Shown here: piece by piece, positions 1 through 64,000 of the stretch
Layout of the letters: every line of letters starts with the position of its first letter
Position numbering within the stretch: position 1 is the stretch's first letter
Assembly: GCA_015233195.1 (NCBI GenBank)
Contig: JADFYE010000010.1
Location: forward strand, 9,869 to 73,868
Length of the DNA: 64,000 nt
Reading direction: 5' to 3'
Source of the DNA: Candidatus Omnitrophota bacterium
GTDB taxonomy: Bacteria > Omnitrophota > Gorgyraeia > Zapsychrales > Zapsychraceae
Position numbers and translations under genes: made by a program
Notes under the pieces: model-generated
The model's input: the letters and a program-made list of their open reading frames with translations, nothing else
What the model was told of the DNA's origin: nothing
Databases searched by the model: none

Positions 1-175
1 ACCACCTTTATCACATTTATCACTTTTCTAAAAAATTTCCCTAAAATCCTATTGCATTAGTCTATGTCCAGTGCTATAGTCGAAATAGCCACGGAGACTT
101 TTAAATTTGTAAAGTTAATGTGGCTTTTTTGTAAAGTTATATTAACTCGAACCATTGATTGAGGGGGGTCATGAC

Positions 176-592
176 ATGGACAGAGAAAAACAACAGACAA
201 GCAGTGTCCGCGAATCCGACGACCGCTATTTACCGCGCTGGGAAGTCGAGAATAAAGTACTTTTTCAACTCGACGACAGTATAGGTATACATGAGGCCGC
301 TACTAAAGATTTAAATTGCTCCGGTGCTTGTATACGCTCAGACAGCGATTTTCATGCAGACCAAAAAGTAAAACTTACCATATATCTCGATGATAATACT
401 CCGGTAACTGTACACGGTAATATCCGCTGGATAAAAAATTCAAACCGTAACCGGGTAAATGAAAAAGAAATTGGGATAAGTTTTTACAACACTCCAGAAT
501 CAGCTCAAGATCTGATATTGCAATACGCTTTTGAATTAAATGAAAGAAAATTGGCTAATTATTGGTTCAAAGATTGGCCGAGTGACAAATAA
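176..592 (+). CDS. PilZ-domain-like protein
   Basis: The track ORF 155..592 starts at TTG. The ATG at 176 follows a GAGGGGGG SD. Arg-rich 'DDRYLPRWEV' followed by 'DLNCSGACIRS' resembles the two PilZ c-di-GMP motifs. Confidence 0.55.
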   Translation: MDREKQQTSSVRESDDRYLPRWEVENKVLFQLDDSIGIHEAATKDLNCSGACIRSDSDFHADQKVKLTIYLDDNTPVTVHGNIRWIKNSNRNRVNEKEIGISFYNTPESAQDLILQYAFELNERKLANYWFKDWPSDK

Positions 593-1373
593 CATCCAGC
601 TCCCCTGCTATTTTAATGTATTGTCCAAGACTTAAACTTTCCGCTCTATCTTGCGAATCAATCCCTAACTTCACAAATATTTTTTCTAAACTTGCCTTAT
701 CCGCAAAACCATTCAAAGAATTAAGAATAGTTTTTCGCCGCTGCTGAAAAGCTGTTCTTATAATCATAAATAATCTTTCTTCTATGTGAAATTCTTGAGG
801 AAGTTTTTTAAACAAGTCATACTTTATAAAACATGATTGAACTTTAGGCATAGGTTGAAAAGCTCCCCGCCCGATTTTAAATAATATTTCAGGCAAACCA
901 TAATACTGAACAAAACAACTGAAAGACCCATAAGTTTTATTTCCTGGCACCGCGCACATTCTTTGCCCATATTCCAACTGTACCATCATAAAAAACTGAT
1001 TAAATTTTCTTCGATGCGCTATGACTTTTTCAATTATAGGCGTGGCAATATTGTATGGAAGATTACTTATGAGCTTGATGTTATCCGGTAGTTTTTCAAA
1101 ATCAAATTTTAATATGTCTTCTGAAAACACCGTTATATTTGTGCCTGTGAATTTTTCATGAAGATATTTAGCCAATGTATGGTCAGCTTCTACCGCCAAT
1201 ACTTGTTTGACTCTCGAGGCGATCCCTTCAGTTATAGCCCCTTTACCTGGTCCAATTTCTAAAACCACATCATCTTTTTTAAGATCACAAACTTCAATTA
1301 TTTTTTTAATAATGGCAGAATTGGTCAGAAAATTTTGCCCTAAGGATTTTTTTGCTCTATGATTTTGTATCAT
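567..1373 (-). CDS. rsmA: 16S rRNA (adenine1518/1519-N6)-dimethyltransferase
   Basis: 'SLGQNFL', SAM motif 'EIGPGKGAIT' and 'NLPYNIATP'. 268 aa. Conserved surA-pdxA-ksgA synteny. Confidence 0.93.
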   Translation of the reverse strand: MIQNHRAKKSLGQNFLTNSAIIKKIIEVCDLKKDDVVLEIGPGKGAITEGIASRVKQVLAVEADHTLAKYLHEKFTGTNITVFSEDILKFDFEKLPDNIKLISNLPYNIATPIIEKVIAHRRKFNQFFMMVQLEYGQRMCAVPGNKTYGSFSCFVQYYGLPEILFKIGRGAFQPMPKVQSCFIKYDLFKKLPQEFHIEERLFMIIRTAFQQRRKTILNSLNGFADKASLEKIFVKLGIDSQDRAESLSLGQYIKIAGELDVICHSANL

Positions 1374-2242
1374 GCGGATAACTCAAAAGCTAATTTTATG
1401 GCTTCAATCATAGACGATGGATCAGCGACATTTTTTCCAGCAATTCCAAACGCAGTACCATGAGCAGTTGAAGTTCGTATAAACGGAAGCCCAATAGTCA
1501 CATTAACTAAATTAGGAAAAAATAAAGCTTTTATAGGACCTAACCCTTGGTCATGATACATCGAAATAATTGCATCATATTTTTCCCCATTTACAGGAAC
1601 AAACAAGGTATCTGCTGCAAATGGACCATATATTTTCATTTTGCGGTCTTGCGCGGCATCTACAGCTTTTGATACTACTTCTTTCTCTTCCATTCCAATC
1701 TTGCCACCTTCACCAGCGTGAGGATTCAAACCACATACCGCGATCTTAGGCTTTTTTATCTTAAACATTTTTTGCAAAACACTATGCGTAAGCTCTATAG
1801 TCTGACTTAACCCTTTTACCGTAATCGCTGACGACACCTGGTTAAGCGGAATATGCCGAGTAGCTATTATCACCTTCCATTTTCCAGCCACGAATAACAT
1901 TTCTACATTTTTAACGTTAAACGCTTCTGCTAAATATTCCGTATGCCCATGAAAACCCGGACAACTCAAAGAAACTAATTCTTTACTCAAAGGTCCGGTT
2001 ACCAAAGCATCAATCTTTTTCTGCTTAATTAACTCGATACCGGTATTCAAATATTCCAAGGAAGCTTTTCCGCTCTGGGCTGAAGGCTTTCCTAATTTCC
2101 ATTTTAAATCATCGCCTATAATAACAAACTTGCCTAGTTTTTTTATATCCGGTCGGCGCAATGCTTTTGCAATTATTTCAGGACCCACACCACAAGGATC
2201 TCCCAGCGTAATACCTATAACTTTATTTTTTAATCTCGACAT
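1370..2242 (-). CDS. pdxA: 4-hydroxythreonine-4-phosphate dehydrogenase
   Basis: 'GDPCGVGPEI', 'HGHTEYLA', 'NPHAGEGG', 'MYHDQGL' and 'IRTSTAHGTAFGIAGK'. Confidence 0.92.
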   Translation of the reverse strand: MSRLKNKVIGITLGDPCGVGPEIIAKALRRPDIKKLGKFVIIGDDLKWKLGKPSAQSGKASLEYLNTGIELIKQKKIDALVTGPLSKELVSLSCPGFHGHTEYLAEAFNVKNVEMLFVAGKWKVIIATRHIPLNQVSSAITVKGLSQTIELTHSVLQKMFKIKKPKIAVCGLNPHAGEGGKIGMEEKEVVSKAVDAAQDRKMKIYGPFAADTLFVPVNGEKYDAIISMYHDQGLGPIKALFFPNLVNVTIGLPFIRTSTAHGTAFGIAGKNVADPSSMIEAIKLAFELSA

Positions 2243-3158
2243 AAGTTTCCGATTTTAATTTACTTAACCACTTATCAAACTTCTCTTTAAATTTATTCCT
2301 ATACACAACTTCCGAGACAAAATTCTTAACCTCTTCAAAGGTCGCTTCTTTTTCCGGAGTATGCCCTAATAATTTAAAAATAAAATATCCAGTAGTTACT
2401 TCAAAAATATCTGAAACTTCATCGGTTTTTAAAGACGCTATCTTTTTTTCTATATCATCTCTTAATTGCCCCTTTTCTACTTTACCTAAAGATGGGGTAT
2501 CCGAATAATCCATAGCAACTTTTTTAAAATCATCGCCCTTTTTAATTTTCTCCAACGCAGTTGCTATCTTAGCGTGTGCCGCTAACTTATTAGAACCAAA
2601 AGCAACATATATCGACTCTAAACTAAAAGATTCTTTAAGTTTAAATTCATTTTTATTTGCTAAATAAAAATCTTCAGCTTCTTTTGGGTTTATATTAATT
2701 TTAGAACGGATCTCTTGATCGATAATATATTTTATTTTTAACTGATCACGAATTTTATTCCGCAAATCAGTTATAGTGGCTCCGTTGCTTACCAAATCAT
2801 TCATAAAATCCACTTCAGAGGTATACTGTGCTTTTAATTGATTTACCCTCGCATCAACCGCAGATTCACGGATTTCCATTTTTAAGTTATTAGCATAACT
2901 AAGAATTATTTTATCCTCGATCATTTTCTCTACGCCATTAACCTCTAAATCCTTCATAATAGCGTCGATCTGTCTCGGGTCAACCCCATCTGCGACCAAA
3001 CTAACATAAGTAGAATGCAAGTAATCTTTAAGATCTTTAAGCGTGATCAATTCTTTATTGACCACTGCCACAATAGCGTCATCAAATGCCTGCACGCTAA
3101 TTATAAAAAAACCGCCGAATAGAATTAAACAAATTAAAAAACATTTTATAAATTTCAT
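2223..3158 (-). CDS. SurA-like periplasmic chaperone / PpiC-type peptidyl-prolyl isomerase
   Basis: N-terminal signal/TM segment and a SurA_N-like helical region. Parvulin-like segment 'GDDFKKVAMDYSDTPS..GKVEKGQL'. Lies upstream of pdxA as in the surA-pdxA-ksgA cluster. Confidence 0.75.
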   Translation of the reverse strand: MKFIKCFLICLILFGGFFIISVQAFDDAIVAVVNKELITLKDLKDYLHSTYVSLVADGVDPRQIDAIMKDLEVNGVEKMIEDKIILSYANNLKMEIRESAVDARVNQLKAQYTSEVDFMNDLVSNGATITDLRNKIRDQLKIKYIIDQEIRSKININPKEAEDFYLANKNEFKLKESFSLESIYVAFGSNKLAAHAKIATALEKIKKGDDFKKVAMDYSDTPSLGKVEKGQLRDDIEKKIASLKTDEVSDIFEVTTGYFIFKLLGHTPEKEATFEEVKNFVSEVVYRNKFKEKFDKWLSKLKSETYVEIKK

Positions 3159-3195
3159 AAAAATCCTTTTTGTATTTTAATGATATTTAAATTTT

Positions 3196-3228
3196 TATAT
3201 GGGCACGAAGTATCGTGCCCCTACGCAT
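3196..3228. repeat. GGGCAC hairpin repeat, copy 1 (gggcacga-agta-tcgtgccc + ctacg)
   Basis: 8-bp perfect stem at 3201-3220. Near-identical copies at 18682-18714 and 48587-48618. Confidence 0.85.
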
Positions 3229-3249
3229 ATCAATACTCTATACTATTTA

Positions 3250-5136
3250 CTAAGCAATTTTAACGTTTTTTTTCAAGTTCTCAACGGATTCTTTTAATAA
3301 ACGACAATACAGATCAAACCCTATACTTGCGATATAACCATGCTGTTCCTGTCCTAAAAGATTACCTGCCCCACGCAATTGCATATCCTCAAACGCGATT
3401 TTAAAACCAGCACCCAGCTCGCAATATTTTTCAATTGCTTCAATCCTCGCTTCAGCTTCCTGACTCAGTGATCGATGTGGCGGAATCAGAAAATAAGCAT
3501 ACGCTTCTCTAGTAAACCGCCCGACCCTGCCGCGCAATTGATGCAAATCCGCTAAACCAAAATGATCAGCGCGGTTAATTATCAAAGTATTAGCATTAGG
3601 AATATCAATACCAGACTCAATGATTGTGGTCGAGATTAAAACATCAACCGAACCTTCCAGCACCTGAATCATAATATGCTCAAGTTCTTTAGCAGACATT
3701 TGACCATGCCCAATAGCTATTCTCGCTTGCGGAACTAAACGTTTAATAATCGCTCCAATATGACTAATATCTTCGACACGGTTATGTATAAAGAACACTT
3801 GACCATGCCGCTTCACTTCCCGCTCGATCGCCTCTTTTATCAGATCCTCGTCGAATTCTTTAACAAAAGTTTTTACCGGTAACCTTTGCTGCGGCGGCGT
3901 ACTGATTACTGACATATCCCTCGCCCCAACCAAAGACATATGCAAAGTGCGCGGTATAGGCGTCGCGCTCATTGTTAAAACATCTGCCAACAAACGAAAA
4001 TGTTTTAATTTTTCTTTTGCCTTAACCCCAAACCGCTGTTCCTCATCAATAATAATCAGCCCTAAATCTTTAAACGAAATATCTTTTGATAAAAGCCGAT
4101 GCGTTCCAATTACCAAATCCACTTTACCATCCGCGAGGTCAACCACAATTTTTTGTTGTTCAGCTTTTGTTTTAAACCGGCTTAACATTGCTACCTTAAC
4201 CGGAAAATTATCCATGCGTCTTGTAAAATTGTAATAATGCTGTTCTGCCAAAATCGTAGTCGGAACCAACACTGCCACTTGTTTATGGTCCATAACTGCT
4301 TTAAATACCGCGCGCATCGCCACTTCAGTTTTACCAAACCCTACGTCGCCGCACAATAAACGATCCATTGGATAAATGGATTCCATATCACGCTTAACAT
4401 CTTCAATCGCCTTGATTTGATCTAAAGTTTCTTCAAAAGGAAACCCCTTTTCAAATTCTTTTTGCCAATCAGTATCAACGCTAAATGCATGTCCACGTAA
4501 ACTCGCCCGTACTGCCTGAGTATGCAACAACTCTGCAGCCATACGCTGCAATCTTTTTTGAATTTGCTGTTTAACCCTTTTCCATTCTGGACTGCCTAAC
4601 TTATAAACTCGAGGAGGACGCTTAGTAAAACTTACATACTTTTGTATCAAGTGGATATCATGTTTAGGCACAAACAATTTATCCCCGCCCTGATACTCAA
4701 TAACAAAATGTTCTTTTACTTCTTTCTGAACCTCAATGGTTTGTAGCCCAATAAACTTACCAATACCATGATAATTATGGACTACATAATCACCCTGCTG
4801 TATATCAACAAAATTATTTAAAGGAATATCTTCAGAAAATACGACCTTCTTATCAGTCCGTGCATGCGGTAAGACCATTACTATCTTATGTTCCCAAATA
4901 GCTTTACCAGAACGGATATTAACACTCGCGATGCGGGAAATTTTTTCATCATCAAAATCAATGCGGATGGGACCGTCAAAATTCACAGGATATATTTCAA
5001 TGATCTCTCCCCTGTGGGCATACTCTCCCTCTTGCAAAGCGTGACGGACGTTTTGATATTTTAATGCGGATAAATTGTTCAAGACCACATCTAAAGCTAT
5101 GGTCTGACCAACAAATAACTCAAGCGACTGGAACAT
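3250..5136 (-). CDS. mfd: transcription-repair coupling factor, compact form (628 aa)
   Basis: CarD/RID-like 'GDYVVHNYHGIGKFIGL..DKLFVP'. Helicase motifs 'GDVGFGKTEVA', 'DEEQRFG', 'SATPIPRT' and 'QLRGRVGR'. TRG-like 'FEDMQLRGAGNLLGQEQHG'. Confidence 0.88.
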   Translation of the reverse strand: MFQSLELFVGQTIALDVVLNNLSALKYQNVRHALQEGEYAHRGEIIEIYPVNFDGPIRIDFDDEKISRIASVNIRSGKAIWEHKIVMVLPHARTDKKVVFSEDIPLNNFVDIQQGDYVVHNYHGIGKFIGLQTIEVQKEVKEHFVIEYQGGDKLFVPKHDIHLIQKYVSFTKRPPRVYKLGSPEWKRVKQQIQKRLQRMAAELLHTQAVRASLRGHAFSVDTDWQKEFEKGFPFEETLDQIKAIEDVKRDMESIYPMDRLLCGDVGFGKTEVAMRAVFKAVMDHKQVAVLVPTTILAEQHYYNFTRRMDNFPVKVAMLSRFKTKAEQQKIVVDLADGKVDLVIGTHRLLSKDISFKDLGLIIIDEEQRFGVKAKEKLKHFRLLADVLTMSATPIPRTLHMSLVGARDMSVISTPPQQRLPVKTFVKEFDEDLIKEAIEREVKRHGQVFFIHNRVEDISHIGAIIKRLVPQARIAIGHGQMSAKELEHIMIQVLEGSVDVLISTTIIESGIDIPNANTLIINRADHFGLADLHQLRGRVGRFTREAYAYFLIPPHRSLSQEAEARIEAIEKYCELGAGFKIAFEDMQLRGAGNLLGQEQHGYIASIGFDLYCRLLKESVENLKKNVKIA

Positions 5137-5142
5137 ATGTTT

Positions 5143-5184
5143 ATAAAAAAGGACAGCGCCCTAGTTAAAAATAGGACGCTGTCT
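5143..5184 (-). terminator. hairpin plus U-run downstream of secDF
   Basis: Minus strand reads gacagcg(t)ccta..tagg(g)cgctgtc followed by cttttttat. It ends only about 6 nt before the mfd ATG, so it may attenuate rather than terminate. Confidence 0.55.
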
Positions 5185-5198
5185 CTTCTTTAAAAAAA

Positions 5199-7412
5199 TT
5201 ATTTCTTCTTTTTTGCAGTATAATCTTCCCAAGCTATAACAATCGAAGATGCCACGAAAATGCTGGAATAAGTACCAAATATAAAACCTACCAATAAACA
5301 AAAAGCGAAAGAATTTAAAACTTCCCCGCCTTTAAAAAACAATGCCAAAACTACTAACGTAGTTGCAACTGATGTCAAAATCGTCCGGCTCAAGGTTTCA
5401 TTAACGCTGACATTAACTAACTGCGCTAAAGGCATTTTTTGTTTCTTAACCATGTTCTCCCGAATACGATCATAGACCACAATAGTATCATTGATCGAAT
5501 AACCTGCAATGGTCATAAGCGCGGTAACGACCAAAAGATCGATCTGGCGACCGCTCATCAACAACACCCCAAATGCCACGATAACGTCGTGGAACAAAGC
5601 AATAACACCGGCTGTAGCAAAATCAAAATGTTTAAATCTAAACCCGATGTAAATCAGAATGCCGACCATGGCAAGGACTATCGCCCAGACTGCAGCTTGA
5701 CGTAAAGCTTTACCAACTACTGGTCCAACTTTTTCAATACGCATAACTTCAAATTTATTATCACTGAAATCTTTTTTAAATATTCCTGACACTAAATTAA
5801 AAGTATCATCAGCAGTACGGATCATGACTGTTTCCGGATTCTTAGCAAATTGCTGAATTACCGCATCCTTAATATTAGCGTCTTTCAATGCTTTACGTAC
5901 CTGATCCGCATTCACTGCTTTTTCAAAACGATATTGCTGGATCTGTCCACCTGAAAAATCAATACCATAAGCAGCGTCACCTTTTTTGAATAACACGACC
6001 AGACTGGTTATAACCAATATGGCGGAAAAACAAATCATAATATAACGAAGCCCGACGAAATTAAAATTCGTATGCTTGAAAAAATTACGCATTTTCAAAG
6101 CTTTGATCCAACCGTTTTCCAAAGCCAAAGAGAATAAATCGCGGCTGACCAAAACTGAAGTGAACAAACTTGCAGCCAACCCGATCGACAAAGTAACTGC
6201 GAAACCTTTGATTGGTCCAGAACCGAACTGGAATAACATAAAAGCAGCAATAAAATTAGTAACGTGAGTATCAATGATGGTCGTCAAAGCGCGTTTAAAC
6301 CCCGCAGTAATCGCGGCGGGTAAAGGTCTGCCATTACTAATCTCCTCGCGAATACGTTCGTTAATAAGGATATTACCGTCAACTGCCATACCTAAAGTCA
6401 AAATAACACCAGCTATACCAGGTAAAGTTAAAGTTAATGGCGAGCCTGGCATTAATTTATTAACTAAACCCATAATCCCAAATAACATTACCAAATTTAT
6501 CAATAAAGCAATGTTAGCAATGATACCTGATTCCCAATAATAAAATAACATGAACAAAAATACTAAAACCCCGCCGATAACTGTAGCAGTGATCCCGTCA
6601 CGAATCGAATCTTTTCCAAGTAAAGGTCCGATAGTGCGTTCTTCTTCGATTTTCATAGGCGCTGGTAAAGCACCAGAACGAAGCGCTAAACTCAAAACTG
6701 ACGCTTCTTCAAAAGTAAAATTACCAGATATACTGGCAGTCCCGCCTAATATCGCTTCTTTAATATTAGGAGCTGAAAGAACTTCACCGTCCATAACAAT
6801 TGCTAATCTGCGGTTAACATTATTCTGAGTCAATATTCCGAAATTCTTTGCGCCTTCAGCATTAAATTTAAGCGAGATACTCGGCTGTCCAAAACTTTGT
6901 GAATTATAATCAACCCTGGCATCAGCTACAGTGTCGCCTTTTAAAGCTACAGCTTTATCTATCAAAACTGGAGGAGCTCCGCCTTCTTTTTTAACATACT
7001 TAATTTCATAACCTTCAGGGATGTTACCTTTTAATGCGTCACTTACTTTGGTAGGATCATCATTTACCAAATGAAATTCCAATTGCGCTACCCGTCCAAT
7101 AATTGATAAAGCTTTTTCACGGTCAGTTACGCCAGGCAACTGAACTAATATTTCATCTTCGCCCTGTCTTTGAATAACTGTTTCACCAACTCCCATACCA
7201 TCAATACGATTACGCAAAATTTCAATCGCCCGTAACACTGCGTCATTTTTTGCATTACCCTCTATCTTAGTAGTATCGACCTGCAAAACTAAATGCATAC
7301 CACCTTTAAGGTCTAAACCTAAGTTAATATGATCTTTTATCGGGAAAGTAAACAATAAAGATACAACAATTATGGCGCCTACCCATAAAAGCCGAACACG
7401 TAAATTCTTCAT
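5199..7412 (-). CDS. secDF: protein translocase subunit SecDF (fused)
   Basis: 737 aa. SecD-like periplasmic domain plus two 6-TM SecD/SecF modules ('GLDLKGGMHLVLQV', 'GIDFSGG', 'DTIVVYDRIREN'). Confidence 0.92.
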   Translation of the reverse strand: MKNLRVRLLWVGAIIVVSLLFTFPIKDHINLGLDLKGGMHLVLQVDTTKIEGNAKNDAVLRAIEILRNRIDGMGVGETVIQRQGEDEILVQLPGVTDREKALSIIGRVAQLEFHLVNDDPTKVSDALKGNIPEGYEIKYVKKEGGAPPVLIDKAVALKGDTVADARVDYNSQSFGQPSISLKFNAEGAKNFGILTQNNVNRRLAIVMDGEVLSAPNIKEAILGGTASISGNFTFEEASVLSLALRSGALPAPMKIEEERTIGPLLGKDSIRDGITATVIGGVLVFLFMLFYYWESGIIANIALLINLVMLFGIMGLVNKLMPGSPLTLTLPGIAGVILTLGMAVDGNILINERIREEISNGRPLPAAITAGFKRALTTIIDTHVTNFIAAFMLFQFGSGPIKGFAVTLSIGLAASLFTSVLVSRDLFSLALENGWIKALKMRNFFKHTNFNFVGLRYIMICFSAILVITSLVVLFKKGDAAYGIDFSGGQIQQYRFEKAVNADQVRKALKDANIKDAVIQQFAKNPETVMIRTADDTFNLVSGIFKKDFSDNKFEVMRIEKVGPVVGKALRQAAVWAIVLAMVGILIYIGFRFKHFDFATAGVIALFHDVIVAFGVLLMSGRQIDLLVVTALMTIAGYSINDTIVVYDRIRENMVKKQKMPLAQLVNVSVNETLSRTILTSVATTLVVLALFFKGGEVLNSFAFCLLVGFIFGTYSSIFVASSIVIAWEDYTAKKKK

Positions 7413-7429
7413 ATTAAAACTCCTTTTGC

Positions 7430-7708
7430 CTATTTCTTAACTACACTAATTATTGCTTCTTTTTCAAATTCGATTTTTACTTTTTCATCCACCCTAAGCA
7501 CCACCGTCTTATCCTTGATCAAAGTTACAACGCCGTGAATACCAGACGAAGTAATGACCTCATCATCTTTTTGCAAATTTTTACGACGAGCTTCTAATTC
7601 TTTTTGTTGTTTATTCTGCGGACGGATCACCAAAAAATAAAATATAAAAAACACAACTACAAACGGGAACATCTGTATTAAAGCATTTCCTGCAGGTTGA
7701 GTAGGCAT
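7430..7708 (-). CDS. yajC: preprotein translocase subunit YajC
   Basis: 92 aa with a single TM. 'RPQNKQQKE' and 'GDEVITSSGIHGVV' are YajC signatures. Adjacent to secDF. Confidence 0.88.
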   Translation of the reverse strand: MPTQPAGNALIQMFPFVVVFFIFYFLVIRPQNKQQKELEARRKNLQKDDEVITSSGIHGVVTLIKDKTVVLRVDEKVKIEFEKEAIISVVKK

Positions 7709-7742
7709 AACTGCTCCTTAATAAAACAAATTTAGTACTGTC

Positions 7743-8000
7743 TTACGCTGCGACAGCTTTTTTATTTTTGTTGACCAGGGCTTTAACAGTATTCGTCATT
7801 CTAGCACCCTTTTTAAGCCATTTTTCAATCTTTTCATGACGAATAAGAACTTCTGCCGGCTTCTTGGTTGGATTATAATGCCCGAGGATTTCTAAATTTT
7901 TTGAATCACGGCTCTGATTCTTGCTCATTGCCACGATACGAAAACAATTAGATAATTTTGTGATTTTACCGATTTTTTGTAAACGAATACTTACTTCCAT
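7743..8000 (-). CDS. rpsP: 30S ribosomal protein S16
   Basis: 'IRLQKIGK...FRIVAM..SRDSK.LEILGHYNP' matches the S16 N-terminal pattern. AGGAGA SD. Confidence 0.9.
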   Translation of the reverse strand: MEVSIRLQKIGKITKLSNCFRIVAMSKNQSRDSKNLEILGHYNPTKKPAEVLIRHEKIEKWLKKGARMTNTVKALVNKNKKAVAA

Positions 8001-8047
8001 TAACTATTTCTCCTGTTTAATTTATATTGGTGATAAATAAGGTCTAA

Positions 8048-8076
8048 ATAATATATTATATATAAGCCATTGTCAA
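8048..8076 (-). promoter_or_regulatory. sigma70-like promoter for rpsP
   Basis: Minus strand TTGACA (8076-8071), 17-nt spacer, TATTAT (8053-8048). Confidence 0.55.
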
Positions 8077-10100
8077 TTTTTAATTTTTAACGTTTTTACT
8101 TTCTTCATTAAATCCAGTAATTCCGAATTATTCGGGTTCATTTTCAAGCCCTGATCAATAGCTTTTAAAGCTTCATCAAAATTGCCAATATGACCCATTA
8201 ATTTACCTATACCAACATAAGCAGGTACAAACGAAGCATCGACTTTAAGTGCTTTATAATAAAAATCAAAAGCTGGCATTAGCATTTTATGAAAAGCACA
8301 AATATTACCAGCTTTTACTAAAATATCTTTATCCGCAGATTCTTTACTTAGTTTCTCAATCCAAAAATTAATTTTATCCTGCTCATGATTTAAAAAAACC
8401 ATACGAAATATATCAAATTTTATATTTTCATCAGTGGGTTCTATTTCTGAAGCCTTTTCATAAAATTTTTGCGCATTAATAAAATCTTTATTTTTTTCAT
8501 AAGCAAGCGCTAAATTCATAGCCAATATTTTATTTTGCTGACCTAATGCATAAGCCCTGAAAAATTCTTTCACAGCTTCTTCAAATTTACCAGATTCACT
8601 ATAAGCATTAGCAAGATTATTCAAGATATCAGGCTGATTAGGAGACAACTCCAAAGCTTTTTTAAAATATTCAACCGCTAAGTTTAAATTGTTTTCTTTC
8701 GCAGCTAATACTCCTAAATTAGATAAATCTTTCCATCGATCAGATAATTTTACCTTAGCAGCCTTTTGAAATAAATCCTGAGCTTTAGAATAATTTTTTT
8801 CTTTAAAATAGGCTGCAGCCTGAAACGAATCTATTAGCTTAAATTTAGCAGTTGCAATTGTATTTCTCCAAAAATCACAATATACAACTTCATCACCCCA
8901 TATAGCATTCATAACAATGGACTGAGTTATTAATGCAAATATTATGCTTAATATCAAGCCGCCAACTAATATTTTTGAATATCGTCTAAACAAATACAAC
9001 AAAACCCAAGCTACAAAAACAAAAAAACCTATAGAATTAAAACAAAACCAATGCGGTTCCGTAACAATACCAAAACTACTGAATGATAAAGAAGCTAAAC
9101 CCGCAATAACAATTCCAAAAATAAAAACTACTGACAAAACCGCATATATTCTTTTATCATTAACTATAAATTTAAAAATAACTAAACATGCAATTAAAAT
9201 AAAAACCAATAAAACACTTATCAATAACCAAATATCTTGCTTTACTACATCCGTCGCCCATATCAATACAACACCTTTAGGATCCAACAACTGCCCCAAA
9301 TACCAAAACCACGCCTTCGATACAGAAGCTAACCACTGATACGGCGATATACCCATATTCTTATACGAACCTAATATCGAACCGCCTACGTTTGAAAATT
9401 TAGCCCGGAATAATAAAAGTATGCCTAATATTAAAAATAAAACAACCGTGTATTTTATGGTTTGTCGAATAGATAAACGATGAGCGATTAAACAAAGACC
9501 TGCCGCATAGAAAGGTAAAAAATATGCAGTTTCATGACATAAACAAGAAATTAAATACAACAACCCTGCACCTAATATTGAAACACGTTTTATGAATTTA
9601 TCAGAAGTTAATATGCTGCGATGGATTAACCATAAAGAAACTACCATTAATATAAACTGCAATATAAGAACATTAGCAGTTATATAATTCACAAAAATTC
9701 CGTTAATCGGATGGATACAAAACAAAACCGTGCTCAAAACTGCAAGCCAATAATCTTTGAGCAAATCAAATAAAAAAAAGAATATAAAAACACAGAGAAG
9801 AAAAAACAGCAGACAGTTTGTTATATGGTAACCTAGCGGATTATATTGAAACGCATTAAAATATAAAACCTGCATCACACTTCTAATCGGACGAAAATGA
9901 GCAGAAACATTATCCTCTGATAACCCATTCCCCGACGAAAAAGCAAAAAATAAATTCTTTATATTATGTGTGTTGTAATTCGAAACAAAATGATTCGCGT
10001 CATCCATCATGAACGCATTATTTAAACTATTAAAATAAGTCAAGAACACTAAAAAAAATAATACCACTAAAAAAAATATTTTATTTTTAGTTTCGATCAT
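8073..10100 (-). CDS. GT-C (PMT/TMTC-like) membrane glycosyltransferase with C-terminal TPR domain, paralog 1
   Basis: About 400 aa polytopic N-terminus with a loop-1 'MMDD' acidic motif, 'HPINGIFVNYITANV' and 'CHETAYFLPFY'. C-terminal TPR repeats. Confidence 0.7.
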   Translation of the reverse strand: MIETKNKIFFLVVLFFLVFLTYFNSLNNAFMMDDANHFVSNYNTHNIKNLFFAFSSGNGLSEDNVSAHFRPIRSVMQVLYFNAFQYNPLGYHITNCLLFFLLCVFIFFFLFDLLKDYWLAVLSTVLFCIHPINGIFVNYITANVLILQFILMVVSLWLIHRSILTSDKFIKRVSILGAGLLYLISCLCHETAYFLPFYAAGLCLIAHRLSIRQTIKYTVVLFLILGILLLFRAKFSNVGGSILGSYKNMGISPYQWLASVSKAWFWYLGQLLDPKGVVLIWATDVVKQDIWLLISVLLVFILIACLVIFKFIVNDKRIYAVLSVVFIFGIVIAGLASLSFSSFGIVTEPHWFCFNSIGFFVFVAWVLLYLFRRYSKILVGGLILSIIFALITQSIVMNAIWGDEVVYCDFWRNTIATAKFKLIDSFQAAAYFKEKNYSKAQDLFQKAAKVKLSDRWKDLSNLGVLAAKENNLNLAVEYFKKALELSPNQPDILNNLANAYSESGKFEEAVKEFFRAYALGQQNKILAMNLALAYEKNKDFINAQKFYEKASEIEPTDENIKFDIFRMVFLNHEQDKINFWIEKLSKESADKDILVKAGNICAFHKMLMPAFDFYYKALKVDASFVPAYVGIGKLMGHIGNFDEALKAIDQGLKMNPNNSELLDLMKKVKTLKIKN

Positions 10101-10104
10101 TAAA

Positions 10105-12144
10105 TTACCTTTTTAATTCTTTAGCCTGCTTAATCAACAATTCAAACTCTTGGAGATTATTCGTAAATTTTTCTCCCTCACGCCAAACTTTGATCGCATC
10201 ATCAAAACGATTCATATTACCAAGTAACTTTCCTAATTCCATATACACTCTAAAAAACTTTGGATCAACAGTAATAGCTTTATGATAAAAATCTAAAGCA
10301 TCCACAACATAACCAGACTTAGCCAACAGACTGCCAACTGATGTAAGTACGTCAGCAGAACGAAGCTTACTCAATTGAAGCATAAAACTTTTTGCTTTCT
10401 GACTATATCCATCAACTCTTAAATAACAATCCAATAAATTTATTTTGACTTTATCTTGTGATGGATCAACATCAATAACCACCTCATAAAGCGAGGCTGC
10501 CTCAAAAAAATTTTTTTCATTATAATAAACTTGGGCAAGTAATATTTTAGGTTGAATCCAAAAAGGATTAAAATGAATAGCTTCTAAACAGTATTTTTCC
10601 GCTTTTATCAAATCATTCTTTTTGAAATATAAATATCCTATATTTGTATTAATTATTGAAGACTGGGGATTAACCGCATTTGCTTTTTCAAAAAATTCTC
10701 CAGCCTTATCAAATTCATTCCGTTTAATATTAATCAAACCAAGGTTATTATATACCTGCCAATCAACACGGGAACCGTGTAATGACGCAAAATAAAATTT
10801 TTCTGCGTTTTCTATATCATTTTTATCTTGATATACTAATGCCTTATAAAAATCTATTGAAGCTATATTTTTATCTATATTTTGTGACCAATAATCCAAA
10901 TATCTTAAGGGATCTCCCCAAAAATAATTATTTATATGGGCTGCCCACATAAGGCTAAATATAATTGTTAAAATCAACCCTGAAACAACATATTTATTTG
11001 ATTTTTCAAATAATCCACATAAAAATAATGCCAATAAAAAGAAAAACCCTAACGAATTAAAAATTATCCAATGCGGTTCAATCATTACACCATCAATAGG
11101 ATTATAAAATGCCGGTAGTAAAATTACACAAATACTGAACAAAAAAATAAAACCTGCCCATGCAGCTATAAAGTTTTTACGCTTATAAAACCCAAAACAT
11201 ATTAATACAACCGCAAAAATGAAAATTATAAATAATAAACTTCTTAACTCTAAATAATTTGTTACAGCTCTTGTATTCCAGATAAGTACAATACCTTGAG
11301 GATTACACAACTTACTCAAATACCAAAACCAAACCTTTGATAAAACCGCCACATAAGAAAGAAAACCTATTCCTTGATTAGCAACTTTATCTAACACGCT
11401 TATTTTCAAGTCCGCATAAAAAAATCTAAAAAGAATAAATATTGATAAAACAATCCATAAACCTAAAGTTATTTTAAAAGCACTCCCAAAACTTTTCCTT
11501 CGTACAATGATTAAAAATCCTATAATATAAAATGGTAAGAAATAACTTGTTTCATGACACAAGCATGTAAAAATAAACAAAATTACTCCACAAATATGCC
11601 AAAGCCAAGTATTACTTTTTTCGTCCTTATTCGCAAAACATAACATGGTCAATATCATTAAAATGATTTGAACAGTATACACGTTAGCCGTTAAATAATT
11701 GACCAATAATCCATTTATTGGGTGAATAATAAAAATGATAGCGGTTAAAAACGAAACTACCTTATTTTTACTTAAATAGAACCAAAAATAAAATATAATT
11801 AGTGCACATAACCAGAGCAAAACCATATTAAAAATTCGCAAACTTTCTTTATTCAAATGAAATAATTGGTAAGCTACTGCTGGAGTTAAATGCGCAAGCG
11901 GACGATAATAAACCGCCCTTGACCGATCATCAAGATTCAAATTTTTATTTATATCAGGAATAAACTGTAAATAAAAATTTTGAACATTACGTATCTGATA
12001 ATTATCAGTTATCAGAGTATCATCAATCAAAAACTCATTATGAATACTATTAAAATAAGTAGCAAATACAAATCCCAATAATACCAAAGCTGAATATATT
12101 TTATTTCGAATAATAGCTGATACTAAATTTTGAATAAATATCAT
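10105..12144 (-). CDS. GT-C (PMT/TMTC-like) membrane glycosyltransferase with C-terminal TPR domain, paralog 2
   Basis: Tandem paralog of 8073..10100, sharing 'YFNSI.NEF.IDD', 'HPINGLLVNYLTANV', 'CHETSYFLPFY' and 'EPHW..FNS.GFF'. TPR tail. Confidence 0.7.
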   Translation of the reverse strand: MIFIQNLVSAIIRNKIYSALVLLGFVFATYFNSIHNEFLIDDTLITDNYQIRNVQNFYLQFIPDINKNLNLDDRSRAVYYRPLAHLTPAVAYQLFHLNKESLRIFNMVLLWLCALIIFYFWFYLSKNKVVSFLTAIIFIIHPINGLLVNYLTANVYTVQIILMILTMLCFANKDEKSNTWLWHICGVILFIFTCLCHETSYFLPFYIIGFLIIVRRKSFGSAFKITLGLWIVLSIFILFRFFYADLKISVLDKVANQGIGFLSYVAVLSKVWFWYLSKLCNPQGIVLIWNTRAVTNYLELRSLLFIIFIFAVVLICFGFYKRKNFIAAWAGFIFLFSICVILLPAFYNPIDGVMIEPHWIIFNSLGFFFLLALFLCGLFEKSNKYVVSGLILTIIFSLMWAAHINNYFWGDPLRYLDYWSQNIDKNIASIDFYKALVYQDKNDIENAEKFYFASLHGSRVDWQVYNNLGLINIKRNEFDKAGEFFEKANAVNPQSSIINTNIGYLYFKKNDLIKAEKYCLEAIHFNPFWIQPKILLAQVYYNEKNFFEAASLYEVVIDVDPSQDKVKINLLDCYLRVDGYSQKAKSFMLQLSKLRSADVLTSVGSLLAKSGYVVDALDFYHKAITVDPKFFRVYMELGKLLGNMNRFDDAIKVWREGEKFTNNLQEFELLIKQAKELKR

Positions 12145-12150
12145 ATTAAG

Positions 12151-12501
12151 CTATACCGGAATAGTTCTATAAAAACACGATCTTTGGTTAGTGTGGCATG
12201 CAGCATCAACTTGTTCTACTTTAATTAAAAGACAGTCGCAGTCACAATCAAAACGCACTTCTTTGACATACTGAAAATGTCCGGAAGTCATACCCTTTAC
12301 CCAAAATTCTTGTCTGGATCTCGACCAGTAACAGGCTTTTTTATCCGTTAAAGTTCGGCGCAAAGATTCCTGATTCATCCATGCCATCATCAACACTTCA
12401 TTATTCTGCACATCCTGCACAATAACAGGAATAAGACCATCTTTACCATATTTAAGTTGATCAATATTATTTATAGTAACTTGTATTTCTTCAGGTTTCA
12501 T
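12151..12501 (-). CDS. hisI: phosphoribosyl-AMP cyclohydrolase (no HisE domain)
   Basis: 'GLIPVIVQD', '[10 protein letters not shown]', '[16 protein letters not shown]' and '[13 protein letters not shown]...ACHT'. Confidence 0.92.
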
Positions 12502-13253
12502 GCGCGTATCCCAATCCCTTCTTTTTTTAAATATTGTTTCACCTGCCCAATCGTTAATTCTCCATAATGAAAAACTGAAGCAGCCAAAGCCGCGTCAGCA
12601 CTAGTAAGTTTAAACACTTGGGCAAAATCATCTAACTTACCTGCCCCGCCTGAAGCGATAACTGGAATATTTACTGCCCGGCAAACTGCGTCAGTTAAAG
12701 CAATATCATACCCATCTTTAGTTCCGTCAGCATCCATACTAGTCAATAAAATCTCACCTGCGCCTAATTCTTCAACCTGCTTTGCCCACATAACCGCGTT
12801 TTTTCCAGTAGGTATGCGACCGCCATTAATAAATACTTCCCATTTATCACCCACCCTTTTGCCGTCTATAGCGACCACAATACACTGACTTCCAAATTTC
12901 TCAGCAGCTTGGCGAACTAATTCAGGATTTTTTATTGCAGCAGAATTGATAGAAACTTTATCAGTTCCCGCATTTAAAAGTCTGCGTATATCTTCAAGTG
13001 TATTTATCCCCCCACCTACAGTGAGCGGCATAAATACTTTTTCTGCAGTACGATTAACCACATCAATAATAATCGAACGTTTTTCATGGCTGGCTGTAAT
13101 ATCCAAGAATACTATCTCATCAGCACCTGCGCGGTCATAACCTTCTGCCACGTCTACAGGATCTCCAGCGTCGCGTAAATTAACAAAATTAACGCCCTTA
13201 ACCACTCGTCCGTCTTTAACATCCAAACATGGAATTATTCTTTTAGTTAACAT
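12498..13253 (-). CDS. hisF: imidazole glycerol phosphate synthase cyclase subunit
   Basis: '[17 protein letters not shown]', '[13 protein letters not shown]' and 'VIASGGAG'. Confidence 0.95.
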
Positions 13254-13254
13254 A

Positions 13255-14754
13255 TTATTTTAAAATATCAAACAGCCATTCTTGTTTATTATTATGAAGA
13301 TAATTCATAAATTTTTCATCAGTTTTAGTGTCTGTCCACACAATTTTTTTAAACACCTCATCGGATAAAATAAATTTAGCTAGAAAACTTAATTTACGAA
13401 CCGAATATCGCAATACCCTCGCTTCGCCATAAATATTATTATCTTTTATATCTATTGGTATACCTTTATACGCGTGATTAACATAAGCTGAAACATTTTT
13501 ATTTAAACTCACAAATAATATTTGAAGCTCTTTACTTTCTGCATGTATAGCAACGGCATTGTCATATCTATCCAACGCGCCTATTGCAACCATAACAAAA
13601 CACAACATCACAACTACCATTGTTTTAGTTTTTTCTACAAACTGATTTGATTCTTTCAAATATACATCAGCAAAAAACGCGTAACAAACAGCTAATAACA
13701 TAACTGGAAAAACATAATACCTGGGCAACCATAAACGATGTTCTCCCCAAGAAGTTCTAAATATAAATATAATTAGCGTACTGAATAATCCTACAAAGAC
13801 AAAAAACCAAATTTTATTCCAATCAATTTTATTAGAATAATTTTTTATTATAAATATAGCTCCGTAAAAATAACCAAACGAAAAATACTGAAAAGATAAC
13901 AACATTGGGATAACACTAAAAAGAAGAAATCTGCATAAATAATAAAAAGACTGAGAATAATTAGCTATTTTATCTAAAGACCCTCCTCTGCCGATATAGT
14001 GTTCTGAAAAAAATATATTATGCACATTCATAGCATACACCACGATTCCAATCAAAGAACCCATAACATAATATACGAGCAATGACTTATCATTTTTCCT
14101 AACATCTTTCGGAATACAAAGAAAATGAAACGCTATAACATAAAAAATCATAAACATGCCTAACGCGAAAGTAAGCATACTGAGTAAAAATGACAGCATC
14201 CAAACCACACGCCAAATCCAATTAGGACGTAAAGCATTTTTATATTGAGCAAAAAATACTAATAAAACGCCTAATAGACAATATAAAATATGCGCGTCAG
14301 TAAAAATAAAAACCGCTCTATCAAAAAGATTTGAAGCTGCAAATATTGAACATCCCAACAGCGCCCCATTTGATGAAACCTTTAGTAGCTTTAACAAATG
14401 ATATAAAACAACAATTACCCCAATCGTAACCAAAAATGTTAGTAAATGAAAAAATTCAGTGTAAAGCCAAAAATTTTTGTAAGAAAAAAGATATAAATAC
14501 TTCATTATTGGTATTACATGTTCATTGTGCGCGCTGAATATCCACCCCCATTCAGTATTATCCCGTATAGAGCTAACCATTTTGTCTAAATAGTCGATAT
14601 CATCAACCATATAAGGAATATGAATGGCTGGTAAAACTGAGTAAAGGTAAACTGAAGATATAATTAACAACATAAATGTATAAATGCGTTCAGTATTTTG
14701 CTTTGCCATTAAAAATACTAAAACACCAATCAGCGAGAAAACACAAAAATTCAT
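13255..14754 (-). CDS. polytopic membrane protein, GT-C-like (no TPR tail), embedded in the his operon
   Basis: 499 aa with more than 10 hydrophobic segments. Early-loop '[10 protein letters not shown]' acidic motif. 1-nt gaps to both hisA and hisF. Confidence 0.5.
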
Positions 14755-14755
14755 A

Positions 14756-15475
14756 TTAAATTTCCTTTAATTTTTTCAAATCAATCTTGCCTTCATAAAT
14801 CGCTTTGCCGGTAATAACCCCGACCACACCTTTTGATTCCAAAGTTTTGATCTGCTTTATATCGTCTATACATGACACCCCACCTGAAGCAATAATATTT
14901 ACTCCTTGCACGCTTTCTGCCAATGCTTTCAAAGCCGCAATGTTCGGACCAGTCAGCATACCGTCACGAGCAATATCAGTAAAAATAATCCATTTAACGC
15001 CTATCGTCTGCAATTTTTTCACAAAATCTGTTGCAATTATATCTGAGGTTTCTGCCCAGCCATGCTTAGCCACCATGCCATTATGACAATCTAAACTGAC
15101 TGCGATTTTGTCGCCCCAAATAGCAATTATCTCCCGTAAAAAATCCAGATCTTGAATAACTTTAGTCCCTAAAATAACCCGGCTAATACCACCGTCAATC
15201 AAACTCTTTATATCATCTTTGGTCCGTATCCCGCCGCCCATCTCAATTGGGATCTTAACTGTCTTTGCAATATCAAGAATGACCTTTTTATTACGCATCA
15301 CTCCGTATTTAGCGCCGTCAAGATCAACTACATGCAGCCACTTGGCGCCTTCTTTTTCCAAATACTGTGCCATAACCAATGGGTCGCGGCTGTATTCAGT
15401 GACCTGGTCGAATTTGCCTTGAGTAAGGCGTACGACTTTGCCGTCTTTAATATCTATCGCTGGGAAAATTATCAT
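14756..15475 (-). CDS. hisA: ProFAR isomerase
   Basis: 'IIFPAIDIKDGKVVRL.QG', 'LHVVDLDGA' and 'IASGGVS' typical of HisA. Confidence 0.93.
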   Translation of the reverse strand: MIIFPAIDIKDGKVVRLTQGKFDQVTEYSRDPLVMAQYLEKEGAKWLHVVDLDGAKYGVMRNKKVILDIAKTVKIPIEMGGGIRTKDDIKSLIDGGISRVILGTKVIQDLDFLREIIAIWGDKIAVSLDCHNGMVAKHGWAETSDIIATDFVKKLQTIGVKWIIFTDIARDGMLTGPNIAALKALAESVQGVNIIASGGVSCIDDIKQIKTLESKGVVGVITGKAIYEGKIDLKKLKEI

Positions 15476-15510
15476 GCATATCCTATCTTATATACATTTT
15501 TCAATTTGAT

Positions 15511-15938
15511 CCCTTCTACCCTTTGGGGAGAAGGTTAGGATGAGGGGATAATTTCTTCAATTTTATTTTCAATAACTTCGTAAACCCCATCCATGTTTAT
15601 CAGAACATCGTTATTTGCAAACCGCAAAATTTTTATGCCTTGAGATTCTAAATATTTACTTCGAGTTTTATCTTTACGCTCACCAATATCTTCATAATGC
15701 TGACCCCCATCTATTTCAATTGCTAATTTAATTGATGGAGCATAAAAATCGATTATGTAATTCCCGATTGAAAATTGTCTCCTAAATTTAATATTTTTAA
15801 TTTGTTGATTTCTAACATACAACCAAATTAATTTTTCAGCGTCTGTTTGCTCTTTACGAAGATCTCGACAATAATCAATATTCGGTCTTTTTGGCATTAC
15901 CCCTCACCCTAACCCTCTCCCCAGAGGCTGGAGAGGGG
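15511..15938 (-). mobile_element. DUF559 endonuclease gene bracketed by inverted ~38-nt hairpin repeats (cassette-like insertion in the his operon)
   Basis: Left arm 15511-15547 is the reverse complement of right arm 15900-15938 at most positions. The gene fills the interval almost exactly. The same repeat occurs solo elsewhere. Confidence 0.45.
15535..15897 (-). CDS. DUF559 (Vsr/restriction-endonuclease-fold) protein
   Basis: 'TDAEKLIW..VRN', 'FRRQFSIGNYIIDFY', 'LAIEIDGGQH' and 'GIKILRFANNDV' match the DUF559 pattern. Confidence 0.85.
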   Translation of the reverse strand: MPKRPNIDYCRDLRKEQTDAEKLIWLYVRNQQIKNIKFRRQFSIGNYIIDFYAPSIKLAIEIDGGQHYEDIGERKDKTRSKYLESQGIKILRFANNDVLINMDGVYEVIENKIEEIIPSS

Positions 15939-15961
15939 ACTTTCCCATCTATCTATACTCT

Positions 15962-16564
15962 CTACTCTATACTAATAAAGTTTTTAATTATTTCCAACCC
16001 TACTTCCTGGCTTTTTTCTGGGTGGAATTGGACTCCAAAAATATTATTCGAACATATCGACGAGCAATAATCTATACCATAATTAGTGGTTGTTGCAATA
16101 ATACTCTGATCCTTAGGTTTTACATAATACGAATGACAAAAATATACATTCGACTGATCTGGAATATTTTTAAAAATAGCGCAATTCTTATTAGAAATAT
16201 TTAACTGATTCCATCCCATTTGCGGCACTTTTAATTTAGTAAATTTTTCAACGCTACCTTTTAATATTCCCAGCCCCTCAACTTTACCGCCTTCATAACC
16301 AACTTCAAACAATATCTGAAATCCCAAGCATATACCAAAAAACGGTTTATTCTCGTTGACCACATTTTTTATCACAGGAATAAGCCCGAGTTCAGTTAAT
16401 TTTTCCATAGCTGGACGCATCGCGCCTACCCCGGGAAGCACGATTTTTTGAGCAGCTTTAATATCACTGGCTTTTTGCGTAACTACAGTTTCTGCTCCGG
16501 CTTTTTCAAAAGCCTTTTGCACGCTGCGTAAATTACCCATGCCATAGTCGATGATTGCAATCAT
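15962..16564 (-). CDS. hisH: imidazole glycerol phosphate synthase glutaminase subunit
   Basis: 'IAIIDYGMGNLRSV', 'LPGVGA', catalytic 'GICLGFQ' and 'FGVQFHPEKS'. Confidence 0.94.
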   Translation of the reverse strand: MIAIIDYGMGNLRSVQKAFEKAGAETVVTQKASDIKAAQKIVLPGVGAMRPAMEKLTELGLIPVIKNVVNENKPFFGICLGFQILFEVGYEGGKVEGLGILKGSVEKFTKLKVPQMGWNQLNISNKNCAIFKNIPDQSNVYFCHSYYVKPKDQSIIATTTNYGIDYCSSICSNNIFGVQFHPEKSQEVGLEIIKNFISIE

Positions 16565-16567
16565 GTG

Positions 16568-17179
16568 TTAATCAATTATACCTTTTGTCGATGGAACAGA
16601 ATCTGGTCTTGCTGGATTGATCCGGGTTGCTTCATGCAAAGCCAAACCCAAGGCTTTAAACGCAGCCTCTAAGTTGGTATGCAGATCTTCGCTAGTTCCC
16701 TCGATCTTTACGTTAACAGTAGCGCCGATATTATGCGCGAAAGATTCAAGGAAATGTTCAAGGTAAGCCATAGTATAGCCATCTTCATTTTTAATATTCA
16801 CTTTATCCATATTTTCAATGGTCAAAGTCAAATAACCCCGACCGCTAATATCAACCACTGCCCGTCCTAAAGTAGACTCCATCGGAGCATATGCAGAACC
16901 AAAACGTTTAATCCCTTGCATTTCACCCAAAGCTTTTTTAAACAATTTGCCTAACACTATACCAATATCTTCATTAGTATGATGGATATCAATTTCCAAA
17001 TCAGCTTTCTTCACTGCCAATTCCAAATCAAAACAAGCATGGAACGCGAACAGATCCAACATATGGTCGAGCAAACCAATATTAGTCTTGATCTTACTCT
17101 TGCCCCGCCCATCAATATTTATTGACGCGGTAATTTCAGTTTCTTTACTTTTTCGCTCCAGCTGCGCTTTTCGTTCCAT
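16568..17179 (-). CDS. hisB: imidazoleglycerol-phosphate dehydratase
   Basis: 'HMLD', 'HHTNEDIGI' and 'HNIGA/HFLESF' IGPD motifs. The track start 17227 is a GTG inside the repeat (translated 'PSPASGERARVRG'). ATG 17179 ('MERKAQLERK') is preferred. Confidence 0.92.
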   Translation of the reverse strand: MERKAQLERKSKETEITASINIDGRGKSKIKTNIGLLDHMLDLFAFHACFDLELAVKKADLEIDIHHTNEDIGIVLGKLFKKALGEMQGIKRFGSAYAPMESTLGRAVVDISGRGYLTLTIENMDKVNIKNEDGYTMAYLEHFLESFAHNIGATVNVKIEGTSEDLHTNLEAAFKALGLALHEATRINPARPDSVPSTKGIID

Positions 17180-17183
17180 ATTT

Positions 17184-17221
17184 CCCCTCACCCTTGCCCT
17201 CTCCCCAGAGGCTGGAGAGGG
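17184..17221. repeat. 38-nt CU/GA hairpin repeat (cccctcaccc..ccctctcc..ggagaggg)
   Basis: One of 7 copies: 15511-15547, 15900-15938, 17184-17221, 21835-21871, 21897-21933, 41684-41722 and 50543-50575. Confidence 0.9.
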
Positions 17222-17246
17222 AATCACTTTAATTTATTATTTAAAA

Positions 17247-17423
17247 ACAAATTTTTAAAAATTAAAAGGCGCAGGTATTTAAGCGGACGTTGATAATTCG
17301 AGCGGGCACGGTTTGGACGAGTTTTATCGTCCAAGAGCGAGAATTATCTTCGAGCGTAGTTTAGTCTCGCAGGGACTAGCAAGCGTTCCGCGAAATACCG
17401 AAGACTTTTATCTAAAAATTTGT
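17247..17423. repeat. ~170-nt branched-hairpin intergenic element, copy 1 (candidate structured RNA or MITE)
   Basis: Terminal inverted repeats acaaattttt/aaaaatttgt. Nested helices aaaag.c/g.ctttt, ggtattt/aaatacc, gcgga/tccgc and gataattc/gaattatc. Two tip hairpins. Confidence 0.85.
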
Positions 17424-17438
17424 TAATTATATCACTTT

Positions 17439-18662
17439 TTACTTAAATCTAACCTTGACCGATTCAGAATGTTTCTCCAATCCTTCCAAACTCGCAATCT
17501 GAATTATAGCATCTTTTACCTTTTCCAAAGCCTTTTTTGAATACGAAATAACATGACTCTTTTTCATAAAATGATCAGTGCCTAGACCAGAAAAATACTT
17601 TGCAGATCCTAAAGTCGGCAGAACATGACTGGGTCCTGCAGCATAATCCCCTAAAGCTGTTGGACTGTACGGTCCCAAAAATATCGCCCCAGCATTTATT
17701 ATACGTTTAGCAATAACATTTGGATTATTAGTCATAATTTCTAAATGTTCAGGCGCTATTTTATTAGCAATATCAGCAGCTTCCTCAATATTTTTCGCTA
17801 ATACACCATATCCAGCCGGCACACGATTACGCATTTGTTTCAATAATTGTTTTGAAGTTGAAATCAAAATTGCTAATCCACCCAAATGCTCTATCTGCCC
17901 TTCCATATCTGCAGCAATAAAATCCGGATTAGAATGACGGTTAGCAATGATCGCTAACTCCGACGGTCCAGCTAACATATCAATATCCACAAACCCAAAA
18001 ACCTGACGTTTCGCTTCAGTAACATACATATTACCCGGACCAACAATTTTATGCACCCTAGGTATAGTCTTAGTACCTAAAGCCAAAGCCGCGATCGCTT
18101 GCGCTCCTCCAACTTTATAAATTTCATTCACCTTTAATAAATTCGCAACAGCCAATACATAAGGATTAACATGACCATTTTTATTCGGTGGAGTCATGAT
18201 AACAATACGTTTAACACCTGCGACTTTAGCTGGGATTACTGTCATATATACCGTCGACACTAACGGAGCAGTGCCTGCTGGAATATAAATACCAACCGCG
18301 TCCAAAGGTAAAATTGTTTCTCTTAATATAACCCCTTCTTCAGCTTTAACAAAACATGGACTCTGTTTATGAGTCTTGTAGAACGTAGTCACGTTCTTAA
18401 TTATCATTTTTAAATTTTCAACAAAATCAGTCGTGATATTCTGGAACGCAGCGCTTATCTCGCTTTCAGGCACCCGCAAATCTTTGGCTGTCAGCTTAAC
18501 TCCGTCGAACTTACGAGTATATTTAATCACCGCGTCATCGCCCTGCAAACGCACATCTTCGATTATTTGACGGACTTTCTCGCCCAAGCTTCTTTTATGT
18601 ACTTGAACATCACGGTTATAAATATCTTGTAAACTTTTTCCGGTTTGAGTCAGAATTTTCAT
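17439..18662 (-). CDS. hisD: histidinol dehydrogenase
   Basis: 407 aa. 'GGAQAIAALA.GT', 'IVGPGN.YV..AK', 'AGPSE' and 'EH' motifs. Confidence 0.93.
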   Translation of the reverse strand: MKILTQTGKSLQDIYNRDVQVHKRSLGEKVRQIIEDVRLQGDDAVIKYTRKFDGVKLTAKDLRVPESEISAAFQNITTDFVENLKMIIKNVTTFYKTHKQSPCFVKAEEGVILRETILPLDAVGIYIPAGTAPLVSTVYMTVIPAKVAGVKRIVIMTPPNKNGHVNPYVLAVANLLKVNEIYKVGGAQAIAALALGTKTIPRVHKIVGPGNMYVTEAKRQVFGFVDIDMLAGPSELAIIANRHSNPDFIAADMEGQIEHLGGLAILISTSKQLLKQMRNRVPAGYGVLAKNIEEAADIANKIAPEHLEIMTNNPNVIAKRIINAGAIFLGPYSPTALGDYAAGPSHVLPTLGSAKYFSGLGTDHFMKKSHVISYSKKALEKVKDAIIQIASLEGLEKHSESVKVRFK

Positions 18663-18681
18663 ATATTTGCTCGTTTAATTT

Positions 18682-18714
18682 TATTTGGGCACGAAGTATC
18701 GTGCCCCTACGAAT
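18682..18714. repeat. GGGCAC hairpin repeat, copy 2
   Basis: gggcacgaagtatcgtgccc at 18687-18706. The conserved 'cctacg' tail contains the alaS stop codon. Confidence 0.85.
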
Positions 18715-21376
18715 TTTTTCTATCGTCTATCTTCTTCTTTGTTATTTGATAAGCAGCGTCAACAGCTCTATCTAAATTTTTTGTATCCTTGCTTCCAGCC
18801 TGCGCCATTTGTGGTCTGCCGCCGCCTTTACCACTAAATAAATCAGCTGCGTCTTTAATAAGCTCATTCGCATTTAAGCCTTGTTTCACCAGATCATCTG
18901 AAACTGTTATCAAAATTGTAGCACTATCTACTGATCTGGCTCCTAAAATCGATACTGACGACTTAACTTTTTGTTTTATCAAATCTGATAACTTACGTAG
19001 AATATTTATATCAACGTCTTCTAAAACCTGCACAACAATCTTACTGTCTTTAACCTGCGTTCCTTTTTGAATAATCTGATCTATGCCAGATTTTACCGCC
19101 TCAAACTTAAATTGTTCTAACTGTTTTTCAAGATCCTTAACCCGAGCGGATTGAGCAATAGTTTTATCTGCCAATTCTGTTACCGGACATTTAAATAAAT
19201 CAGCCAATTTATCTAACGTGCTTTCCTGCTCTTCAACAAACATAACTGCGTCCATACCAGTCTTAGCTTCAATCCGACGGATGCCCTGTGCGATCGCACT
19301 CTCTCCCACAATTTTAAATAAACCAATTTCACCTGTTGAATCCAAATGTGTACCACCGCAAAATTCTTTTGAATAATCACCAATAGAAATAACTCTGACT
19401 ACATCGCCGTATTTTTCCGCAAAAAATGCTAAAGCACCAGTTGATTTAGCCTCTGTAATAGGCAAGAATTCTTTGGTAACGCAGTCACAAGCTAAAATAT
19501 ATTCATTCACTCTGCGTTCAACTTTAAGTAAGTCAGCTCTTGTAATAGCTTGGTGATGTGTAAAATCCAAACGTAAACGATCATCGGAAACATACGAACC
19601 TTGCTGTTGAACATGCGTGCCTAAAATTTCCCTCAAAGCAGCTTGCAAAAGATGAGTTGCAGTATGATTACGCATAACTGCCCAGCGTCGATCAATATCA
19701 ATTTCAGCTGCCACTAAATCACCAACCTCGAACTTTCCTTTTTCTACCACACCCAAATGCAAAAACACTTCTGAAATTTTCTGAGTATCAGTGATCTTTA
19801 AAATATTTTCGCCTTTACTAATATATCCAACATCGCCAATCTGCCCGCCGGATTCAGCATAAAAAGGTGATCGATCTAAAACTATTTTTGCCTGATCCCC
19901 TTGTTTAATTTCATGAACTGGTTTATTATCCTTAAATATTCTCAAAATCGAATCTGTGGTCTTAAAATGTTTATAACCAGTAAAATCCGTCTTAGGAATA
20001 TTTAGCTCTAAAGTATTATTAGTAAATACATCGCCAGTCATTTTGCTCGATGCCCTGGATTTTTCCTGCTGCTCTGCCATTAAATGATCAAACTCGTTTT
20101 TTACCGAAGAAAAAAATGAGCTGTCATTTCCAAACACTTTAATCAAAGGCTCTTTCATGGTCTCTAAAGTCAAACCATACGTGTCACGGAAATTAAACAA
20201 TATTACTCCTACTTCTTTGTGCGCCAAATTTACAGCTAATCCCTTTTCTTTAATTTTAACCAATTCTTTTTCAAATTCCGGTATGCGTTCTTTCCTTAAC
20301 TTTATATAACCAGCCTCAATATTTTTAACTAAATTCTCAATGTCTTTATGCTTAGCTTTTATCTCAGGATATTGATCTGCCATAGCTTCGATCACAGAAG
20401 GTATTAATTTATAAACACAAGGTTCATGCTTACCGCTGCGGATTGCTATATCAGAGATAGTGATAATCAATTTTTTCATGATATAACCACGTCCTTCATT
20501 AGAAGGAATTACCCCGTCTGAAATACCAAAAGTAACTGCCCGGATATGATCAGCCATAACCCGTTTTTCCCGCAAAGACAATTTCGCGTTTACATTCTGA
20601 TCAATTGATTTTAAAATCGGTTCAAACAAAGTAGTATCAAAATTATTATGTTTACCCTGCATTAAAGCAGTTAAACGTTCCAAGCCCATACCTGTATCAA
20701 TGTTCTTATTGGGTAATGGTTCCAAAACCCCTCCGTCTTTACGCTCAAACTGTGTAAATACCAAATTCCAAATTTCACAAAAACGTCCCATTTCATCGTC
20801 TGGGTCTTTGGGCGCGTTTTTAATTCCTTTTGTTTCCCATTCATAATCAAAAAATATTTCAGAACAAGGACCACACGGACCATTCGGACCATTAAGCCTA
20901 GCATTAGACGGCCAAAAATTACTTTTATCGCCTAAACGAAAAAGTTTTATATCTTTAATACCTACTTCTTTAAGCCAAATTTGTTCAGCTTCTTTGTCTT
21001 CTTTATTTACTGATACCCATAATTTTTCCGAAGGAATGCCTAATTCTTTGGTCAAGAATTCCCACGCCCAGAAAATCGCCTCGCGTTTAAAATAATCTCC
21101 AAAAGAAAAATTACCCAACATCTCGAAAAAAGTATGATGAAAGTCGGTCTTACCTACCTCGTCCAGATCATCAGTACGCAAACATTTTTGAGCAGTAGCT
21201 GCTCGTCTGAAATCAGTAATATCCCCTAGAAATTGGCGTTTGAATTGCTGCATACCTGCAGTAGTGAACAAAACAGTTGGGTCATCTTTAGGCACTAATG
21301 AATCGCTTGCAATAACCTTATGCCCTTTAGAAGCAAAAAAATTCAAATATTTTCTGCGGATTTCGCTAGTCGTCAT
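18707..21376 (-). CDS. alaS: alanine--tRNA ligase
   Basis: 889 aa. 'FTTAGM..FK', 'QKC.R..D...VG', editing-domain 'HTATHLL' and 'CGGTH'. C-terminal DHHA1-like region. Confidence 0.96.
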   Translation of the reverse strand: MTTSEIRRKYLNFFASKGHKVIASDSLVPKDDPTVLFTTAGMQQFKRQFLGDITDFRRAATAQKCLRTDDLDEVGKTDFHHTFFEMLGNFSFGDYFKREAIFWAWEFLTKELGIPSEKLWVSVNKEDKEAEQIWLKEVGIKDIKLFRLGDKSNFWPSNARLNGPNGPCGPCSEIFFDYEWETKGIKNAPKDPDDEMGRFCEIWNLVFTQFERKDGGVLEPLPNKNIDTGMGLERLTALMQGKHNNFDTTLFEPILKSIDQNVNAKLSLREKRVMADHIRAVTFGISDGVIPSNEGRGYIMKKLIITISDIAIRSGKHEPCVYKLIPSVIEAMADQYPEIKAKHKDIENLVKNIEAGYIKLRKERIPEFEKELVKIKEKGLAVNLAHKEVGVILFNFRDTYGLTLETMKEPLIKVFGNDSSFFSSVKNEFDHLMAEQQEKSRASSKMTGDVFTNNTLELNIPKTDFTGYKHFKTTDSILRIFKDNKPVHEIKQGDQAKIVLDRSPFYAESGGQIGDVGYISKGENILKITDTQKISEVFLHLGVVEKGKFEVGDLVAAEIDIDRRWAVMRNHTATHLLQAALREILGTHVQQQGSYVSDDRLRLDFTHHQAITRADLLKVERRVNEYILACDCVTKEFLPITEAKSTGALAFFAEKYGDVVRVISIGDYSKEFCGGTHLDSTGEIGLFKIVGESAIAQGIRRIEAKTGMDAVMFVEEQESTLDKLADLFKCPVTELADKTIAQSARVKDLEKQLEQFKFEAVKSGIDQIIQKGTQVKDSKIVVQVLEDVDINILRKLSDLIKQKVKSSVSILGARSVDSATILITVSDDLVKQGLNANELIKDAADLFSGKGGGRPQMAQAGSKDTKNLDRAVDAAYQITKKKIDDRKNS

Positions 21377-21828
21377 ATTTGGTCAATTACTTTCTTGATC
21401 GACGAGAAACCAAAACCCCGTCGTAATAAAAAATTATAAATACGTTGTTTGAATTTATCATTATCGGAGTGAACGCCATGCTGCAGTTTACGGTCTACTA
21501 ATGAACGGATCATTGCAAGTTCATCGTATTCCTCGCTGGCAAAGCCTAAAGTCTTTTTTAAAATTTCTTTATCAATACCCTTATCGAGCAATTCTCGTCT
21601 GATCCGGTTTATGCCAAAAGGCTTATTTAAACGCGAATTCACCCATGCCTTAGCAAAATCCTCATCATTGACCAAACCGGTGTTCTTAAAATATTCAATA
21701 GTCTGGTCTATAACTGATAGATCAAATTTTTTCTCTTTAAGTTTTGCCTTTAACTCGTATTCACTCCGCGGCCGATAATTCAAGAGCCGGTAAACTGCGT
21801 TTTTTGCTGACGATAAATCATTTTTCAT
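21373..21828 (-). CDS. recX: recombination regulator RecX
   Basis: 151 aa helical repeat protein ('YLNYRPRSEYEL..KL', 'FGINRIRRELLDKGI') between recA and alaS. Confidence 0.8.
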   Translation of the reverse strand: MKNDLSSAKNAVYRLLNYRPRSEYELKAKLKEKKFDLSVIDQTIEYFKNTGLVNDEDFAKAWVNSRLNKPFGINRIRRELLDKGIDKEILKKTLGFASEEYDELAMIRSLVDRKLQHGVHSDNDKFKQRIYNFLLRRGFGFSSIKKVIDQI

Positions 21829-21834
21829 TTTTAT

Positions 21835-21933
21835 CTCTTCTCCCCTCCGGGGAGAAGATTAAGATGAGGGGTTTTAATAATTTTTATTTTTTAATTCCCC
21901 TCACCCTGCCCTCTCCCCATAGGTTGGAGAGGG
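21835..21933. repeat. inverted pair of the 38-nt hairpin repeat with a 25-nt AT-only spacer (gene-less counterpart of the DUF559 cassette arms)
   Basis: 21835-21871 (ctcttctcccctccggggagaagattaagatgagggg) and 21897-21933 (cccctcaccctgccctctccccataggttggagaggg) have the same relative orientation as the arms at 15511 and 15900. Confidence 0.85.
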
Positions 21934-21934
21934 T

Positions 21935-22951
21935 TTATTTCAACCCTAACTTCGTCTTAATTTCTTTTTCAATCTTCGCTAAAATTTTTGGATTCTCTTT
22001 TAAAAATTTGCGAGAATTTTCTTTTCCCTGCCCAATCTTTTCATTTTCAAAAGCAAACCAAGCACCAGATTTTACTACCACATTATTCTTAGCGCCTAAT
22101 TCCAAAATATCCGCTTCCTTGGAAATACCTTCTGAAAAATACGTCTCAAATTCAGCTTCTTTAAAAGGCGCAGCAACTTTATTCTTAACAATCTTGGCTT
22201 TTACCAAATTGCCTATAAATTCATCGCCTTGTTTCAAGCTCTCGATCTTGCGCAACTCAATACGTACTGAAGAATAAAATTTTAAAGCGCGTCCACCGGT
22301 AGTAGTTTCAGGATTGCCAAACATAACCCCGATCTTCATGCGGATCTGATTAATAAAAATGATGCAAGTATTGGATTTATTGATCGCTGCAGTCAATTTT
22401 CTTAATGCTTGCGACATCAAACGGGCATGTAAACCCATATGCGAATCACCCATTTCACCTTCAATCTCTGCCCGAGGAGTTAAGGCAGCGACTGAATCAA
22501 TGACTACCAAATCAACTGCGCTGGAACGAACCAAAGTCTCAGCGATTTCAAGTGCCTGTTCTCCGGTATCAGGTTGAGAAATCAAAAGATCCTCAAGTTT
22601 AATCCCTAATTTTTTTGCATAATTCGCGTCAAACGCATGTTCAGCGTCTATAAAAGCAGCAGTACCGCCCATTTTTTGTACTTGTTTAATAATACTTAAA
22701 GTCAGAGTAGTTTTTCCTGAAGACTCCTGCCCAAATATCTCGATAACCCTTCCCCGAGGCACCCCGCCCACACCTAAAGCCACATCTAAAGTCAATGAAC
22801 CAGTAGGAATAGCTTCAATGTCAAAGCTCAGACTTCCGTCCAGCTTCATGATTGAACCTTTCCCAAATTGCTTTTCAATTTGAGATAATGCTAATTCTAA
22901 TGCTTTTTTCTTGTTCTCCAACTCCACATTAATTTTTTTCTCTTCAGCCAC
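21935..22951 (-). CDS. recA: recombinase RecA
   Basis: Walker A '[10 protein letters not shown]', 'AFIDAEHA' and 'VVIDSVAAL'. GTG start. Confidence 0.97.
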
Positions 22952-22998
22952 AGTAACATCCTTTCTTATCCTGGGGGTGTATTGGGAAAGTGTGAAGA

Positions 22999-23027
22999 AT
23001 TATACCCCACTGAAAATTTGTTGTCAA
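22999..23027 (-). promoter_or_regulatory. consensus sigma70-type promoter for recA
   Basis: Minus strand TTGACA (23027-23022), 17 nt, TATAAT (23004-22999). Confidence 0.65.
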
Positions 23028-23118
23028 TCAATTCGATTTTCGTCCAACTTTCGACTAAAAAATATTAATTTTTTGATATTTTATAGCATAAATTAAATAT
23101 AACTTTTATAATGCCTTT

Positions 23119-24873
23119 ATGAAATTATCTCTAAACAACAAAAATAAATATATATTTACCTCGATTTTACTTATAGCAATATGCTTTATTACCTATTGGC
23201 CAGTGCTTACACATAAATTTATGGTCGATGATCCGGCATTTGTAATAAAAAAATATAGTAAATTTTTTACTCAACCCTCAGATTTTTTTATACAAACCCC
23301 AGCTACTCATCATTATGAACCATTCAACAATATTATAAATGTTAACCTATTTAATATTTTTGAACAACCCGCGCCGTTATATTTAATCAATATTTTTCTC
23401 TTTAGCTTTAACTGTATTTTATTTTTTTCTTTACTATTTAAAACTTCAAAAAATTACAAATTAGCTTTAATCTCCTCAATATTATTCTGTTTGCATCCGT
23501 ACAATGCAGATCTGATCCAACACATAACTTTTAATATAATATTTTTTACTTCAGCAGCAATGTGTCTAAGCCTTATTTGCCTTACCTCCCACTTAGAAAA
23601 GCCCTCCCGAGCCTTGTATATATCAAGCATCTTACTTGCCTTATTAGCCTCTTTCTCCCAAGCAATATCCATAATTATGCCAGCTTACGCATTTGTATTT
23701 CTCCTATACTATAGAACTAATTTTAAAAAACTCGTCTTGATAATAACCCCATTTATTCTGATAAGTATTAATCAACTAGTGATTTGGTTTATGCTGGTTG
23801 GAAGTAAATTTAAACTTGGAACACGTTTAGAAATATTGCATTTATCCATTTGGGAAATTATCAGAAATTACGCTCATATTATTTGGTTATACTTGTCTAA
23901 TTTAATTAATCCCAAAACCATTGTGTTCATGTATAATTTTCAACCACTACGAGATAACATTTCTTTATATTGCGGCATAACCTTCATTACCGTGTTAGCA
24001 GTCTTAATTAGTCTAATTATTGCCCGAAATAAATTCTATTTTCTCGCCTTACCTTTATTTATAACCGGATTTTTAATTACAATACCAGCTGCTGTAGCCC
24101 GTCCAGAGCAAGGCTTCACCTTTGAGCCTTACTGGATGTACTTTTCTTCGATTTGGATATTTTGTTTATTTGGATCATTAATCATAAAACTCGCCACAAA
24201 AATAAATCGTACACTTCTTATTCTGTTTATCGCCATCATAAGTTTATTTTTATTTATACATTCACAAAAACAATTATCATATGGAACATCAGAAATCCGA
24301 TATACAGTATATTGGCTTAAATCTTCACCTGGTAATGCTTTGGCTAACCAAATTTTTGGCGAACTTTACTTTTCTAATGATTTGCCAGTAATTGACGAAA
24401 TGGTCGATCCACTACTCGAACAGATAAACGCTTATATTAAAAACGATCAACCTGCATTAGCAATTACTTTATGCAATAAAATATTTAAAAATAAACTTAA
24501 ACCGGAAATAATAAAGAGAACTGCAATTCTAAAAGCTGCAGCGTATGAAAAAGATAAAAAACCAAAAAAAAATAAACTGATGTTAAGACAAATAATTGAT
24601 ACATACAAAAAGCCGGATATTTATATACAAATCAGCTCCACCTTTGACCAGCTCAAAATGTCTGATACAGCAATTAACGTGCTTGACGAATGTTTACTAA
24701 CATATCCAAAATATAAAGAAGCCCTCTTATTAAAAGGCATTATCTTAGGAAATAAAGAAAAATATTCGGAAAGTATTGAGATTTGGAAAAAAGGATTAGA
24801 AATTGATCCTGCAGACCAGCGTTTTATCACACTTATCAATGCGGCAGAAAAATTATTAAATAATAAACATTAA
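23119..24873 (+). CDS. GT-C (PMT/TMTC-like) membrane glycosyltransferase with C-terminal TPR-like domain, paralog 3
   Basis: 'YWPVLTHKFMVDDPAFV', 'HPYNADLIQHITF' and 'FEPYWMYFSS'. Polytopic. C-terminal helical repeats. Confidence 0.6.
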   Translation: MKLSLNNKNKYIFTSILLIAICFITYWPVLTHKFMVDDPAFVIKKYSKFFTQPSDFFIQTPATHHYEPFNNIINVNLFNIFEQPAPLYLINIFLFSFNCILFFSLLFKTSKNYKLALISSILFCLHPYNADLIQHITFNIIFFTSAAMCLSLICLTSHLEKPSRALYISSILLALLASFSQAISIIMPAYAFVFLLYYRTNFKKLVLIITPFILISINQLVIWFMLVGSKFKLGTRLEILHLSIWEIIRNYAHIIWLYLSNLINPKTIVFMYNFQPLRDNISLYCGITFITVLAVLISLIIARNKFYFLALPLFITGFLITIPAAVARPEQGFTFEPYWMYFSSIWIFCLFGSLIIKLATKINRTLLILFIAIISLFLFIHSQKQLSYGTSEIRYTVYWLKSSPGNALANQIFGELYFSNDLPVIDEMVDPLLEQINAYIKNDQPALAITLCNKIFKNKLKPEIIKRTAILKAAAYEKDKKPKKNKLMLRQIIDTYKKPDIYIQISSTFDQLKMSDTAINVLDECLLTYPKYKEALLLKGIILGNKEKYSESIEIWKKGLEIDPADQRFITLINAAEKLLNNKH

Positions 24874-24877
24874 AAAA

Positions 24878-26485
24878 TTATTTTTTTTCACTAAGTAACC
24901 GGCGAACTATTTCTTTATTATTTAAAGTATTTCTATCATTAGGTTGAATACTTAAAGCTTTATTATAATCTAACAAAGCTTTACTTAATTCCCCTTTATA
25001 AAAATATACGCCTCCTCGACTAAACAATGCCTGAAAATAATATGGAAAAATTTCCAAGGCTTGATTATATTCTTTCAATGCTTCATCCCATTTTTGCGTC
25101 TTCATATAAATAACGCCCTTAGTATAATGCGCAGTATAATATTTATGGTCTAAACTTAAAGCTTTATCACATAATGCTATTGCAAAACTATAATTTTTCT
25201 TATCAAGATAATAGCCAGCTAAATTATCATAACCCAAAGGATGCTTTGGATATTTTTTTACAACATCCGCCCATAAAGTACCACTATTTTTCCAGACTTT
25301 ACTTCTTTGAAAAGTTAAAAAACTAAACCAAACTGCTATAAAAACTAAAATCACAAGTAGATAATATCTTTTATTAAATGACGCAGTTAAAATATACTGT
25401 TCAATATAAAACCCTGTAGCAAATGCCAACCCTAAATATGGTAAATAAGTAAACCGATCCGCACTTATAGAATATCCCGCGCCAAAACACGGCAGATTAA
25501 ACACAATGGTAAAAACAAAAAAGCTTAAACCAAATATCAAAACTCTTTGCCGCTTAAAATTTTTTAAAATTAGCCATATCAAACCAACAAAACCTAACAT
25601 ATAAATGCTCAAATATAAATTCAATAACCCTCCTGATTTAGGATAAGGATAAAAAAATGATAAATTAAAAGGCAAAAAAAACTTAACCATATAATCCCAT
25701 AAAGCATATGTCGACAATAAGACTCGTTCAACAAAGTTAAAATTAAGCTGTTCCGGTGAAACTATTTCATAAGCCATAAATGGGGTTTGAGCCGCGTATA
25801 AAGCTATGCAACCAAAAATCAGAGATAATATAAAAAATGGAGTCTTATCGAAAATTTGCTTTTTATCAATTTTTCCTGATCGATAATAATCAATTAATAA
25901 TAAGACTATTGGAAAAGAAACCGCTGTAGGTTTGGATAAAAGTGCCAAAATAAAAAACAATAAAACTAAAAAATTTTTAAATATTTTATTTAAAATCCGA
26001 TCAAATAACACACAATAAATTATCAAGCCCCACATATAAAAAAATAAAAATAATACATCTTTCCTTTCTGATACCCATACCACAGACTCAACATGCATTG
26101 GATGCACCAAAAAAAATACACTTACAAACAAAGCAATAAACCAATTTCTGCATAACAAAATAATAAACCAACATACTAGTCCAGCATTACCCAAATGTAA
26201 TAATAAATTAGTAAGATGAAAAAAGAATGGTTTTAGTTGAAATATTTTATAGTCTATAGCAAATGATAAAATAGTAAGCGGCTGATAATTACCTACTACG
26301 AACTCGGAAAAAATCTTAGCTAATGAACTTACTGATAAAGAACGTATCTGTTCATTATTAATAATATAACTTGTATCATCTAACCCGGAAAAATCATTAC
26401 CTAAAGATGGTATATATGCTGCTGCACCAAGCAACAAGACCAAAAATATCAATAACCATACTTTGTAACGTGTCATTATAATCAT
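24878..26485 (-). CDS. GT-C (TMTC/DUF1736-like) membrane glycosyltransferase with C-terminal TPR domain, paralog 4
   Basis: 'GNDFSGLDDTSYI', 'NYQPLT' and 'VHPMHVESVVWVSERKDVL'. Three or more C-terminal TPRs. Confidence 0.7.
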   Translation of the reverse strand: MIIMTRYKVWLLIFLVLLLGAAAYIPSLGNDFSGLDDTSYIINNEQIRSLSVSSLAKIFSEFVVGNYQPLTILSFAIDYKIFQLKPFFFHLTNLLLHLGNAGLVCWFIILLCRNWFIALFVSVFFLVHPMHVESVVWVSERKDVLFLFFYMWGLIIYCVLFDRILNKIFKNFLVLLFFILALLSKPTAVSFPIVLLLIDYYRSGKIDKKQIFDKTPFFILSLIFGCIALYAAQTPFMAYEIVSPEQLNFNFVERVLLSTYALWDYMVKFFLPFNLSFFYPYPKSGGLLNLYLSIYMLGFVGLIWLILKNFKRQRVLIFGLSFFVFTIVFNLPCFGAGYSISADRFTYLPYLGLAFATGFYIEQYILTASFNKRYYLLVILVFIAVWFSFLTFQRSKVWKNSGTLWADVVKKYPKHPLGYDNLAGYYLDKKNYSFAIALCDKALSLDHKYYTAHYTKGVIYMKTQKWDEALKEYNQALEIFPYYFQALFSRGGVYFYKGELSKALLDYNKALSIQPNDRNTLNNKEIVRRLLSEKK

Positions 26486-26490
26486 AAATT

Positions 26491-27222
26491 TTATTTTAAA
26501 AAAATCTGACTAAATGCCATCACACTTATTGCCGCAGTTTCTACTCTTAATATATTAGCACCTAAAGTAACTGGAATGCATCCTTTTTGAAATGCCAAAG
26601 CATATTCTTCAGGCGTGAAATCCCCTTCTGGTCCGATAAAAAAAGAAAATGCGTTTTTATTCGACTGATTCAATAACACATCTTTTAACAGCTTACGCTC
26701 TCCCATTAAACTTGGAATAATAACAGTTGATTTATCAACCAGGACATCCAACGCCTTATCAAATTTTGTAAACTCGTGTATTTTCGGGAAATAAGCTCTT
26801 TGGCATTGCTTGCAAGCATTCAGCGCAACCGTCTTAAACCTGTCAACTTTATGACCGCCTGCGTATTTAACCCGTCCGAATTCAGTTCTTTGGGTCAATA
26901 AAGGCACGATCTCACTCACTCCCAGCTCAGTAGCTTTTTCAACGATTAATTCAAATTTACTATTCTTCGGAATAGCGCATGCCAATATCAAACGCGGCAA
27001 AGATTCAGATATTTGTTCGAAGTTATGCGTAAATATTTTTATTAATTTAGGCGAAATCTCCTCAATAACCCCTTGTGCTTGCAAACCTTTTCCGTTAAAT
27101 ACAGAAACAATGTCGCCTGATTTTACCCGCAAGACATTCTTTAAATGATGAACTTCATCAACATCAGTAATAACACACTGTTTTGAGTTTAATATTAGAC
27201 CAGGAAAGTACGCGCGCATCAT
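26491..27222 (-). CDS. rsmE: 16S rRNA (uracil1498-N3)-methyltransferase
   Basis: 'HH..NVLR.K.GD' PUA-like N-terminus, 'KFE.IVEKATELGV' and 'GPEGDFT..E', with C-terminal 'LRVETAAI'. Confidence 0.88.
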   Translation of the reverse strand: MMRAYFPGLILNSKQCVITDVDEVHHLKNVLRVKSGDIVSVFNGKGLQAQGVIEEISPKLIKIFTHNFEQISESLPRLILACAIPKNSKFELIVEKATELGVSEIVPLLTQRTEFGRVKYAGGHKVDRFKTVALNACKQCQRAYFPKIHEFTKFDKALDVLVDKSTVIIPSLMGERKLLKDVLLNQSNKNAFSFFIGPEGDFTPEEYALAFQKGCIPVTLGANILRVETAAISVMAFSQIFLK

Positions 27223-27809
27223 GAACAGCTCTGCTGCGGAGGACGGATAATGGTTGTATATTCAACTTGCGGATTTTGCATGGGATTAACTGGCAAAGTA
27301 GGACTTTGTCTTAACTGAAAATATAATTTTACATTACAATTTGTCACCGAGGTATAACGAAAATCAGCCACAACAACTTGTGAAGATATAATTTCTGAAT
27401 TAGCAGCACAAGACATTGGCGGCGCATAAATAGCATTGCCAACCCAACGACAAATACGATATCTTGGATAATCATGCCTATAATATATCCAAGATGTAAC
27501 ACTTGCAGGAGGAGGTGAGACAGATCTAAAAGCTATCCAAAGACTGACACCTGGAGTAGCCAGATCCTCAATAGCTGATCTAATCGCAGAATCCGTAACA
27601 TTCCCATCAGCATTGGAAACATCCGCACTTATACGAGCCGCAATACTCATTGCTTCCATATGCAGAAGCGCGGAACGCTGGGAGGTTGAACCAAAACGTT
27701 TTATAGTCAGGTCAAAACCAACAATACCGAGCATAACTATGCCGATAAGAACAGTCGCAATCAAAAGTTCAGCTAAAGTTATTGCGTGATTATTTAAAAT
27801 TTTTTTCAT
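27219..27809 (-). CDS. minor pseudopilin-like protein (PilW/GspJ-like)
   Basis: N-terminal 'AITLAELLIATVLIGIV' prepilin-like helix with conserved Glu. Paralog of 27836..28390. Confidence 0.6.
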   Translation of the reverse strand: MKKILNNHAITLAELLIATVLIGIVMLGIVGFDLTIKRFGSTSQRSALLHMEAMSIAARISADVSNADGNVTDSAIRSAIEDLATPGVSLWIAFRSVSPPPASVTSWIYYRHDYPRYRICRWVGNAIYAPPMSCAANSEIISSQVVVADFRYTSVTNCNVKLYFQLRQSPTLPVNPMQNPQVEYTTIIRPPQQSCS

Positions 27810-27835
27810 TATTATAAATCCTAATATTTTTTTAA

Positions 27836-28390
27836 CTACATACTAGTCAATACGGAATTCAAACCTCCAGATAAAGTATACCTGGGATTTTTCATCGGGT
27901 CAAAGGGTTGCGAAATATCATATAACACTGATATTTTAATTTGCAGACGAGTTCCAGATGCCTGCGTTACCTGAAAAGTTTCCACGTTACTTAAAAGCTC
28001 CTCATTTCCTGAAGAACAAGTTCCCGTTTTATCTGACACACATGAAAACAGCGAGTTATTCAATATATAATACGTAATCCAAGTATCGTCGCTATAATCC
28101 GTAGTCTGCGGATTGTTCCGATCTTCCCGCATGGTAATGCGCTGTCCTCCGCCACTCAAAATTATAGCTGGATCTGTAGCATTACCAATAGCTTGATAAA
28201 TATTATGGGTCAAATTAGCAAAAACACTGTTTAACCTGATATTAACAATTGCAGTTTTTTGATTATTAGATTGAAACCGTTGGATGGTAAGGCTGAATCC
28301 TATGACCCCCAGTAAAATTACACTAACTAATATAGACGCAGTCATAAGTTCAACTAAAGTCAGACCGTATTTTCCGCGCAAATATTTCAT
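27836..28390 (-). CDS. minor pseudopilin-like protein (PilW/GspJ-like)
   Basis: 'KYGLTLVELMTASILVSVIL' prepilin-type N-terminus. Shares 'F.LTI.RF.S' and 'P.NPM.NP' with its neighbour. Confidence 0.65.
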   Translation of the reverse strand: MKYLRGKYGLTLVELMTASILVSVILLGVIGFSLTIQRFQSNNQKTAIVNIRLNSVFANLTHNIYQAIGNATDPAIILSGGGQRITMREDRNNPQTTDYSDDTWITYYILNNSLFSCVSDKTGTCSSGNEELLSNVETFQVTQASGTRLQIKISVLYDISQPFDPMKNPRYTLSGGLNSVLTSM

Positions 28391-28743
28391 TAATCAACCC
28401 AATTAACCGTCATGTTGATATCACGGGCAGAAGTTGCTGCATTAGCAGTAATAGTATACCTTACTGTAAAATTACCTATGGTATTTGTATAATAACCAGG
28501 ATTTAATGGACTTGTTGGATTTTCCGCAGCACACCAAGTACTAGCATCAACTGACGAACGTAATTTTGATAAAACATCTTTTGCCACATAAATCGCTTCA
28601 ATTTCTTTAGACGATGTTGTAGCTTTTGGACGAAGCATGGATACTGTACTGATAATACCTACAGCAGCGACTAAAAAAATCACAGCAGTGATAATTATCT
28701 CTACCATTGAAGCCACGCCGTCTTTTTTTAAAATCTTTAACAT
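28390..28743 (-). CDS. minor pseudopilin-like protein (PilV/GspI-like)
   Basis: 'GVASMVEIIITAVIFLVAAVGI' hydrophobic N-terminal helix with Glu. 117 aa. Confidence 0.5.
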   Translation of the reverse strand: MLKILKKDGVASMVEIIITAVIFLVAAVGIISTVSMLRPKATTSSKEIEAIYVAKDVLSKLRSSVDASTWCAAENPTSPLNPGYYTNTIGNFTVRYTITANAATSARDINMTVNWVD

Positions 28744-28764
28744 AACATTTTTAATCCAACCATA

Positions 28765-29190
28765 TTAATCCGGACAATTTGTTCCTGCACACGACGGATT
28801 ACGTGTTGCAAGTAAAGGCGAAGAATCAGTAACTTGAGTTTGATCCAACGTAAAATCACAAACACCAGCCGTAGTATACTTATAAGTTGCGTTATAAGTG
28901 GTTGTACTCGTATAATTATACATAAAATCCATATTTTTTATGCTTACTAAATTAATACTCATTCCTGGATTAACCACTGTCAAATTTCCACTACTATTAT
29001 AATAACGCCCCTGCTCTGCTCTCCAAATAGTATTTGCCCCGCTAAAAGCAATTAGCTGTGCTCTGGCTTGCCTGCACGCATTGTTACGTGTAGTTTTTTG
29101 ATATCCTGGAATAGAGATTGAAGCCAATATCCCAATGATCACGACTACAATCATTAATTCCATTAAAGTAAAACCAGATTTTTTTGTCAT
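28765..29190 (-). CDS. type IV pilin / GspG-like pseudopilin
   Basis: Canonical 'KSGFTLMELMIVVVIIGILASISIPGY' prepilin N-terminus (G/F cleavage site, Glu+5). Confidence 0.85.
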   Translation of the reverse strand: MTKKSGFTLMELMIVVVIIGILASISIPGYQKTTRNNACRQARAQLIAFSGANTIWRAEQGRYYNSSGNLTVVNPGMSINLVSIKNMDFMYNYTSTTTYNATYKYTTAGVCDFTLDQTQVTDSSPLLATRNPSCAGTNCPD

Positions 29191-29204
29191 TAAATCACTT
29201 ACTT

Positions 29205-29242
29205 TTTTTAAAAAAAGGGAGGGTAAAACCCTCCCTTTTTAA
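29205..29242 (-). terminator. Rho-independent terminator after the major pilin gene
   Basis: aaaagggaggg-(t)aaaa-ccctccctttt hairpin with T/A runs on both sides (bidirectional). Confidence 0.75.
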
Positions 29243-29252
29243 TTAAGCAGTA

Positions 29253-29669
29253 TTATTTTACACCAACAAATTTACTTGAGCCAAATCTCGTAACACCTGT
29301 TGAAGAAACAGTAAGAATAACTTTATCACCAGCGGTTCCACCATCAATAGTATTACGGGTTGCTGTAATAGTCATAGCACCAGCAGTATCCAAACCTGTA
29401 ACTGAATAGGTAAAATGCGTACCACCTGTTTTATCTGGATCTGCCATATCTAATTCGGATGTTGAACAAGATGCAGAAGCTCCTGTAGATAAAATACATC
29501 TTCCCAGAGAATCACGCAGAGAACCCATTACGTTCAAAGATTCAGAAGCGCGTGAAAATTCAACTGTACCAAACAACTTAGGTAATGCCAAACTTGCTAA
29601 AACACCTAAAATAATTACTACAATGATAATTTCCAATAATGTAAACCCTTTTTTACTATTAACCTTCAT
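29253..29669 (-). CDS. type IV pilin-like protein (probable major subunit)
   Basis: 'KKGFTLLEIIIVVIILGVLASLALPK'. Own promoter and terminator. Strong AAAGGAG SD. Confidence 0.85.
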   Translation of the reverse strand: MKVNSKKGFTLLEIIIVVIILGVLASLALPKLFGTVEFSRASESLNVMGSLRDSLGRCILSTGASASCSTSELDMADPDKTGGTHFTYSVTGLDTAGAMTITATRNTIDGGTAGDKVILTVSSTGVTRFGSSKFVGVK

Positions 29670-29714
29670 TTTAAAACTCCTTTCTTAATCTGCTTAATAA
29701 TTACTCCTATTTCA

Positions 29715-29743
29715 AATATACCATATCCCTTATACTCAGTCAA
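29715..29743 (-). promoter_or_regulatory. sigma70-like promoter for the major pilin gene
   Basis: Minus strand TTGACT (29743-29738), 17 nt, TATATT (29720-29715). Confidence 0.55.
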
Positions 29744-29770
29744 AAGCGAAAACATTTATTTCTTTCTTAT

Positions 29771-31006
29771 CTATATCCCTCCTGTTGACATTTTAAATAA
29801 TGGCAAGAACATAGCTATAACTATAGTACCAATTACAGCACCCATAAATACTATCATAGCCGGTTCAATTAGAGTCGAAACCCGTTTAATATAAGTTTCT
29901 ACCAATTCCTGATAATACTTTGAAACATGCTTCAACATTTTACTTAACTCTCCGGTTTCCTCTCCTACACTTATCAACTGCACGCACATAGCAGGAAAGA
30001 AACCACTTTTTTCCATAGGCGTTACTAACAATTCACCTTTTTTTACACCTTCTTTTATATTACGCACGATCTTCCCGCAAGTAATATTATCTACTAATTT
30101 TTCCGCAATATCCAAAGCTGCTAAAATCGGTACACCAGCCTCAATAAGAATCGCCATTTGTCCGGCAAAACGCTCTACAACAATCAAACGGAATATCTGA
30201 CCAATACTTGGAACTTTAAATAAAAATCTTTCAAACATTTCTTTGCCTTTATGCGTTTTTATAGACTGCAGAAATAAAAATATTGAAATAACTATTGCTC
30301 CAACGATATAAAAAAAATAATTACGCACAAACGCGAATGTCGCCAATAGTATTACAGTAATCAAAGGCAATTTAATACTCATCTGATTAAAAATCCCTTC
30401 AAAACGCGGTCCCACAAACAAAGCAAAAAAAGCAATAGCGCCGCAAGCCACGAAGAACAATAAAGCCGGATAAATAACGCTAGAAATAACTGTGCTACGG
30501 AACGCGTTCTGCTGGTCAAGATAAAAAGTCAATTTATTCAAAACCATTGGTAAAGTACCTGAAGCTTCACCAACCTCGACTAAACTAACCCAGAACTGGT
30601 TAAATGCTCGAGGATGTTTTGACAAAGCCTGACTCAAAGAAAGACCTTTTTCAACATCATTCTTAACTTTAGCTACTATATTCGATAAACGTTCGCTCTC
30701 AACTTGTCCGCTGATAACTTCCAAACTCCGCATCAAAGAAACCCCTGCCTCAAGCATGGTAGCTAACTGCCGAGCAAAAACTATCACGTCCTGAAGTTTA
30801 ATTTTTTTATGTTTATGCTTTATAGTAACCCGGTGTACTGGTCCGCCTCTTTTCTGCTGGGCTTGCATTGAAAATTCAGTGATACTTATAACAAAATAAC
30901 CCTGACGCTGCAGAAGGTCTGAAGCTGCTATACGATCAGACGCGTCAATAAAATTCTCGATTGACCGTCCATTTTTATCTTTGGCTATAAAACTAAAACG
31001 CGGCAA
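29771..31006 (-). CDS. type II secretion / type IV pilus platform protein (GspF/PilC family)
   Basis: 411 aa with two T2SSF repeats ('FARQLATMLEAGVSL', 'FAGQMAILIEAGVPIL') and 3 TM segments. Confidence 0.9.
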   Translation of the reverse strand: MPRFSFIAKDKNGRSIENFIDASDRIAASDLLQRQGYFVISITEFSMQAQQKRGGPVHRVTIKHKHKKIKLQDVIVFARQLATMLEAGVSLMRSLEVISGQVESERLSNIVAKVKNDVEKGLSLSQALSKHPRAFNQFWVSLVEVGEASGTLPMVLNKLTFYLDQQNAFRSTVISSVIYPALLFFVACGAIAFFALFVGPRFEGIFNQMSIKLPLITVILLATFAFVRNYFFYIVGAIVISIFLFLQSIKTHKGKEMFERFLFKVPSIGQIFRLIVVERFAGQMAILIEAGVPILAALDIAEKLVDNITCGKIVRNIKEGVKKGELLVTPMEKSGFFPAMCVQLISVGEETGELSKMLKHVSKYYQELVETYIKRVSTLIEPAMIVFMGAVIGTIVIAMFLPLFKMSTGGI

Positions 31007-31017
31007 TTTTAAACTCC

Positions 31018-32760
31018 TTAATCAACGCTTACGCAAACATTTCCGATTTCTTCAAAACTGGTAATACCTTTTTCAACTAATTTTAATCCTGAATCAAACA
31101 AAGTATCCATACCATTTTTACGCGCGGTATCTTTTATTTTCTGATATCCAGCGTTCTGGGCGATCAAAGACCGGATCTCTTCATTTACTTCAAGCACTTC
31201 ACCAATAACAATCCGACCTTTATATCCGGTATGATTACATAACTGGCAGCCTTTAGCTTTATATATCAAATCACTTTTGAATTTTATATTACCATGTGCG
31301 AGCGCGTCCGGCTCATACGCTTCTTTGCAATTCTGACACAGCCGTTTTGCCAGACGCTGAGCTAATATCATTACCATAGACGGAGTTAACAAATAATTCG
31401 GCACACCAATATCAATCAAACGGGAAATCGCAGACGGAGCATCATTAGTGTGGAGCGTACTCATGACAAAGTGACCAGTCAAAGCCGCGCGTACGCAGAT
31501 CTGCGCGGTTTCTAAATCCCGGGTTTCCCCGACCATCATGATATCCGGATCCTGACGCAAAAAAGCTTTCAAAGCTGTGGCAAAAGTCAAACCAATATCC
31601 GGCTTAACATTAACCTGATTTATCCCCTCTAATTTATACTCGACAGGATCTTCAACTGTAATAATATTTTTCCGAGGATCTCTGGTCTCATTAACTGCCG
31701 CGTATAATGTGGTGGATTTCCCGCTGCCAGTAGGTCCAGTTACAAAAAATAAACCATAAGGCATTTTCAACGCCTTTTTCATTATATCAACCTGCTTAGT
31801 ATCAAATCCTAACCCGGATAAAGCTAATGGGACTGAGCCTTTATCCAGAATACGCATTACCACTTTCTCACCCCAAATCGTCGGAATAGTCGAAACGCGA
31901 AGATCAACATTACGGTCTTCCAATTTCGCGGAAATCGCGCCATCTTGAGGCAAACGTTTTTCCGCTATATCCAACTTAGCCAAAATTTTGATCCTGGATA
32001 CTATGGGAAGTAGCAGATGCGGTGCTGGCGGCGGAAGATCTACCAAACTTCCGTCAATGCGGTAGCGCAATTTAATTTTATTTTCAAATGGTTCAATATG
32101 GATATCACTAGCTTTTTCATCTATAGCCTGACGGATAATAAGATCAACTAATTTTATGACCGGAGCTTCCCCTGCTTTGGCAATAAGCTTATCCATGCTC
32201 AATTCAGCAGAAGCAGTTTTAAATACTACTACGCCTTCATCAGAATCATCAGAATAAGAACTCTCAACCGCCCGGGTCAACATAGTTTGGTCAGAATTTA
32301 AATTAGCCGGAGATCCGTGATACAGCAGATTAATAGCTTTTTGGATTGAGCTCTTAGTAGCAATGACCAGATTCAGTTCACATCCAGTCATACGTTTTAA
32401 ATTATCAATCAAGAGTAAATCTAAAGGATCCGCAACAGCACACGTTAATGAATGCATATGTTTAGAAAGCGGCAGCGCGTCATTCTTACGGGCAAAACTT
32501 TCAGAAATTAATTTTTTTAAATCTTCTTTTTGGTCTTCAGAAGTAGTCAATAACTGCGGATTTTCAGACGAGTAAAACGGTATAGCTAACTGCGTACCAA
32601 TAGCTTGGGTCATGTTCTCTTCTGTAACAAAACCTAACCTGACCAAAGTTTCACCAATACGAGTTTTCTCTACTTTTTGAACCTGAATGGCTTTATCTAA
32701 CTGCTCCTGCGTGATAAAGCCCTGCTTTATCAAAATCTCGCCTAATTTTAAACGCATCAT
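31018..32760 (-). CDS. GspE/PilB-family assembly ATPase with N-terminal MshEN domain
   Basis: Walker A 'GPTGSGKSTT', 'DPDIMMVGETRD' and His box 'TLHTNDA'. Tetracysteine 'CQNC...CQLC'. N-terminal tandem 24-aa MshEN motifs. Confidence 0.92.
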   Translation of the reverse strand: MMRLKLGEILIKQGFITQEQLDKAIQVQKVEKTRIGETLVRLGFVTEENMTQAIGTQLAIPFYSSENPQLLTTSEDQKEDLKKLISESFARKNDALPLSKHMHSLTCAVADPLDLLLIDNLKRMTGCELNLVIATKSSIQKAINLLYHGSPANLNSDQTMLTRAVESSYSDDSDEGVVVFKTASAELSMDKLIAKAGEAPVIKLVDLIIRQAIDEKASDIHIEPFENKIKLRYRIDGSLVDLPPPAPHLLLPIVSRIKILAKLDIAEKRLPQDGAISAKLEDRNVDLRVSTIPTIWGEKVVMRILDKGSVPLALSGLGFDTKQVDIMKKALKMPYGLFFVTGPTGSGKSTTLYAAVNETRDPRKNIITVEDPVEYKLEGINQVNVKPDIGLTFATALKAFLRQDPDIMMVGETRDLETAQICVRAALTGHFVMSTLHTNDAPSAISRLIDIGVPNYLLTPSMVMILAQRLAKRLCQNCKEAYEPDALAHGNIKFKSDLIYKAKGCQLCNHTGYKGRIVIGEVLEVNEEIRSLIAQNAGYQKIKDTARKNGMDTLFDSGLKLVEKGITSFEEIGNVCVSVD

Positions 32761-34304
32761 TTTTGATCGCCTAATTTCTCAACCATTGAAAGTTCATGAT
32801 TAATATAATCCATTTGACTTGAAGGAATATCCTGTTCCCTTACTAATTGATTATATTTTACACCCTGAAGCGCAACATTACTATCTTTCATAATATGCGG
32901 AGTCAAAAATATTACCAATTCCCGCTCCTGAACTTTTTCATCTTTATGCCTAAATGCAGCGCCAACTATTGGCAGTTTGGATAATACCGGCACATTAGTC
33001 TTAGTTTTCTTTGTATCTTTTCGCAGTAACCCGCCTAAAACAATAGTATCTCCATCTTTAACTCTTAAAGTTGATTTTGTACCACGTTCTTCCGGATCTC
33101 TAAATTCAAAAATTTGATTAGCTTGCCCTCCAACAGAAGTAGTTAAAGTATTAGGAATGGTCTGAACTACCCGAGGACGTATTGACATAGTTATCTCATT
33201 TAAATCAAGATTAACTTGCGGTGTAACTCTTAACGAAACTCCGGTTTCATACCGTTCAGCAGTAACTGAGGTAAGAGTTCCACTGCTACCACTGCCAGAA
33301 GAACTACTATTTGAATTTACACCAATAGATTCTTGAGTAGTAATTTTAATTTCAGCAGTTTCATTATTTAAAGTCATTATCCTTGGTCTGGCTAAAGTTT
33401 GAGTATCAGAACAAGTACGTAAAAAATTTATAGCAGCGCCTAGTCCATCAAAATTTTGAACGCCGGATGTAAACCGCGGCGTTACATAAGTAAATTTATC
33501 TCCATCTTGAGAAAACGGCCACGGCATTTGTTGATTAGCGCCATGAAATGTCATAGGCGTATCTCCCCACTTAACCCCCAACAAATCTGAGTTAGATTTA
33601 GAAATATCTAATATCTCAGCTTCAATTAATAACTGGGATACCGGCACATCCAATTTTGCAATGGTCTGATCAATTAACGGAAATTGTGACGGCAAATCCG
33701 AAACTATTAAACTGTTAGTCCGAGGATCCTGCGCTATAGAACCATCCTTGGTCAGCATGGATTTAATAATGGTTACGATATCCGAATTTTCTTTTGCGCC
33801 AGGGCTGGAATCGCTGTCAGAAGAACTGCTGCTTGAACTACCGGTCCCATCATCTTTCTTTATTTCATAAGTCTTATTTATTTTTGAAGCGGGAATAATC
33901 GCGTTCTTTAATGTATAAACTTTAGTAATAACAGATTTATCTGGTTTAGGAACAGTTTGAACAATAAAAATATTACTGCCAGGTTTTAATTCATACGTTA
34001 ACCCATTAGCAGCTAAAATCCGTTCCAACGCCTGTTCAACTGGAACTTTATCCAGAAAAATATCCACAGTTTTTTCAGCAATAGTAGAATCTGCTATAAA
34101 ATTCATACCTGATTGCTGAGAAAAAACTTTCAGCACGTCATTCAGATTTGCTTTCTTAAAATCCATAGAAATGGTTTTAGACGAGTCAAACTCCATCAAA
34201 CGCTTAATGTCTTCGTCCACTTCGTAGTATGACGCTTTAGCAAACGACGACCACATCGCAACAATCGCGATCGCAAATAAAAATGTTCTTTTATTGAATA
34301 TCAT
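32757..34304 (-). CDS. secretin (GspD/PilQ family)
   Basis: Signal peptide, N-domains and secretin C-domain: 'RPRIMTLNNETAEI', 'GDTIVLGGLL', 'VPVLSKLPIVGAAFR' and 'ELVIFLTPHI'. Confidence 0.9.
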   Translation of the reverse strand: MIFNKRTFLFAIAIVAMWSSFAKASYYEVDEDIKRLMEFDSSKTISMDFKKANLNDVLKVFSQQSGMNFIADSTIAEKTVDIFLDKVPVEQALERILAANGLTYELKPGSNIFIVQTVPKPDKSVITKVYTLKNAIIPASKINKTYEIKKDDGTGSSSSSSSDSDSSPGAKENSDIVTIIKSMLTKDGSIAQDPRTNSLIVSDLPSQFPLIDQTIAKLDVPVSQLLIEAEILDISKSNSDLLGVKWGDTPMTFHGANQQMPWPFSQDGDKFTYVTPRFTSGVQNFDGLGAAINFLRTCSDTQTLARPRIMTLNNETAEIKITTQESIGVNSNSSSSGSGSSGTLTSVTAERYETGVSLRVTPQVNLDLNEITMSIRPRVVQTIPNTLTTSVGGQANQIFEFRDPEERGTKSTLRVKDGDTIVLGGLLRKDTKKTKTNVPVLSKLPIVGAAFRHKDEKVQERELVIFLTPHIMKDSNVALQGVKYNQLVREQDIPSSQMDYINHELSMVEKLGDQK

Positions 34305-34370
34305 ATTCTCTCCTGTTTTTAAAGTGCCCCCCGGCCCTTATTCACTTAAAAAACTATTAAACCAAAAAAT

Positions 34371-34850
34371 TTATTTAATTATATGGTTTTCGCCCTGGAA
34401 AGAGACTTCTACTCCCTCCCGGGTTATAGATAATATTTTAATTGTCGTGTCTTGCGCCTGTTCTTGATTCCCGCCTTCAGGCGCTTGATTATTACTATCA
34501 AATTTAAACGGTAAAATATCGCCTTCTTTATAAACTTGGTCATCAATTATCGCTTGCGGCATGTCAGAATTCCAAACCAGACCTTTTACTTTAAAACTCG
34601 GCAAACTTAATTTTTTAGGCGGCACTTCTGGCTGCTCAGTTGTCGTCTGATTTTGCGAATTATTATTATTATTCGCAACCGGCTCTCCTACTTGCCTGTT
34701 TTGTTGATAATTAGACTCCTGCTTTGTAGGCTCAGGCAAAGGCATTTGTATTTCAAATGGATCCCGTTCAAACTCGGTTTCTTCAGCATAAACCACGCTG
34801 AAAAAAACCAGCATAAACACCAATATTATCGAAAAGATATATTTATTCAT
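34371..34850 (-). CDS. PilP-like periplasmic protein
   Basis: Signal peptide, 'RDPF' motif, N/Q-rich linker and a C-terminal beta domain ('VKGLVWNSDMPQAIIDDQVYKEGD'). Sits between PilO-like and secretin genes. Confidence 0.5.
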   Translation of the reverse strand: MNKYIFSIILVFMLVFFSVVYAEETEFERDPFEIQMPLPEPTKQESNYQQNRQVGEPVANNNNNSQNQTTTEQPEVPPKKLSLPSFKVKGLVWNSDMPQAIIDDQVYKEGDILPFKFDSNNQAPEGGNQEQAQDTTIKILSITREGVEVSFQGENHIIK

Positions 34851-35436
34851 TTTTCAATACAATGGTTTTTATTGAAACTTGCGCCCGGATAAATGACGAA
34901 TTTTCTTTAGACTTATTTTCATAATTAACCGGCATCACGTTGATATCATCTACCATTATTGCGAATTCAGTATTTTCTAACCCTTTAATAAACTCTCCTA
35001 AATTTTTATATCTCGCAGCCGTAACCTCAATCCGCATAGAATAAAAATAATGATAGGTACTGTCAGCTTTTTGACCAGGAGACAAACTGCTTATCTCAAT
35101 ACCATTTTTTAACGCAATACTGGATATAAGCGCGGTAAGCTGGTCAGAATCACACGCTTTAGGAAAACTTCCCTTAATATCACTTTGTTTTTTTTCGCTG
35201 CTCTTAATCTGATTTACCAAATCCAGCTTAGACTTTCCCTCTGATATCTTTACCTTTATTCCCTGGATCTCTTGTTTGGGTCCAGTACTAAAATTTATAC
35301 AAATAATAATCGTAGCTATAGTCACCAAAACATTAACTATAATATCCGGGCGTCGTCTAACAAATTCCTTTAGAAACAACGGATCCATATCTTTAAAATC
35401 ATCCAATTGAATCTGTTTTAATTGTTTTAAGTCCAT
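34843..35436 (-). CDS. PilO-like pilus assembly protein
   Basis: Single TM, then coiled-coil and a ferredoxin-like C-terminus. Position in the pilMNOPQ order. Confidence 0.5.
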   Translation of the reverse strand: MDLKQLKQIQLDDFKDMDPLFLKEFVRRRPDIIVNVLVTIATIIICINFSTGPKQEIQGIKVKISEGKSKLDLVNQIKSSEKKQSDIKGSFPKACDSDQLTALISSIALKNGIEISSLSPGQKADSTYHYFYSMRIEVTAARYKNLGEFIKGLENTEFAIMVDDINVMPVNYENKSKENSSFIRAQVSIKTIVLKNE

Positions 35437-35440
35437 AAGT

Positions 35441-36985
35441 TTATCTGAGCTTTACAGAAAAAGCTGTTACTTTATGTCCATTAATATCTCGTGAAGTCAT
35501 ATCTTCCCTATATATGTCTTCTGGTTTATAAAAATTCTTTAGTTTAGAATTTTTCCTTAAATTATCCAAAAATTCCGCGATCAAATTTATCTGATTTGAA
35601 GCAACTTCATCATACGCATATCCGCTCAACGCTATATTTGGTGATTTTTTTTTCGAAGCGGAATCTTTTGAATCAAAAGAATTATTTTGCGAATAAGCAA
35701 CAGAAAAATTAGTAAGCCAAATTCCTTTAGCTGGTAAAGCTGCAGGTACAGCATTTATAAAATACGCGACTTTGCTTTTTGAAGGAACCAGCTCTAAACC
35801 TTTAACCTTTTCTTCAATAGTCGTTTTCTTCGTCTTAAGATCTTCAATGCTACTGCTATTATAAAGACCTAATTTTCCACTAATACTTTTAAATTCAGCT
35901 CGTGCCTGCTCTAACGGTATTTGCTGCGCCAGTCTAACTATAAAACAAATTACTACCGCGATCACAATAAAAATTCCCATCAAAATATAATTAGGCGGTT
36001 TAATAGCATTAAAATCAAATTTTACAACATCTTTTTTGGTCTCTATTTCTTTTATGGCTAGATTAAACGCGGCTGGCAATACCACATCCAAACAACTGCC
36101 CATAGCTTTTAAAAACGCGGTATTATCGACGATCTGATTTTCAATTAAAGTCCGGGATTTACACTCAGTTACCGCTATACCCAAATCCGTAGTTAACGCA
36201 GTCTGCAACTGCGCTTCTTCAGCCGACGATATAAGCACTGCTTCTTTTACGGTTATGCTGTTTTCTTGACGAGCAAAATAATCCAGAGATACCCTGGTTT
36301 CATTAATAAATTTCTGGGTATAATCTCCTTTATCCGGAGTGCCTGCAGCAACTTGAAAATCGCGCACAAATAAAGGCAGCCCTTTATCTACTACAGTAAT
36401 TTTTCCGCCGGTACCTTCATGTTCTATCAATGCCACGGTCTTATCCATGGTGATTTTATTTTTAAACGCCAAGATTTTCAGCAAACTATTTACCGACGGT
36501 TCGGTAATATTTATATTTATCCCGATCTTATGGAACAGGTTTTCATATTTCTGCAAAGTTGAATAACGGATGGCTACGAATATTACTTGAATTTTTTTCA
36601 TGCCCCCGAGATTTATCGGGTTCCAATGATAAACATTCCGTAATTCTTCGATCCGGAAAGGAATATATTTATTTACCTCGAATTGAATAACCCCTTCCAA
36701 TTCATTCGGCTGCATCCAAGGCACAATAAAAGACCGGAAAATAATATCTTTTCCCGGTAAAGACAAATTAGCTTCTTTGGTTGTAATATGATGTTCAGCT
36801 AAAGCGGTGTTGATTTTATTGGCAAGATTATTTGACGGTGCTAAAAATTGATTAGTCTCAAACTCATTAAAATCGTCTTGAGATAATTCAATAGAAAATG
36901 ACTGTTCCAATCTTCCGTCGAAAACTTCAGCAAAATAGACAGAATCATGGCTAAAATATACGCCTAGTTGTTTTTTCTCCCCCAT
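35441..36985 (-). CDS. PilM-PilN-like fusion (actin-like ATPase domain + TM + periplasmic domain)
   Basis: The N-terminal ~330 aa resembles PilM. TM 'YILMGIFIVIAVVICFIV' at about residue 335. C-terminal periplasmic part. Confidence 0.6.
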   Translation of the reverse strand: MGEKKQLGVYFSHDSVYFAEVFDGRLEQSFSIELSQDDFNEFETNQFLAPSNNLANKINTALAEHHITTKEANLSLPGKDIIFRSFIVPWMQPNELEGVIQFEVNKYIPFRIEELRNVYHWNPINLGGMKKIQVIFVAIRYSTLQKYENLFHKIGININITEPSVNSLLKILAFKNKITMDKTVALIEHEGTGGKITVVDKGLPLFVRDFQVAAGTPDKGDYTQKFINETRVSLDYFARQENSITVKEAVLISSAEEAQLQTALTTDLGIAVTECKSRTLIENQIVDNTAFLKAMGSCLDVVLPAAFNLAIKEIETKKDVVKFDFNAIKPPNYILMGIFIVIAVVICFIVRLAQQIPLEQARAEFKSISGKLGLYNSSSIEDLKTKKTTIEEKVKGLELVPSKSKVAYFINAVPAALPAKGIWLTNFSVAYSQNNSFDSKDSASKKKSPNIALSGYAYDEVASNQINLIAEFLDNLRKNSKLKNFYKPEDIYREDMTSRDINGHKVTAFSVKLR

Positions 36986-36998
36986 AGTTCATTCCCCG

Positions 36999-37032
36999 AA
37001 TTTCAAACCTAAATATATATAAGTTTGAAATT
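36999..37032. promoter_or_regulatory. 10-bp perfect inverted repeat upstream of pilMN-like gene
   Basis: aatttcaaac-N14-gtttgaaatt, 14 nt upstream of the ATG at 36985. Confidence 0.35.
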
Positions 37033-37111
37033 GCAATTTTATTGTATGTGAAAGAATAAGTTACGTCTATAGTATTTTAAAAATTTTTACTTATGTTTTT
37101 ATTTGCCAAGT

Positions 37112-37516
37112 TTAATTCGCATCACAAGTTACTGATAATGGACAAGTGCCGTCTATTGCACTAGCCCCGACACATGGTGAACCAACTGCTGGTGGCGCCT
37201 GCTTCTGCACCATAATGTTATACGTCAAGTTATCCATAGTAACTGTATAAGCTTTGCAGTAATCAAATCCACTAGGACAAGGGCTTGGCGATGTAGCAGG
37301 AAGACCTTTATTTGCATACTCAGACAAAAATGAATTCAAAATCCCTTCGCTTAATATCTCACACTTTAGTTTTTTGGTCTCTTCTTTACTTACCACACTT
37401 TGACTTACATTCATACTTATAATACTTACTACTAATATCATCATTACCGCAATAATAATCACTACAGTAATCAACACAATCCCTGACTCTTTTCCAATTT
37501 TTCTGAACATAGCCAC
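37112..37516 (-). CDS. PilX/GspK-N-like pseudopilin candidate, Cys-rich C-terminus
   Basis: 'GIVLITVVIIIAVMMILVVSIISMNV' N-terminal helix. Six Cys in the C-terminal half. Confidence 0.4.
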   Translation of the reverse strand: MAMFRKIGKESGIVLITVVIIIAVMMILVVSIISMNVSQSVVSKEETKKLKCEILSEGILNSFLSEYANKGLPATSPSPCPSGFDYCKAYTVTMDNLTYNIMVQKQAPPAVGSPCVGASAIDGTCPLSVTCDAN

Positions 37517-37523
37517 ACTCCTA

Positions 37524-37754
37524 TTAAGCCCGAACGTTAATGTAACATTCGCATTGCGGACAACGGGTTAAGGTTTCTGTGTTTCTTTCCCGTATAAAAA
37601 ATACCTGACCACAATATTCACATTGACAAAAATCCCGCACCACCTTCGTATATTGCCTCTTTCTTAAAGTATAGGATAGAGCAAAAATAAATACAAGCAG
37701 TAATATGAAAAATATCAGCCCGGAAATAGCCCAGTCTATCGAAACGCTTATCAT
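37524..37754 (-). CDS. small membrane-anchored zinc-ribbon protein
   Basis: One TM, then 'CQCEYCG...CPQCEC' (CxxC x2). Confidence 0.45.
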   Translation of the reverse strand: MISVSIDWAISGLIFFILLLVFIFALSYTLRKRQYTKVVRDFCQCEYCGQVFFIRERNTETLTRCPQCECYINVRA

Positions 37755-38164
37755 CGCGTATCCAAACGTAAAGGTTTATATGTTTCAAATGTTATGCCGC
37801 TTATATCCGCCTTATTTATATTATCCGCATTATCAACTCCCAGCTTTTTCCCCTTAAACAAAGTTACGGCAGAAACTACTGTTCCAGACTGCGCCACTGA
37901 CTTTTTTTTAAGCGCAGGCAGCTTATCCAGCGGCGCAGGTTGAACAAAAGCAGAAGACTTAGAAATCACCTCAATATCTTCTACCCCTTTAGAAGTTTTT
38001 ATTACTGTATTCTTGGAATCTAAAAACCCTCCTATTGCTATTAAAGTAGGCTGGGCGTCCTGGACTTTATATGGAATATTAATTGAAAATAGACTTGAAA
38101 ATAAAATATGCGTGATCAATGCTATGACCAAAGCGCTATAAATAAAATTTTTTGTTCTTATCAT
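37751..38164 (-). CDS. membrane-anchored protein in the TonB/TolA position
   Basis: N-terminal TM. Follows the ExbB/ExbD-like genes with 4-nt coupling. No recognisable TonB C-terminal motif. Confidence 0.3.
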   Translation of the reverse strand: MIRTKNFIYSALVIALITHILFSSLFSINIPYKVQDAQPTLIAIGGFLDSKNTVIKTSKGVEDIEVISKSSAFVQPAPLDKLPALKKKSVAQSGTVVSAVTLFKGKKLGVDNADNINKADISGITFETYKPLRLDTR

Positions 38165-38167
38165 ATT

Positions 38168-38569
38168 TTATTTTGTCGTAGCCACATTTATCTTATCAAT
38201 ACCTGCCCTACGGCATATATCCCAAATATCCATTATTCTGCCAGCAGATGCGCGACGGTCTGACCTAATCAAAAATTGATTCTCTCCCCATGATTTACTT
38301 TTTAATTCTTTCTCAAGTTCTTTTACCGTCGTGATTTTATTATTAAAATAAATCACATTCTCTCCGGTAATTGTTATAACCATTCCCATGCCACTAACTA
38401 CCTGACTAGTAACTGTCTTAGGAAGCTTGACTGTAATCGTTGTATCAACTGTAAAAAAAGAAAAAATATAAATTAGTACCGCTGTTAAAAAAAGAACATT
38501 TACCAGCGGGATGAGCAGAACCGAATGCATATCCGACGAATAATTTAATAATCTGTAATTTTTAAACAT
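38168..38569 (-). CDS. ExbD/TolR-family protein
   Basis: 133 aa with a single TM ('LIPLVNVLFLTAVLIYIF'). Periplasmic 'IRSDRRASAGRIMDIWDICRRAG' is typical of ExbD. Confidence 0.8.
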   Translation of the reverse strand: MFKNYRLLNYSSDMHSVLLIPLVNVLFLTAVLIYIFSFFTVDTTITVKLPKTVTSQVVSGMGMVITITGENVIYFNNKITTVKELEKELKSKSWGENQFLIRSDRRASAGRIMDIWDICRRAGIDKINVATTK

Positions 38570-39194
38570 TGTGTTTTTCCATTAACTCAACTGCTGAGCG
38601 ATCCATCTCATTAATAAACTGCGTTATCCTGTACTCACAATAATTATAAGCAATAAAAGCCAAAATACCGACCAACATGCCAGCTACTGTAGTTAAAATC
38701 GCGGACCACACTCCAAAAGCAAGATCTCCAGTAGTGAATGGCTGTAAAGCTTTAGTCTTTACTTCAATCGTACGAAAAATTACTGCCATACCAGTAGCTG
38801 TTCCTAATAATCCGAGCAATGGACTTATATACGTTATGCTAGAAAGAAAAATAAGATTGATTTTAAACTCCGGAATCAGCAAATCGCCCGCGTTTTTCAT
38901 GCTTTCTTTTATTTCAATTCTCGACGCGCTGAACTTAATTAATCCGGCTTTAATAATCTTAGCTGAAGGAGAACTACTGCCTTCACATATCGCGTAAGCT
39001 TCCTTAAGTTTATTGAGACTAATCAAATCAAATACCCGGTCTTTTAATAACTGCACGTCGGCTCTTATTGAATTAAAATACATCAGTCTTTCAATAAAAA
39101 TCGTCAAAGTTATCACCGAACATAATATGATCGGGATCAAAATCGGTCCGCCGGAAATTATCAATTGAAAAAAATTCATAGCACTATTTTCCAT
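38562..39194 (-). CDS. MotA/TolQ/ExbB-family proton channel
   Basis: 3 TM segments. 'ISPLLGLLGTATGM' and 'AILTTVAGMLVGI' signatures. Confidence 0.85.
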   Translation of the reverse strand: MENSAMNFFQLIISGGPILIPIILCSVITLTIFIERLMYFNSIRADVQLLKDRVFDLISLNKLKEAYAICEGSSSPSAKIIKAGLIKFSASRIEIKESMKNAGDLLIPEFKINLIFLSSITYISPLLGLLGTATGMAVIFRTIEVKTKALQPFTTGDLAFGVWSAILTTVAGMLVGILAFIAYNYCEYRITQFINEMDRSAVELMEKHNV

Positions 39195-41676
39195 TCGTTG
39201 TAATTACTTTATTATTAATCCAATCCAATCGCTCTTGCGCGAATTTTTTCTCCTCTACATTATAACTAAGCACTTTCTGATAAATCTGTTTTGCTTTAAT
39301 CCACTCATCCTGGTCTTCAAATATTCTCGCAACTCTAAGGTACGCCTTAACTGCCCATAAAGTCTGATCAATATAAAGATATGGAATCTTCAAATATTCG
39401 TCGAGAGCCTTATCCGTGTTATTCATCAACTCATAATCGTCTGCCAGACTAAACCTGATCTCAGCGTCAGGCGTGTGGCTCTGTCCTTTTACTGATTTCA
39501 AAGCATTTTCATAATATTGTGCTGCCTTTTGCTGATCATTCTGGCTCTTATATATTTCCGCGATTTTAAATAACGCATCTTTTGCAAAACTTGGGACTTT
39601 ATCCAGCATAGTCTTATACGTAGCAATCGCTGCATCAGGATCCATTTTTTGGGATAGAATTTCAGCTATCGCGCTCTTAGCTTTAACAAATATTTCCGGA
39701 GAAACTGTCTCAGAAATATTTTTAAACGACTCAATCGCTGCCTTATAGTCATTATTAGCTTTATATGCCTGACCTAAAGAATAATATACTTCGACCAGCC
39801 TCTTATTACCGGGGAAACTTTTAATGAATTCATTATAATGACTGATCGCGTAATTATAATCTCCGGCTTCCAAATAATGGTCGCCCAGCCAAATTAAAGC
39901 TTCTTGTCCAGCGTCGGAATCATGATATTTTGTTGCAACATTCCTAAATCTTTTCAAAGCTTCATTAATATTTCCGTTTTTATATAAACACTTTGCGATA
40001 TGCAATTCTGAATTTTTTACAATATTAGAATCACTCGGATACTCCTTTATTATTTTCTGAAAGACTGCTGCAGCTTCCGTGTATTTAGCTAAATTAAAAT
40101 TTGATAATCCTAATATATAATTCGCTTCTGAACGAAACTCGCTGCTATCCGTAGATTCTTTAAGAAAAGCACTCGCCTGCTCCATAGCGGTCTGCCATTG
40201 TTCCTGTTTAAAATATGCGACTGCAAGATAATATTTAGCGTCTTTTAAATATTTACTTTTTGGAAAGTTGGCTTGTAAAGTCTGTAAAGATAAAGTAGCA
40301 GCTTCGATCTTATTTTGTTTTAATAGGGTTACTGCCTGACGATATTGAACATAATCCGTATATGGACCAGCCGGAAATTCACCTAATATCTTGTCATAAA
40401 CTTCTACTGCTTGGTCCAACTGTCCGGCTTCCTGATACGCGTCTCCAATCTGGGTCATAGCGCTGATACGAATCGTATTATTATCAGTCTTACTTTGAAT
40501 GGTCTCAAAAGTATGAATTGAAAGATCCAGCGCCCCAGCTTTCATGTAACTCCACCCTAACGCGAAATAAGCTTTCTCCACAATATCAGGATAATCAGCG
40601 GACGCTTCATATTTATTTATTATCGCCCGGTAATCTTTTATTGCTGCATCATATTTCTGTTCTTGATAATAAGTGTTGCCTCTGCCTAATAATGCTTCGG
40701 GTACTCTCGGGCTATCTTGATATTTATTGACTATCTCAGAATAAGCGGACAAAGCCTTATCCACATTATTAGTCTCAGAATACAAAGATGCCAATCCCAA
40801 ATAAACATCATCTGCAGGTATACTCTTACTCTGCGCAAAACTTAAAGCATCGTTAAAATTTTTTTCTGAAAGATCATATTTCCCCAACTTTAAATAACAC
40901 CAACCCAAGCTTACCTTAGACGCAAAAATAGTCTTATTATCATACGATAAGCTCGCGGATTTTGCATAATACCCTACCGCATCCAACGGCTGGTTAAGAT
41001 AATAAAATGATTCTCCAATATAAAAATATGCCTCAGGATGTTTGACTGAATCCGGATAAGTATTTATATATTTTATGAAATGTTCCGTAGTTTTTTCATA
41101 ATTTTTTTGGGTATATAATATCTCACCTATTTTAAAAGCAGCGTCTTCAGCTAACTGATTGTCTGGAAATTTTTTTAAAATTTTTTCAAATATATCCTGA
41201 GCCTTCGTATAATCATTCTGAACAAAATATGTCCAGCCTAGAGAATAATAAGCCTGCGGCGCGTAAATCGAATCCGGATACGCGTCAATAACTTGTTTAT
41301 ACATTTCTTCAGCCTGTTTATAGTCCGAACCTTTTAAATACGTCTCACCCAGCCAGAATAAAGTAGCATCTTTAAATTGGGAGTATTGACTGGTTTCTTT
41401 AAAATAATTGAATGCCTTTAAATATTCACTTTTGAAAAAATAACATTGTCCTAATAAAAGTTTTGACTCAACTGACTTCGTGGTCTGAGGATAGTCCCGC
41501 ATTAATTGTTCGATATACCGGATGGATATATCATAGAACCCGTCGTCAAAAGCCTTTTGCGCTACTAAAAATAATTCTTCATCGCCTTCGGCAAAGGCGT
41601 CACGCGCGGTAAAACTAACTGCGGTTAAAACGACAAAAATAAAAACCAATATTATTCTTAAAAACTTCTTATTCAT
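39184..41676 (-). CDS. large secreted TPR protein (YbgF/BamD-type repeats)
   Basis: Signal peptide, then repeated '..YP(D/K)S....EA.Y.LG..Y' units. The track start 41691 is the GTG inside the repeat. ATG 41676 ('MNKKFLRI') is preferred. Confidence 0.75.
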   Translation of the reverse strand: MNKKFLRIILVFIFVVLTAVSFTARDAFAEGDEELFLVAQKAFDDGFYDISIRYIEQLMRDYPQTTKSVESKLLLGQCYFFKSEYLKAFNYFKETSQYSQFKDATLFWLGETYLKGSDYKQAEEMYKQVIDAYPDSIYAPQAYYSLGWTYFVQNDYTKAQDIFEKILKKFPDNQLAEDAAFKIGEILYTQKNYEKTTEHFIKYINTYPDSVKHPEAYFYIGESFYYLNQPLDAVGYYAKSASLSYDNKTIFASKVSLGWCYLKLGKYDLSEKNFNDALSFAQSKSIPADDVYLGLASLYSETNNVDKALSAYSEIVNKYQDSPRVPEALLGRGNTYYQEQKYDAAIKDYRAIINKYEASADYPDIVEKAYFALGWSYMKAGALDLSIHTFETIQSKTDNNTIRISAMTQIGDAYQEAGQLDQAVEVYDKILGEFPAGPYTDYVQYRQAVTLLKQNKIEAATLSLQTLQANFPKSKYLKDAKYYLAVAYFKQEQWQTAMEQASAFLKESTDSSEFRSEANYILGLSNFNLAKYTEAAAVFQKIIKEYPSDSNIVKNSELHIAKCLYKNGNINEALKRFRNVATKYHDSDAGQEALIWLGDHYLEAGDYNYAISHYNEFIKSFPGNKRLVEVYYSLGQAYKANNDYKAAIESFKNISETVSPEIFVKAKSAIAEILSQKMDPDAAIATYKTMLDKVPSFAKDALFKIAEIYKSQNDQQKAAQYYENALKSVKGQSHTPDAEIRFSLADDYELMNNTDKALDEYLKIPYLYIDQTLWAVKAYLRVARIFEDQDEWIKAKQIYQKVLSYNVEEKKFAQERLDWINNKVITTNGK

Positions 41677-41683
41677 ATAACAA

Positions 41684-41722
41684 CCCCTCACCCTAACCCT
41701 CTCCCCATAGGCTGGAGAGGGG
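41684..41722. repeat. 38-nt CU/GA hairpin repeat
   Basis: cccctcaccctaaccctctccccataggctggagagggg. On the minus strand it ends GAGGGG, 7 nt before the TPR gene ATG. Confidence 0.9.
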
Positions 41723-41773
41723 AAAATTTAGTTTTTCTATTTTAAATTCACAGATAAAATTAAATATATATAA

Positions 41774-41948
41774 GCAAATTTTTTATATTAAAAGACGCAG
41801 GTATTTCAGCGGACGTTGATAATTCGAGCAGGCACGGTTCGTACATGCTTCACCGTACGAGAGCGAGAATTATCGTCGAGCGCAGTTAGACTAGCCGGGG
41901 CTAACCAGCGTTCCGCAAAATACCTAAGTCTTTTAACCAAAAATTTGC
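41774..41948. repeat. ~170-nt branched-hairpin intergenic element, copy 2
   Basis: TIR gcaaattttt/aaaaatttgc. P1 aaaagac/gtctttt. Tip hairpins tcgtac/gtacga and gttag/ctaac. Confidence 0.85.
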
Positions 41949-41954
41949 TAATCC

Positions 41955-44750
41955 CTATTTCAAAATTTTCCCCAAAAACTGTCCCGTATACGACTTTGCA
42001 CATTTTACTATTTCTTCAGGCGTGCCGCAAGCTATCACCTCTCCGCCTTTATCCCCGCCTTCAGGTCCAAGATCAATTATATGATCCGCGCTTTTTACCA
42101 CATCTAAATTATGCTCAATTATTAATATAGTATTGCCTCGATCAACTAACCGCTGCAAGACGCTCAATAATTTTTCAACATCCGCAAAATGCAAGCCTGT
42201 AGTCGGCTCGTCTAAAATATAAAAAGTCTGTCCAGTAGACTGTTTGCACAATTCACTTGCCAATTTAACCCGCTGCGCTTCACCGCCTGACAATGTAGTC
42301 GCGCTTTGACCTAATTTTATATATCCTAATCCTACATCATTTAAAGTCTCTAATACTTTACGAATTTTAGGCACATTTTCAAATACGTTCAAAGCTTCTA
42401 CTACCGAAGTGTTAAGAATATCATTAATATTCTTTCCCTTAAATTGTACTTCCAACGTCTGATCATTAAACCTGCGTCCGCCGCAAATTTCACATTGCAC
42501 ATAAACATCCGGTAAAAAATGCATTTCAATTTTCTTGATACCGTCGCCATTACACGCTTCACACCTACCGCCTTTGACATTAAAACTAAACCGCCCAGGT
42601 TTATAACCACGCATCTTTGAATCTGGCAGCATAGTAAATACATTACGGATATGGTCAAACATTCCGGTATAAGTCGCGGGATTAGATCGCGGCGTCCGAC
42701 CTATAGGAGATTGATCTACCACAATAAATTTATCAATCAGCTCCATGCCGGTTATTTTTTTTACTTTTCCGGGCTTTTCTTTAGAACTATAAAATTTCTG
42801 GGCTAAAGACTTATGAATAATTTCTTCGACTAATGTTGATTTTCCAGAACCGGAAACTCCGGTGATACAAGTAAAAGTTCCTAATGGTATCGCAATATCA
42901 ATATTTTTTAAGTTGTGCGCAGCAGCACCAAATATTTTTAATTGTTTTTTAAAATCAATATTACGTCTTATTTTAGGCACTGGGATAGTTAATTTACCGT
43001 TAAGATACTGACCAGTTAAAGATTTTTCAGACTTTAACAAAGCCGGCACGTCACCTTCAAATATTATTTCTCCGCCAAAAGCTCCAGCTCCCGGACCAAG
43101 ATCTATTACATGATCAGCCCTGCGTATTGTATCTTCGTCGTGCTCAACCACAATCAAGCTGTTACCCATATCCCTTAAAGCGTGCAAAGTTGAAAGCAGC
43201 CGGTCATTATCCCGTTGATGTAAGCCAATACTGGGTTCATCTAAAATATAAATAACCCCGACCAGCCCAGAACCTACTTGGGTTGCTAGACGGATACGTT
43301 CAGCTTCACCGCCTGACAATGTGCCGCTCTTCCTATCCAAAGTTAAATAATCTAAACCGACGTTTATACAAAAATCTAACCGTCTTTCAATCTCTTTTAA
43401 AATCGCTGCGCTGATTATCTTCTGATCAGCAGTTAATTTTAACTCGCGAAAAAATCGTTTAGCTTCTTTAATCGAAAAAGCGGATACTTCCGCTATATTT
43501 TTATCATTAATCTTAACTGCCAGAGATTCTTTTTTAAGACGAGCGCCATTACACTCCGGGCATGGTTTCAAAGACATATAATTACTTATCTCATCTTTCA
43601 ACCAATCACTATCCGTATCATTAAACATCCGCTCTAAATATCTAACTGCCCCTTCATACTTCTTTCCCCATATCTCGTCCATAGATCCATACAACAAAAT
43701 TTTCTTAAAAGAAGCTGAGAGTTTGTTGAATGGCGTATAAGGATCAACATCATATAGACCAGCCAACTCCCGCATCATCGCCCGATAATACATCAAATAA
43801 TTTCTGCGACCACGTTTAGAAGGGGCTATCGCATTAATCCAAGGCTTTGCCTCATCCGGTATTAAAATATCCGGATCTATTTCCATTTTAGTTCCCAGTC
43901 CATTACACGACGGACAAGCGCCATACGGAGAATTAAATGAAAAAGTTCTGGGCTCAATTTCAATAATACTTATACCGCAGTCAACACACGCAAAATGCTC
44001 GCTAAAAATCCTATCAATGGTTTTATTCTCTTCAGTAATTGAAACAATAACCAAGCCCTTGCCAAACTCTAAAGCCGTTTCAATCGAATCAGTCAAACGC
44101 TTTTTAGTATCCGGTTTAATCGTCAATCTATCGACCACAACTTCAACATTATGGATTTTATACTTATCCATTTTAATTTTATCTTCAGTGGTATAGATTT
44201 GACCATCCACCCGTAAACGCGAAAATCCCGCTTTAGTAACATCCACATTGATTTTACGATACTCCCCTTTGCGTCCTCTGATCAAAGGCGCCATAATAAT
44301 AATCTTAGTGCCTTCCCTATAATTAAATAACTGATCAACTATTTCCTGAGCATGCTGCTTCTCGATCTTTTTACCGCAATTCGGACAATAAGCAATTCCT
44401 ATGCGGGCAAACAACAGCCGCAAATAATCATTTATCTCCGTCTGAGTCGCGACTGTAGAGCGGGGATTCTTACTCGTAGTTTTTTGTTCAATCGATATTG
44501 TTGGAGATAGTCCGTCAATGGACTCAACGTTGGGTTTCTGTAATTGTTCCAGAAATTGCCGGGCATACGCAGACAAACTCTCAACATACCTACGCTGCCC
44601 TTCAGCATAGATAGTATCAAAAGCCAAAGAAGATTTACCCGAACCGCTCAACCCCGTGACTACTACAAATTTATTCCTCGGGATCTTAATGTCGAGATCT
44701 TTAAGATTATGCTCCTTGGCACCTTTAATAATTATAAAATCATTATCCAT
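41955..44750 (-). CDS. uvrA: excinuclease ABC subunit A
   Basis: 931 aa. 'GAKEHNLK', two ABC modules ('[10 protein letters not shown]', '[10 protein letters not shown]', 'LSGGEAQR') and zinc-finger CxxC pairs. Confidence 0.97.
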
Positions 44751-44760
44751 AAGTGGGAAC

Positions 44761-44789
44761 AGTATAAAGTATCAAATATGTAGTGTAAA
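44761..44789 (-). promoter_or_regulatory. sigma70-like promoter for uvrA (near-leaderless)
   Basis: Minus strand TTTACA (44789-44784), 17 nt, TATACT (44766-44761). Only 10 nt separate it from the ATG, with no SD. Confidence 0.45.
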
Positions 44790-44794
44790 GTATA

Positions 44795-44838
44795 AATAAA
44801 ACGACTCTTGCGAGGATATCACAAGAGTCGTTTTTTAT
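44795..44838 (-). terminator. Rho-independent terminator after the small basic protein gene
   Basis: acgactcttg/caagagtcgt 10-bp stem with an 11-nt loop, flanked by T/A runs. Confidence 0.75.
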
Positions 44839-44854
44839 TCTAAGGTAAGAAAAA

Positions 44855-45157
44855 TTACTTTTTCTTAGCTTTTTTTGCTGCTTTTTTTGCCGGTTTTTTT
44901 GCTGCTTTTTTTGCCGGTTTTTTTGACTTTTTTTTGCCGCCTCTTACCATTGCTGCGCAGGAGATATCGCCATCTTTATCGATGAAATACAAGAAACCTG
45001 CTTGTTTTTTCAAACCGACTTTAGTGACTTTTTTAGGTTTTCCGCCTTTTTCTCCGCCGCGTGCCATCTTCGCGCAGGAAATATCTCCGTCTTTATCGAC
45101 GAAATATAAAAATCCTGCTTCCTTCTTGATACCTACTTTAGCTGCTTTCTTTGACAT
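44855..45157 (-). CDS. small lysine-rich protein: two ~38-aa repeats plus histone-H1-like KKPAKKAA tail
   Basis: 'KVG(I/L)KK(E/Q)AGFLYF(V/I)DKDGDISCA.M.RGG' occurs twice. Tail is 'KKPAKKAAKKPAKKAAKKAKKK'. AAAGGGGA SD and its own terminator. Confidence 0.7.
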   Translation of the reverse strand: MSKKAAKVGIKKEAGFLYFVDKDGDISCAKMARGGEKGGKPKKVTKVGLKKQAGFLYFIDKDGDISCAAMVRGGKKKSKKPAKKAAKKPAKKAAKKAKKK

Positions 45158-45202
45158 TGTACTGTCCCCTTTCTTGGGTTGTTGGACACCTCGTCCAGGT
45201 TA

Positions 45203-46033
45203 TTATGTGCCAATTCTTACAACTGAACTATAATCCTTCAAAGTTTGTATCGCGGATAATACTGCCAAATAACTAGTCTTAGGATTATCCGGACAAATCT
45301 CATTATCAGTCTTAGTCATAATAGTACCAAAATCGCCTTTTACAACAATCTCATGCGAATTTAATTTAGCCTTAGGTGACGCTATTAATTGAATTTTAAC
45401 TTTTGATATATCACCGCAAGCCAAAGCTAAAGTCGCGGCAACATTAACATTTTGGGGAAAAGCTTTTACAGCCGCAGCCACATTCCCGCTAAACAATACT
45501 GTATCTTTTTTAATCTTACCTAAATCAAAACCTTTATTCTCTAAATATATGTTATTCCGGAAAGCCTTAACCGGCTTACGACTACTCAAAGTCACAGAAC
45601 GCAATTTCACGCTGCTACCAGCTTTTATAGCATCAATACCAGCAATAGCTCCAGACGGTATTAAAACCTTAGCGCCATATTTTTCTGCTGATTTTAAAAC
45701 CTTGAGATCTTTCAATAATTGACCCACACTCATAACTAAAACAATTTTTTTAGCTTTGATTGTGCGAGCAACCAAATCAATCGTGCAATCAGAAGCAACT
45801 GCCTCGACTACTAAATCACAATTGACCAGTAAATTTTCAAAAGAAGATCGAACTATATTTTTAAGATGAAGATTTTTTTGTAGACGTGAAGATTTAAGCG
45901 GGTCAACATCATACAAGGCAGTGAGTTGATATCGGAATTTTTTAAGTTCCCCGGATATGCTTTTAGCTATTCCTGAACCAATAGCGCCGCAACCCAAAAC
46001 ACCAACTCGAATATATTTTTTGTCTATATCCAT
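45203..46033 (-). CDS. nadX: L-aspartate dehydrogenase-like protein
   Basis: 'VGVLGCGAIG', 'IPSGAIAGIDAIKA', 'FPQNVNVAATLALA' and 'NPKTSYLAVLS'. Confidence 0.75.
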   Translation of the reverse strand: MDIDKKYIRVGVLGCGAIGSGIAKSISGELKKFRYQLTALYDVDPLKSSRLQKNLHLKNIVRSSFENLLVNCDLVVEAVASDCTIDLVARTIKAKKIVLVMSVGQLLKDLKVLKSAEKYGAKVLIPSGAIAGIDAIKAGSSVKLRSVTLSSRKPVKAFRNNIYLENKGFDLGKIKKDTVLFSGNVAAAVKAFPQNVNVAATLALACGDISKVKIQLIASPKAKLNSHEIVVKGDFGTIMTKTDNEICPDNPKTSYLAVLSAIQTLKDYSSVVRIGT

Positions 46034-46039
46034 AAAAAG

Positions 46040-46879
46040 TTAAATGATGATGTTATCAATCAAACGCGTTGATCCGAAATATACCGCGACTGCTATCATA
46101 GCGTCTTTGCGGCATTCTTTTAAAGGTTCAAGCGTATTTTTATCGACGATACAAACATATTGTACTTTCGCCGAACTTTTTTCTGTAATATGCGTCATAA
46201 TAGCAGTTACAACTTTACCCGAATTATATTCGCCGGAACGTATCATGTCTTGTGCAGATCGTAATGCCTGCCATAATACTGGAGCCTGCTGCCGCTCCTC
46301 ATCGTTAAGGTAACGATTCCGTGAACTCATAGCCAAACCATCTTTTTCCCGAACTGTTTTTACTACTTTAACTTTGACCGGAAAATTAAGATCGTTTACC
46401 ATGCGTTTCAGCACTGCCACTTGCTGTCCGTCTTTCTGTCCGAGATATATCGCATCTGGCATAATAATGTTCAACAATTTTGCAACTACAGTTGCCACAC
46501 CTTTAAAATGCCCGGGACGATACGCCCCACATAAACCTTCTGAGACGGACTCCACATTCACATATGTCAAATAACCCCGCGGATACACCATTTCTACCGT
46601 CGGGTAAAATACCACATCAACTTTTTCATCGTCTAACAATAGACTATCTTGTTTAATTTGTCGAGGATATTTTTTAAAATCTTCAGAAGGTCCAAATTGA
46701 ACCGGATTAACAAAAATACTGACTATAACAATCGCATTTTCTCGACGAGCTTCTTTGACAAGCTTAAGATGTCCCTGATGCAGCGCCCCCATGGTAGGAA
46801 CAAACCCGATCGTTTTGTTTTTACCGCGGACTTGTTTTATATATTTTTGCACCGAAAAAATCGAACGCAAAATTTTCAT
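46040..46879 (-). CDS. panC: pantoate--beta-alanine ligase
   Basis: 'GFVPTMGALHQGHL', 'VSIFVNP.QF' and 'GQKD.QQ'. Confidence 0.94.
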   Translation of the reverse strand: MKILRSIFSVQKYIKQVRGKNKTIGFVPTMGALHQGHLKLVKEARRENAIVIVSIFVNPVQFGPSEDFKKYPRQIKQDSLLLDDEKVDVVFYPTVEMVYPRGYLTYVNVESVSEGLCGAYRPGHFKGVATVVAKLLNIIMPDAIYLGQKDGQQVAVLKRMVNDLNFPVKVKVVKTVREKDGLAMSSRNRYLNDEERQQAPVLWQALRSAQDMIRSGEYNSGKVVTAIMTHITEKSSAKVQYVCIVDKNTLEPLKECRKDAMIAVAVYFGSTRLIDNIII

Positions 46880-48582
46880 TTATAAATTTCTTTCAAAGGT
46901 TTTAAAACAAAATCTCTTTCATTCATCCTCGGATGCGGGATCGTTAATTCTTCAGATTCAATTTGTATATTGTCGTACAAAAGTATATCAATGTCAATGG
47001 TTCGCGGACCATTAACAATAGTACGTTCCCGCCCCAGATCATGCTCAACTGAATGAATTAGATTTAATAATTCATAAGGGGAAAGTTTTGTTTCAACTTT
47101 TGCTGCGGCATTAATATACTTCGGCTGCGACGGACCGCCGACCGGATCAGTTTCGATCAAAGAAGATTGTCGCACAATATGTACTCCGGATCGCTCAAGC
47201 AAAACAATGGCATCTTTAATATTCTTATGCCGATCACCTAAATTCGAACCAAAACCAAGATAAACGATACTCATATTTTGTTTAAACCACACTACACTAT
47301 TCCACTTCCGGCATTTTTCCAATGAATACTGCCATGACGGAAAAAAACGGGTTACTGATCTAAATGCGCCATGCTTTTTTATCCACTCTGCGTACTCAAC
47401 ATATTCAGGATAATTTGATAAATGATTCTCTTCCGTCCTAGCTCGAACATAATAAATCAATGATATTACGCCTAATGCCATGCAATATTTAAACGCGACC
47501 AAGGATCCATGTATTGAAAAGAACGGTAAATATATCAACCACCAGCTTGATACTTTACAAATATATGCAGGATGTTTCGTGTAACGATACGGACCATCTG
47601 TAATTATCCCCCGATAAGTTAAATTCGACATCCGATAACCTAAGGCGACTGTGGCAAAACCATACACCATAGATAAAATAATTATGGTCCCGCCAATAAA
47701 ATAATATGACCATGGAGAAAGACTCAACCAATGCATCCAATAAAACCCGTCACTATAAACCAAATAATTATCTATAATTGTAAAAGGATAATAACACGCC
47801 AGACAGGATAACCAACCCCAAAAATGCGGTTCAGTAGAGCGGATATGTGTATCCATTATCCGGCACGTAAAAATATAACCCAAAGACCCATAAATCAAAT
47901 CTAAAGTATAAGAAATCAGTACCAAGAAAAAATAAACCGACAAAAATAGTTTTGGCTGAGCTTGCCATTTAAATGCCAAAAGCTCCTCTATATTACCGGC
48001 TAAAGCCCCAATCATAATCGGAGTAAAAAAAGCTTTTATAAACCAAACAGCAAAGTGCTCTCTAAGCATTATCCAATTTACATTCTTGAATTTTCCGAGT
48101 AGCAGTCTACCCATCTGCCAGTATCCATCACGGGGTTCAACTTGCCTGCGGTCGATTATAGGGAAATATACTAAACAAATAATAACCAAAAACGGTCCGG
48201 CAATTTTTAATAGATCAAAAAATGGGATATAAAAAGATTTACGAAAAAACGGCAGGTACCAATATAAAACAAGGATAATTGTAAAAGTTCCAAATAAACC
48301 TAACAACTTTGTTAATACTCGTGATATATCTACGGCATTTAATTTATCCGCAAGACCAGTTGATTCTCTTCGGTGTACTTTTAAAACCAGAATTTCATAA
48401 ACTACTAAAGGAAAAAGTACAGCCAATAAACTAAATGACATTAACCAAACAGATTTTAAATTTGGGAAAAAGTAGTGCAAAAAATAAATTGCAGCAAAGA
48501 AGAATCCCAAAGCAAAAAAATTCGCCCAATAACTTGAGCTAGATCGAGGAAGATGAGCATCTTGTCCTGATATATTTGGCAT
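46876..48582 (-). CDS. folK: fusion: polytopic ICMT/PEMT-like methyltransferase + HPPK
   Basis: N-terminal ~420 aa is multi-TM with 'GPYRYTKHPAYI' and 'RTEENHL..YPEY.EY'. C-terminal ~155 aa has 'YLGFGSNLGD', 'RTIDIDILLY' and 'IPHPRM.ERDFVL.PL'. No in-frame stop between the parts. Confidence 0.8.
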   Translation of the reverse strand: MPNISGQDAHLPRSSSSYWANFFALGFFFAAIYFLHYFFPNLKSVWLMSFSLLAVLFPLVVYEILVLKVHRRESTGLADKLNAVDISRVLTKLLGLFGTFTIILVLYWYLPFFRKSFYIPFFDLLKIAGPFLVIICLVYFPIIDRRQVEPRDGYWQMGRLLLGKFKNVNWIMLREHFAVWFIKAFFTPIMIGALAGNIEELLAFKWQAQPKLFLSVYFFLVLISYTLDLIYGSLGYIFTCRIMDTHIRSTEPHFWGWLSCLACYYPFTIIDNYLVYSDGFYWMHWLSLSPWSYYFIGGTIIILSMVYGFATVALGYRMSNLTYRGIITDGPYRYTKHPAYICKVSSWWLIYLPFFSIHGSLVAFKYCMALGVISLIYYVRARTEENHLSNYPEYVEYAEWIKKHGAFRSVTRFFPSWQYSLEKCRKWNSVVWFKQNMSIVYLGFGSNLGDRHKNIKDAIVLLERSGVHIVRQSSLIETDPVGGPSQPKYINAAAKVETKLSPYELLNLIHSVEHDLGRERTIVNGPRTIDIDILLYDNIQIESEELTIPHPRMNERDFVLKPLKEIYK

Positions 48583-48586
48583 TTTT

Positions 48587-48618
48587 TATTTGGGCACAAA
48601 TTATTGTGCCCCTACGAA
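48587..48618. repeat. GGGCAC hairpin repeat, copy 3
   Basis: gggcacaa-atta-ttgtgccc at 48592-48611. It carries a compensated G-C to A-T change relative to copies 1 and 2. Confidence 0.85.
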
Positions 48619-48638
48619 TAACTATATTCTTTTACAAT

Positions 48639-49799
48639 CTATAAGATTTTCTGTATCCGATGCACTGCTTCAGTAATCCGATCAGTCGATACTGTTAAAG
48701 CCATGCGAATATAACCTTCACCAAATTCTCCAAATCCAACACCCGGCGTCATTACAATATTAGCTTGATCTAAAAATGCTTTAGCAGCAGTCATAGAATC
48801 AGAAAATTTTTCAGGAATTTTTGCCCAAACATAAAACGCGGCTTTTGGCGGCTGAATCTTCCACCCGATCGCGCGTAACCCGTTTATCAAAGCGTCACGT
48901 CTGGTCTGAAATATTTCACGCATATCTTCTGTAACTTCAGGACCGCTTTGCAACGCGGCAATACCAGCGACCTGAATTGCCTGAAAAATACCTGAATCAA
49001 AATTACTTTTTACTTTCGCTAGCGCAGCTACCAAAGTCGGATTGCCGCACGCCCAGCCAATACGCCAGCCAGTCATGCAATAAGTTTTTGACAAAGAATG
49101 GAATTCAATCGCCACATCTTTTGCCCCATCAATTTCAAAAATACTTAACGGTTTTTCACCGTCATAATAAACTTCTGAATACGCCATGTCAGATACCAGA
49201 ATAAATCCTTTTTCTTTCGCAAGCGCGACCAACTGCGTATAAAACTCACGCGTTGCAACAGCGGCTGTCGGATTATTTGGATAATTAATATACATGGCTT
49301 TTAAATGTTTTAATTCCGCGACTTGTGTTAAATTCGGAAGAAAATCATTGCCAGGCTTCATCGGCACATAAATAATTCTCCCTCCCGCAAATTCAACTGA
49401 TGGACGATATGCCGGATAACAAGGATTAGTTAAGACCACTTTGTCGCCTGGATTAATTATACCTAAAGGTAAATGTGCCAAACCTTCTTTAGAACCAATT
49501 AACGGATAAATTTCAGCATCCGGATCTAAAGCCACATTGAATCTATTTTGAAACCATTTAGCAATTTCTTTTCGTAATTCAGGTAAACCAGCGTCGAAAG
49601 CGTAGTGATGGTTATTCGGATCAGCCACTGCTTTTTGCATAGCTTTAATAATGTGTTCCGGCGTAGCTATATCCGGGTCGCCAATACCTAAATTTATAAT
49701 ATCCCGACCTTCGGCAATGGCAGCACGTTTTGCTTTGTCAATCTCAACGAATAAATACGGAGGTAAAACTTTCAATCGTTCTGCAAATTCAATATTCAT
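48639..49799 (-). CDS. dapL: LL-diaminopimelate aminotransferase-type class I aminotransferase
   Basis: 'LPPYLFVEIDKAK', 'INLGIGDPD..TP' and 'SLSKTY.MTGWRIG'. Flanked by dapB, dapA, dapF and lysA. Confidence 0.75.
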   Translation of the reverse strand: MNIEFAERLKVLPPYLFVEIDKAKRAAIAEGRDIINLGIGDPDIATPEHIIKAMQKAVADPNNHHYAFDAGLPELRKEIAKWFQNRFNVALDPDAEIYPLIGSKEGLAHLPLGIINPGDKVVLTNPCYPAYRPSVEFAGGRIIYVPMKPGNDFLPNLTQVAELKHLKAMYINYPNNPTAAVATREFYTQLVALAKEKGFILVSDMAYSEVYYDGEKPLSIFEIDGAKDVAIEFHSLSKTYCMTGWRIGWACGNPTLVAALAKVKSNFDSGIFQAIQVAGIAALQSGPEVTEDMREIFQTRRDALINGLRAIGWKIQPPKAAFYVWAKIPEKFSDSMTAAKAFLDQANIVMTPGVGFGEFGEGYIRMALTVSTDRITEAVHRIQKIL

Positions 49800-49813
49800 T
49801 TTTTATATTCTTT

Positions 49814-50536
49814 CTATTCTAATCCCAACACTTGTTTCATTGTAAACAGCCCGTTTTTCTTATCCATGACAAATTTAGCTGCAGCCAGACCGCCTTTCGC
49901 GAACATGCCGCGGTTTTTCGCGTTATGGATCAGCGTCAATGTATCTTCCGGAGTCTCAAACGTGATCTTATGATATCCGACGACTTCGCCTTCACGAATT
50001 GATTCAACTGGCTTGACTTTTAAATTAGAAAATTTCTCCGCGATTTGAAGCATGGTCTTAGCCGTCCCTGACGGCGCGTCTTTTTTATGGATATGATGCG
50101 TTTCTGTAATCTTGATGTCATCAATTCCGACTAGCATTTTCGATGCCAACTCAATCATCTTGAATAAAACATTAACGCCGATTGACATGTTCGAAGAAAA
50201 TACGATCGGGATTTTTTTAGACGCTGATTCGATTTTTTTTACCTGCTCCTCATTTAATCCTGTTGTTCCAATGACCATGCGCACCCCGTATTTCAAACAT
50301 ACTTCTAAATTCTGCATCGTAGCCTCAGGAGATGTGAATTCGATCAGTACGTCGCAACCCTTCAACGCATTGTTATCCGCCGAAGGCATAACACCGCAGA
50401 CACTTTCTTTGATCTTGGGATGCGTCGCAATTTCAAAAAGCGTTTTGATATGGAACCTTGGATCTTTTTTTGCTGAATCACAAATCGCCTGACCCACCCG
50501 ACCGTGACACCCGCTAATTGCTAATTTAATGCTCAT
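49814..50536 (-). CDS. dapB: 4-hydroxy-tetrahydrodipicolinate reductase
   Basis: 'KLAISGCHGRVG', 'VIGTTG' and 'E.HH..K.DAPSGTA'. The track start 50566 lies in the repeat. ATG 50536 is preferred. Confidence 0.93.
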   Translation of the reverse strand: MSIKLAISGCHGRVGQAICDSAKKDPRFHIKTLFEIATHPKIKESVCGVMPSADNNALKGCDVLIEFTSPEATMQNLEVCLKYGVRMVIGTTGLNEEQVKKIESASKKIPIVFSSNMSIGVNVLFKMIELASKMLVGIDDIKITETHHIHKKDAPSGTAKTMLQIAEKFSNLKVKPVESIREGEVVGYHKITFETPEDTLTLIHNAKNRGMFAKGGLAAAKFVMDKKNGLFTMKQVLGLE

Positions 50537-50542
50537 AAAATT

Positions 50543-50575
50543 CCCCTCACCTAACCTCTCCCACAAAGGGAGAGG
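50543..50575. repeat. 38-nt CU/GA hairpin repeat (shorter variant)
   Basis: cccctcacctaacctctcccacaaagggagagg. Its minus-strand GAGGGG lies 6 nt before the dapB ATG. Confidence 0.85.
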
Positions 50576-50622
50576 AAAATTAATCTATCTTTATTTTAAA
50601 ATTCGTAAACGACATTGTACGA

Positions 50623-50791
50623 ACAAATTTTTTAAATAAAAGTCGAAGGTATTTAAGCGGACATTGGTAATTCGAGCGGGCACGGTTCGTACGCCAAAAG
50701 CGTACGAGAGCGAGAATTACCGCGAGCGTAGTTTAACACGCTGGGTTAAACAAGCGTTCCGCGAAATACCGAAGACTTTTAAAAAAATTTG
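50623..50791. repeat. ~170-nt branched-hairpin intergenic element, copy 3
   Basis: P1 aaaagtc/gactttt. P4 ggtaattc/gaattacc, a double compensatory change relative to copies 1 and 2. Tip hairpins tcgtacgc/gcgtacga and gtttaac/gttaaac. Confidence 0.85.
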
Positions 50792-50846
50792 CCCATCCGA
50801 CATCTATCCTCCCAAGGACACATGAATTTTAAACTATTCATATACC

Positions 50847-51725
50847 CTATTTAATCAATCCATAATTTATTAGCGCCTGACGAAGCTTCTCTTTATTATC
50901 CGCCCCCATCTCGCACAACGGCAGACGCACTTCATCCGAACACAATCCCATCATACCCATCGCAGTTTTGACAGGTACTGGATTAGTTTCAATAAACATG
51001 GCTTTTACCAACGGTAGCATTTTGTAATGCAGTTTCTTCGCGCTGGCAAAATCCCCTTTTTCAAAACACTGGACCATCTTCGCAGTATCTGACGGAATAA
51101 TATTTGCGACCACAGAAATTATACCTGTACCGCCAATAGACATAAGCGGTAAAGTTAAAACATCATCGCCTGATAAAAGATCAAATTTATCGCCGCAAGC
51201 CGCTTTTACGTCCATCATCTGACTCAAAGAGCCTGATGCCTCTTTTACGCCTACGATATTCTTACAATCTTTAGCTAAACGCGCTAAAGTTGAAGTTTCA
51301 ATATTAACTGCAGTACGTCCAGCAATATTATAAACAATAATTGGTATCTTAACCGTATCAGCTATCTTTTTAAAATGACGGTATAACCCTTCCTGCGTCG
51401 GACGATTATAATACGGACTTACGATCAATGCCGCGTCAGCGCCTGACTCTTTTGCGTGCTGAGTCAATTCAATGGCTTCAGCTGTAGAATTAGATCCTGT
51501 TCCAGCAATAACCGGTACTTTGCCTTTAGCTTCTTCAATACATATCTCAATCACCCGGTAATGTTCTTTATATGACAACGTCGGAGATTCGCCAGTAGTA
51601 CCACACGGAACAATACCATCAGTCCCTTGTTTAATATGCCATTGCACTAATTTGCGTAATGTCTTTTCGTCCACCTGATCATTTTGAAAAGGTGTGGCAA
51701 CAGCAACAATTGAACCTCTAAACAT
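50847..51725 (-). CDS. dapA: 4-hydroxy-tetrahydrodipicolinate synthase
   Basis: 'MFRGSIVAVATPF', 'GTTGESPTL' and 'YN.P.RT'. The internal ATG at 51725 is preferred over the track start 51743. Confidence 0.94.
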   Translation of the reverse strand: MFRGSIVAVATPFQNDQVDEKTLRKLVQWHIKQGTDGIVPCGTTGESPTLSYKEHYRVIEICIEEAKGKVPVIAGTGSNSTAEAIELTQHAKESGADAALIVSPYYNRPTQEGLYRHFKKIADTVKIPIIVYNIAGRTAVNIETSTLARLAKDCKNIVGVKEASGSLSQMMDVKAACGDKFDLLSGDDVLTLPLMSIGGTGIISVVANIIPSDTAKMVQCFEKGDFASAKKLHYKMLPLVKAMFIETNPVPVKTAMGMMGLCSDEVRLPLCEMGADNKEKLRQALINYGLIK

Positions 51726-52542
51726 ACAATTCTCCTTTAGCAATAAATTTTGCGTTTCCCTTTAGCCAAACATTATTAATAACACCGTTATTAATGTCAA
51801 ACCTTACTTCTAAAATATCACCACTTAAAGTTTGTACTTTCATTAAAGCAGCTTTTTTATCTTTTATATACGGGTGTGTTTTTAAATATGTCACAATAGC
51901 TGCAGCTACACTCCCGGTACCGCAAGCTTTGGTCTCAGCTTCAACCCCTCGCTCATAAGTACGGTTACGCACTAAAACATCATTAACCTGCTCGACAAAA
52001 TTAACGTTTGTTCCTTTAGGTTTAAACTGGTCGTGAAAACGTATTGCTTTGCCAATCTGATCAACATTTATCTGGTCGAGATCTTGCACAAATATAATCA
52101 CATGCGGAACCCCGGTATTTAAAAAGTTTACTTTCATAACCTTAGTATTAACCTTTATTGGAATATCCGGTAAATATCCGCTCGGAGCGCTTAACCGCAC
52201 ATTAGCAGTTTCCCCTTTTGCTTCACATAATATCTGTCCAGCTAAAGTCTCGAGGGTAAACTGTTCTTTTTTAGGTTTACGGGTTTCTTTAATATACACT
52301 GCCATACAACGCGCTCCATTGCCGCACATTTCCGCTTCTGACCCGTCGGCATTTATAATGCGCATCTTATAATCTGCCTTCTTGGATTTCTCACATACTA
52401 AAATCCCGTCAGCACCCAACCCAGTTGAGCGGTCACACGCAATCTTAGCAAAAGTCTTTACATTCAATCCCGTAACCGGTTCAATAACAATAAAATCATT
52501 TCCCGTTCCAGCCATCTTAGTAAAATTAATTTTCTTTTTCAT
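51718..52542 (-). CDS. dapF: diaminopimelate epimerase
   Basis: 'KM.GTGNDFIVI', 'MCGNGARC' and 'ACGTG' catalytic Cys motifs. Confidence 0.94.
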   Translation of the reverse strand: MKKKINFTKMAGTGNDFIVIEPVTGLNVKTFAKIACDRSTGLGADGILVCEKSKKADYKMRIINADGSEAEMCGNGARCMAVYIKETRKPKKEQFTLETLAGQILCEAKGETANVRLSAPSGYLPDIPIKVNTKVMKVNFLNTGVPHVIIFVQDLDQINVDQIGKAIRFHDQFKPKGTNVNFVEQVNDVLVRNRTYERGVEAETKACGTGSVAAAIVTYLKTHPYIKDKKAALMKVQTLSGDILEVRFDINNGVINNVWLKGNAKFIAKGELYV

Positions 52543-53783
52543 ACTCTCTGTCCTTTAATTAGATCCTTAAACGTTTCTCGCTCCCGAACCACAAAATATT
52601 TATTCCCCTTTACCAAAACTTCAACCGCACGAGTACGGGAATTATAATTACTCGACATAACGTGACCATAAGCACCCGCGCTCATTATAGCTAAAAAATC
52701 GCCTTTCTTTAATGAAACATTTACCTGCCGGTCTTTGGCAAAATAATCGCCGCTTTCGCAGATCGGACCAACTATATCCATTTTTTCTTTTCTGCCAGTC
52801 AGTTTACGCAGCGGAACTATCTCATGATATGCATCATACATCGACGGTCTTACCAAATCATTCATGCCGCTGTCAACGATCAAAAACTTTTTCACCCCAT
52901 TATCTTTGAGATATAAAATTTTTGTGGCTAATATGCCAGAATTACCGCAAATAAATCTTCCTGGTTCCATGATTATTTTTAAACCGGTTTTCTTTAATAT
53001 CGGTATGATCGCTTTAGCAAAATCCTTAACGCAAAAAGGATCCTCTTGGTTATACACAATACCAAACCCTCCGCCAATATCAAAATATTCAAGCCCAATT
53101 CCATCGACTTTTAACTCGTCAATAAACGCCGCCACTTTTTTAATCGCACTTATAAACGGATTTTTAGATGTGATCTGTGAACCAATATGCATATGCACAC
53201 CGCAAATATCCACATATTTGTATTTTTTACGATTTTTAAGAATCTTATGCGCAGTCAAAAGATCAATGCCGAATTTTTTTTGCAAAGTTCCAGTCGTAAT
53301 CCGGTCATGGGTCGCAGCTTTAACATCCGGATTAATCCGTAAAGCCGCCTTAGTCTTTTTACCCAACTTTTTTGCAATGCGCTCGATCTCTTCCAATTCT
53401 GGTAAAGATTCAACATTAAACAACAATATACCAGCTTTTAAAGACGCCTTGATCTCTTCTTCGGTTTTTCCGACTGACGCATACACAATTTTTTTAGGAT
53501 CAGTCTTAACTGCCAAAGCTTTATATAATTCTCCGCCTGAAACAATATCACAGCCAGCGCCTTGATCGACCAGAGATTTAACTACTGCCAAATTATCATT
53601 GGCTTTCATGGCAAAACAGATCAATGGTTTAATCTCTGCAAATGCTTCCTTTAATTTCATAAATTGGCTCAACAACGATTTATAACTGTAAATGTAGCTT
53701 GGCGTGCCAACAGCTTTTACAATAGAGCTGACTTTAACATTTTCACAATATAACTCGTTAGAACGATAATTAAATTCTGACAT
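52539..53783 (-). CDS. lysA: diaminopimelate decarboxylase
   Basis: 'FAMKAN', 'HMHIGSQ', 'DIGGGFG', 'EPGR' and 'CESGD'. Confidence 0.94.
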   Translation of the reverse strand: MSEFNYRSNELYCENVKVSSIVKAVGTPSYIYSYKSLLSQFMKLKEAFAEIKPLICFAMKANDNLAVVKSLVDQGAGCDIVSGGELYKALAVKTDPKKIVYASVGKTEEEIKASLKAGILLFNVESLPELEEIERIAKKLGKKTKAALRINPDVKAATHDRITTGTLQKKFGIDLLTAHKILKNRKKYKYVDICGVHMHIGSQITSKNPFISAIKKVAAFIDELKVDGIGLEYFDIGGGFGIVYNQEDPFCVKDFAKAIIPILKKTGLKIIMEPGRFICGNSGILATKILYLKDNGVKKFLIVDSGMNDLVRPSMYDAYHEIVPLRKLTGRKEKMDIVGPICESGDYFAKDRQVNVSLKKGDFLAIMSAGAYGHVMSSNYNSRTRAVEVLVKGNKYFVVRERETFKDLIKGQRV

Positions 53784-55152
53784 TTAGCGATTTCTTCCAT
53801 TTATTGATCTGTTTTTTGACCAGATCAGGGTTGGTGGAACCAAATGACTTTTTATTCTTAACTGATACTTGCGGATCTAAAAGTTTTTTAACGTCTATCT
53901 CGAATTTAAGAGAATATTTTTTTAGATCAGACTTAGAAAAATTTTTTATACTGTTTCCTTTATCCAGACATTCTTTAACCATCTTACCGACAATATCATG
54001 TGCTTCCCGATAAGAAACGCCTTTCTTGATCAAATAATCCATTATATCAACTGTAAAAAATGACTCATTATTAATTTTCGCCTTAATAACATCCTTATTA
54101 ACCTTTAACGTATTGAACAAAGCCGTAAAAAGTCCGAGCATATCGCCCACTTTTTCCACAGATTCAAACAAAGGCGGTTTGTCCAATTGCAAATCCCGGT
54201 TATACGTCAACGGTAATGCTTTGGTTAAAATCAATAATTTGTTCAAATTCGCATATAAGGTCGCAGTCTCACCTCGGACCAATTCCATAATATCCGGATT
54301 CTTTTTATGCGGCATAATAGACGAGCCGGTACACAGCGACCAATCAATATTCACAAAATTAAATTCCTGCGTCGACCATATTATCATATCTTCGGCTATT
54401 CGAGAAAAATGCATCCCTAAAATAGCCAGAGCAGATAATGCTTCAATAATAAAATCCCGGTCGCTGACAGAATCAATACTGTTAGCTGTAACTTTTGGAA
54501 AACCTAATTGTTCAGCTACCATTTCCCGTTTGATCGGTAATGATGTGCCAGATAAAGCACAGCTTCCCAAAGGCATAGTATCCATCCGGCTTAACGCGTC
54601 GAATAACCGACTTTTATCCCGTTCTAACATTTCAACGTATGCTAATAATTGATGCGCCAATAAAACTACCTGTGCTGATTGCAGATGTGTGTACGCAGGA
54701 ATTATCACGTCAATATTCTTATCCGCAAACTGCACTATCGCTTTCTGAACCTGGGCGATCTTATTTACAATCATGGTCAACTCATATAAACAATACAATT
54801 TCATATCCAAGACGATCAAATCATTCCGCGACCGGGCAGTATGTAATTTATCAGCCGAAGTTCCAATTAATTTTTTTAGTTCCGTTTGAATATTGGAATG
54901 AATGTCCTCTTCTTTGAAATCAAATTTAAAAGTTCCCTGCTCGATTTTTTTACCGATCTTAGCTAATCCAGTCGCAATCTTCTTTGATTCAGCCTGAGAA
55001 ATTATACCGCATTGCCCAAGCATAGTCGCATGAGCAATGCTGCCCATCACGTCGTACAAAGCCAGTTTGTGATCGTAAGCAATACTGAAACTAAACTTAT
55101 CCGCCAAAGCGGAAGTTCCTTTTTCAAATCTGCTACCCCAAAATTTAGACAT
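53770..55152 (-). CDS. argH: argininosuccinate lyase
   Basis: 'WGSRF', 'TARSRND', 'YTHLQ.AQ' and 'GSSIMPHKKNPD'. Confidence 0.95.
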   Translation of the reverse strand: MSKFWGSRFEKGTSALADKFSFSIAYDHKLALYDVMGSIAHATMLGQCGIISQAESKKIATGLAKIGKKIEQGTFKFDFKEEDIHSNIQTELKKLIGTSADKLHTARSRNDLIVLDMKLYCLYELTMIVNKIAQVQKAIVQFADKNIDVIIPAYTHLQSAQVVLLAHQLLAYVEMLERDKSRLFDALSRMDTMPLGSCALSGTSLPIKREMVAEQLGFPKVTANSIDSVSDRDFIIEALSALAILGMHFSRIAEDMIIWSTQEFNFVNIDWSLCTGSSIMPHKKNPDIMELVRGETATLYANLNKLLILTKALPLTYNRDLQLDKPPLFESVEKVGDMLGLFTALFNTLKVNKDVIKAKINNESFFTVDIMDYLIKKGVSYREAHDIVGKMVKECLDKGNSIKNFSKSDLKKYSLKFEIDVKKLLDPQVSVKNKKSFGSTNPDLVKKQINKWKKSLNVRI

Positions 55153-55160
55153 ACGACTCC

Positions 55161-56330
55161 TTATTTTTTAAATGGAGTTGTCCACAATTTAATAAAACCT
55201 TCAGCTAAAGACTGATCAAATTTATCACCTTTACCATAGGTCGCTAATTTGTGACTATAGCGTGAATGCGGCGACTTACGTCCGACCACATCACAATTAC
55301 CTTTGAACAAACGCAGCCGAACCACGCCGCTGGTATGCTCATGCACTTTATTAAAAAACGCATCTAACTGCTCTTTCAACGGTATCCACCAAAGACCGTT
55401 ATAAATTAATTCAGAATATTTTTGCGACAACGCGGTTTTAAATTTCATTGTTTCTCTATCAAGCACCAAACTTTCCAAATCATTTAACGCCTTAAACAAC
55501 ATAGTGCCTGCCGGATTTTCATAAACCTCTCGCGATTTAATCCCGACCAGACGATTCTCAATCATATCTACCCGCCCAACGCCATGTTTCCCGCCTAATT
55601 TGTTCAAAGTCTCAATCAATTTCACTGGTTCATAAGCTTCCCCATTTACTTTTTTAGGGAGACCTTTTACAAACTCGATCTCAACGTATTCAGCTTTTGC
55701 CGGAGCTTTTTGAGGCGACACAGTTAAAGTGAATACATCTTCAGGCGGCTCAACCCACGGATCTTCGAGCACACCGCATTCAATCGCTTTACCATAAACA
55801 TTCGTATCAATGCTGTACGGCTTTTTCTTGGTCACATTAATTACAAAACCTTTAGACTTCAAATAATCAATTTCCTCGTCGCGGGTCTTAAATTCCCAAC
55901 CGCGTACCGGAGCAATAACTTCAATATCCGGATCTGTCAGACGATAAGTTACTTCAAACCGTACCTGATCATTGCCTTTTCCAGTACAACCATGCGCGAC
56001 TGCAGTAGCGCCTTCTTTTTTCGCAATCAGCATTTGATGTTTTGCAATAACTGGACGTGATAAAGCGCAGGCTAAAATATATTTTCCTTCATAAAGCGCG
56101 CCCGCCTTTATAGACGGAAAAACATATTCCTCAATAAATTCTTTTTGAAGGTTCAAACAATATACTTTACTTGCACCCAATTTCAATGCCCTGCTTTTTA
56201 CCTCTTCAAAATCATCACCCTGACCAACATCACCGACCACAGCAATAACATCATATTGGCGTTCTTTTAACCAAGCAATAATACAGCTGGTATCCAACCC
56301 GCCCGAATAAGCCAAAACAACTTTTTTCAT
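55161..56330 (-). CDS. argG: argininosuccinate synthase
   Basis: 'VLAYSGGLDTS', 'AHGCTGKGNDQVRFE' and 'D.N..G...E'. Confidence 0.95.
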   Translation of the reverse strand: MKKVVLAYSGGLDTSCIIAWLKERQYDVIAVVGDVGQGDDFEEVKSRALKLGASKVYCLNLQKEFIEEYVFPSIKAGALYEGKYILACALSRPVIAKHQMLIAKKEGATAVAHGCTGKGNDQVRFEVTYRLTDPDIEVIAPVRGWEFKTRDEEIDYLKSKGFVINVTKKKPYSIDTNVYGKAIECGVLEDPWVEPPEDVFTLTVSPQKAPAKAEYVEIEFVKGLPKKVNGEAYEPVKLIETLNKLGGKHGVGRVDMIENRLVGIKSREVYENPAGTMLFKALNDLESLVLDRETMKFKTALSQKYSELIYNGLWWIPLKEQLDAFFNKVHEHTSGVVRLRLFKGNCDVVGRKSPHSRYSHKLATYGKGDKFDQSLAEGFIKLWTTPFKK

Positions 56331-56333
56331 ATT

Positions 56334-57251
56334 TTAACCTTTCATTAAAAATACCAGGATCGCTTTTTGAGTGTGCAAACGGTTTTCAGCCTGATCAAAC
56401 ACAATTGAATGTCCGCCGTCAATAATTTCTCCAGTAACTTCCTGTCCTCTATGCGCAGGCAAACAATGCATGAAAACATATCCAGGCTTTGCATGTTTAA
56501 CTAATTCTTTATTTATCTGAAAATTCGCAAAATCCCGAATCCTTTGCTGAGTCTCAACTTCCTGCCCCATACTTACCCAAACATCTGAATAGATCACATC
56601 AACATCTTTAACACCCTCGATCGGTGAATGCGTAATAACTATATCCGAACCATTTTGTTTGGCAAAAGCTTTAGCCTGCATGATCACATTCACATTCGGC
56701 TCATATCCTGCTGGAGTTGCAATTTTAATATCAACTCCAATCTTTGCGCAGCACATTAAAAGCGAATGACAAACATTATTACCGTCGCCGATGTAACTGA
56801 CAGTCACATCTTTCAGTTTTGGAAATTTTTCCATTACTGAAAACACATCAGTCAACGCCTGACAAGGATGATACATATCGCACAAACCATTAATTACTGG
56901 AACAGACGCGTTTTGCGCCAAAGCCATAACATCCCGATTAGAATTAACCCGGGCAACTATCGCATCAAGATACCGGGATAATGTCCGAGCCACATCTTCC
57001 GTAGTTTCCCGCACGCCTAAATTTATCTCAGACGGACTCAAATAAACACAATGTCCGCCAAGCTGTGTGATCCCGACTTCAAAAGAAACCCGGGTCCGGT
57101 TCGAAGGTTTTTGAAAAACCAGTCCAACTGACTTATTTTTCAACGCAGTATTCATTGAGAACCGGTCTTTCTTCAACTTTGAAGTAAGCTCCAATATATG
57201 CAAAATTTCTTCTTTTGTAAGATCTTTTACGTCGATCAAATCACGTTTCAT
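56334..57251 (-). CDS. argF: ornithine carbamoyltransferase
   Basis: 'FQKPSNRTRVSFE', 'HPCQ' and 'HCLPA.RG.E'. Confidence 0.93.
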   Translation of the reverse strand: MKRDLIDVKDLTKEEILHILELTSKLKKDRFSMNTALKNKSVGLVFQKPSNRTRVSFEVGITQLGGHCVYLSPSEINLGVRETTEDVARTLSRYLDAIVARVNSNRDVMALAQNASVPVINGLCDMYHPCQALTDVFSVMEKFPKLKDVTVSYIGDGNNVCHSLLMCCAKIGVDIKIATPAGYEPNVNVIMQAKAFAKQNGSDIVITHSPIEGVKDVDVIYSDVWVSMGQEVETQQRIRDFANFQINKELVKHAKPGYVFMHCLPAHRGQEVTGEIIDGGHSIVFDQAENRLHTQKAILVFLMKG

Positions 57252-58432
57252 AATTTTACCTCACTTAATGCTTTTTCGATTATATACATTGCTTTTTTAA
57301 TTTGTCTCTCAGTTACATCCAATGCCGGCATGATCCGCAATATTTTTCCCTGGGTACAATTTATTATCAAACCGTTTTCCAAACATGCTTTAACGATCGG
57401 AGCACCTTCAATACTTAACTCAACTCCTAACATTAAGCCTAAACCCCTAACATCTACGATAAAATCAAATTTTGATTTCAGTTTATTTAATTGATCTTTT
57501 AAATACTTGCCCATAGCCTTGGCATTCTTAAGCATTTTCCCAGTATGGATCGCTTTAAACGCGCCTAATGCTGCCTTACATACTAAAGGACTGCCGCCAA
57601 AAGTTGAAGCATGCATACCCGGCTTAAACACGTCCGCATATTTTTCTTTCACTACCAAAACGCCGATGGGTAAACCGCCACCTAAAGCTTTTGCCAAGAT
57701 CATCAAATCCGGTTCAACTCCATAATTTTCATAAGCGAACATGGTTCCAGTCCGCCCCATACCCGTCTGAACTTCATCAAATATCAAAAGCATATTTTTA
57801 TCGTCGCAAATCTTCCGTAATTCCTCAATATACGTTTTATCAGCTATATTGATCCCGCCTTCGCCCTGAACTAATTCCAAATTTATCGCTATGGTTTTAG
57901 GTGTTATTGCTTTCTTTAACTGGTCGAGATCATTAAAATCAACTGATACAAAACCCGGAGTCAAAGGATGAAAATCCTTTTGGTATTTATTCTGCGCTGT
58001 AGCAGCTAATGCGCCCATTGTCCGTCCATGGAACGACTGGTTCATGGTAATAATTTCAAACCGCTCGCCTTTCCCATAAGCCCGCGAAAATTTTATAGCT
58101 GCTTCATTTCCTTCAGCACCGCTATTACAAAAAAATACTTTTCCCGGAAACGAGCACCGAATTATCTCCTGCGCCAGTTTTGCCTGGTTAGGATGATAAA
58201 AATTATTTGGAACAAAAATTAGTTTGCCGATCTGATCGCGCACTGCTGAAACCACTTTAGGATTGCAATGCCCAACGTTATTTACGCCCCAGCCTGGAAA
58301 AAAATCCAAATACTTTTTCCCGTCAACGTCGATCAATTCCGAACCCTTACCCTTAACAAAAACTACCGGCGTCTTGGTATAAGTATTCAAAATATATTTA
58401 TCGTATGATTTAATTATCTCGTCTTTTTTCAC
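57248..58432 (-). CDS. argD: acetylornithine aminotransferase
   Basis: 'NSGAEGNEAAIK', 'DEVQTGMGRTG' and 'LAKALGGG'. Confidence 0.92.
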   Translation of the reverse strand: MKKDEIIKSYDKYILNTYTKTPVVFVKGKGSELIDVDGKKYLDFFPGWGVNNVGHCNPKVVSAVRDQIGKLIFVPNNFYHPNQAKLAQEIIRCSFPGKVFFCNSGAEGNEAAIKFSRAYGKGERFEIITMNQSFHGRTMGALAATAQNKYQKDFHPLTPGFVSVDFNDLDQLKKAITPKTIAINLELVQGEGGINIADKTYIEELRKICDDKNMLLIFDEVQTGMGRTGTMFAYENYGVEPDLMILAKALGGGLPIGVLVVKEKYADVFKPGMHASTFGGSPLVCKAALGAFKAIHTGKMLKNAKAMGKYLKDQLNKLKSKFDFIVDVRGLGLMLGVELSIEGAPIVKACLENGLIINCTQGKILRIMPALDVTERQIKKAMYIIEKALSEVKL

Positions 58433-58451
58433 GATTTTTCCTCTTTTACCT

Positions 58452-59303
58452 CTATTTCAAAATTTGCGTTCCAATACCCTGATTGGTAAAGAACTCCAAA
58501 AGCAACGCGTGTTCAATTTGCGCGTCTACGATGTGGACTTTATTAACTCCTGCCTGCAATGCTTCGATGCAAGAGCTGACCTTTGGGATCATACCTCCGT
58601 TAATTACTCCAGTCTTAATTAAATCCATTACCTCATTCAAAGTCAAAGTCGGAATTAATGAATTCGGATCCTGAACATCTTTCATCACGCCTGCTACATC
58701 AGTCAATAATACCAATTTTTCAGCGTTCATGGATGTAGCAATGGCGCTCGCTACTTCATCCGCATTAACGTTGTATGTTTGTTCTTTTTCGCCCACCCCT
58801 AACGGAGATATAACGGTTATGTGTCCGCGTTTTAAATGCGCTTCCAATAGCTCTCGATTTATATCTGTAACAGTTCCGACAAATCCTAGATCTTTATCGG
58901 ATTCTCTCTTTATTACAGAAACCAAGTTTTCATTACCGATAATTCCCGTAACGTCGCCTTTAAGCTCTTTTATTTCTTTTACAATCCGTTTATTAAGCGT
59001 AGTCAACTCTTCAGTAACAATCTTCAAAGTCGGTTCATCCGTCACCCGGATTCCATTATGAAAAACCGGCTGAACTCCAATCTCTTTTAACCGCGAACTT
59101 ATATGCGGTCCACCGCCGTGAACTAATATAGTCCTGATACCTACATAACTTAAAAACACAATATCTTCTAACACGTTCTTGCGTATTTCCGGATCTTCCA
59201 AAATACTTCCGCCATATTTAATAACAAACACTTTATGCCGGAAAGCATGAATATACGGAATAGCCTCGACCAAAACTCCTGCTTTTTTAATTATATTCTG
59301 CAT
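58452..59303 (-). CDS. argB: acetylglutamate kinase
   Basis: 'VIKYGGS', 'LVHGGGP' and 'NVNAD..A' AAK motifs. Confidence 0.93.
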   Translation of the reverse strand: MQNIIKKAGVLVEAIPYIHAFRHKVFVIKYGGSILEDPEIRKNVLEDIVFLSYVGIRTILVHGGGPHISSRLKEIGVQPVFHNGIRVTDEPTLKIVTEELTTLNKRIVKEIKELKGDVTGIIGNENLVSVIKRESDKDLGFVGTVTDINRELLEAHLKRGHITVISPLGVGEKEQTYNVNADEVASAIATSMNAEKLVLLTDVAGVMKDVQDPNSLIPTLTLNEVMDLIKTGVINGGMIPKVSSCIEALQAGVNKVHIVDAQIEHALLLEFFTNQGIGTQILK

Positions 59304-60429
59304 TGATCCTCACATATTCATTCGACAAATCCGACGTATAGACTGTCGCGTTTTGTTTACCCTGGGTGAAAATTACAGAAATCGATATTTCCTTTTTATT
59401 AAACGGACTAAACTCAATCTTCATATGATTCTCATTCACATACGATATACCAAGCGAACCAACTGCTTGCGCTACCCGTCCCCAGTTAGGATTACAGCCA
59501 AATGCCGCAGTCTTAACCAAATTAGAATTTGCAACTGCCATTGCCATATCATGAGCGTGTTTTTCCGTCTTAGCTCCGATAATATTTACAGTAATGAATT
59601 TTGTTGCGCCTTCACCGTCTAAAACTATTTTTTTTGCCAGATCCAAACACACAAAATTCAAAGCTTCTTGAAATTTTTCAAAATCCTTGCCCTTGGTGCT
59701 AATAACTTTATTGCCCGCTAAACCATTCGCGAATACCGTAACCATATCATTGGTACTCATACATCCATCTACAGTTATCCGGTTAAAAGACAACTCATTA
59801 GCTTTTTGTAAAGCTTCTTTTAAAAGCTTTGGAGTTATCGCAGCGTCAGTAGTAATAAAACCCAGCATAGTCGCCATATTCGGAGCTATCATTCCTGAAC
59901 CTTTAGCACATCCGCCGATAATGACTTTCTTCCCGCCGATAATTATCTCAACAGTTTTTTCTTTTTCAGCCAGATCAGTAGTAAGAATAGCTTGTTCAAA
60001 ATTCTTTGACCCGGTCTTAGACAAACCGGATACCAATTTATCAACTGCTTTCTCAATTTTTTCAAAAGGCAGAGCCTTACCGATTATTCCCGTCGAAGTT
60101 ACTAAAACATCATTTACTGCTATGCCTAATTTATTAGCAAAAATCTCTGTAGTCAGATAAGCCTGCAGCAAACCTAACTCTCCGGTATAACAATTAGCAT
60201 TGCCGCTGTTGACTATCATTGCCTGAGCTTTACCGTTCTTAATATGTTTCTTGGATATCACCAAAGGAGCTGCCACGACCGAGTTTTTTGTGAAGACACC
60301 AGCAGCAACACATGGCTTTTCAGAATAAAACATGCCCAGGTCAAACTTGCCAGATTTTCTTATGCCACAGCAAAGCCCGTTAGCCTTGAACCCTTGAGGT
60401 TTTGTTATCCCACCAGTAATTATTTTCAT
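59287..60429 (-). CDS. argJ: bifunctional ornithine acetyltransferase / N-acetylglutamate synthase
   Basis: 'GFKANG..CGI' and self-cleavage site 'ATMLGFITTDA'. Confidence 0.93.
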   Translation of the reverse strand: MKIITGGITKPQGFKANGLCCGIRKSGKFDLGMFYSEKPCVAAGVFTKNSVVAAPLVISKKHIKNGKAQAMIVNSGNANCYTGELGLLQAYLTTEIFANKLGIAVNDVLVTSTGIIGKALPFEKIEKAVDKLVSGLSKTGSKNFEQAILTTDLAEKEKTVEIIIGGKKVIIGGCAKGSGMIAPNMATMLGFITTDAAITPKLLKEALQKANELSFNRITVDGCMSTNDMVTVFANGLAGNKVISTKGKDFEKFQEALNFVCLDLAKKIVLDGEGATKFITVNIIGAKTEKHAHDMAMAVANSNLVKTAAFGCNPNWGRVAQAVGSLGISYVNENHMKIEFSPFNKKEISISVIFTQGKQNATVYTSDLSNEYVRINAEYN

Positions 60430-60430
60430 T

Positions 60431-61453
60431 TTAAAGTAGTCCCATCGTTTCGTTGAAACCGAACATAATATTCATGTTTTGTATTGCTTGACTAGCCGCG
60501 CCTTTATACAAATTATCAATAACACTAGTTATGACCAGCAATTTCCCATTTGCGCTCATTGCCATTCCTATATCACAAAAATTCGTATTAACTACATTCT
60601 TTACTTCCGGCTGCACACCCAAATCCATTACTCGAACAAATGTTTCTGAATGATAAAAACGTTTATATACTTTATGCACCTCGGCTAAAGAAATTTTTTC
60701 ATTCAAATGCACATATATCGTCTCAAGTATGCCCTGATTGATCGGCAATAAATGCGCGACAAAATTAAAATCAAAATCACCTTCCACCGCGATCTTTTTC
60801 AAATACATTTCAATTTCAGGCGAATGTTGATGTTCTAATACTTTATACGCCTTAAAACTTTCATTAACCTCACAAAAACTAAGATCGCTAGAAGCTTTTT
60901 TACCAGCGCCTGAAGTTCCAGATTTAGCGTCTATGACCACATTATCAATAATTGAAGTGAATATTGATACCATAGGCGCAAGACCCAATAAAGCCGCAGT
61001 CGGATAACATCCCGGATTCGAAATAAATCCGGATTTTTTAATCTTTACCCGAAACAATTCCGGAAGACCATAAACTGCTTTTTTCAAATTTAACGGATCA
61101 GTATGTTCCACGCCGTACCACTGCTTATAAGTGCGCGCATTCTTTAGACGATAATCCCCGCTTAGATCAATAACCTTTAATCCTTTTTTCAAAAGCAAAG
61201 GCGTAACTTCCATAGATACTTTATGCGGCACAGCTAAAAATACCACGTCACATTTTTCTGCTGCCACATTAGCGTCAAATTTAACACATTCTAATTTAGT
61301 TAATCCCCGAAGCTGAGACCATATATCACTTAATTTACCGGTCGTAGTATTCGCACTGACGTAAGTTAGTCTTACTTCAGGATGTTTTAAAAGTAATTTT
61401 AAGGCGATCAGACCAGAATAACCACTAACTCCAACAATTCCGACTTTTATCAT
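60431..61453 (-). CDS. argC: N-acetyl-gamma-glutamyl-phosphate reductase
   Basis: 'VGIVGVSGYSG', 'NPGCYPTA' and 'DNL.KGAA.QA.QN.N'. Confidence 0.94.
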   Translation of the reverse strand: MIKVGIVGVSGYSGLIALKLLLKHPEVRLTYVSANTTTGKLSDIWSQLRGLTKLECVKFDANVAAEKCDVVFLAVPHKVSMEVTPLLLKKGLKVIDLSGDYRLKNARTYKQWYGVEHTDPLNLKKAVYGLPELFRVKIKKSGFISNPGCYPTAALLGLAPMVSIFTSIIDNVVIDAKSGTSGAGKKASSDLSFCEVNESFKAYKVLEHQHSPEIEMYLKKIAVEGDFDFNFVAHLLPINQGILETIYVHLNEKISLAEVHKVYKRFYHSETFVRVMDLGVQPEVKNVVNTNFCDIGMAMSANGKLLVITSVIDNLYKGAASQAIQNMNIMFGFNETMGLL

Positions 61454-61492
61454 ATATGTCCTTTGTTTCCGTCGTGAAACGGATTAGTTATC

Positions 61493-61556
61493 ATAAAATA
61501 AAAAACCTATCCCGTCAACTGAATTAACAGCAGAAAGAGATAGGTTCTTTTTTTCT
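61493..61556 (-). terminator. possible terminator after rpsI (large-loop hairpin)
   Basis: aacctatc/gataggtt stem with a 27-nt loop, flanked by A/T runs on both sides. Confidence 0.35.
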
Positions 61557-61577
61557 AAAACTATGTGCGGCTTAAGC

Positions 61578-61973
61578 TTAACGTTTAACCCACTGGAATT
61601 TCCTACGCGCCCCTTTCTGTCCGGGTTTTTTGCGTTCCTTCATCCTTGGGTCACGCCTAAGCATATCAGCTTTTTTAAGAGTAGATCTAGTTTCTAAATC
61701 AAATAAAGTTAATGCCCGAGACAAACCTAAACGCATAGCGCCTGCTTGTCCGGTTGAACCGCCGCCATTAACATTTACCGTAATGTCAAATTTCTCTGCT
61801 GTATTAGTAAGTTTCAAAGGCTCTGTGATCAAAATACGGTCAGTTTCACGAGTAAAATAATTCGTGAATTCACGTTTGTTGACCCGGATAACCCCTTTTC
61901 CAGGAGTTAACACAACCCGCGCGATTGAACTTTTTCTACGACCTGTAGCTGCATATTTAACGACTTCTACCAT
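61578..61973 (-). CDS. rpsI: 30S ribosomal protein S9
   Basis: 'GRRK.S.ARV', 'GGG..GQA.A...G..RAL' and C-terminal 'RRD.R..ERKK.G..KARR..Q..KR'. Confidence 0.96.
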   Translation of the reverse strand: MVEVVKYAATGRRKSSIARVVLTPGKGVIRVNKREFTNYFTRETDRILITEPLKLTNTAEKFDITVNVNGGGSTGQAGAMRLGLSRALTLFDLETRSTLKKADMLRRDPRMKERKKPGQKGARRKFQWVKR

Positions 61974-61990
61974 ATTCGTTCCTACTCCTG

Positions 61991-62434
61991 TTAGACTTCA
62001 ACTGCTATTGGTTTTTGAGCTGTGTGCGGATGAACATCTCCGGCATACACCTTAAGTTTAGTTTGAACTTTATTGCCTAAAGGTCCTTTTGGGATCATGC
62101 GAGTGATCGCTAATTCCAAAACTTTAGTCGGTCTATTTTGTAACATATCCTTTAAAGCTACGCGTTGTTGACCGCTTGGATAACCAGAATAACGTAAATA
62201 AAATTTATCCGTTAATTTAGCTCCAGTAACCTTTACTTTGCTAGCATTGATAACTATAACCATATCGCCGGTATCAACATGCGGAGTAAAAGTTGCCTTA
62301 TGTTTACCACGTAATAAAACCGCAGCCTTGGTAGCTACCCTGCCCAGAACTTTGTTTTCCGCATCAATCAAATAACATTTGCGCTCAACGGTTTCAGCCT
62401 TAGCCATAAAAGTTTTTTTAGTTGCATTAACCAT
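61991..62434 (-). CDS. rplM: 50S ribosomal protein L13
   Basis: 'VERKCYLIDA...LGR.A...A..LRGKHK..FTPH.D.GD'. The start choice (ATG 62434 after GGTGA versus the track GTG 62446) is uncertain. Confidence 0.93.
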   Translation of the reverse strand: MVNATKKTFMAKAETVERKCYLIDAENKVLGRVATKAAVLLRGKHKATFTPHVDTGDMVIVINASKVKVTGAKLTDKFYLRYSGYPSGQQRVALKDMLQNRPTKVLELAITRMIPKGPLGNKVQTKLKVYAGDVHPHTAQKPIAVEV

Positions 62435-62483
62435 CTTCATCACCACTTATTGTATAGAGTTAACCTAAATTAATGAGACAACA

Positions 62484-62511
62484 AATATAACATTTAGTTG
62501 TAAAAAGTCAA
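62484..62511 (-). promoter_or_regulatory. sigma70-like promoter for rplM-rpsI
   Basis: Minus strand TTGACT (62511-62506), 16 nt, TATATT (62489-62484). Confidence 0.5.
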
Positions 62512-62527
62512 TAGGTTTTTTACAGTG

Positions 62528-64000
62528 TCATTTTACAAACAATTGACCTAAACTATCAAACTCTGTGACACTTATAATAACCGGCTTGATGCCTGACATA
62601 TCTGAATTCATGCCTTTCCCCAACATGGCTTGATCCATTGCGAAATTTATACCAGAACCTTTTTGATCAATCATTATATCGCCCATATCAATACCACCGA
62701 CGTCTTTTGATAAAACCGCTTTATCTAAAGAATTTTCGGCTAATAACTTCGCGTTTTCTTCAGTTATTTTTTTAACCAAATCTCTTTCATATTCAGCAAT
62801 GCTCTCTAAAGCTCCTTGAATGATCAAATCAACATTCTCGTCTTTATTTTCAACAGCCTGAAAAACTGGAAGAAAAATTTCCATAAGTTTATCAATATCC
62901 GCGTAATATTTAAATGTTTTTTGTCTAGCTGCTTTATTTATACTTGCAACAGTATGCACTGGAACTCCCCAATATTTTGAAGCAGCTTCTGCAAATAACC
63001 CTACCCGAACTGAACTGGCTATATCTCCGCTAATTATTACCGGTACCCCATTCTTTACTGCCTGCATAATTATAAAACATAAATTACGCAATAATGGCGG
63101 TTTGGGGTTAGTAAAATATTCAGCATATTGCGGATTATTTCTGGCAAAATCTTTAATAAATTTCGTATATATAGACTGGATCAAATCATTTGTACCCACT
63201 TCTATAATCGTACTATTAGGATAGTGATAGTAAAAATCAGGAATATGATCAATCGCGTCTGTAGTTTCAACATAAAACCCAAATTCTATCCGAGACATAA
63301 CTGTACGCATTTCACCTTCGGTTTTACCCAGCTCCTTAACAATTTGCGCCTTAGCATCGTCAATTAAAACCCGCACTTTTTCAATTGAAACAATTTCATT
63401 CTCCTGCATATTTGGAAAAGTAATGCCAATATGCTTTTCTGCCTTAGCTGATGCTTTGATCAAGTTCTTTATCTGCCGCACCCCAAAATCATAAAAAGGT
63501 CGCTTTCCTTCATATTCATAAAAATAAAATGCCACGCCTGAATAATTTTCCAGTATATCTTTTTTTACTTGTGCCCGTTCATGTTCCGGAACTCCAGCAA
63601 GAAACTGTTCAAAAACGAAAGCTGGTTTATCCTGCTGATTATCTGCAATACGAAAAATTACCGGAACATTATCAGTATTTTTATAATTATGGTTAGCCGC
63701 AGAAATAAATTCATAAAACAATTCAGACATTTCATCATCCGCAAACTCAATCCATCTTCCAGCTTCATAATTAGCAAACAAGCTTTCTAACCTGATTAAA
63801 GCATATCCATCTGCACCTTCAGCTTCAAAATAAAAAATATCACTATGCCGCGCGGCATCCGCATACGTTTTCGATTGCTGTAAATGTCCGTCAAGAGTAG
63901 CAATATAACGATAATAAATTTGAAAAGCTCTTTGTTCATCTTCTTCTTTATATGCCTGAACCCGTTCATGTACAGTCGGATTGATTATCAATTCCGCTTT
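62528..64000 (-). CDS. PEP-utilizing-enzyme (PtsI/PPDK TIM-barrel)-like protein, partial (open to window edge)
   Basis: 'VGTNDLIQSIY' (compare the GTNDL.QY signature), 'FRIADNQQDK', 'ITFPNM' and 'FGFYVETTDA'. C-terminal 'GGIDMG...IKPVIISV' module. The frame stays open upstream of the TTG at 63991. Confidence 0.55.
   Translation of the reverse strand, partial: KAELIINPTVHERVQAYKEEDEQRAFQIYYRYIATLDGHLQQSKTYADAARHSDIFYFEAEGADGYALIRLESLFANYEAGRWIEFADDEMSELFYEFISAANHNYKNTDNVPVIFRIADNQQDKPAFVFEQFLAGVPEHERAQVKKDILENYSGVAFYFYEYEGKRPFYDFGVRQIKNLIKASAKAEKHIGITFPNMQENEIVSIEKVRVLIDDAKAQIVKELGKTEGEMRTVMSRIEFGFYVETTDAIDHIPDFYYHYPNSTIIEVGTNDLIQSIYTKFIKDFARNNPQYAEYFTNPKPPLLRNLCFIIMQAVKNGVPVIISGDIASSVRVGLFAEAASKYWGVPVHTVASINKAARQKTFKYYADIDKLMEIFLPVFQAVENKDENVDLIIQGALESIAEYERDLVKKITEENAKLLAENSLDKAVLSKDVGGIDMGDIMIDQKGSGINFAMDQAMLGKGMNSDMSGIKPVIISVTEFDSLGQLFVK

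Follow-up and report, generated by a model that had tools for sequence, protein, structure and literature searches.

Four membrane proteins (A, B, C, and D) encoded in a 64,000-nt stretch of DNA from an uncultured Omnitrophota bacterium (GCA_015233195.1, JADFYE010000010.1, positions 9,869 to 73,868 of the forward strand; hereafter the window) are, by a modest balance of the evidence, GT-C(A)-fold glycosyltransferases of the inner membrane with TPR-selected protein acceptors. In the same reading, a fifth protein (E) is their cousin, and pilins are the likeliest acceptors of C and D. Paralogy, fold, topology, motif conservation, distribution, and synteny were established in this analysis, and the catalysis, donor sugar, and acceptors of A–D are proposed by analogy.

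All five ORFs of a preliminary description of this DNA are present. B (10105..12144, minus strand, 679 aa) consists of a GT-C membrane domain (residues 1–425, nt 10870..12144) and a tail of about seven periplasmic TPRs (nt 10105..10869). A (8073..10100, minus strand, 675 aa) has the same architecture, with the membrane domain at nt 8850..10100 and the TPR tail at nt 8073..8849. The two are tandem paralogs, as had been proposed; they are 33% identical over their full length (E = 6e-110), and 4 nt separate the stop codon of B from the start codon of A. C (23119..24873, plus strand, 584 aa), which belongs to the A/B clade but is divergent, and D (24878..26485, minus strand, 535 aa), a canonical bacterial TMTC-like GT-C protein with about three TPRs, form a convergent pair beside the pilus cluster with 4 nt between their stop codons. 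Both belong to the same superfamily as A and B (A and C, 23% identity, E = 5e-27; A and D, 21% identity, E = 8e-10). A protein identical to B is named 'glycosyltransferase family 39 protein' by NCBI (PGAP). A and B are flanked by hisI and rpsP, and the closest relative (locus L003) keeps this placement; therefore, conserved adjacency in Omnitrophota need not mean functional coupling, and the position of A and B is uninformative on function.

None of A, B, C, and D passed the threshold of a GT-C model in Pfam or NCBIfam. B scored 22.9 bits against PMT_2, under the gathering threshold of 26.1 bits; PMT_2 gave no match for A, C, or D, and TMTC_DUF1736 gave none for any of the four. The TPR-free profile of the A/B/C type (A2) was aligned with the D-type clade (A6) over 392 columns (hhalign probability 99.94%, E = 5.8e-37). 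Six of the 14 TPR-tailed A6 members matched PMT_2 and one matched TMTC_DUF1736, and the TPR-free profile also retrieved TPR-tailed proteins named 'protein O-mannosyl-transferase' by JGI.

The membrane domain of B was modeled with AlphaFold (pLDDT 91, pTM 0.91) and compared with the PDB by Foldseek. The best 25 matches were all GT-C enzymes (probability 0.89–1.00), with modest E-values of 7e-4 to 7e-2. The matches include STT3 (8b6l_I, E = 6.8e-4), yeast OST (8agc_A, TMq 0.52), and Pmt4 (9i5k_A, TMq 0.51), together with PglB (5ogl_A), AglB (7e9s_A), ArnT (5f15), Pmt1/2 (6p25), AftA, DPY19, and EmbB. Every non-GT-C match had a probability below 0.2 and a TMq below 0.2, and no O-antigen ligase, polymerase, or SEDS protein was among the 50 structural matches listed. 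For this predicted structure, the confident matches are GT-C(A) glycosyltransferases only. Profile searches of the PDB sequences with the membrane domain gave no match. The family assignment suggested in the preliminary description was thus reached through structure and profile alignment, but not through a Pfam or NCBIfam GT-C threshold passed by A–D themselves. The opposite outcome that it had named, assignment to a ligase, a polymerase, or another non-glycosyltransferase family, was also examined, and the result favored a glycosyltransferase.

Hydropathy and the models give about 11 TM helices within a membrane domain of ~410–425 aa. According to the helix boundaries of the models, the DD pair lies in the first outward loop, and the DD, YRP, HPIN, HET, and EPHW motifs and the TPR tail share one side of the membrane. 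The PMT/TMTC-type layout recognized earlier is borne out by these features, which TMTC and TfpW share, as is the arrangement of a polytopic domain of ~400 aa followed by C-terminal TPRs in A–D, with a short and weak tail in C. TPR_1/TPR_2 match the tails of A, B, and D strongly (E = 1e-19 to 1e-26), whereas the tail of C is weak and gets past the threshold of TPR_8 only (26.5 versus 25.7 bits).

The acidic and HP motifs quoted in the preliminary description were found in all four proteins: FMMDD and HPIN in A, FLIDD and HPIN in B, FMVDD and HPYN in C, and SGLDD and HPMH in D. The catalytic-type pair in the first periplasmic loop of B is Asp41–Asp42 (12019..12024; 9999..10004 in A). It is followed by YYRP (residues 79–82, 11899..11910; HFRP in A, 9888..9899), which corresponds to the YRP of TMTC motif M2 (SHKSYRP). 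The second loop carries the clade-specific HPING (residues 141–145, 11710..11724; 9699..9713 in A) and then VNYLTAN, and HPING..VNY stands where the canonical HPxHxE...ERKD, with the RxD of TMTC motif M3, would be. In CHET (residues 196–199, 11548..11559; 9528..9539 in A), His197 aligns with the phosphate-binding Lys of M4 (KET), and in EPHW of the fifth periplasmic loop (residues 356–359, 11068..11079; 9048..9059 in A), His358 aligns with the Arg of (D/E)RxxY (M7). All of these sites are on the minus strand. Among the 65 clade members, DD is retained in 60, (Y/F)RP in 61, HPIN in 60, NY in 58, and EPHW in 52. The A/B/C clade therefore keeps the catalytic DD and YRP and has its own donor-site set, namely HPINGxxVNY, Lys to His (HET), and Arg to His (EPHW). 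A, B, and C all lack RxD (M3), DW (M5), the M4 Lys, and the M7 Arg. This replacement of donor phosphate- and sugar-site residues as a set suggests a different donor or metal chemistry and not decay.

C reads DD, HYEP, and HPYNA..QHITFN, and it has Q-A-I at M4 and EPYW at M7. Because both of the substituted histidines are lost, C may be inactive. D contains DD, NYQP, HPMHVESVVWVSERKD, SKPT, and DRFTY. It has K-P-T and not K-E-T, so that the proposed metal-binding Glu is missing, and DW of M5 is missing from D as well.

E (13255..14754, minus strand, 499 aa) was rightly described as a TPR-less relative, although a remote one. BLAST detected no similarity between E and A, B, C, or D, but the profile of its family aligns with the A/B profile over 362 columns with DD in register (hhalign probability 98.2%, E = 3.9e-14). 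The DD pair is at residues 51–52 and an RY pair at 345–346. The gene is inserted between hisA and hisF, and clustering at 50% leaves only 49 representatives of its family.

The A/B/C clade was detected at 51 loci in 41 species-representative genomes, was found here only in Omnitrophota-type MAGs, and frequently occurs in tandem arrays of two to four copies. It is a lineage-specific variant of a known enzyme type. Four such enzymes and a relative do lie within 26 kb, which had been called striking; multiple copies are typical of the lineage, and the number is not an oddity of this genome.

Five prepilin- or pseudopilin-like genes (27219..29669, minus strand) encode Ser/Thr-rich proteins with a prepilin N-methylation motif, and two of the five small ORFs exceed the Pfam threshold for this motif. 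They are candidate acceptors. The pilus/T2SS-like machinery lies upstream of them (29771..36985, minus strand) and includes a PilC/GspF-like gene, a PilB/GspE-like ATPase gene, a secretin, small ORFs, and PilM/N-like genes; homologs in related loci are 37–64% identical. D ends the co-directional run of the pilus cluster, rsmE, and D, and rsmE (26491..27222) separates it from the pilins. The Ser/Thr richness noted previously is real: Ser and Thr make up 17–25% of the pilins, twice the background of 10.9% in 31 other proteins of the window. Such richness is widespread among pilins, and this composition is not specific evidence. A search for lipid-linked donor synthesis genes, which had been recommended, found neither a gene for a polyprenyl-phosphate sugar synthase or a flippase nor a sugar-nucleotide gene within the window.

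Family members come directly after the prepilin genes in secretin–PilB–PilC clusters of about 10 other divergent Omnitrophota genomes (AlaS 50–63% and RsmE 41–47% identical to those of the window). The order secretin-pilB-pilC-prepilins-(Peptidase_C1)-GT-C was observed in L006, L012, L017, L020, L022, L028, L035, L040, and L043, and in part in L019, L044, and L046. At least three branches of the tree contribute GT-C genes to this position. The nearest relatives of C occupy the second and third places in tandem arrays that follow pilus operons (L020 and L025). Among the 150 nearest neighbor ORFs, N_methyl prepilins tie for the commonest Pfam family (eight members), and glycan-related neighbors are polyprenyl_synt (seven), Epimerase (four), YfhO (four), PMT_2 (four), RmlD (three), and GDP_Man_Dehyd (two). 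The order pilus–GT-C–rsmE–recA–alaS–his could be merely an inherited backbone. The pilin O-glycosylation hypothesis gains real support of a contextual kind from this synteny; A and B, at whose coordinates it had been noted, lie away from the pilins.

In the proposed mechanism, each of A–D spans the membrane with 11 TM helices from a cytoplasmic N-terminus and presents, on the periplasmic side, the DD pair in the first loop and a C-terminal TPR superhelix. If these enzymes work as PMT, TMTC, and TfpW do, a sugar would be taken from a polyprenyl-phosphate-linked donor at the periplasmic face and passed to Ser/Thr of exported proteins gripped by the TPR domain. The family duplicates readily in tandem, and one of its conserved genomic slots is the 3' end of the secretin–PilB–PilC–prepilin operon. 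Because of this slot, pilins or pseudopilins are most likely the targets of the paralogs at the pilus position, which are D and C here.

A less probable explanation is that the proteins are active GT-C enzymes with a non-protein acceptor, such as lipid A/LPS core, peptidoglycan, a teichoic-acid-like polymer, or exopolysaccharide, and that the TPRs merely dock to envelope machinery. ArnT, Emb/Aft, and YfhO are models for lipid or glycan decoration by such enzymes. ArnT, AftA, and EmbB are among the structural matches of B, and YfhO-family, polyprenyl synthetase, Epimerase, RmlD, and GDP-mannose dehydratase genes are recurrent neighbors. The altered donor-site residues indicate that the clade acts differently from PMT/TMTC, and A and B have no protein-substrate context. 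However, a C-terminal TPR domain on the catalytic side pairs with protein acceptors in the characterized GT-C enzymes TMTC and TfpW, prepilin genes are the most recurrent functional neighbors, and the window contains no LPS or polysaccharide cluster.

It is distinctly improbable that some or all of the paralogs, most plausibly C, are non-catalytic TPR scaffolds or pilotins (PilF/PilW-like) or inactive heterodimer partners of the Pmt1-Pmt2 type. Neither M4 (Q-A/E) nor M7 (EP(Y/N)W) retains its basic or His residue in C and its two nearest relatives, two of these three proteins have DE in place of DD, and the genes occur in adjacent pairs or arrays. PMTs are described as working as dimers (PMC7759382). 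The TPR parts weakly match the PilW model TIGR02521 (53–57 bits), but this is generic TPR similarity far under the 154-bit cut-off. Moreover, DD, YRP, HPIN, HET, and EPHW are kept in 80–92% of members, including A, B, and most of the clade, which would be unexpected for a pure scaffold, and D retains the canonical motif set. An O-antigen ligase or polymerase (Wzy_C/WaaL/PglL/TfpO class, GT-C(B)-like) is highly improbable. The best-known O-oligosaccharyltransferases of pilins, PglL and TfpO, likewise combine a polytopic membrane part with a periplasmic domain; however, a first-loop DD followed by HP...(E)RK, K(E)T, and (D/E)RxxY is the motif order of the PMT/TMTC/ArnT type. The ligase or polymerase identity was not supported, with no Wzy_C or ligase match in Pfam/NCBIfam and the confident structural matches all in GT-C(A).

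Compared with known systems, the favored glycosyltransferases share with PglL/TfpO (PilO) a polytopic inner-membrane nature, and those Wzy_C enzymes glycosylate pilins in the periplasm, with tfpO downstream of pilA; they differ in fold class and motifs, and there was neither a Wzy_C match nor a structural one. ArnT (GT83), which transfers aminoarabinose to lipid A and was the best template for TMTC modeling, has the GT-C(A) fold and takes its sugar from an undecaprenyl-phosphate donor in the bacterial periplasm, but it has no TPR tail, its acceptor is a lipid, and its structural match to B (TMq 0.32) is weaker than that of OST or Pmt4. The PMT family (GT39; yeast Pmt1/2/4 and mycobacterial/actinobacterial Pmt; Pfam PMT and PMT_2) shares the GT-C(A) fold (9i5k_A, 6p25), the acidic pair in loop 1, and the weak PMT_2 similarity of B, whereas A–D have a TPR tail in place of the MIR (beta-trefoil) domain.

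TMTC1–4 are metazoan ER protein O-mannosyltransferases (CAZy GT105, Pfam TMTC_DUF1736), and the bacterial 'TMTC-like' homologues are uncharacterized. The acceptors of TMTC, which bears its C-terminal TPR tail on the catalytic side, are cadherins (PMC7801869). A–D resemble TMTC in having 11 TM helices and a lumenal or periplasmic C-terminal TPR domain; their first loop shares the DD of M1 and the YRP segment of M2, and TM3 ends in an HP motif. D also shows RxD (ERKD), (D)RxxY, and the M4 Lys. In contrast, A, B, and C have NY(I/L)TA for M3 and His for both the M4 Lys and the M7 Arg, and the bacterial donor would be a polyprenyl-phosphate sugar and not dolichyl-phosphate mannose.

TfpW, the pilin D-arabinofuranosyltransferase of Pseudomonas aeruginosa group IV strains (Pa5196/PA7), was cited as a GT-C precedent for pilin modification, and the literature bears this out: it is a 646-aa protein with 11 TM helices, a DDX motif, and a periplasmic TPR domain, it is encoded immediately downstream of pilA, and pilin arabinosylation requires it (bioRxiv 10.1101/2020.04.19.049825). 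Unlike tfpW, which is a single gene, the Omnitrophota genes form arrays of two to four paralogs; A and B are away from the pilins, D is parted from them by rsmE, and D-Araf (DprE1/2-type) donor genes are absent here. By description, however, TfpW is like A and B: it is ~650 aa long with 11 predicted TM helices starting from a cytoplasmic N-terminus, its first periplasmic loop bears DDX, and its TPR domain in the periplasm is large. Relatives of A, B, and C likewise follow prepilin genes in L006, L017, L022, L040, and other loci.

The five membrane-protein ORFs of the window were found where the preliminary description had placed them. A (8073..10100, minus strand) and B (10105..12144, minus strand) are indeed tandem paralogs; they are co-directional, lie 4 nt apart, and have a full-length identity of 33% (E=6e-110). 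C (23119..24873, plus strand) and D (24878..26485, minus strand) form the described convergent pair, with their stop codons 4 nt apart. BLAST also detected similarity of A to C (E=5e-27) and to D (E=8e-10), and the DD and HP motifs quoted for these four paralogs were confirmed in the sequence. TPR tails had been claimed for all of them; the Pfam matches were strong for A, B, and D and only marginal for C. An NCBI protein 100% identical to B is annotated as "glycosyltransferase family 39 protein", while most members of the clade (A/B/C-type proteins with HPINGxxVNY) are now annotated merely as "tetratricopeptide repeat protein". The GC content of the GT-C genes is 28–30% against 36–39%, with a positive AT skew (window 8001..12000 and 24001..26000), which fits a membrane protein composition rich in Phe, Ile, Leu, Asn, and Lys.

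E (13255..14754, minus strand, 499 aa) had been described as a related membrane protein without TPRs. It has no BLAST similarity to A–D, but its profile aligned with that of A/B in hhalign (98.2%) with the DD pairs in register; E is therefore a remote relative. This comparison was possible because an exhaustive search found 49 representatives of the E family among 1.84 billion cluster representatives. A word-indexed search had given a single homologue, and the status of an "orphan" was rejected.

The full-length AlphaFold model of B has a pLDDT of 92.8. A Foldseek search with this model returned only TPR proteins such as OGT, CTPR, and SPY and was uninformative about the membrane domain. Because the TPR proteins swamped the search, residues 1–425 were predicted (pLDDT 91.0, pTM 0.91) and searched against the PDB separately. 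The top 25 matches were all GT-C enzymes with probabilities of 0.89–1.0, including STT3/OST, PglB, AglB, Pmt4, Pmt1/2, ArnT, AftA, DPY19, and EmbB; the query-normalized TM-scores reached 0.54, and matches outside GT-C had probabilities below 0.2. Judged by this model, the membrane domain of B has the structural similarity expected of the GT-C(A) fold superfamily. The acidic first extracytoplasmic loop of the superfamily is present as DD in A, B, C, and D and as D51 D52 in E, and the DD pair is invariant across the alignments A1 and A2. According to the helix boundaries of the models, there are 11 TM helices, and the conserved motifs and the TPR tail are all on the same, periplasmic, side. The models and the TPR matches in Pfam thus give the layout of TMTC, with 11 TM helices and a C-terminal TPR domain on the side of the catalytic loops.

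Family models were much less informative. When the membrane domains of A–D were compared with Pfam, NCBIfam, and PDB sequences, the sole match was that of B to PMT_2, which was below the threshold (22.9 bits versus a cut-off of 26.1 bits); A, C, and D gave none. TMTC_DUF1736 was not matched by any of the four, even with the membrane domains alone at E values up to 10. A MIR (beta-trefoil) domain was not found in Pfam searches, and the tail in the model is an all-helical TPR domain instead. These membrane domains are beyond the sensitivity of single-sequence and family-HMM methods. The profile A2, built from 17 sequences of the A/B/C type without the TPRs, retrieved 73 proteins, every one with a TPR tail; some of them have precomputed PMT_2 or TMTC_DUF1736 matches, and some are named "protein O-mannosyl-transferase" by JGI. 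A second profile (A6, 14 members) was made from D and TPR-tailed proteins of the PMT_2/TMTC_DUF1736 type; six of its members match PMT_2 and one matches TMTC_DUF1736. The TMTC_DUF1736 match (6.8e-7) is that of P0042 alone, a distant relative in the clade of D. A PDB profile search with A6 gave TPR matches only. A6 and A2 were aligned by hhalign with 99.94% probability over 392 columns (E=5.8e-37). Homology to the PMT family is transitive only, via the A6 clade.

The proposed PMT/TMTC-type layout agrees with the exclusively GT-C structural matches of the B model, the A2–A6 homology, and the location of the TPR tail on one side of an 11-TM domain. An O-antigen ligase or polymerase (Wzy_C; WaaL, PglL, and TfpO), which the preliminary description had named as the assignment that would speak against a glycosyltransferase of this type, was rejected. 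There was no such match in Pfam or NCBIfam, and among the Foldseek matches listed there was neither an O-antigen ligase nor a polymerase nor a SEDS protein; the GT-C reading therefore stands. A–D belong to the GT-C(A) superfamily and, by analogy, would work like TMTC/PMT/TfpW-type enzymes.

The motifs of TMTC are M1 DD, M2 SHKSYRP, M3 RxD, M4 KE(T/Q)xxT, M5 DW, M6 PxxP, and M7 ERxxY (PMC7801869). In a comparison over M1–M5 and M7, none of A–D has the full set. M1 is present in all four, whose M2 is incomplete (FRP in A, YRP in B, Y-E-P in C, and Y-Q-P in D). M3 is found only in D (ERKD). At M4, A and B have H-E-T, C has Q-A-I, and D has K-P-T. M5 was not found in A, B, C, or D, and M7 appears as DRFTY in D, EPHW in A and B, and EPYW in C. 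D and the PMT_2-labelled bacterial proteins have in common DD, Y-x-P-L, HPxHVESVAW(V/I)xERKD, (S/A)K, and (A)DR(F/Y)xY. Therefore, D is a canonical bacterial TMTC-like protein despite K-P-T in place of K-E-T, and although it matches neither DUF1736 nor PMT_2. Judged by motifs and profiles, A, B, and C fall outside TMTC proper, having no DUF1736 match, M3, M4, M5, or M7, and they also fall outside GT39, being below the PMT/PMT_2 threshold and having no MIR domain.

DD and (Y/F)RP are retained in A and B, as they are in almost every relative that was found by the pattern HPINGxx[VI]NY. The A/B clade has HPINGxxVNY(I/L)TA where the canonical proteins have HPxHxE...RxD, H-E-T for K-E-T, and E-P-H-W at the canonical D-R-(F/Y). 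In both MAFFT and hhalign, H197 of B is aligned with the Lys of M4 and H358 with the Arg of M7. Such exchanges could reflect either decay of the active site or its re-tooling. The alternative motif set is strongly conserved in the clade (DD in 60, (Y/F)RP in 61, HPIN in 60, NY in 58, and EPHW in 52 of 65 members), which argues for a functional, re-tooled site and not for decay. C groups with its two nearest relatives in a sub-branch where both histidines are lost, with Q at M4 and EP(Y/N)W at M7, and DE replaces DD in two of these three proteins. Judging by these residues, C may lack activity or serve as a partner subunit. The clade is a natural experiment on which residues of a GT-C active site tolerate exchange.

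A scan for the clade motif in one genome per GTDB species (185,579 species) gave 51 loci in 41 genomes. The titles of these genomes read Omnitrophota/Omnitrophica, "uncultured Planctomycetales/Planctomycetia" (third-party TPA MAGs), and, in one case, "bacterium"; the clade was seen only in Omnitrophota-type genomes, with the lineage judged from these titles. Among these loci (numbered with an L), tandem copies number two in L003, L025, L041, and L047, three in L004 and L010, and four in L020. The four copies of the window, which had been called striking, are real; however, the tandem arrays in many loci make copy number a trait of the lineage and not of the window. The closest relative by synteny is L003 (AlaS 79% identical), which has the order hisI-GT-C-GT-C-rpsP-yajC-secDF in common with the window. 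Its two copies are both A-like (52–54% identical to A, 60% to each other, and 32–34% to B), and the copies at L003:7890-12010 and window 8073..12144 cannot be matched one to one as orthologs. This points to recurrent duplication, replacement, or gene conversion at the hisI/rpsP site. Polytopic proteins inside the GT-C arrays at L022:13024-14556 and L007:12788-13219 have an "HDD" first-loop motif and no Pfam match, and they may be further TPR-less GT-C relatives like E.

The window has a GC content of ~36–38% and is densely packed, with nearly all genes on the minus strand. It contains housekeeping operons (his, arg, dap, secDF, recA, alaS, uvrA, and tolQR) and one type IV pilus/T2SS-like cluster. 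In a promoter and terminator scan of 7400..27300, the counts equaled the shuffled expectation, which leaves gene spacing alone as operon evidence. The promoter-like count of the region is not above chance; within it, the sigma-70 consensus (TTGACA, 17 nt, TATAAT) is matched perfectly upstream of recA (22999..23027, minus strand) and at 11/12 upstream of rpsP, where the match overlaps the end of A (8048..8076, minus strand). Two inserted genes interrupt the his operon: hisA and hisF are separated by E, and hisH and hisA by a DUF559 endonuclease-like gene (15535..15897); in L003, hisH, hisA, hisF, and hisI are contiguous without insertions. Elsewhere, a 568-aa protein (46876..48582, minus strand) has a membrane N-terminus of ~430 aa, with weak ICMT/PEMT/DUF1295-like matches at residues 320–398, fused to a C-terminal HPPK (FolK) domain; such an architecture is unusual in an enzyme of the folate pathway. 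A 100-aa lysine-rich protein (44855..45157, minus strand) contains the internally duplicated sequence KVG(I/L)KK(E/Q)AGFLYF(V/I)DKDGDISCA and ends with a KKPAKKAAKK tail.

The ORFs at 27219..29669 have the prepilin N-methylation motif, and the pilins next to C and D are Ser/Thr-rich as described (17–25% Ser+Thr versus a background of 10.9%). In L006, L012, L017, L020, L022, L028, L035, L040, and L043, a family member follows the prepilin genes on the same strand in a secretin-PilB-PilC cluster, and L019, L044, and L046 have a partial arrangement. In several loci, rsmE-recA-recX-alaS-his comes next after the pilus and GT-C genes. The backbone of the window (pilins, rsmE, the convergent D and C, and then recA-recX-alaS-his) is the same; thus, C and D occupy the pilus-linked position. 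The pilus-linked genomes are well diverged from it, with identities to the window of 61–64% in PilB, 50–63% in AlaS, and 41–47% in RsmE. A rough NJ tree places the GT-C genes of the pilus position on at least three branches (the main "pilus" branch, L006/L017, and a deep D-like branch). Among the 150 nearest neighbor ORFs of all loci, prepilin N_methyl and HemW-type radical SAM were tied first (8 each), followed by polyprenyl synthetase (7), Peptidase_C1 and DUF2059 (5 each), and Epimerase, PFK, YfhO, and PMT_2 (4 each). The position directly downstream of a pilin gene, which is that of tfpW, is held by family members in L006, L017, L022, L040, and others; in the window, D is one gene (rsmE) off the last pilin-like gene, and A and B lie between hisI and rpsP, a context uninformative as to function. 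Some adjacencies conserved in the lineage, such as hisI-GT-C-rpsP and rsmE-recA, have no functional meaning, and the pilus linkage may therefore partly be inherited gene order. Glycosylation of pilins or pseudopilins by the paralogs at the pilus locus nevertheless has good contextual support.

A papain-type cysteine peptidase of ~246 aa (Peptidase_C1; L012:9189-9926, L020:9193-9933, L025:23-760, L028:9246-9986, L035:3907-4686, and L043:6915-7652) is conserved in six loci, where its gene separates the last prepilin gene from the GT-C gene; the window has none. This peptidase may be part of the same pilus-modification module.

Genes for the synthesis of a lipid-linked donor, which the preliminary description had suggested looking for, were not found within the window; arg, dap, his, panC, folK, uvrA, tolQR, and similar genes are present instead. 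The window also has no homologues of the HemW, polyprenyl synthetase, YfhO, and Peptidase_C1 neighbors of other loci. Polyprenyl synthetase neighbors the family in seven related loci, which is only suggestive as a hint of a polyprenyl-phosphate sugar donor. The clade has a second conserved context, at ~8.7–13.1 kb of each locus, in which a HemW-like radical SAM gene is immediately upstream (L001, L002, L004, L008, L014, L018, L027, and L030). In all of these except L004, the polyprenyl synthetase gene is convergent and immediately downstream, often with a DUF2059 protein next. YfhO-family (GT-C-like) membrane proteins recur nearby.

In the mechanism that we propose, the enzymes would receive the sugar on the periplasmic side of the membrane from a polyprenyl-phosphate carrier, and the loop-1 aspartates would act on the acceptor hydroxyl or on a metal. 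The TPR tail would present exported proteins, pilins being first among the candidates, and the K-to-H and R-to-H exchanges may alter the handling of the donor or metal. Omnitrophota are small cells, often host-associated, and the phylum is largely uncultured and known almost solely from metagenomes. It is conceivable, although we consider it unlikely, that they evolved their own multi-paralog system of periplasmic protein glycosylation, with a re-tooled GT-C site in which His replaces the donor-phosphate Lys/Arg, with type IV pilus or pseudopilus subunits as targets, and with arrays possibly forming heterodimers with inactive C-type partners, thereby diversifying a glycan coat of the pilus for host attachment or phage evasion. 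A clade with an altered but conserved donor-site signature, which current Pfam models miss, is now defined; it expands in tandem and has been attached repeatedly to the pilus operon. Together, these features make pilin O-glycosylation a concrete hypothesis. This is a sound gain in annotation that overturns no concept and introduces no new principle, and the activity itself is something we infer.

TPR-tailed GT-C enzymes are widespread in bacteria. In the literature searched, TfpW was the only characterized bacterial example, and beyond it nothing specific was found on this clade, its pilus linkage in Omnitrophota, or bacterial TMTC-like enzymes. TfpW (646 aa) combines 11 TM helices and a DDX motif with a TPR domain in the periplasm; its gene directly follows pilA, and it is needed for the arabinosylation of pilin (bioRxiv 10.1101/2020.04.19.049825). 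The window proteins resemble it in their 11 TM helices, periplasmic TPR domain, and first-loop DDX. They resemble TMTC in having the conserved motifs and the TPR tail on one side, as described for that family (PMC7801869), and differ from the PMT family, in which a MIR domain is expected, by their TPR tail. Whereas Lys and Arg hold the donor phosphate in enzymes of the PMT/TMTC/OST type, the A/B clade has His at these positions.

Follow-up and report, generated by a model that had tools for sequence, protein, structure and literature searches.

The BoxC, PIT or TM_ECO repeat has been described in a series of studies (Bergler 1992; Hoyne and Maher 2000, 2002; Holder et al. 2015, PMC4666352); it has been known since 1992, is present in E. 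coli and >260 other genomes, and its origin and spread are unexplained (PMC4666352). The triplexes that it forms are very stable in vitro, as judged by CD and NMR on E. coli oligonucleotides, and purine-motif triplexes are a property of DNA and not of RNA (PMC4666352). E. coli copies are mostly at fixed loci over 56 strains, and the loci that carry them are unusually rearranged among strains (PMC4666352). The main survey states that no transposase or integrase remnants were found near the motifs and describes no associated gene; thus, no gene, origin or mechanism of spread has previously been tied to the motif (PMC4666352). According to the same survey, which cites Hoyne and Maher 2002 on this point, PIT elements have neither promoter nor terminator activity. 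DUF559 proteins form a large family, the function of which is mostly unknown; one member, Caulobacter VsrA, is functionally linked to a cytosine methyltransferase and tied to 5mC/T:G repair (PMC12907096). We found no published link between DUF559 and BoxC in the literature.

In the window, i.e. the whole 64-kb stretch of DNA that was analysed, a DUF559 nuclease ORF lies in the hisH/hisA interval and is flanked by two inverted copies of one repeat, with the right arm matching the reverse complement of the left arm at 32 of 39 positions. The features of the locus, in which TM stands for triplex motif, are:

14756 to 15475, minus strand: hisA, downstream neighbour (Pfam His_biosynth, E 5e-76)
15496 to 15511, plus strand: outer flank of the 3' arm, ATTTTTCAATTTGATC (pairwise alignment with a gene-less doublet)
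15510 to 15939, about 430 bp: cassette, comprising the DUF559 gene and two inverted arms
15510 to 15547 in the arm comparison and 15512 to 15547 as the motif proper, plus strand: 3' arm (left arm), an inverted TM (nhmmer E 1e-10, TM scan)
15535 to 15897, minus strand: DUF559 endonuclease ORF (Vsr-like / EDxHD-like PD-(D/E)XK), 120 aa, Pfam PF04480
15900 to 15938 in the arm comparison and 15901 to 15937 as the motif proper, minus strand: 5' arm (right arm), a TM (nhmmer E 5e-13, TM scan)
15962 to 16564, minus strand: hisH (HisH-like), upstream neighbour (Pfam GATase, E 6e-27; tblastn to related his operons)

A preliminary description of this DNA had proposed that a conserved operon harbours a nuclease gene flanked by terminal inverted repeats, with the left arm encoding the last codons and the stop and the right arm abutting the ATG, and every one of these elements is present. 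On the gene strand, the 5' arm reads CCCTCTCCA-gcctctg-GGGAGAGGG-tta-GGGTGAGGG; it starts 23 nt from the hisH stop codon and terminates in GGGTGAGGGG, followed by TA and the ATG, leaving a gap of 2-3 nt to the start codon, and its G-rich third block occupies the Shine-Dalgarno position of the DUF559 gene. The 3' arm reads CCTTCTACCC-ttt-GGGGAGAAGG-tta-GGATGAGGGG on the plus strand. The gene ends, on its own strand, in ATT ATC CCC TCA TCC TAA (IIPSS*), so that the stop codon lies within the left arm, where TAA is the complement of the TTA spacer. Both the GC content (30%) and the GC3 (21%) of the ORF are below the values of the his genes, which makes it richer in AT than the neighbouring genes. 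Terminator-like sites were absent and promoter-like sites were not enriched, and a terminator or promoter role of the repeats was therefore dropped; because no promoter or terminator of its own is detectable, the DUF559 gene is probably transcribed together with the his operon. A weak, imperfect direct repeat (GTATAGATAGATGGG / GTATATAAGATAGGA), which lies in AT-rich sequence a few nucleotides beyond the arms, is the only candidate for a target-site duplication.

The protein matched the Pfam family DUF559 (PF04480) with 118.4 bits (cut-off 20.6; E 1.7e-34) over profile positions 5-108 of 109. The only Pfam families matched by the free-standing, intergenic ORF were DUF559 and related PD-(D/E)XK nucleases; a Y1 HUH (IS200-like) transposase, a Vsr match at E <= 0.01 or any further Pfam domain was not detected in the 120 residues. 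The protein matched PDB entry 3HRL, a solved member of the family (E 7e-17), the family profile also matched I-Bth0305I (3R3P, E 2e-5), and D50, E61, D63, H67, D76, R79 and R92 were invariant across 45 homologues. In a Foldseek search with an AlphaFold model of the protein (pLDDT 87), 3HRL ranked first (E 6e-8, Foldseek TM 0.71/0.90), followed by 3R3P (E 1e-4, 0.66/0.80), while the similarity to the Vsr structures 1VSR and 1CW0 was weak (E 0.13-0.14). Judged by the predicted model, the nearest characterised structural relative is the homing endonuclease I-Bth0305I (PMC3239194). No cytosine-5 methyltransferase gene lies beside the DUF559 gene, its neighbours being hisH and hisA.

The arms had been described as a hairpin repeat. 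The repeat is real, but it is not a plain hairpin because a third, mirror-repeat block is present; by its sequence, it is the known BoxC / PIT / TM_ECO intrastrand-triplex motif. This motif consists of a pyrimidine arm, a purine arm and a third block allowing C.G*G and T.A*A/T triads, connected by short loops, and all seven copies in the window passed a scan for it. Moreover, from the purine arm through TTA to the third block, the 5' arm (GGGAGAGGG-TTA-GGGTGAGGG) is identical to E. coli TM_ECO type A (Table 1 in PMC4666352). Differences between arms are compensatory: a C-to-T change in the pyrimidine arm comes with G-to-A changes in both the purine arm and the third block, preserving the structure. 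Among 139 informative arms from related loci, the third block followed the purine-motif mirror rule in 104 and direct repetition in 6. We conclude that the arms are under DNA-level, triplex-rule constraint. Rfam returned nothing at the gathering threshold in the window, with matches around the cassette at chance level; this blank and the adherence of the third block to DNA-only triplex rules led us to drop a reading as an RNA element. Similarly, RNA folding z-scores of single copies were unremarkable (-2.1 to +0.1), and hairpin stability was dropped as a distinguishing feature.

The preliminary description had also spoken of an insertion into the his operon, and related genomes bear this out. 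In the syntenic sister genome GCA_015233115.1 (locus L097), the hisA of which is 82% identical, hisH and hisA overlap by ATGA and the cassette is absent; moreover, no TM was found within 10.7 kb in this locus. In three more distant relatives (L081, L082 and L089), hisH and hisA are separated by 4-32 nt. Together, these data support that the cassette is an insertion relative to the sister genome.

A search of the 64-kb window with an nhmmer profile built from repeat copies recovered both arms (E 5e-13 and 1e-10). In all, the window has seven TMs and one DUF559 gene. A 26-nt core pattern occurred four times in the window with 0 occurrences expected from shuffles. The copies outside the cassette are:

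17185 to 17221, minus strand: solo TM, 5 nt before the ATG of hisB (17179)
21836 to 21871, plus strand, and 21898 to 21933, minus strand: gene-less inverted TM doublet between recA and recX (nhmmer, TM scan; RecA and RecX by Pfam)
41685 to 41721, minus strand: solo TM, downstream of uvrA and 8 nt before the ATG of a gene for an 830-aa TPR protein
50543 to 50575, minus strand: diverged solo TM, downstream of dapA and 6 nt before the ATG of dapB

The 5' arm of the cassette is nearly identical to solo copies of the same genome. In the doublet, the third blocks point inward and are separated by a 26-nt AT-rich spacer (21872-21897); its geometry and arm subtypes match those of the cassette minus the gene. 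In an alignment of 15495-15560 with 21820-21885, the outer flanks of the 3' arm and of the doublet were identical at 14 of 16 positions and, thus, the flank at 15496-15511 may be part of the repeated unit. A search for remnants of further DUF559 genes in the six-frame translation of the window, using tblastn and the profile, gave none. Four of five solo motifs in the window lie just 5' of start codons, compared to 6 of 112 in other genomes, where 11% is reached at random positions; a general role as a portable ribosome-binding site was dropped because start-codon enrichment is absent from other genomes and local to the window. Past mobility had been suggested from the solo and gene-less copies, and this stands in part: such copies exist and the doublet matches the cassette, but near-identical copies signalling recent movement were not seen, and the copy number is low, with one gene in 64 kb.

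We retrieved 80 related DUF559 loci from GTDB species genomes, representing ~15 phylum-level groups, using a 15-sequence alignment, since a 45-sequence alignment was too divergent. On the question of whether other DUF559 genes carry arms, the answer is that 63 of the 80 do: their flank inverted-repeat score exceeded the maximum of 72 offset controls (median 39 vs 17). A strict TM scan detected the motif upstream in 55 loci, downstream in 64 and on both sides in 48, and the TM density was 5.8/kb at gene boundaries vs 0.33/kb elsewhere in the loci (17-fold). The remaining 17 loci have no clear arms, and in some of these DUF559 is fused to larger proteins. The BoxC-like class of arms accompanies the gene in 15 phylum-level groups, and the unit is shared across ~15 such groups at 50-60% protein identity and at non-homologous positions, e.g. 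hisH|hisA, pheS|pheT, nuoCD|nuoE, murG|murC and paaD|paaZ. Across phyla, the 3' arm always reads ...GGA-TTA-AGGTGAGGGG and bears the stop codon; since these arm-specific differences recur in many phyla, the unit must move or persist in one piece. Two cassettes with different arm types are present in one Patescibacteria MAG (contigs JBBUGP010000033 and JBBUGP010000017; L036 and L075). A paralogue of the DUF559 protein of the window with 76% identity (MBF0484649.1, on a 19-kb contig) is, judging from accession numbering, probably encoded in the same Omnitrophota MAG as the window. The DUF559 ORF is disrupted in 6 of the 80 loci. In loci of Afipia, Bradyrhizobium and related alphaproteobacterial MAGs (L031, L049, L054, L058, L071), the start of the same conserved gene lies directly downstream; this gene is pheT, as confirmed by Pfam in L054, and its constancy points to long vertical retention. 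Protein similarity tracks arm class about as well as host phylum, and no better. No viral relatives were found in IMG/VR contigs, and plasmid matches were mostly on megaplasmids or chromids. Separately, we observed that ~70% of cassettes are co-oriented with their neighbours, which is near the general bacterial expectation as estimated rather than from a computed control; orientation bias was accordingly dropped as a signal.

In E. coli, a BoxC copy lies in the ycjD-fabI spacer, ~170 nt downstream of the DUF559 gene ycjD, the 3' end of which is also partially duplicated. The segment with ycjD and eefRABCD are alternative alleles, and ycjD is conserved in phylogroups A, B1 and C (bioRxiv 10.1101/2024.08.01.606150); in lineages reported to have eefRABCD in its place, e.g. 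UPEC 536, ycjD is absent at the sapF-fabI locus, to which this observation applies. BoxC-like matches were present in 5,426 of 5,426 E. coli genomes searched. In inverted doublets of E. coli, the third blocks point inward at a separation of 16 nt; the chromosome has five doublets of the A+B type.

We suggest that the segment 15510-15939 arrived between hisH and hisA as a compact, selfish nuclease cassette, and that its predicted enzyme acts on its own repeats, a reading to which we give an even chance. The proposal of a minimal selfish or homing-type cassette is thereby upheld as regards recurrence in varied operons, the empty sister site and the relationship to I-Bth0305I, but is weakened by the lack of near-identical copies. 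In the proposed mechanism, the G-rich third block of the 5' arm would serve as the ribosome-binding site and the spacer of the 3' arm would provide the stop codon. The nuclease would recognise and nick or cut its own repeat type, either as duplex or as a hairpin or triplex extruded from single-stranded DNA; repair of the break templated on a gene-bearing copy would bring the gene into gene-less inverted doublets, i.e. homing between dispersed repeats. Such breaks could also leave solo repeats, doublets and local rearrangements, and the solo repeats and the recA|recX doublet would be derivatives or targets of the cassette. Repeat cleavage, repair-mediated copying and a causal role in the spread of BoxC-like repeats are what we infer from this arrangement. 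More generally, the recurrence in ~15 phyla suggests that the DUF559 family is the missing partner of BoxC repeats. We tentatively propose, as a possibility somewhat short of even, that DUF559 nucleases are the cognate enzyme of BoxC/PIT-type repeats and that the gene with two inverted TMs is a new class of minimal autonomous mobile element, with structure-forming ends and a Vsr-like hydrolytic nuclease as the sole protein. Its non-autonomous progeny or homing sites would then be the solo motifs and doublets that occur by the thousands in E. coli, cyanobacteria, Neisseria and many uncultured phyla.

Several observations argue against a selfish cassette. A hydrolytic PD-(D/E)XK nuclease cannot perform strand transfer, and the shared arms would offer merely ~35-40 bp of homology for repair. 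The low copy number, the stable site in the Afipia, Bradyrhizobium and alphaproteobacterial loci and the mostly fixed E. coli TMs count against it, as do the missing viral relatives, the predominance of megaplasmids and chromids among plasmid matches and the 17 loci without clear arms. BoxC-like matches are present in all E. coli genomes searched, and lineages reported to have eefRABCD lack ycjD at sapF-fabI; protein similarity follows host phylum about equally well, and a Caulobacter DUF559 protein is tied to 5mC/T:G repair (PMC12907096). Alternatively, the repeats could be the mobile or proliferating, REPIN-like entity. DUF559 would then be a domesticated nuclease, mostly in single copy and inherited vertically, that acts on the repeats in trans and is framed by them as RAYT genes are by REPs. 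Repeats indeed exceed genes, by 7:1 in the window and 23:1 in E. coli K-12, which has 23 TMs (PMC4666352) vs one ycjD; inverted doublets exist, like REPINs (PMC3116915); and the gene position is stable in the alphaproteobacterial loci. However, a hydrolytic nuclease has no obvious strand-transfer chemistry compared to an HUH transposase, and the spread over ~15 phylum-level groups, the varied positions, the absence from the sister genome and the presence of pseudogenes fit horizontal spread better than domestication; we regard this partnership as unlikely.

We consider it a little less likely again that DUF559 is a housekeeping nuclease for Vsr-like mismatch or structure repair, with TMs as expression or insulation elements (ribosome-binding-site donors or mRNA-end structures) or as replication sites that it resolves, and with nothing selfish or mobile involved. 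The Vsr-like fold, the functional link of Caulobacter VsrA to a cytosine methyltransferase, the conservation of ycjD in three phylogroups and the RBS-like placement of window TMs 3-8 nt upstream of the hisB, TPR gene and dapB starts are consistent with such a role. However, the methyltransferase neighbour and the Pfam Vsr match are both missing, the third block obeys DNA-only triplex rules rather than an RNA-level constraint, PIT elements are cited as lacking promoter and terminator activity, and solo TMs elsewhere are not enriched at start codons; moreover, neither the sister genome nor the other related his operons have the cassette, and its sites within unrelated operons differ by lineage. 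Finally, the repeats could be pre-existing host elements, and inverted doublets the preferred landing site of a free-standing nuclease gene that moves by an unrelated route. IS elements are known to target REPs (PMC1525189), doublets that lack a gene but share this geometry occur both in the window and in E. coli, and the 5' arm is nearly identical to solo copies of its own genome. Even so, the arms incorporate the start and stop codons in the same manner across phyla, with conserved arm-specific differences, one Patescibacteria MAG has cassettes with two different arm types, and the sister site is a clean junction with neither gene nor repeat, making a mere landing site improbable.

Should the selfish cassette prove to be mobile, it would, at ~430 bp, rank among the smallest known autonomous DNA elements. 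The consistent physical link of DUF559 and BoxC gives each a concrete, testable function: DUF559 as a predicted nuclease on triplex- or hairpin-forming repeats, and the repeat family with an enzyme partner. The cognate-enzyme reading, if true, would also account for the reported genomic instability at the motifs, and the cassette could supply a structure-specific nuclease of practical interest.

Among known systems, the EDxHD homing endonucleases such as I-Bth0305I (PMC3239194) and free-standing phage homing genes share with the cassette a homologous Vsr-like catalytic domain, and, like homing endonuclease genes, it is a small selfish-looking ORF between conserved genes that is present or absent among relatives; unlike these, it has no intron, intein or NUMOD/HTH DNA-binding domain (120 aa in total), is chromosomal and bacterial rather than phage-borne, and has structured inverted repeats, which are missing from the classic ones. 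With Vsr and Caulobacter VsrA, it has in common the PD-(D/E)XK fold and a conserved acidic/His active site, but the DUF559 protein here lacks a Pfam Vsr match and a linked cytosine methyltransferase, and its Foldseek similarity is weak (E 0.13). IS200/IS605 elements and MITEs are likewise very small, have structured or inverted ends and occur with non-autonomous derivatives that lack the gene; however, the cassette has no HUH or DDE transposase and no clear target-site duplication, and its ends are inverted copies of one motif and not distinct left and right hairpins. The BoxC/PIT/TM_ECO repeats have the same three-block architecture, a near-identical sequence, intergenic sites and inverted doublets (16 nt in E. 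coli, 26 nt here), whereas here the motifs frame a nuclease gene, and do so generally for a DUF559 clade, while earlier studies had no associated gene; the host here, moreover, is an AT-rich Omnitrophota MAG (36.5% GC). Similar to REP/REPIN-RAYT systems (Nunvar 2010, PMC2817692; Bertels and Rainey 2011, PMC3116915), a single-copy enzyme gene lies within inverted copies of the genome's short structured repeat, with many solo copies and inverted doublets elsewhere. In contrast, the enzyme is a PD-(D/E)XK DUF559 nuclease and not a Y1 HUH transposase as in RAYT, the repeat is a three-block triplex motif instead of a GTAG-tagged hairpin, the cassette has its start and stop codons in or against the repeats, and the copy number is apparently lower. 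DUF559-BoxC would be a second case of the REP-RAYT logic, assembled from other components.

The DUF559 gene lies in the his operon of an AT-rich Candidatus Omnitrophota MAG (36.5% GC), which is arranged as follows:

17439-18662, minus strand, hisD
about 16568-17179, minus strand, hisB
15962-16564, minus strand, hisH
15535-15897, minus strand, 120-aa ORF (Pfam DUF559, E 1.7e-34)
14756-15475, minus strand, hisA
13255-14754, minus strand, 499-aa membrane ORF between hisA and hisF
12498-13253, minus strand, hisF
12151-12501, minus strand, hisI

The preliminary description had placed this gene between hisH and hisA, bounded by inverted repeat copies, and this was borne out. Compared as inverted copies, the two arms are identical at 32 of 39 positions; both were recovered by a repeat profile (E 5e-13 and 1e-10) when the 64-kb window was searched, and the chance expectation for the 26-nt repeat core is 0. 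In gene-strand orientation, the junction between the 5' arm and the ORF reads GGGTGAGGGG-TA-ATG, and the ORF closes with ATC CCC TCA TCC TAA within the 3' arm. An NCBI MAG protein matches the DUF559 protein at 100% identity, and the ORF has a higher AT content than the genes around it (GC3 21% vs 28-40%).

The repeat had been described as a hairpin; it is not a plain one, each copy consisting of three blocks, i.e. a pyrimidine arm, its purine complement and, 2-3 nt further on (the spacer is usually TTA), a G-rich third block. A coordinated single change across all three blocks separates the two cassette arms. The same motif is present ~170 nt downstream of the DUF559 gene ycjD in E. coli K-12 (CCCCTCGCCCC-TCT-GGGGAGAGGG-TTA-GGGTGAGGGG), similar sequences occur at a median of 18 per E. 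coli genome, and the purine arm, spacer and third block in the window are identical to TM_ECO type A. Judged by sequence, the window repeat is BoxC, later called PIT element and then TM_ECO. BoxC was first reported with the envM (now fabI) gene sequence in a 1992 paper (PMC4666352, its reference 46), and we infer that the copy first described is the one next to ycjD. In vitro, BoxC folds into a very stable intrastrand triplex of the purine-motif type; it is known in >260 genomes, frequently lies in inverted doublets and is tied to local genomic instability (PMC4666352). The authors of PMC4666352 state that mobility functions were never found near the motifs. In every BoxC-type copy, including 15901-15925, the purine arm and third block (GGGG-AGA-GGG-TTA-GGG-TGA-GGGG) also fit the canonical pattern of a four-tract G-quadruplex; Holder et al. 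weighed and ruled out a quadruplex for the E. coli oligonucleotides (PMC4666352).

Scanning one genome per GTDB species gave 80 loci encoding relatives (44-60% identity) in Omnitrophota, Nitrospirota, Planctomycetota, Patescibacteria, Chloroflexota, several proteobacterial classes and others. The best upstream-downstream inverted-repeat alignment exceeded the maximum of 72 offset controls in 63 of these 80 loci (median 39 vs 17). By a strict motif scan, 55 of the 80 loci had the upstream motif, 64 the downstream inverted motif and 48 both, and motif density in the same loci was 5.8 per kb at gene boundaries vs 0.33 per kb elsewhere. Where the start codon could be assigned unambiguously, the upstream motif typically ended 0-10 nt 5' of the ATG. 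The stop codon often lies inside the spacer of the downstream motif, which explains why many homologues in the databases have a C-terminal tail like PHLNPLPSGERG.

Arm sequences vary by clade (e.g. CCCCCCTTT/AAAGGGGGG/GGGGGGATT and TCTCCCTCTT/AAGAGGGAGA/AGAGGGAGTT), and the three-block architecture is constant. Instead of repeating the purine arm directly, the third block mirrors it, T being tolerated opposite A (104 vs 6 of 139 informative arms); this is the purine-motif triplex rule. Because purine-motif triplexes are formed by DNA and not by RNA (PMC4666352), the constraint on the third block acts on DNA. Triplex motifs also flank more distant DUF559 genes (37-43% identity) in Azospirillum lipoferum and Deinococcus psychrotolerans; in the latter, the geometry is reversed relative to the window's clade, with hairpins inward and third blocks outward.

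Related his operons were compared for presence or absence of the cassette, as the preliminary description had proposed. In the sister MAG GCA_015233115.1 (hisA 82% identical), the order alaS-hisD-hisB-hisH-hisA-hisF-hisI-TPR is as in the window, hisH and hisA overlap (...aaaatATGAtcatt...) without a cassette, and no triplex motif was found in 10.7 kb; in more distant his operons, the hisH-hisA gap is 4-32 nt. The 499-aa ORF, a multi-pass membrane protein (GC 30%, AT-rich) without a Pfam match, is missing from the sister (hisA-hisF gap 8 nt) and other related his operons, and is a second insertion within the same operon. Downstream of hisI, two tandem paralogous genes for TPR proteins, a pair also found in the sister, account for the repeats at 9258-10086 and 11278-12106 (spacing 2020 nt).

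Elsewhere, the cassette lies between pheS and pheT (Afipia MAG), nuoCD and nuoE (Nitrospiraceae), murG and murC (Planctomycetia) and paaD and paaZ (Deinococcus). ORFs were disrupted in 6 of the 80 loci, and one Patescibacteria MAG has two cassettes with different arm types. A paralogue of the window protein (76% identity) is probably on another contig of the same MAG, the accession numbers being about 600 apart.

The recA-recX spacer holds an inverted doublet without a gene (21836-21871 and 21898-21933), whose third blocks point inward as in the cassette, here across a 26-nt spacer; doublet and cassette have the same two arm subtypes and a 16-nt outer flank in common. Doublets in E. coli are arranged likewise, the spacer there being 16 nt. 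Gene-less doublets may have arisen from cassettes by deletion, or may represent empty target sites. Four of five minus-strand triplex motifs (17185-17221, 41685-41721, 50543-50575 and 15901-15937) end 3-8 nt before the ATG of a long ORF (hisB, an 830-aa TPR protein, dapB and DUF559), a position in which the G-rich third block would stand in for a ribosome-binding site; the pattern is not general, being found for 6 of 112 solo motifs in other genomes.

A ~180-nt element (17250-17427, 41776-41952 and 50625-50798; 82-87% identity, one orientation throughout) lies between the co-directional genes hisD and hisB, uvrA and TPR, and dapA and dapB, 30-80 nt from the triplex motif directly preceding the next start codon. 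It folds into one long imperfect palindrome (57 predicted pairs, seven with compensatory changes), matches nothing in Rfam and resembles a MITE. In the sister, the hisD-hisB spacer (L097 3170-3610) carries a truncated 23S_rRNA_IVP (four-helix-bundle) ORF (Pfam E 8e-22) inside 34-nt inverted repeats (GTATGTAGTATGTGGTATG...), i.e. a different small-gene-between-inverted-repeats cassette in the same operon, and in the hisB-hisH spacer (L097 4243-4370) this repeat forms an inverted doublet with no gene. A short family (3192-3239, 18678-18725 and 48583-48630), consisting of the hairpin GGGCACGAAGTATCGTGCCC then CTACG (on the other strand, CGTAG then hairpin), resembles GTAG-tagged REP elements; one copy is in the alaS-hisD spacer, where the sister has a similar GTAGGGGCGATC... 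inverted pair (L097 1773-1921).

In E. coli, the sapF-fabI interval carries either the ycjD/BoxC segment or the eefRABCD operon as alternative alleles (also bioRxiv 10.1101/2024.08.01.606150). In K-12 (L090 5190-5430), ycjD is followed by a degenerate motif at the stop codon, a partial duplicate of its last ~60 nt and a full BoxC; in strains with eefRABCD in place of ycjD, the fabI-proximal junction lacks BoxC (L091).

The structure model of the DUF559 protein is confident (pLDDT 87), and its best structural matches are 3HRL, a DUF559 protein, and the homing endonuclease I-Bth0305I (catalytic domain); the match to Vsr itself is weak. The conserved residues D50, E61, D63, H67 and D76 parallel the Vsr/EDxHD active site (PMC3239194). 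The protein consists of the nuclease core plus an N-terminal helix pair (model residues 7-31), with no separate DNA-binding domain; it could therefore plausibly recognise a DNA structure or, as a multimer, a short repeated motif. No promoter or terminator signal of the cassette was found, and PIT elements are without such activity (PMC4666352); thus, we propose that the cassette would be co-transcribed with its host operon.

The reading we prefer, at roughly even chances, is a selfish cassette whose nuclease would have the cassette's own triplex-type repeats as its substrate, with break repair copying the gene into gene-less doublets and leaving behind solo motifs and local rearrangements. For the selfish or homing-type cassette suggested earlier, the anatomy and the insertion relative to the sister genome stand; nuclease action and copying are proposals. 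Against active mobility, copy number is low, the gene was not found in viral contigs, its position immediately 5' of pheT is stable in the Afipia, Bradyrhizobium and related alphaproteobacterial MAG loci, in E. coli the BoxC loci are fixed, and hydrolytic nuclease chemistry is incapable of strand transfer. E. coli lineages without ycjD at the sapF-fabI locus still have BoxC, which also speaks against active mobility. Of the main rival readings, a RAYT-like domesticated enzyme serving the repeats in trans is unlikely in our estimate, and a housekeeping Vsr-like repair enzyme, with the motifs as expression or insulation elements, appears improbable. We give very little credence to doublets being mere landing sites for an unrelated gene.

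Both components of the proposed nuclease cassette, DUF559 and the BoxC-type repeat, are already known. The principal survey reported no genes associated with BoxC (PMC4666352), and we found no DUF559-BoxC link in the literature searched, outside which many subscription papers lie, making earlier notice possible. The link makes the 30-year-old BoxC puzzle testable in E. coli, and the upside is substantial. Selfish nuclease cassettes and repeat-enzyme partnerships are known kinds of system, and we rate the cassette as a variant of them.

Follow-up and report, generated by a model that had tools for sequence, protein, structure and literature searches.

The window examined here, a stretch of 64,000 nucleotides with 36.5% G+C from an Omnitrophota metagenome-assembled genome (MAG), carries 57 of its 59 crude gene calls on the minus strand. 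Its his operon runs in the order hisD, hisB, hisH, DUF559, hisA, and dispersed along the window are seven copies of a short repeat in which one DNA strand reads pyrimidine arm, loop, purine arm, short loop and a final G-rich segment, hereafter the tail. Two of these copies enclose the gene lying between hisH and hisA (15535..15897, minus strand; Pfam PF04480), which encodes a protein with a Vsr-like PD-(D/E)XK endonuclease domain, DUF559. The copy at its 5′ end (15900..15938, minus strand) has the tail GGGTGAGGGG, which stops 2 nt before the DUF559 ATG at 15897, and the copy at its 3′ end (15511..15547, plus strand), detected by the motif scan, is inverted, with its tail likewise directed inward. 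The resulting cassette spans 15511-15938, and the DUF559 frame terminates inside the downstream copy (...IIPSS), where the TAA codon is the complement of the TTA loop. A second tails-inward arrangement occupies the junction between recA and recX. Its left member (21897..21933, minus strand) lies 1 nt past the recA stop, and after a 25-nt spacer comes the inverted right member (21835..21871, plus strand), the hairpin purine arm of which ends 6 nt before the recX ATG at 21828. Both pairs combine one GGAGAGGG-type copy with one GGAGAAG-type copy.

The three other copies, all on the minus strand, precede hisB (17184..17221, 4 nt 5′ of the ATG at 17179), a gene encoding a TPR protein (41684..41722, 7 nt 5′ of the ATG at 41676) and dapB (50543..50575, with 8-nt arms and a short loop, 6 nt 5′ of the ATG at 50536). 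Each of them forms the 3′ end of a longer composite repeat, and the structured 147-nt core of this composite lies, also on the minus strand, at 17263..17410, 41789..41935 and 50637..50781, respectively. Apart from a 13-nt overlap of one copy with the 3′ end of DUF559, all copies are intergenic, and the operons that host them are co-directional.

All seven copies had been reported in a preliminary description of this DNA, and every one was found where it had been placed; the observation of a seven-copy repeat in the window is confirmed. A scanner was used that requires an 8-nt pyrimidine arm, a loop of 3-12 nt, a purine arm, a loop of 1-5 nt and a mirror third strand, tolerates at most one mismatch in each, and judges the third segment by the purine-motif triads allowed with the purine arm. 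It returned the seven known sites only, and none in 20 block-shuffles of the window; a 21-nt core pattern matched four times, against 0.02 matches expected. The common form had been assigned to the transcribed strand, which is accurate for the five minus-strand copies but not for those at 15511-15547 and 21835-21871, which lie on the plus strand and place the C-rich complement on the mRNA. Compensatory change in the stem, also part of that description, was borne out and reaches into the tail: over four stem variants, all 62 of 62 triads are allowed (G.G-C, A.A-T and T.A-T, the class II purine motif), together with 61 of 62 Watson-Crick pairs. The tail varies in step with the stem, so that the purine arm GGAGAGGG is accompanied by the tail GGGTGAGG, GGGGAGAAGG by GGATGAGGGG, GGGGAGAAGA by AGATGAGGGG, and GGGAGAGG by GGTGAGGG.

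The repeat belongs to an already-known family, BoxC, which is also called PIT or TM_ECO; what is new in the window is the host and the variant loops. Searching full texts for the tail sequence turned up PMC4666352 (Holder et al. 2015), in which TM_ECO is identified as the motif earlier named BoxC and then PIT, and the window copies agree with the sequences in Table 1 of that paper. BoxC is also counted among the E. coli repeat families in PMC2267715. The strict published TM_ECO pattern, CCCTCNCCC N3-6 GGGNGAGGG N3 GGGNGAGGG, has no match in the window, whereas its G-rich half, GGGNGAGGG N3 GGGNGAGGG, is exact in three copies; the others deviate in having 8-nt arms, a second loop of 2 nt, or G-to-A changes that recur in mirror fashion in each of the three segments. 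The window copies are therefore variants inside the family rather than members under the strict pattern. They are multi-copy, intergenic and present in both orientations, with inverted pairs of unlike members.

A cross-phylum scan with the pattern GGAGAGGG-N2-3-GGGTGAGGGG, one genome per species, found at least 120 loci. Proteobacteria, Planctomycetota, Verrucomicrobiota, Acidobacteriota, Nitrospirota, Chloroflexota, Cyanobacteria, Omnitrophota, Elusimicrobiota, Deinococcus and others are among the matches listed, and every copy among these has an upstream CCCTCTCCCC/GGGGAGAGGG hairpin, beyond which conservation stops. In E. coli, 5409 of 5426 complete genomes contain BoxC, at a median of 17 places per genome. 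A scan of the whole window against Rfam 15 at gathering scores gave no match, and an E-value scan of 17150-17460 gave sub-threshold chance matches only. Earlier treatments of BoxC and PIT are reportedly those of Bergler (1992), Bachellier (1999) and Hoyne & Maher (2000, 2002).

The relation between tail and purine arm separates two models of the repeat, since a translational switch requires the tail to be a direct copy of the purine arm and a triplex requires a mirror copy. The canonical arm reads the same as its mirror and is hence uninformative, so the comparison was limited to non-canonical asymmetric arms, in Y/R hairpins picked without reference to the tail. The mirror copy fitted better in 77 hairpins and the direct copy in 14 (sign test, p = 1e-11). 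These hairpins span many distinct families, for example those in which AAGAGGGG is followed by GGGGAGTT, AAGGGGGG by GGGGGGATT, and GGGGAGGA by AGGTGGGG. In addition, T-for-A changes in the tail suit T.A-T triads and are incapable of pairing with the C-arm. At the level of sequence, it is the mirror relation of the G-rich tail to the purine arm that is conserved, the arrangement expected of a purine-motif DNA triplex. Such conservation suggests that what is constrained is single-stranded DNA, or a protein that would read it; DNA rather than RNA is named here because of the mirror rule and because RNA does not form purine-motif triplexes (PMC4666352). The same study showed by CD and NMR that a single strand of the E. 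coli sequences forms a stable purine-motif triplex in vitro; the triplex was not detected in vivo.

The DUF559 protein of the window matches Pfam PF04480 with E = 1.7e-34 and PDB 3hrl_A, described as an 'endonuclease-like protein', with E = 7e-17. Its match to NCBIfam NF007294 is below the family cut-off, and PADLOC returned only weak domain-level matches (DpdF, mREase_II) and no defence-system assignment. The setting of the gene was surveyed at 80 metagenomic loci of relatives, the DUF559 proteins of which are 46-59% identical to that of the window and represent one subfamily. A co-oriented BoxC occurs within 80 nt of the DUF559 start at 63 of the 79 loci with a 5′ flank, an inverted BoxC stands at the end of the gene at 60 of the 70 with a 3′ flank, and both ends are occupied at 52 of the 69 with both flanks, while the background density of 0.286 BoxC per kb would yield about 2% per side. 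The distance from the end of the tail to the DUF559 start is 0-8 nt at 34 of 66 measurable loci. BoxC pairs are predominantly inverted (57, versus 9 on the same strand). BoxC type also co-varies with the DUF559 protein (Mantel r = 0.26; 0/2000 permutations), although this may stem from co-inheritance alone and is compatible with an action of DUF559 on BoxC without proving it. A comparison for target-site duplications across 57 cassettes gave no clear signal (shared word 4.09 versus 3.70 nt).

About one third of 100 database homologues, judged by eye, end in a peptide encoded by the C-rich strand of BoxC, and such C-terminal peptides occur in all three frames (PSP*, PHLNPLPxGERK and PLTxILSPxGRG). 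In E. coli K-12, ycjD ends ...RRSPSP* within a degenerate BoxC arm, and a full BoxC follows about 170 nt past the gene, between ycjD and fabI. In the opposite direction, 853 kb of BoxC-seeded loci contain two DUF559 genes (HMM-confirmed, out of three tblastn matches), both abutting BoxC; over 98% of BoxC copies lie away from DUF559, and E. coli has 23 BoxCs and a single ycjD. The association holds from DUF559 to BoxC only, and its weakness in the reverse direction is as expected if most copies are gene-less. According to our reading of the coordinates in Table 1 of PMC4666352, the tails point inward in four of five E. coli pairs, across spacers of 16-27 nt. These E. coli pairs resemble the recA-recX doublet of the window. 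A literature search, mostly outside subscription journals, found no paper tying DUF559 or YcjD to BoxC, which is not proof of novelty.

Three related Omnitrophota, with HisH proteins 66-71% identical to that of the window, share the synteny recA ... recX-alaS-hisD-hisB-hisH-hisA-hisF-hisI and provide the corresponding empty sites. In these relatives, the hisH-hisA junction is either a 4-nt overlap or a gap of 9 nt, without a DUF559 cassette; between hisD and hisB, the gap is 2 nt in two relatives and 58 nt in the third. They carry an HtrA-type gene between recA and recX, which is missing at the window junction where the doublet lies. No BoxC was found in 57 kb of the three relatives, and, given these empty sites, the window acquired its cassette, its doublet and its other copies by lineage-specific insertion.

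The three copies 5′ of hisB, the TPR gene and dapB, seemingly solitary, are the 3′ ends of a composite repeat of about 250 nt, which occupies junctions measuring 2 nt in relatives. The intergenic regions there measure 259, 278 and 310 nt and are 82-90% identical over about 170-190 nt 5′ of BoxC, and an AT-rich spacer of variable length separates the 147-nt core from BoxC. A multi-helix fold is predicted for the core, with 47 pairs, 8 of which show double compensatory changes among the three copies only, and with z = -3.5 relative to shuffles. Within the window, a covariance model of the core recovered just these three copies, and it recovered no further one from 460 kb of other loci, among them those of the relatives and of DUF559; the core had no match in viral contigs, and promoter and terminator scans of two of the three composites gave no more than shuffled sequence did. 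A placement test within intergenic regions (p = 0.0013) was dropped as evidence of targeting, because these regions are themselves composite insertions of about 250 nt.

The position of the repeat next to start codons, which the preliminary description had emphasised, is genuine in the window: five copies end 2-7 nt from a start, namely those of DUF559, hisB, the TPR gene, dapB and recX, where the inverted copy approaches with its hairpin end. It does not carry over to the family. Among 146 copies in other phyla, gene starts fall 2-12 nt past the tail in 7.5% of cases, against 8.2% for random positions, with starts called from ORFs and therefore crude in high-GC genomes; in E. coli, the distance from BoxC to the ORF ranges from 10 to 310 nt without trend (PMC4666352). 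Insertion into a 2-nt junction, moreover, necessarily brings the end of the element next to a start codon. What remains non-trivial is the orientation, as in every one of the five start-proximal cases it is a purine run, 4-11 nt away, that faces the ATG. GGAG-type Shine-Dalgarno (SD) sequences are present at only a minority of host genes, and a role of the tail as a ribosome-binding site (RBS) is plausible. Should the G-rich end indeed act in this way, it would illustrate how selfish repeats can insert between tightly coupled genes of an operon and yet leave the gene that follows unsilenced.

The repeat also misleads gene calling, and the proposal that GTG and TTG codons inside it create false N-terminal extensions was upheld by the profile starts of HisB and DapB. 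Extended ORFs are present at 16568-17227, 39184-41691 and 49814-50566. The ATG of hisB encodes residue 17 of the extended ORF, the point at which HisB equivalog profiles begin, and GTG 17227 accounts for a false 16-aa extension; the DapB profile begins at residue 13, with the ATG as residue 11, and TTG 50566 gives a false 10-aa extension. At the TPR gene, GTG 41691 produces a false 'VRGCY' extension, and an equivalent artefact (VRGM... or MRGM...) appears at the N-termini of several database DUF559 proteins. A protein-coding reading of the repeat (PSP..GERG) was rejected, given that three frames are used in different DUF559 tails and that the profiles start after the repeat. For annotation, BoxC yields both false upstream starts and false C-terminal tails, and masking it before gene calling would remove both.

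The preliminary description went further and proposed that the tail is an SD sequence and that the CU arm could toggle between the purine arm, leaving the SD free, and the tail, occluding it. The proximity of five copies to start codons, the GGAG/AAGGAG-type SDs at some host genes and the adjacency of the tail to the DUF559 ATG at about half of the 66 loci speak for such a translational switch, and the long-loop copies at 15900, 17184 and 41684 do have two states on paper. In these copies the loop contains an additional CCUCU, the CU arm and the tail pair with each other in the minimum free-energy structure and enclose an inner hairpin, and RNAfold prefers this tail-paired state by 3-5 kcal/mol, with a predicted probability of a free tail of 1e-4 to 8e-3. 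For the copies with a short loop, namely the one at dapB, that of 21835 on the recX side (read along the element strand) and the canonical copies 5′ of DUF559 at other loci, a single static hairpin is predicted instead, with the tail free at a probability of 0.7-0.99. The folds thus differ between copies, from 0.99 at dapB to 1e-4 at DUF559, and the variant copies 15511 and 21835 are unable to form the alternative helix at all. Neither conserved, mutually exclusive helices nor, across phyla and in E. coli, a consistent position relative to start codons was found, as a riboregulator that occludes the SD would require, and two of the seven copies are inverted. Of the five tails close to a start codon, three are base-paired in the predicted RNA folds, which counts against an efficient SD. 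The preference for mirror over direct copies and the T-for-A changes described above also run against the switch, as does the lack of start-codon enrichment across phyla and in E. coli; the model names no ligand or signal, and PIT elements neither acted as promoters or terminators nor had any effect in vivo in the work of Hoyne & Maher (2002), as far as it is summarised in PMC4666352. The evidence does not support SD occlusion as the function of the element or as a switch shared by the family, and we regard this model as quite unlikely; the SD-like appearance of the repeat is probably a by-product.

The published view treats BoxC as a free-standing non-B-DNA motif without a dedicated protein, the transient triplex of which stalls replication or repair and so generates local variation; DUF559 would then be incidental. 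Triplex formation in vitro and the finding that rearrangement among E. coli strains is greater at TM_ECO loci than at controls (PMC4666352) both agree with it, as do the loss of the HtrA-type gene of the relatives from the recA-recX junction that holds the doublet and the distance of most copies from any DUF559. This view leaves unexplained, however, the near-identical sequence of the repeat across phyla, the co-variation of protein and repeat, and the bracketing of 80-86% of DUF559 genes in a fixed tails-inward geometry where about 2% would be expected, and it appears unlikely to us. A REP-like role, in which the repeat would be an mRNA 3′-end stabiliser or an operon-internal punctuation hairpin, would explain the sites after recA and DUF559, where one copy lies 1 nt past a stop codon and another overlaps one; the hairpins are predicted to be stable (-13 to -21 kcal/mol), and the copies are intergenic within co-directional operons. 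Yet these hairpins have no T-run, the two composite regions scanned contain no terminator-like matches, the PIT elements in the summarised experiments lacked terminator activity, and the mirror third segment is neither needed nor explained by such a role, which we consider very improbable.

The reading that we favour, with a probability of roughly 0.6, is that BoxC is a selfish, patchily distributed repeat at the DNA level, that its gene-bearing form is a DUF559 cassette with inverted, tails-inward BoxCs, and that the rest are gene-less derivatives. One DNA strand of the element, from pyrimidine arm through purine arm to mirror G-rich segment, would fold into an intrastrand purine-motif triplex, and the element would act as DNA. 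The complete cassette would comprise a BoxC with its tail inward, the gene for the Vsr-like DUF559 nuclease and an inverted BoxC, also with its tail inward, while doublets such as that between recA and recX and the single copies would be derivatives without the gene, by analogy with REP/REPIN and RAYT. As the 5′ BoxC tail normally adjoins the DUF559 start, the SD-like purine run would belong to the design of the element itself. In this compact genome, copies inserted into operon junctions that span just 0-9 nt in relatives would inevitably end beside a downstream start, and those with the purine run facing this start probably survive by replacing lost translational coupling. The identity of the repeat, the covariation by the triplex rule, the bracketing of DUF559, the empty sites and the false starts are shown; we infer that DUF559 may recognise or mobilise BoxC and that the tail may serve as an RBS. 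Against the favoured reading count the lack of a clear target-site duplication, the position of most BoxC copies away from DUF559, the failure to detect the triplex in vivo, and the report in PMC4666352 that mobility genes were not found near TM_ECO.

A bolder version of the favoured reading, to which we give somewhat less than even odds, is that BoxCs are the termini and gene-less derivatives of an unrecognised DUF559 selfish cassette, the nuclease of which would read the folded triplex, and that the 5′ BoxC may also have been recruited as a portable RBS end in this Omnitrophota lineage, alone or fused to the 147-nt element. If this is true, the system would constitute a second, mechanistically different counterpart of REPIN-RAYT, and DUF559 would gain a function. 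To our knowledge, BoxC has been assigned no function or origin in some thirty years. The oriented bracketing offers a testable origin for it and a candidate function for the very common DUF559 domain.

Compared with known systems, the closest counterpart of the repeat is BoxC of E. coli. The segment GGGAGAGGG-TTA-GGGTGAGGG is identical to E. coli BoxC type A, and both share the architecture, a near-identical sequence, intergenic siting, both orientations, many tails-inward inverted pairs of unlike members and a patchy distribution among close relatives. Unlike the E. coli elements, four of the window copies combine 8-nt arms with a first loop of 9 nt, window copies lie 2-7 nt from start codons, three are fused to the structured 147-nt core, and the host is an Omnitrophota MAG with 36.5% GC. 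With RNAs that sequester the SD, such as the ROSE and fourU thermometers and the IS200 and IS10 transposase mRNAs, the repeat shares a purine-rich putative RBS that can pair with upstream pyrimidines, as predicted at DUF559, hisB and the TPR gene. It differs from them in that BoxC has no conserved alternative helix, its covariation follows the triplex rule, its folds are inconsistent and it corresponds to no Rfam family.

On the protein side, DUF559 falls within the Vsr-like PD-(D/E)XK fold family, as do the Vsr endonuclease and the Vsr-like homing endonucleases. I-Bth0305I is a precedent for a selfish, site-specific nuclease in this fold. Unlike Vsr and I-Bth0305I, DUF559 has no intron or intein context and no nearby partner methylase of T:G mismatch repair. 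The relationship extends to the E. coli homologue, as YcjD detects Vsr (PMC1189080).

In its organisation, the system is most readily compared with REP/BIME and REPIN-RAYT. Like these, BoxC is a short palindromic intergenic repeat, often arranged in inverted doublets, with most copies gene-less; unlike REPs, it has a third mirror segment, and its sequence is conserved across phyla, whereas REPs are species-specific. As in REPIN-RAYT, a single-copy gene of nuclease or transposase type is bracketed by inverted cognate repeats, and the repeat type co-varies with the protein. RAYT is an HUH Y1 transposase (IS200/IS605-like), in contrast to DUF559, which is a Vsr-like PD-(D/E)XK protein. Because of this difference in the protein, the DUF559-BoxC arrangement is not a RAYT system but one that is organised likewise.

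The window is very compact and co-directional, an arrangement typical of a replication-strand-biased region: the minus strand carries 57 of the 59 crude gene calls, and many gene junctions overlap or span only a few nucleotides. One junction, that between recA and recX, differs from its counterparts in related Omnitrophota, where an HtrA-type (trypsin-PDZ) protease gene separates the two genes (compared intervals, 3516-5018 in locus L203 and 3439-4920 in locus L205). In the window, the interval is reduced to a 106-nt spacer (21829-21934), occupied by a doublet of BoxC, the hairpin repeat with a G-rich mirror tail. A gene has thus disappeared from, or changed its place at, a junction that carries BoxC.

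A further repeated component is a 147-nt structured element, present in three minus-strand copies, near hisB (17263-17410), a TPR gene (41789-41935) and dapB (50637-50781). Each copy is followed, 40-60 nt downstream, by a BoxC and the respective gene. The copies share 82-90% mutual identity, with double compensatory changes in 8 of the 47 predicted pairs and a folding z of -3.5. The element had no match in Rfam, was absent from 460 kb of other loci, and had no copy in the viral contigs searched. It may represent a MITE-like element, an ncRNA or an ssDNA structure.

BoxC itself also occurs in double-tailed forms, in which one hairpin bears a mirror tail at each side. These are seen at L042 (1137-1182), at L078 (1708-1757) and at nine more of the listed BoxC-seeded loci (L001-L120). 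Their strand-specific motifs overlap (-21 to -26 nt), and the presence of both tails makes a triplex possible from either DNA strand.

At the DUF559 cassettes, in which a Vsr-like nuclease gene lies between inverted BoxCs, no clear target-site duplication was found. Among the 80 metagenomic loci (L123-L202), the first bases outside the 3' BoxC are often GGTAA(A) or AGTAA (for example, ggtaaaag, agtaaggag and ggtaaaac), a motif that may be either a conserved border of the cassette or a site favored for insertion. The outer flanks of the window cassette (15476-15510 and 15939-15961) are loosely similar, GTATAGATAGATGG versus GTATATAAGATAGGAT, which could reflect a degenerate insertion-site duplication or chance in AT-rich DNA.

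In E. coli K-12 (L122, positions 2206-2440; NC_000913.3, 1349000-1353000), the 3' end of ycjD, a DUF559 gene, is partly duplicated downstream of the gene (GAGACGGTGCTGGAGAATATTC...). The duplicate lies between the ycjD stop, where there is a degenerate arm of a BoxC, and a full BoxC. A 16-bp perfect palindrome, CACCTCATTCTGACAA/TTGTCAGAATGAGGTG, immediately precedes the ycjD start.

Follow-up and report, generated by a model that had tools for sequence, protein, structure and literature searches.

The locus analysed here raises the question of what a branched-hairpin sequence, which has no coding capacity of its own and lies in three operon spacers between functionally unrelated genes, represents in this genome. 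The window, that is, the whole 64-kb stretch of DNA that was analysed, contains three copies of this element on the same strand (Table 1). The comparisons described below suggest that it is probably a non-autonomous mobile element, whose conserved fold, as single-stranded DNA (ssDNA) or as RNA, would be acted on by an enzyme that is encoded elsewhere and works in trans.

The initial annotation had described three same-strand branched-hairpin copies, and this description was borne out by a repeat finder, by alignment and by a covariance model. The copies were recovered as the families D1, D3 and D5 of the repeat finder, which are the top families in the window, and column identity among the three averaged 85% when the full element was compared and 90% when only the core was. 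The two joint motifs of the core occurred exactly three times in the 64 kb, and three or more matches were obtained in 0 of 100 shuffles. When the 64-kb window was searched with the covariance model with its filters off, exactly these three copies were matched, and no degenerate copies were found. The core measures 126 nt in the window and about 115 nt across the family, and the element including its basal stem measures about 145-180 nt. The locations first given for the copies were right, whereas the ends of copies 2 and 3 were slightly off and have been revised to those in Table 1. The gene context also held, with hisD and dapA confirmed directly and hisB (IGPD), dapB, uvrA and the TPR gene identified by synteny with a relative.

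Table 1. Positions of the element copies, their conserved parts, the neighbouring genes and the adjacent D2 repeats, in the numbering of the window. Bit scores are those of R1, a covariance model for which the cores of the three window copies and a structure checked by hand were used.
Feature	Position	Strand	Details
Element copy 1	17247-17423	+	Core (P2 to P2') 17274-17399; R1 = 145 bits
5' joint of core	17300-17312	+	GAGCGGGCACGGU, nearly invariant
3' joint	17335-17340	+	GAGCGA
Hairpin B terminal loop	17367-17373	+	UCGCAGG; family consensus C-nCGCnGG-G
hisD	17439-18662	-	Neighbour of copy 1
hisB ORF	16568-17227	-	Neighbour of copy 1; start ATG read at about 17171
D2 hairpin repeat	17198-17220	+	CCTCTCC..GGAGAGG; beside copy 1; separate repeat family
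Element copy 2	41774-41948	+	Core 41800-41924; R1 = 140 bits
uvrA	41955-44750	-	Neighbour of copy 2
TPR gene	39184-41691	-	Neighbour of copy 2
D2 hairpin repeat	41698-41720		Arrangement repeated beside copy 2
Element copy 3	50624-50791	+	Core 50648-50770; R1 = 136 bits
dapA	50847-51743	-	Neighbour of copy 3
dapB	49814-50566	-	Neighbour of copy 3
D2 hairpin repeat	50555-50575		Arrangement repeated beside copy 3

As RNA, copy 1 gave a folding energy of -60.9 kcal/mol for the + strand (z = -5.9 versus shuffles) and -50.4 for the - strand (z = -5.3); as DNA, the corresponding values were -35.7 (z = -5.1) and -29.0 (z = -3.9), respectively. All of the helices listed in the initial annotation, namely the outer inverted repeat, P1, P2 (GGTATTT/AAATACC), P3, P4 and the tip hairpins A and B, were returned by RNAalifold. 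The compensatory changes reported for them, A-T versus G-C in the outer repeat, A-T versus T-A in P1, A-T versus G-C in P4 and those in hairpins A and B, were also right, with two corrections of detail. In P1, the A-T versus T-A change keeps the pairing, whereas copy 1 has mismatched G and A at the middle position, and in hairpin B the compensatory changes stand, whereas the hairpin of copy 2 is shifted and has a loop of 11 nt. Over the 126-nt core, a single difference among the three copies breaks a pair (A/C, in P3b of copy 3), versus at least 8 pairs that are compensated.

The joints of the core are made up as follows. In the 5' joint, a GA that engages the 3' joint in tandem sheared G.A pairs is followed by a 2-bp GC helix and the 8-nt bulge GGGCACGG; the joint runs into hairpin A, which is opened by a conserved U.G pair. 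In the 3' joint, the first G forms, with the U of the 5' joint, the pair that closes hairpin A, the GC in the centre provides the other side of the 2-bp GC helix, and the last GA makes the tandem G.A pairs.

The taxonomic spread was scanned in one genome per species with the unpaired joints only (GAGCNGGCACGGTT, 14-30 nt, GAGAGCGAG). The scan returned more than 112 stretches, and one of the listed matches (L037) is a chance match in a coding region. Among the matches listed, and by record titles, several of which are automated labels of metagenome-assembled genomes (MAGs) and are taken as given, 41 stretches belong to Omnitrophota, 25 to Patescibacteria/CPR lineages, 14 to Aminicenantes, 12 to titles in Planctomycet-, 7 to Eubacteriales, 3 to Makaraimicrobium, 2 to Margulisiibacteriota and 1 to Gammaproteobacteria, with 7 unclassified. 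Shared subfamilies suggest that some of the bins labelled Planctomycetales and Eubacteriales may really be Omnitrophota and Aminicenantes. Several copies are present per genome, with at least 7 in one Omnitrophota MAG, and the copy number varies widely; the viral contigs scanned for the element gave 0 matches. The presence of homologues in several phyla means that the copies are not local products of gene conversion, and this alternative, which had been named at the outset, fails.

With the model R1, 108 copies were found in the window and 99 loci, and 15 further copies in the remaining loci; the matches include 15 copies that do not fit the joint search pattern. The R1 alignment replaced a plain MAFFT alignment of 104 copies, which was too gappy for structure work. 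In the 108-copy alignment, whose rows were fitted to R1 so that the figures for pairing and covariation are somewhat inflated, standard pairs occupied 90.0% of the pair cells, versus 59.3% in shuffles and 57% or less with slid partners, double changes were seen in 41 of the 42 pairs, and the covariation score was 0.659, versus 0.166 in shuffles and 0.10 or less with slid partners. The addition of copies, which had been proposed as a check on the covariation, made the signal far stronger, not weaker. RNAalifold returned the same architecture independently from the rows of the R1 alignment, and the forward strand folded more stably in 93 of 98 copies. Since GU/UG cells outnumber AC/CA cells (294 versus 43, or 191 versus 43 when the near-invariant U.G pair is excluded), the folding strand must be that with the reading GAGCGGGCACGGUUC; in the window, this is the + strand.

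The consensus structure consists, from the outside inwards, of the basal stem, P2, P3 and a three-way junction. The basal stem is variable in sequence, contributes a median of about 15 extra pairs and commonly carries a tandem-GA module, GCGAG/CGAGC. The first arm of the junction runs from P4 through the tandem G.A/A.G pairs and the 2-bp GC helix to an 8-nt bulge (GGGCAnGG), which faces a single A, and on to hairpin A, whose opening pairs are U.G and then U-A. The second arm comprises a GCGU-type stem leading up to hairpin B, which is closed by C-G and has nCGCnGG as its loop. A K-turn reading of the core was rejected, as the 2-bp GC helix covaries and the bulge lies on the wrong side.

The 5' and 3' joints belonged to the search pattern, and their invariance is therefore partly a matter of construction; the unbiased evidence comes from the 15 pattern-independent copies and from loop B. 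In these 15 copies, the joints are free to vary at one bulge position only, and the 2-bp helix covaries (GAAC/GTGA, GAAT/ATGA). Loop B, which lies outside the search pattern, is still at least 90% conserved across more than 100 copies. The near-invariance of the joints claimed for the three window copies extends to the family: the stems are free to vary while they remain paired, and the unpaired joints hardly change between phyla.

The sites occupied in the window were compared with those of relatives. The window belongs to a Candidatus Omnitrophota MAG, since its hisD is 100% identical to a protein annotated to that group. For hisD, the nearest relatives are 89% and 80% identical, and the closest relative is GCA_015233115.1, with 87-89% protein identity to the window. 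At its dapA|dapB site, the genes abut or overlap, with no gap and no copy 3, and at its uvrA|TPR site the gap is just 103 nt and holds no copy. At its hisD|hisB site (L113), the element is absent and a different insert is present, whose ORF may be read as a 23S-rRNA-IVS (PF05635)-type gene with inverted repeats at both sides, a reading based on the ORF sequence and on the called PF05635/bAvd gene in the 80% relative (L114). In the latter, the hisD|hisB gap is 40 nt long and empty. R1 found 0 copies in 37 kb of the relatives, versus 3 in the 64 kb of the window. The insertion polymorphism that the initial annotation had recommended looking for is thus present at all three window sites, and these results show that the element behaves as an insertion.

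Copies were also found inside genes. At locus L085, a 799-aa CPR membrane protein reads in frame through three sense copies. Four homologues of this protein carry none of the three inserts, and in a 57% homologue all three alignment positions are again occupied by inserts, of which just one is recognisable as the element; it belongs to the same subfamily as an L085 copy at another site. Because subfamily-matched copies occupy different loop sites in two lineages, the same membrane-protein family has been hit repeatedly. In addition, an antisense copy lies within RecG (L076), whose wedge, DEAD, Helicase_C and C-terminal domains are preserved on both sides of the copy according to Pfam, a sense copy lies within the Wzy_C ligase domain of another protein (L003), an antisense copy lies in a PMT_2 protein (L032), and an antisense copy fuses MurC and MurB into one ORF (L002).

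In 6 of the 6 clearly intragenic copies, the reading frame is kept and no stop codon is present, for which the probability by chance is about (1/3)^6. A requirement for frame and for the lack of stop codons arises only if the inserts are translated. The conserved nucleotides are translated as SGHGS, RAGTVP, GTVPAR or NRARS, depending on the gene, and no Pfam family matches the inserts. Since the frame in which these nucleotides are read changes from gene to gene, there is no selection on the peptide, in agreement with the original argument that selection acts on the fold and not on a coding frame. The antisense copies and the in-frame copies in both orientations, together with the unrelated flanking genes and the prevalence of antisense over sense loci given below, exclude a riboswitch, which had been considered unlikely from the start.

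A partner gene was sought in the surroundings of the copies. The neighbourhoods of about 125 copies, to which this search was confined, contained no gene for a transposase, including the Y1/HUH type, for a recombinase or for a reverse transcriptase. With respect to recurring neighbour proteins, BLAST clusters reached at most 7 of 111 loci and represented housekeeping genes, and the phmmer clusters of ORFs within 600 nt of the copies were solely translations of the element itself. Target-site duplications of at least 8 nt were not enriched over 110 copies, duplications of 2-4 nt being outside the reach of the test; the longest flank-to-flank direct repeat in these copies averaged 7.0 nt, versus 6.8 nt with a reversed and 6.6 nt with a shuffled flank. 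Direct repeats of 7-12 nt beside the three window copies were considered as target-site duplications and rejected, being no longer than expected by chance. No conserved flanking motif was found across the copies, and the basal stems are inverted repeats whose sequence differs from genome to genome.

These properties bear on the comparison with classical miniature elements (MITEs) such as Correia/CREE and ERIC. Like the element, these are small, non-autonomous and dispersed, have a terminal inverted repeat that forms a stem, and are frequent in operon spacers, where they are able to affect transcripts. In contrast, MITEs possess the inverted repeats of a parent IS and target-site duplications (PMC10969869), neither of which was found for the element; their ends are conserved, whereas the ends of the element vary and its interior joints are invariant; and their families are confined to a genus or family. 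Of the MITE-like identity first suggested, the part that describes a small dispersed mobile element stands, whereas the assignment to the classical ERIC/Correia type, which would entail long duplications and a parent IS, does not.

The orientation of the element is biased. According to crude ORF calls, there are 25 loci at which the genes on both sides run antisense to the folding strand and 11 at which they run sense to it, and the folding strand is antisense to the operons for all three window copies. At 53 of 73 loci, moreover, the strand that folds is the one that is locally richer in C (Wilcoxon p = 0.002). Two readings of this bias can be offered: sense insertions may be removed, with the well-folding strand being harmful in mRNA, or insertion may be coupled to replication. 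The bias puts the folding strand on the expected leading-strand template. For IS608-type elements, the active strand sits on the lagging-strand template, which predicts the opposite bias, whereas in sedentary integrons the folding attC strand is on the leading-strand template, matching the bias of the element.

A non-autonomous mobile element, the reading that is probably correct, would operate as follows. One strand, that corresponding to the + strand of the window, folds into a long basal stem carrying the three-way junction. The folded single strand would be recognised and then copied or moved by an enzyme acting in trans, for which an ssDNA-specific nuclease or recombinase, or a host enzyme, would be a candidate. 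Once inserted, the element would be a passenger that is kept where it is least harmful, namely in operon spacers, with the fold mostly antisense, and in protein surface loops, where copies of a length of 3n and free of stop codons would be translated. A recognition structure for a protein or transposase, one of the identities initially put forward, also fits the findings. Several considerations weigh against the mobile-element reading. Unpaired bases that are conserved to such an extreme degree between phyla would be expected of a functional RNA rather than of a MITE; no adjacent enzyme, target duplication of at least 8 nt or flank motif ties the element to a known transposition chemistry; and the orientation bias is opposite to that of the IS200/IS605 type, although this bias could simply reflect selection against sense insertions.

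The first of these considerations leads to the alternative that the copies are paralogous genes of an independently transcribed, trans-acting noncoding RNA family, in which the joints would bind a conserved protein or ligand. This explanation, which we regard as unlikely, would account for the strand-specific fold with G-U pairs, the strong covariation and the near-invariance of unpaired nucleotides across phyla. The transcription signals that it predicts were sought. Near the window copies, the promoter search gave one weak match per region, which was equal to shuffles and differed in place and strand among the regions, and across the family no positioned -10 box, terminator or T-run was found; a slight point in its favour is that positions -17 to -1, just before the basal stem, are mildly rich in AT. 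The lack of a fixed position for the -10 box and the terminator speaks against a family of RNA genes, as do the copies within ORFs in both orientations, the abutting head-to-head pairs, which leave no space for promoters, the lack of the element at all three sites in the close relative, the highly variable copy number and the near-absence of GNRA and UNCG loops.

No known RNA family was found for the element. Rfam 15 gave 0 matches in the whole window at the gathering score and nothing credible on copy 1 at E<=10, and on 17 further loci only tRNA and tmRNA were matched, none of them on the element, consistent with the statement of the initial annotation that this is no named RNA family. In the papers that could be searched by taxon, keyword and joint sequence, no relevant description of the element was found. 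Among specific candidates, 5S rRNA, SRP RNA and tRNA-like RNA were dropped given the lack of an Rfam match and of an associated gene and the conserved loops, and retron RNA, bridge RNA and omega RNA were likewise dropped, with no Rfam match or associated gene and with loops that are conserved and not programmable.

Whether the active form is RNA or ssDNA was considered from the pairs and loops. The G.U (G.T) and tandem G.A pairs fit both RNA and DNA and do not discriminate between them. Of the 90 terminal loops of hairpin A, 38 are triloops, including 17 of the form C(GNA)G, 11 of which are C(GAA)G; tetraloops of the GNRA type were found in 2 of the 90 and UNCG in none. Mini-hairpins of the d(GCGAAGC) type are unusually stable as DNA and not as RNA, and GNRA and UNCG tetraloops dominate natural structured RNAs. 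On the basis of these loop statistics and the absent transcription signals, ssDNA appears to be slightly favoured over RNA as the active form.

The same data bear on a second alternative, in which the element would be mobile as RNA, either as a self-cleaving or self-ligating ribozyme or as an RNA recognised by a reverse transcriptase, and would be recopied into DNA like a retrozyme or a SINE. The architecture resembles that of the small ribozymes (hammerhead, twister, twister-sister, hatchet and pistol), which are likewise short, multi-copy and dispersed without gene association and combine variable stems with invariant nucleotides in junctions, bulges and loops; the antisense bias could also mean selection against cleaving or structured RNA in operon mRNAs. 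The element differs from these ribozymes in that no Rfam model, including those of ribozyme families, matches it and in that copies are translated inside genes, one of which tolerates three sense copies. With no reverse transcriptase found nearby, no promoter found and a triloop bias that favours DNA, mobility as RNA seems distinctly improbable.

The surroundings of the window copies suggest a third alternative. Each copy has beside it a copy of the D2 hairpin repeat (Table 1), of which the window contains five copies; three of the five lie at 25-60 nt from an element copy, on its 5' side. On the gene (-) strand, D2 is followed by GGTGAGGGG and then by the ATG that is read as the real start of the downstream gene, including hisB. 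The block of D2 and element, about 260-315 nt long, is absent from the relative in which dapA and dapB overlap; D2 was not found beside element copies in other phyla. The window thus offers a case of operon remodelling, in which the insertion parts dapA from dapB and the adjacent repeat, with its ribosome-binding site, occupies the new spacer.

In line with this arrangement, the element might be a host-domesticated cis element of the operon mRNA, serving as an intercistronic site at which the transcript is processed or stabilised, as a means of terminating or insulating transcription, or as a device that decouples translation. Every window copy lies in an operon spacer and, with D2 and its GGTGAGGGG ribosome-binding site, parts genes that overlap in the relative, and a precedent exists in the Correia and ERIC elements, which create RNase III or RNase E sites (PMC10969869). 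Conversely, the conserved fold lies on the strand that is outside the operon mRNA, both here and in most loci, the flanking genes are unrelated, intragenic copies exist, and close relatives manage with empty sites. A cis-acting role is accordingly a very poor candidate, and the processed intercistronic RNA that the initial annotation had also proposed is disfavoured by the same antisense position of the folding strand.

Finally, an intron-like or translationally bypassed intervening sequence, removed or skipped in the mRNA, would fit the interruption of conserved proteins and the abundance of introns in CPR bacteria (PMC13011429), and is close to refuted, given the antisense copies in RecG and the PMT_2 protein and by the in-frame, stop-free state of every clearly intragenic copy, with the majority of copies being intergenic.

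With a mobile element as the preferred reading, known systems can be compared with respect to behaviour. Rickettsia palindromic elements (RPE) are gene-less hairpin repeats that are inserted between genes and, in frame, inside genes (PMC10969869). They resemble the element in being about 100-150 nt long and gene-less, with many copies per genome and a mobilising enzyme that is not known, and in combining intergenic inserts with in-frame inserts in unrelated housekeeping genes, to which they add a peptide loop (PMC10969869). In-frame palindromes in unrelated protein genes, as in RPE, were observed for the element in RecG, the Wzy_C ligase, the PMT_2 protein, the CPR protein and MurC-MurB. Unlike the RPE families, which are restricted to Rickettsia and each have a conserved peptide, the element occurs in several phyla and its peptide is not conserved; it also conserves a branched, strand-specific fold and unpaired bases, and is set apart by its hosts and its reading frames. 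In behaviour, the element appears closest to the Rickettsia palindromic elements.

With respect to logic, systems that use folded single strands as substrates are more informative. In the REP/REPIN (RAYT/TnpA-REP) system and in the PATEs of IS200/IS605, folded single strands are recognised, and neither terminal inverted repeats nor target duplications are needed. A REP is an unbranched hairpin, 20-40 nt in length, whose 5' motif is conserved and of the GTAG type, and REPs flank a RAYT gene. In both systems, as in the element, hairpin pairing is kept by compensatory change. In contrast, the element folds into a three-way junction, is about 115 nt long and has no Y1/HUH gene among the neighbourhoods searched, and its orientation bias is opposite to that of IS608.

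The attC sites of integrons are likewise strand-specific, folded ssDNA substrates, in which unpaired or extrahelical bases serve as recognition points and the tip is variable and sometimes branched. They differ in that they occur in cassette arrays beside an integrase and have conserved R'/R'' boxes (GTTRRRY), whereas the element shows no array, no integrase and no such boxes. Taken as a folded single-strand substrate, the element would seem closest in its logic to REPIN/RAYT, the IS200/IS605 ends and attC sites.

REP, ERIC, Correia and RPE families are usually limited to a genus and are selected at their ends or not at all. What sets the element apart is the cross-phylum invariance of internal unpaired bases and an RNA-like covariation, without any gene. 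In combination, this invariance and covariation imply a conserved molecular partner and repeated horizontal spread. The covariance model provides a handle for seeking this partner by phyletic profiling, and it could be used to annotate, in uncultivated phyla, spurious "hypothetical proteins" by the hundreds as well as unusual insertions in protein loops.

A bolder proposal, which is offered tentatively and is rather doubtful, is that the element represents a new class of mobile structure, a three-way-junction fold in which the joints would be either catalytic, in the manner of a ribozyme or DNAzyme, or a docking site for a widely conserved recombinase or nuclease specific for single strands. 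If so, a gene-less sequence of about 115 nt would be spreading horizontally across at least 4 phyla and colonising essential genes, and a catalytic fold or a new pathway of single-strand transposition would be of general interest and of possible use as a tool.

Some copies occur in close pairs, less than 100 nt apart, and these are head-to-head in 6 of 6 cases (L093, L020, L034, L091, L109 and L104), some of these loci being homologous; the inverted doublets of REPs resemble this arrangement. In pairs of copies with genes between them, the genes are thiL, gap, a VIT-family gene and, in L078, one 297-aa ORF without a Pfam match; no transposase is among them, and apart from this ORF they are housekeeping genes. 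The five close pairs that were inspected each consist of one canonical and one variant copy. In the L020 pair, just about 8 nt separate the two basal stems, such that the paired hairpins abut. Abutting head-to-head pairs of this kind are reminiscent of the doublets that REPs form, or of a minimal transposon and its two ends.

The branched-hairpin element is accompanied in the window by two further repeat families, D2 and D4, and the positions of their copies are listed in the table together with those of the other repeat features. The second family, D2, is a hairpin of the form CCTCTCC(3–9 nt)GGAGAGG embedded in a longer unit, CCCCTCACCCTAACCCTCTCCCC..GGAGAGGG, and all five copies in the window lie on one common strand. 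On the minus strand, which is the gene strand, D2 is followed by GGTGAGGGG and then by an ATG, as read at 17198 and 50555, and these ATGs are taken to be the real starts of hisB and dapB, respectively. This arrangement makes D2 look like a portable ribosome-binding-site module. Three of the five D2 copies adjoin copies of the element, and D2 is not present at the dapA/dapB junction of the relative GCA_015233115.1 (87–89% protein identity to the window genome).

The third family, D4, is a hairpin, GGGCAC(8 nt)GTGCCC, preceded by a T-rich run and followed by CTACG, with three copies in the window. The copy near hisD stops where the neighbouring ORF (18707–21376) has its 3′ end. D4 looks REP-like or terminator-like.

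In some copies of the element in Omnitrophota and CPR genomes, a small palindrome, CCTGCCTGCCGGCAGGCAGG, is nested within the stems. This nesting indicates that several hairpin-insertion families coexist and are able to land in one another.

Repeat features in the window and in loci of other genomes (L-numbers)
Feature	Locus	Position	Context
D2 copy	window	15914–15936	at 5′ end of listed ORF 15535–15897
D2 copy	window	17198–17220	next gene hisB; sequence read
D2 copy	window	21910–21932	
D2 copy	window	41698–41720	at 5′ end of listed ORF 39184–41691
D2 copy	window	50555–50575	next gene dapB; sequence read
D4 copy	window	3201–3220	
D4 copy	window	18687–18706	just beyond 5′ end of hisD ORF (17439–18662)
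D4 copy	window	48592–48611	
CCTGCCTGCCGGCAGGCAGG in element copy	L071	about 2290–2320	
CCTGCCTGCCGGCAGGCAGG in element copy	L086	about 6215–6245	
CCTGCCTGCCGGCAGGCAGG in element copy	L006	about 5330–5360	
CCTGCCTGCCGGCAGGCAGG in element copy	L029	about 4600–4625	
Close head-to-head pair	L093	3042–3338	
Close head-to-head pair	L020	2515–2810	
Close head-to-head pair	L034	2727–3068	
Close head-to-head pair	L091	6605–6910	
Close head-to-head pair	L109	3090–3426	
Close head-to-head pair	L104	3371–3687	

Element copies less than 100 nt apart were arranged head-to-head every time, with their 5′ ends facing, and in the L020 pair the two basal stems are only about 8 nt apart. In each of the five close pairs inspected, a canonical copy was joined by a sequence-variant copy, carrying, for example, GGGCAAGG or GAAC/GTGA, a covarying variant of the 2-bp helix formed by the 5′ and 3′ joints. 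Such pairs could represent a single composite unit with two arms, or could reflect a target preference.

The sole non-housekeeping "cargo" observed between element copies is an ORF of about 260–297 aa on the minus strand of L078 (631–1524), from a Margulisiibacteriota MAG, which is bounded by two head-to-head copies at 520–650 (−) and 1448–1580 (+). A Pfam search with this ORF gave no hit. Its E-x-K-like motif (..IFCEVKSP..) and D-rich strand (LLIIVDDF) are reminiscent of PD-(D/E)xK nucleases.

Other apparent inserts were seen in the his operon of two relatives of the window genome. L114 has a called small gene (4620–5054) with PF05635 (23S rRNA IVS protein) and bAvd four-helix-bundle Pfam hits; its neighbours on the two sides belong to the GATase and His_biosynth families. 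The hisD|hisB gap of L113 contains an uncalled ORF (5230–5650) flanked by GTATGT-rich inverted repeats, and we read this ORF as the same PF05635/bAvd type. Therefore, the spacer that holds element copy 1 in the window carries a different insert in L113. Small genes of this type appear to have been inserted in both his operons at differing sites.

In L002, a single 840-aa ORF (106–2628) spans MurC and MurB via a stop-free antisense copy of the element; this ORF could be a real fusion protein made by insertion, or the murC stop codon may have been lost.
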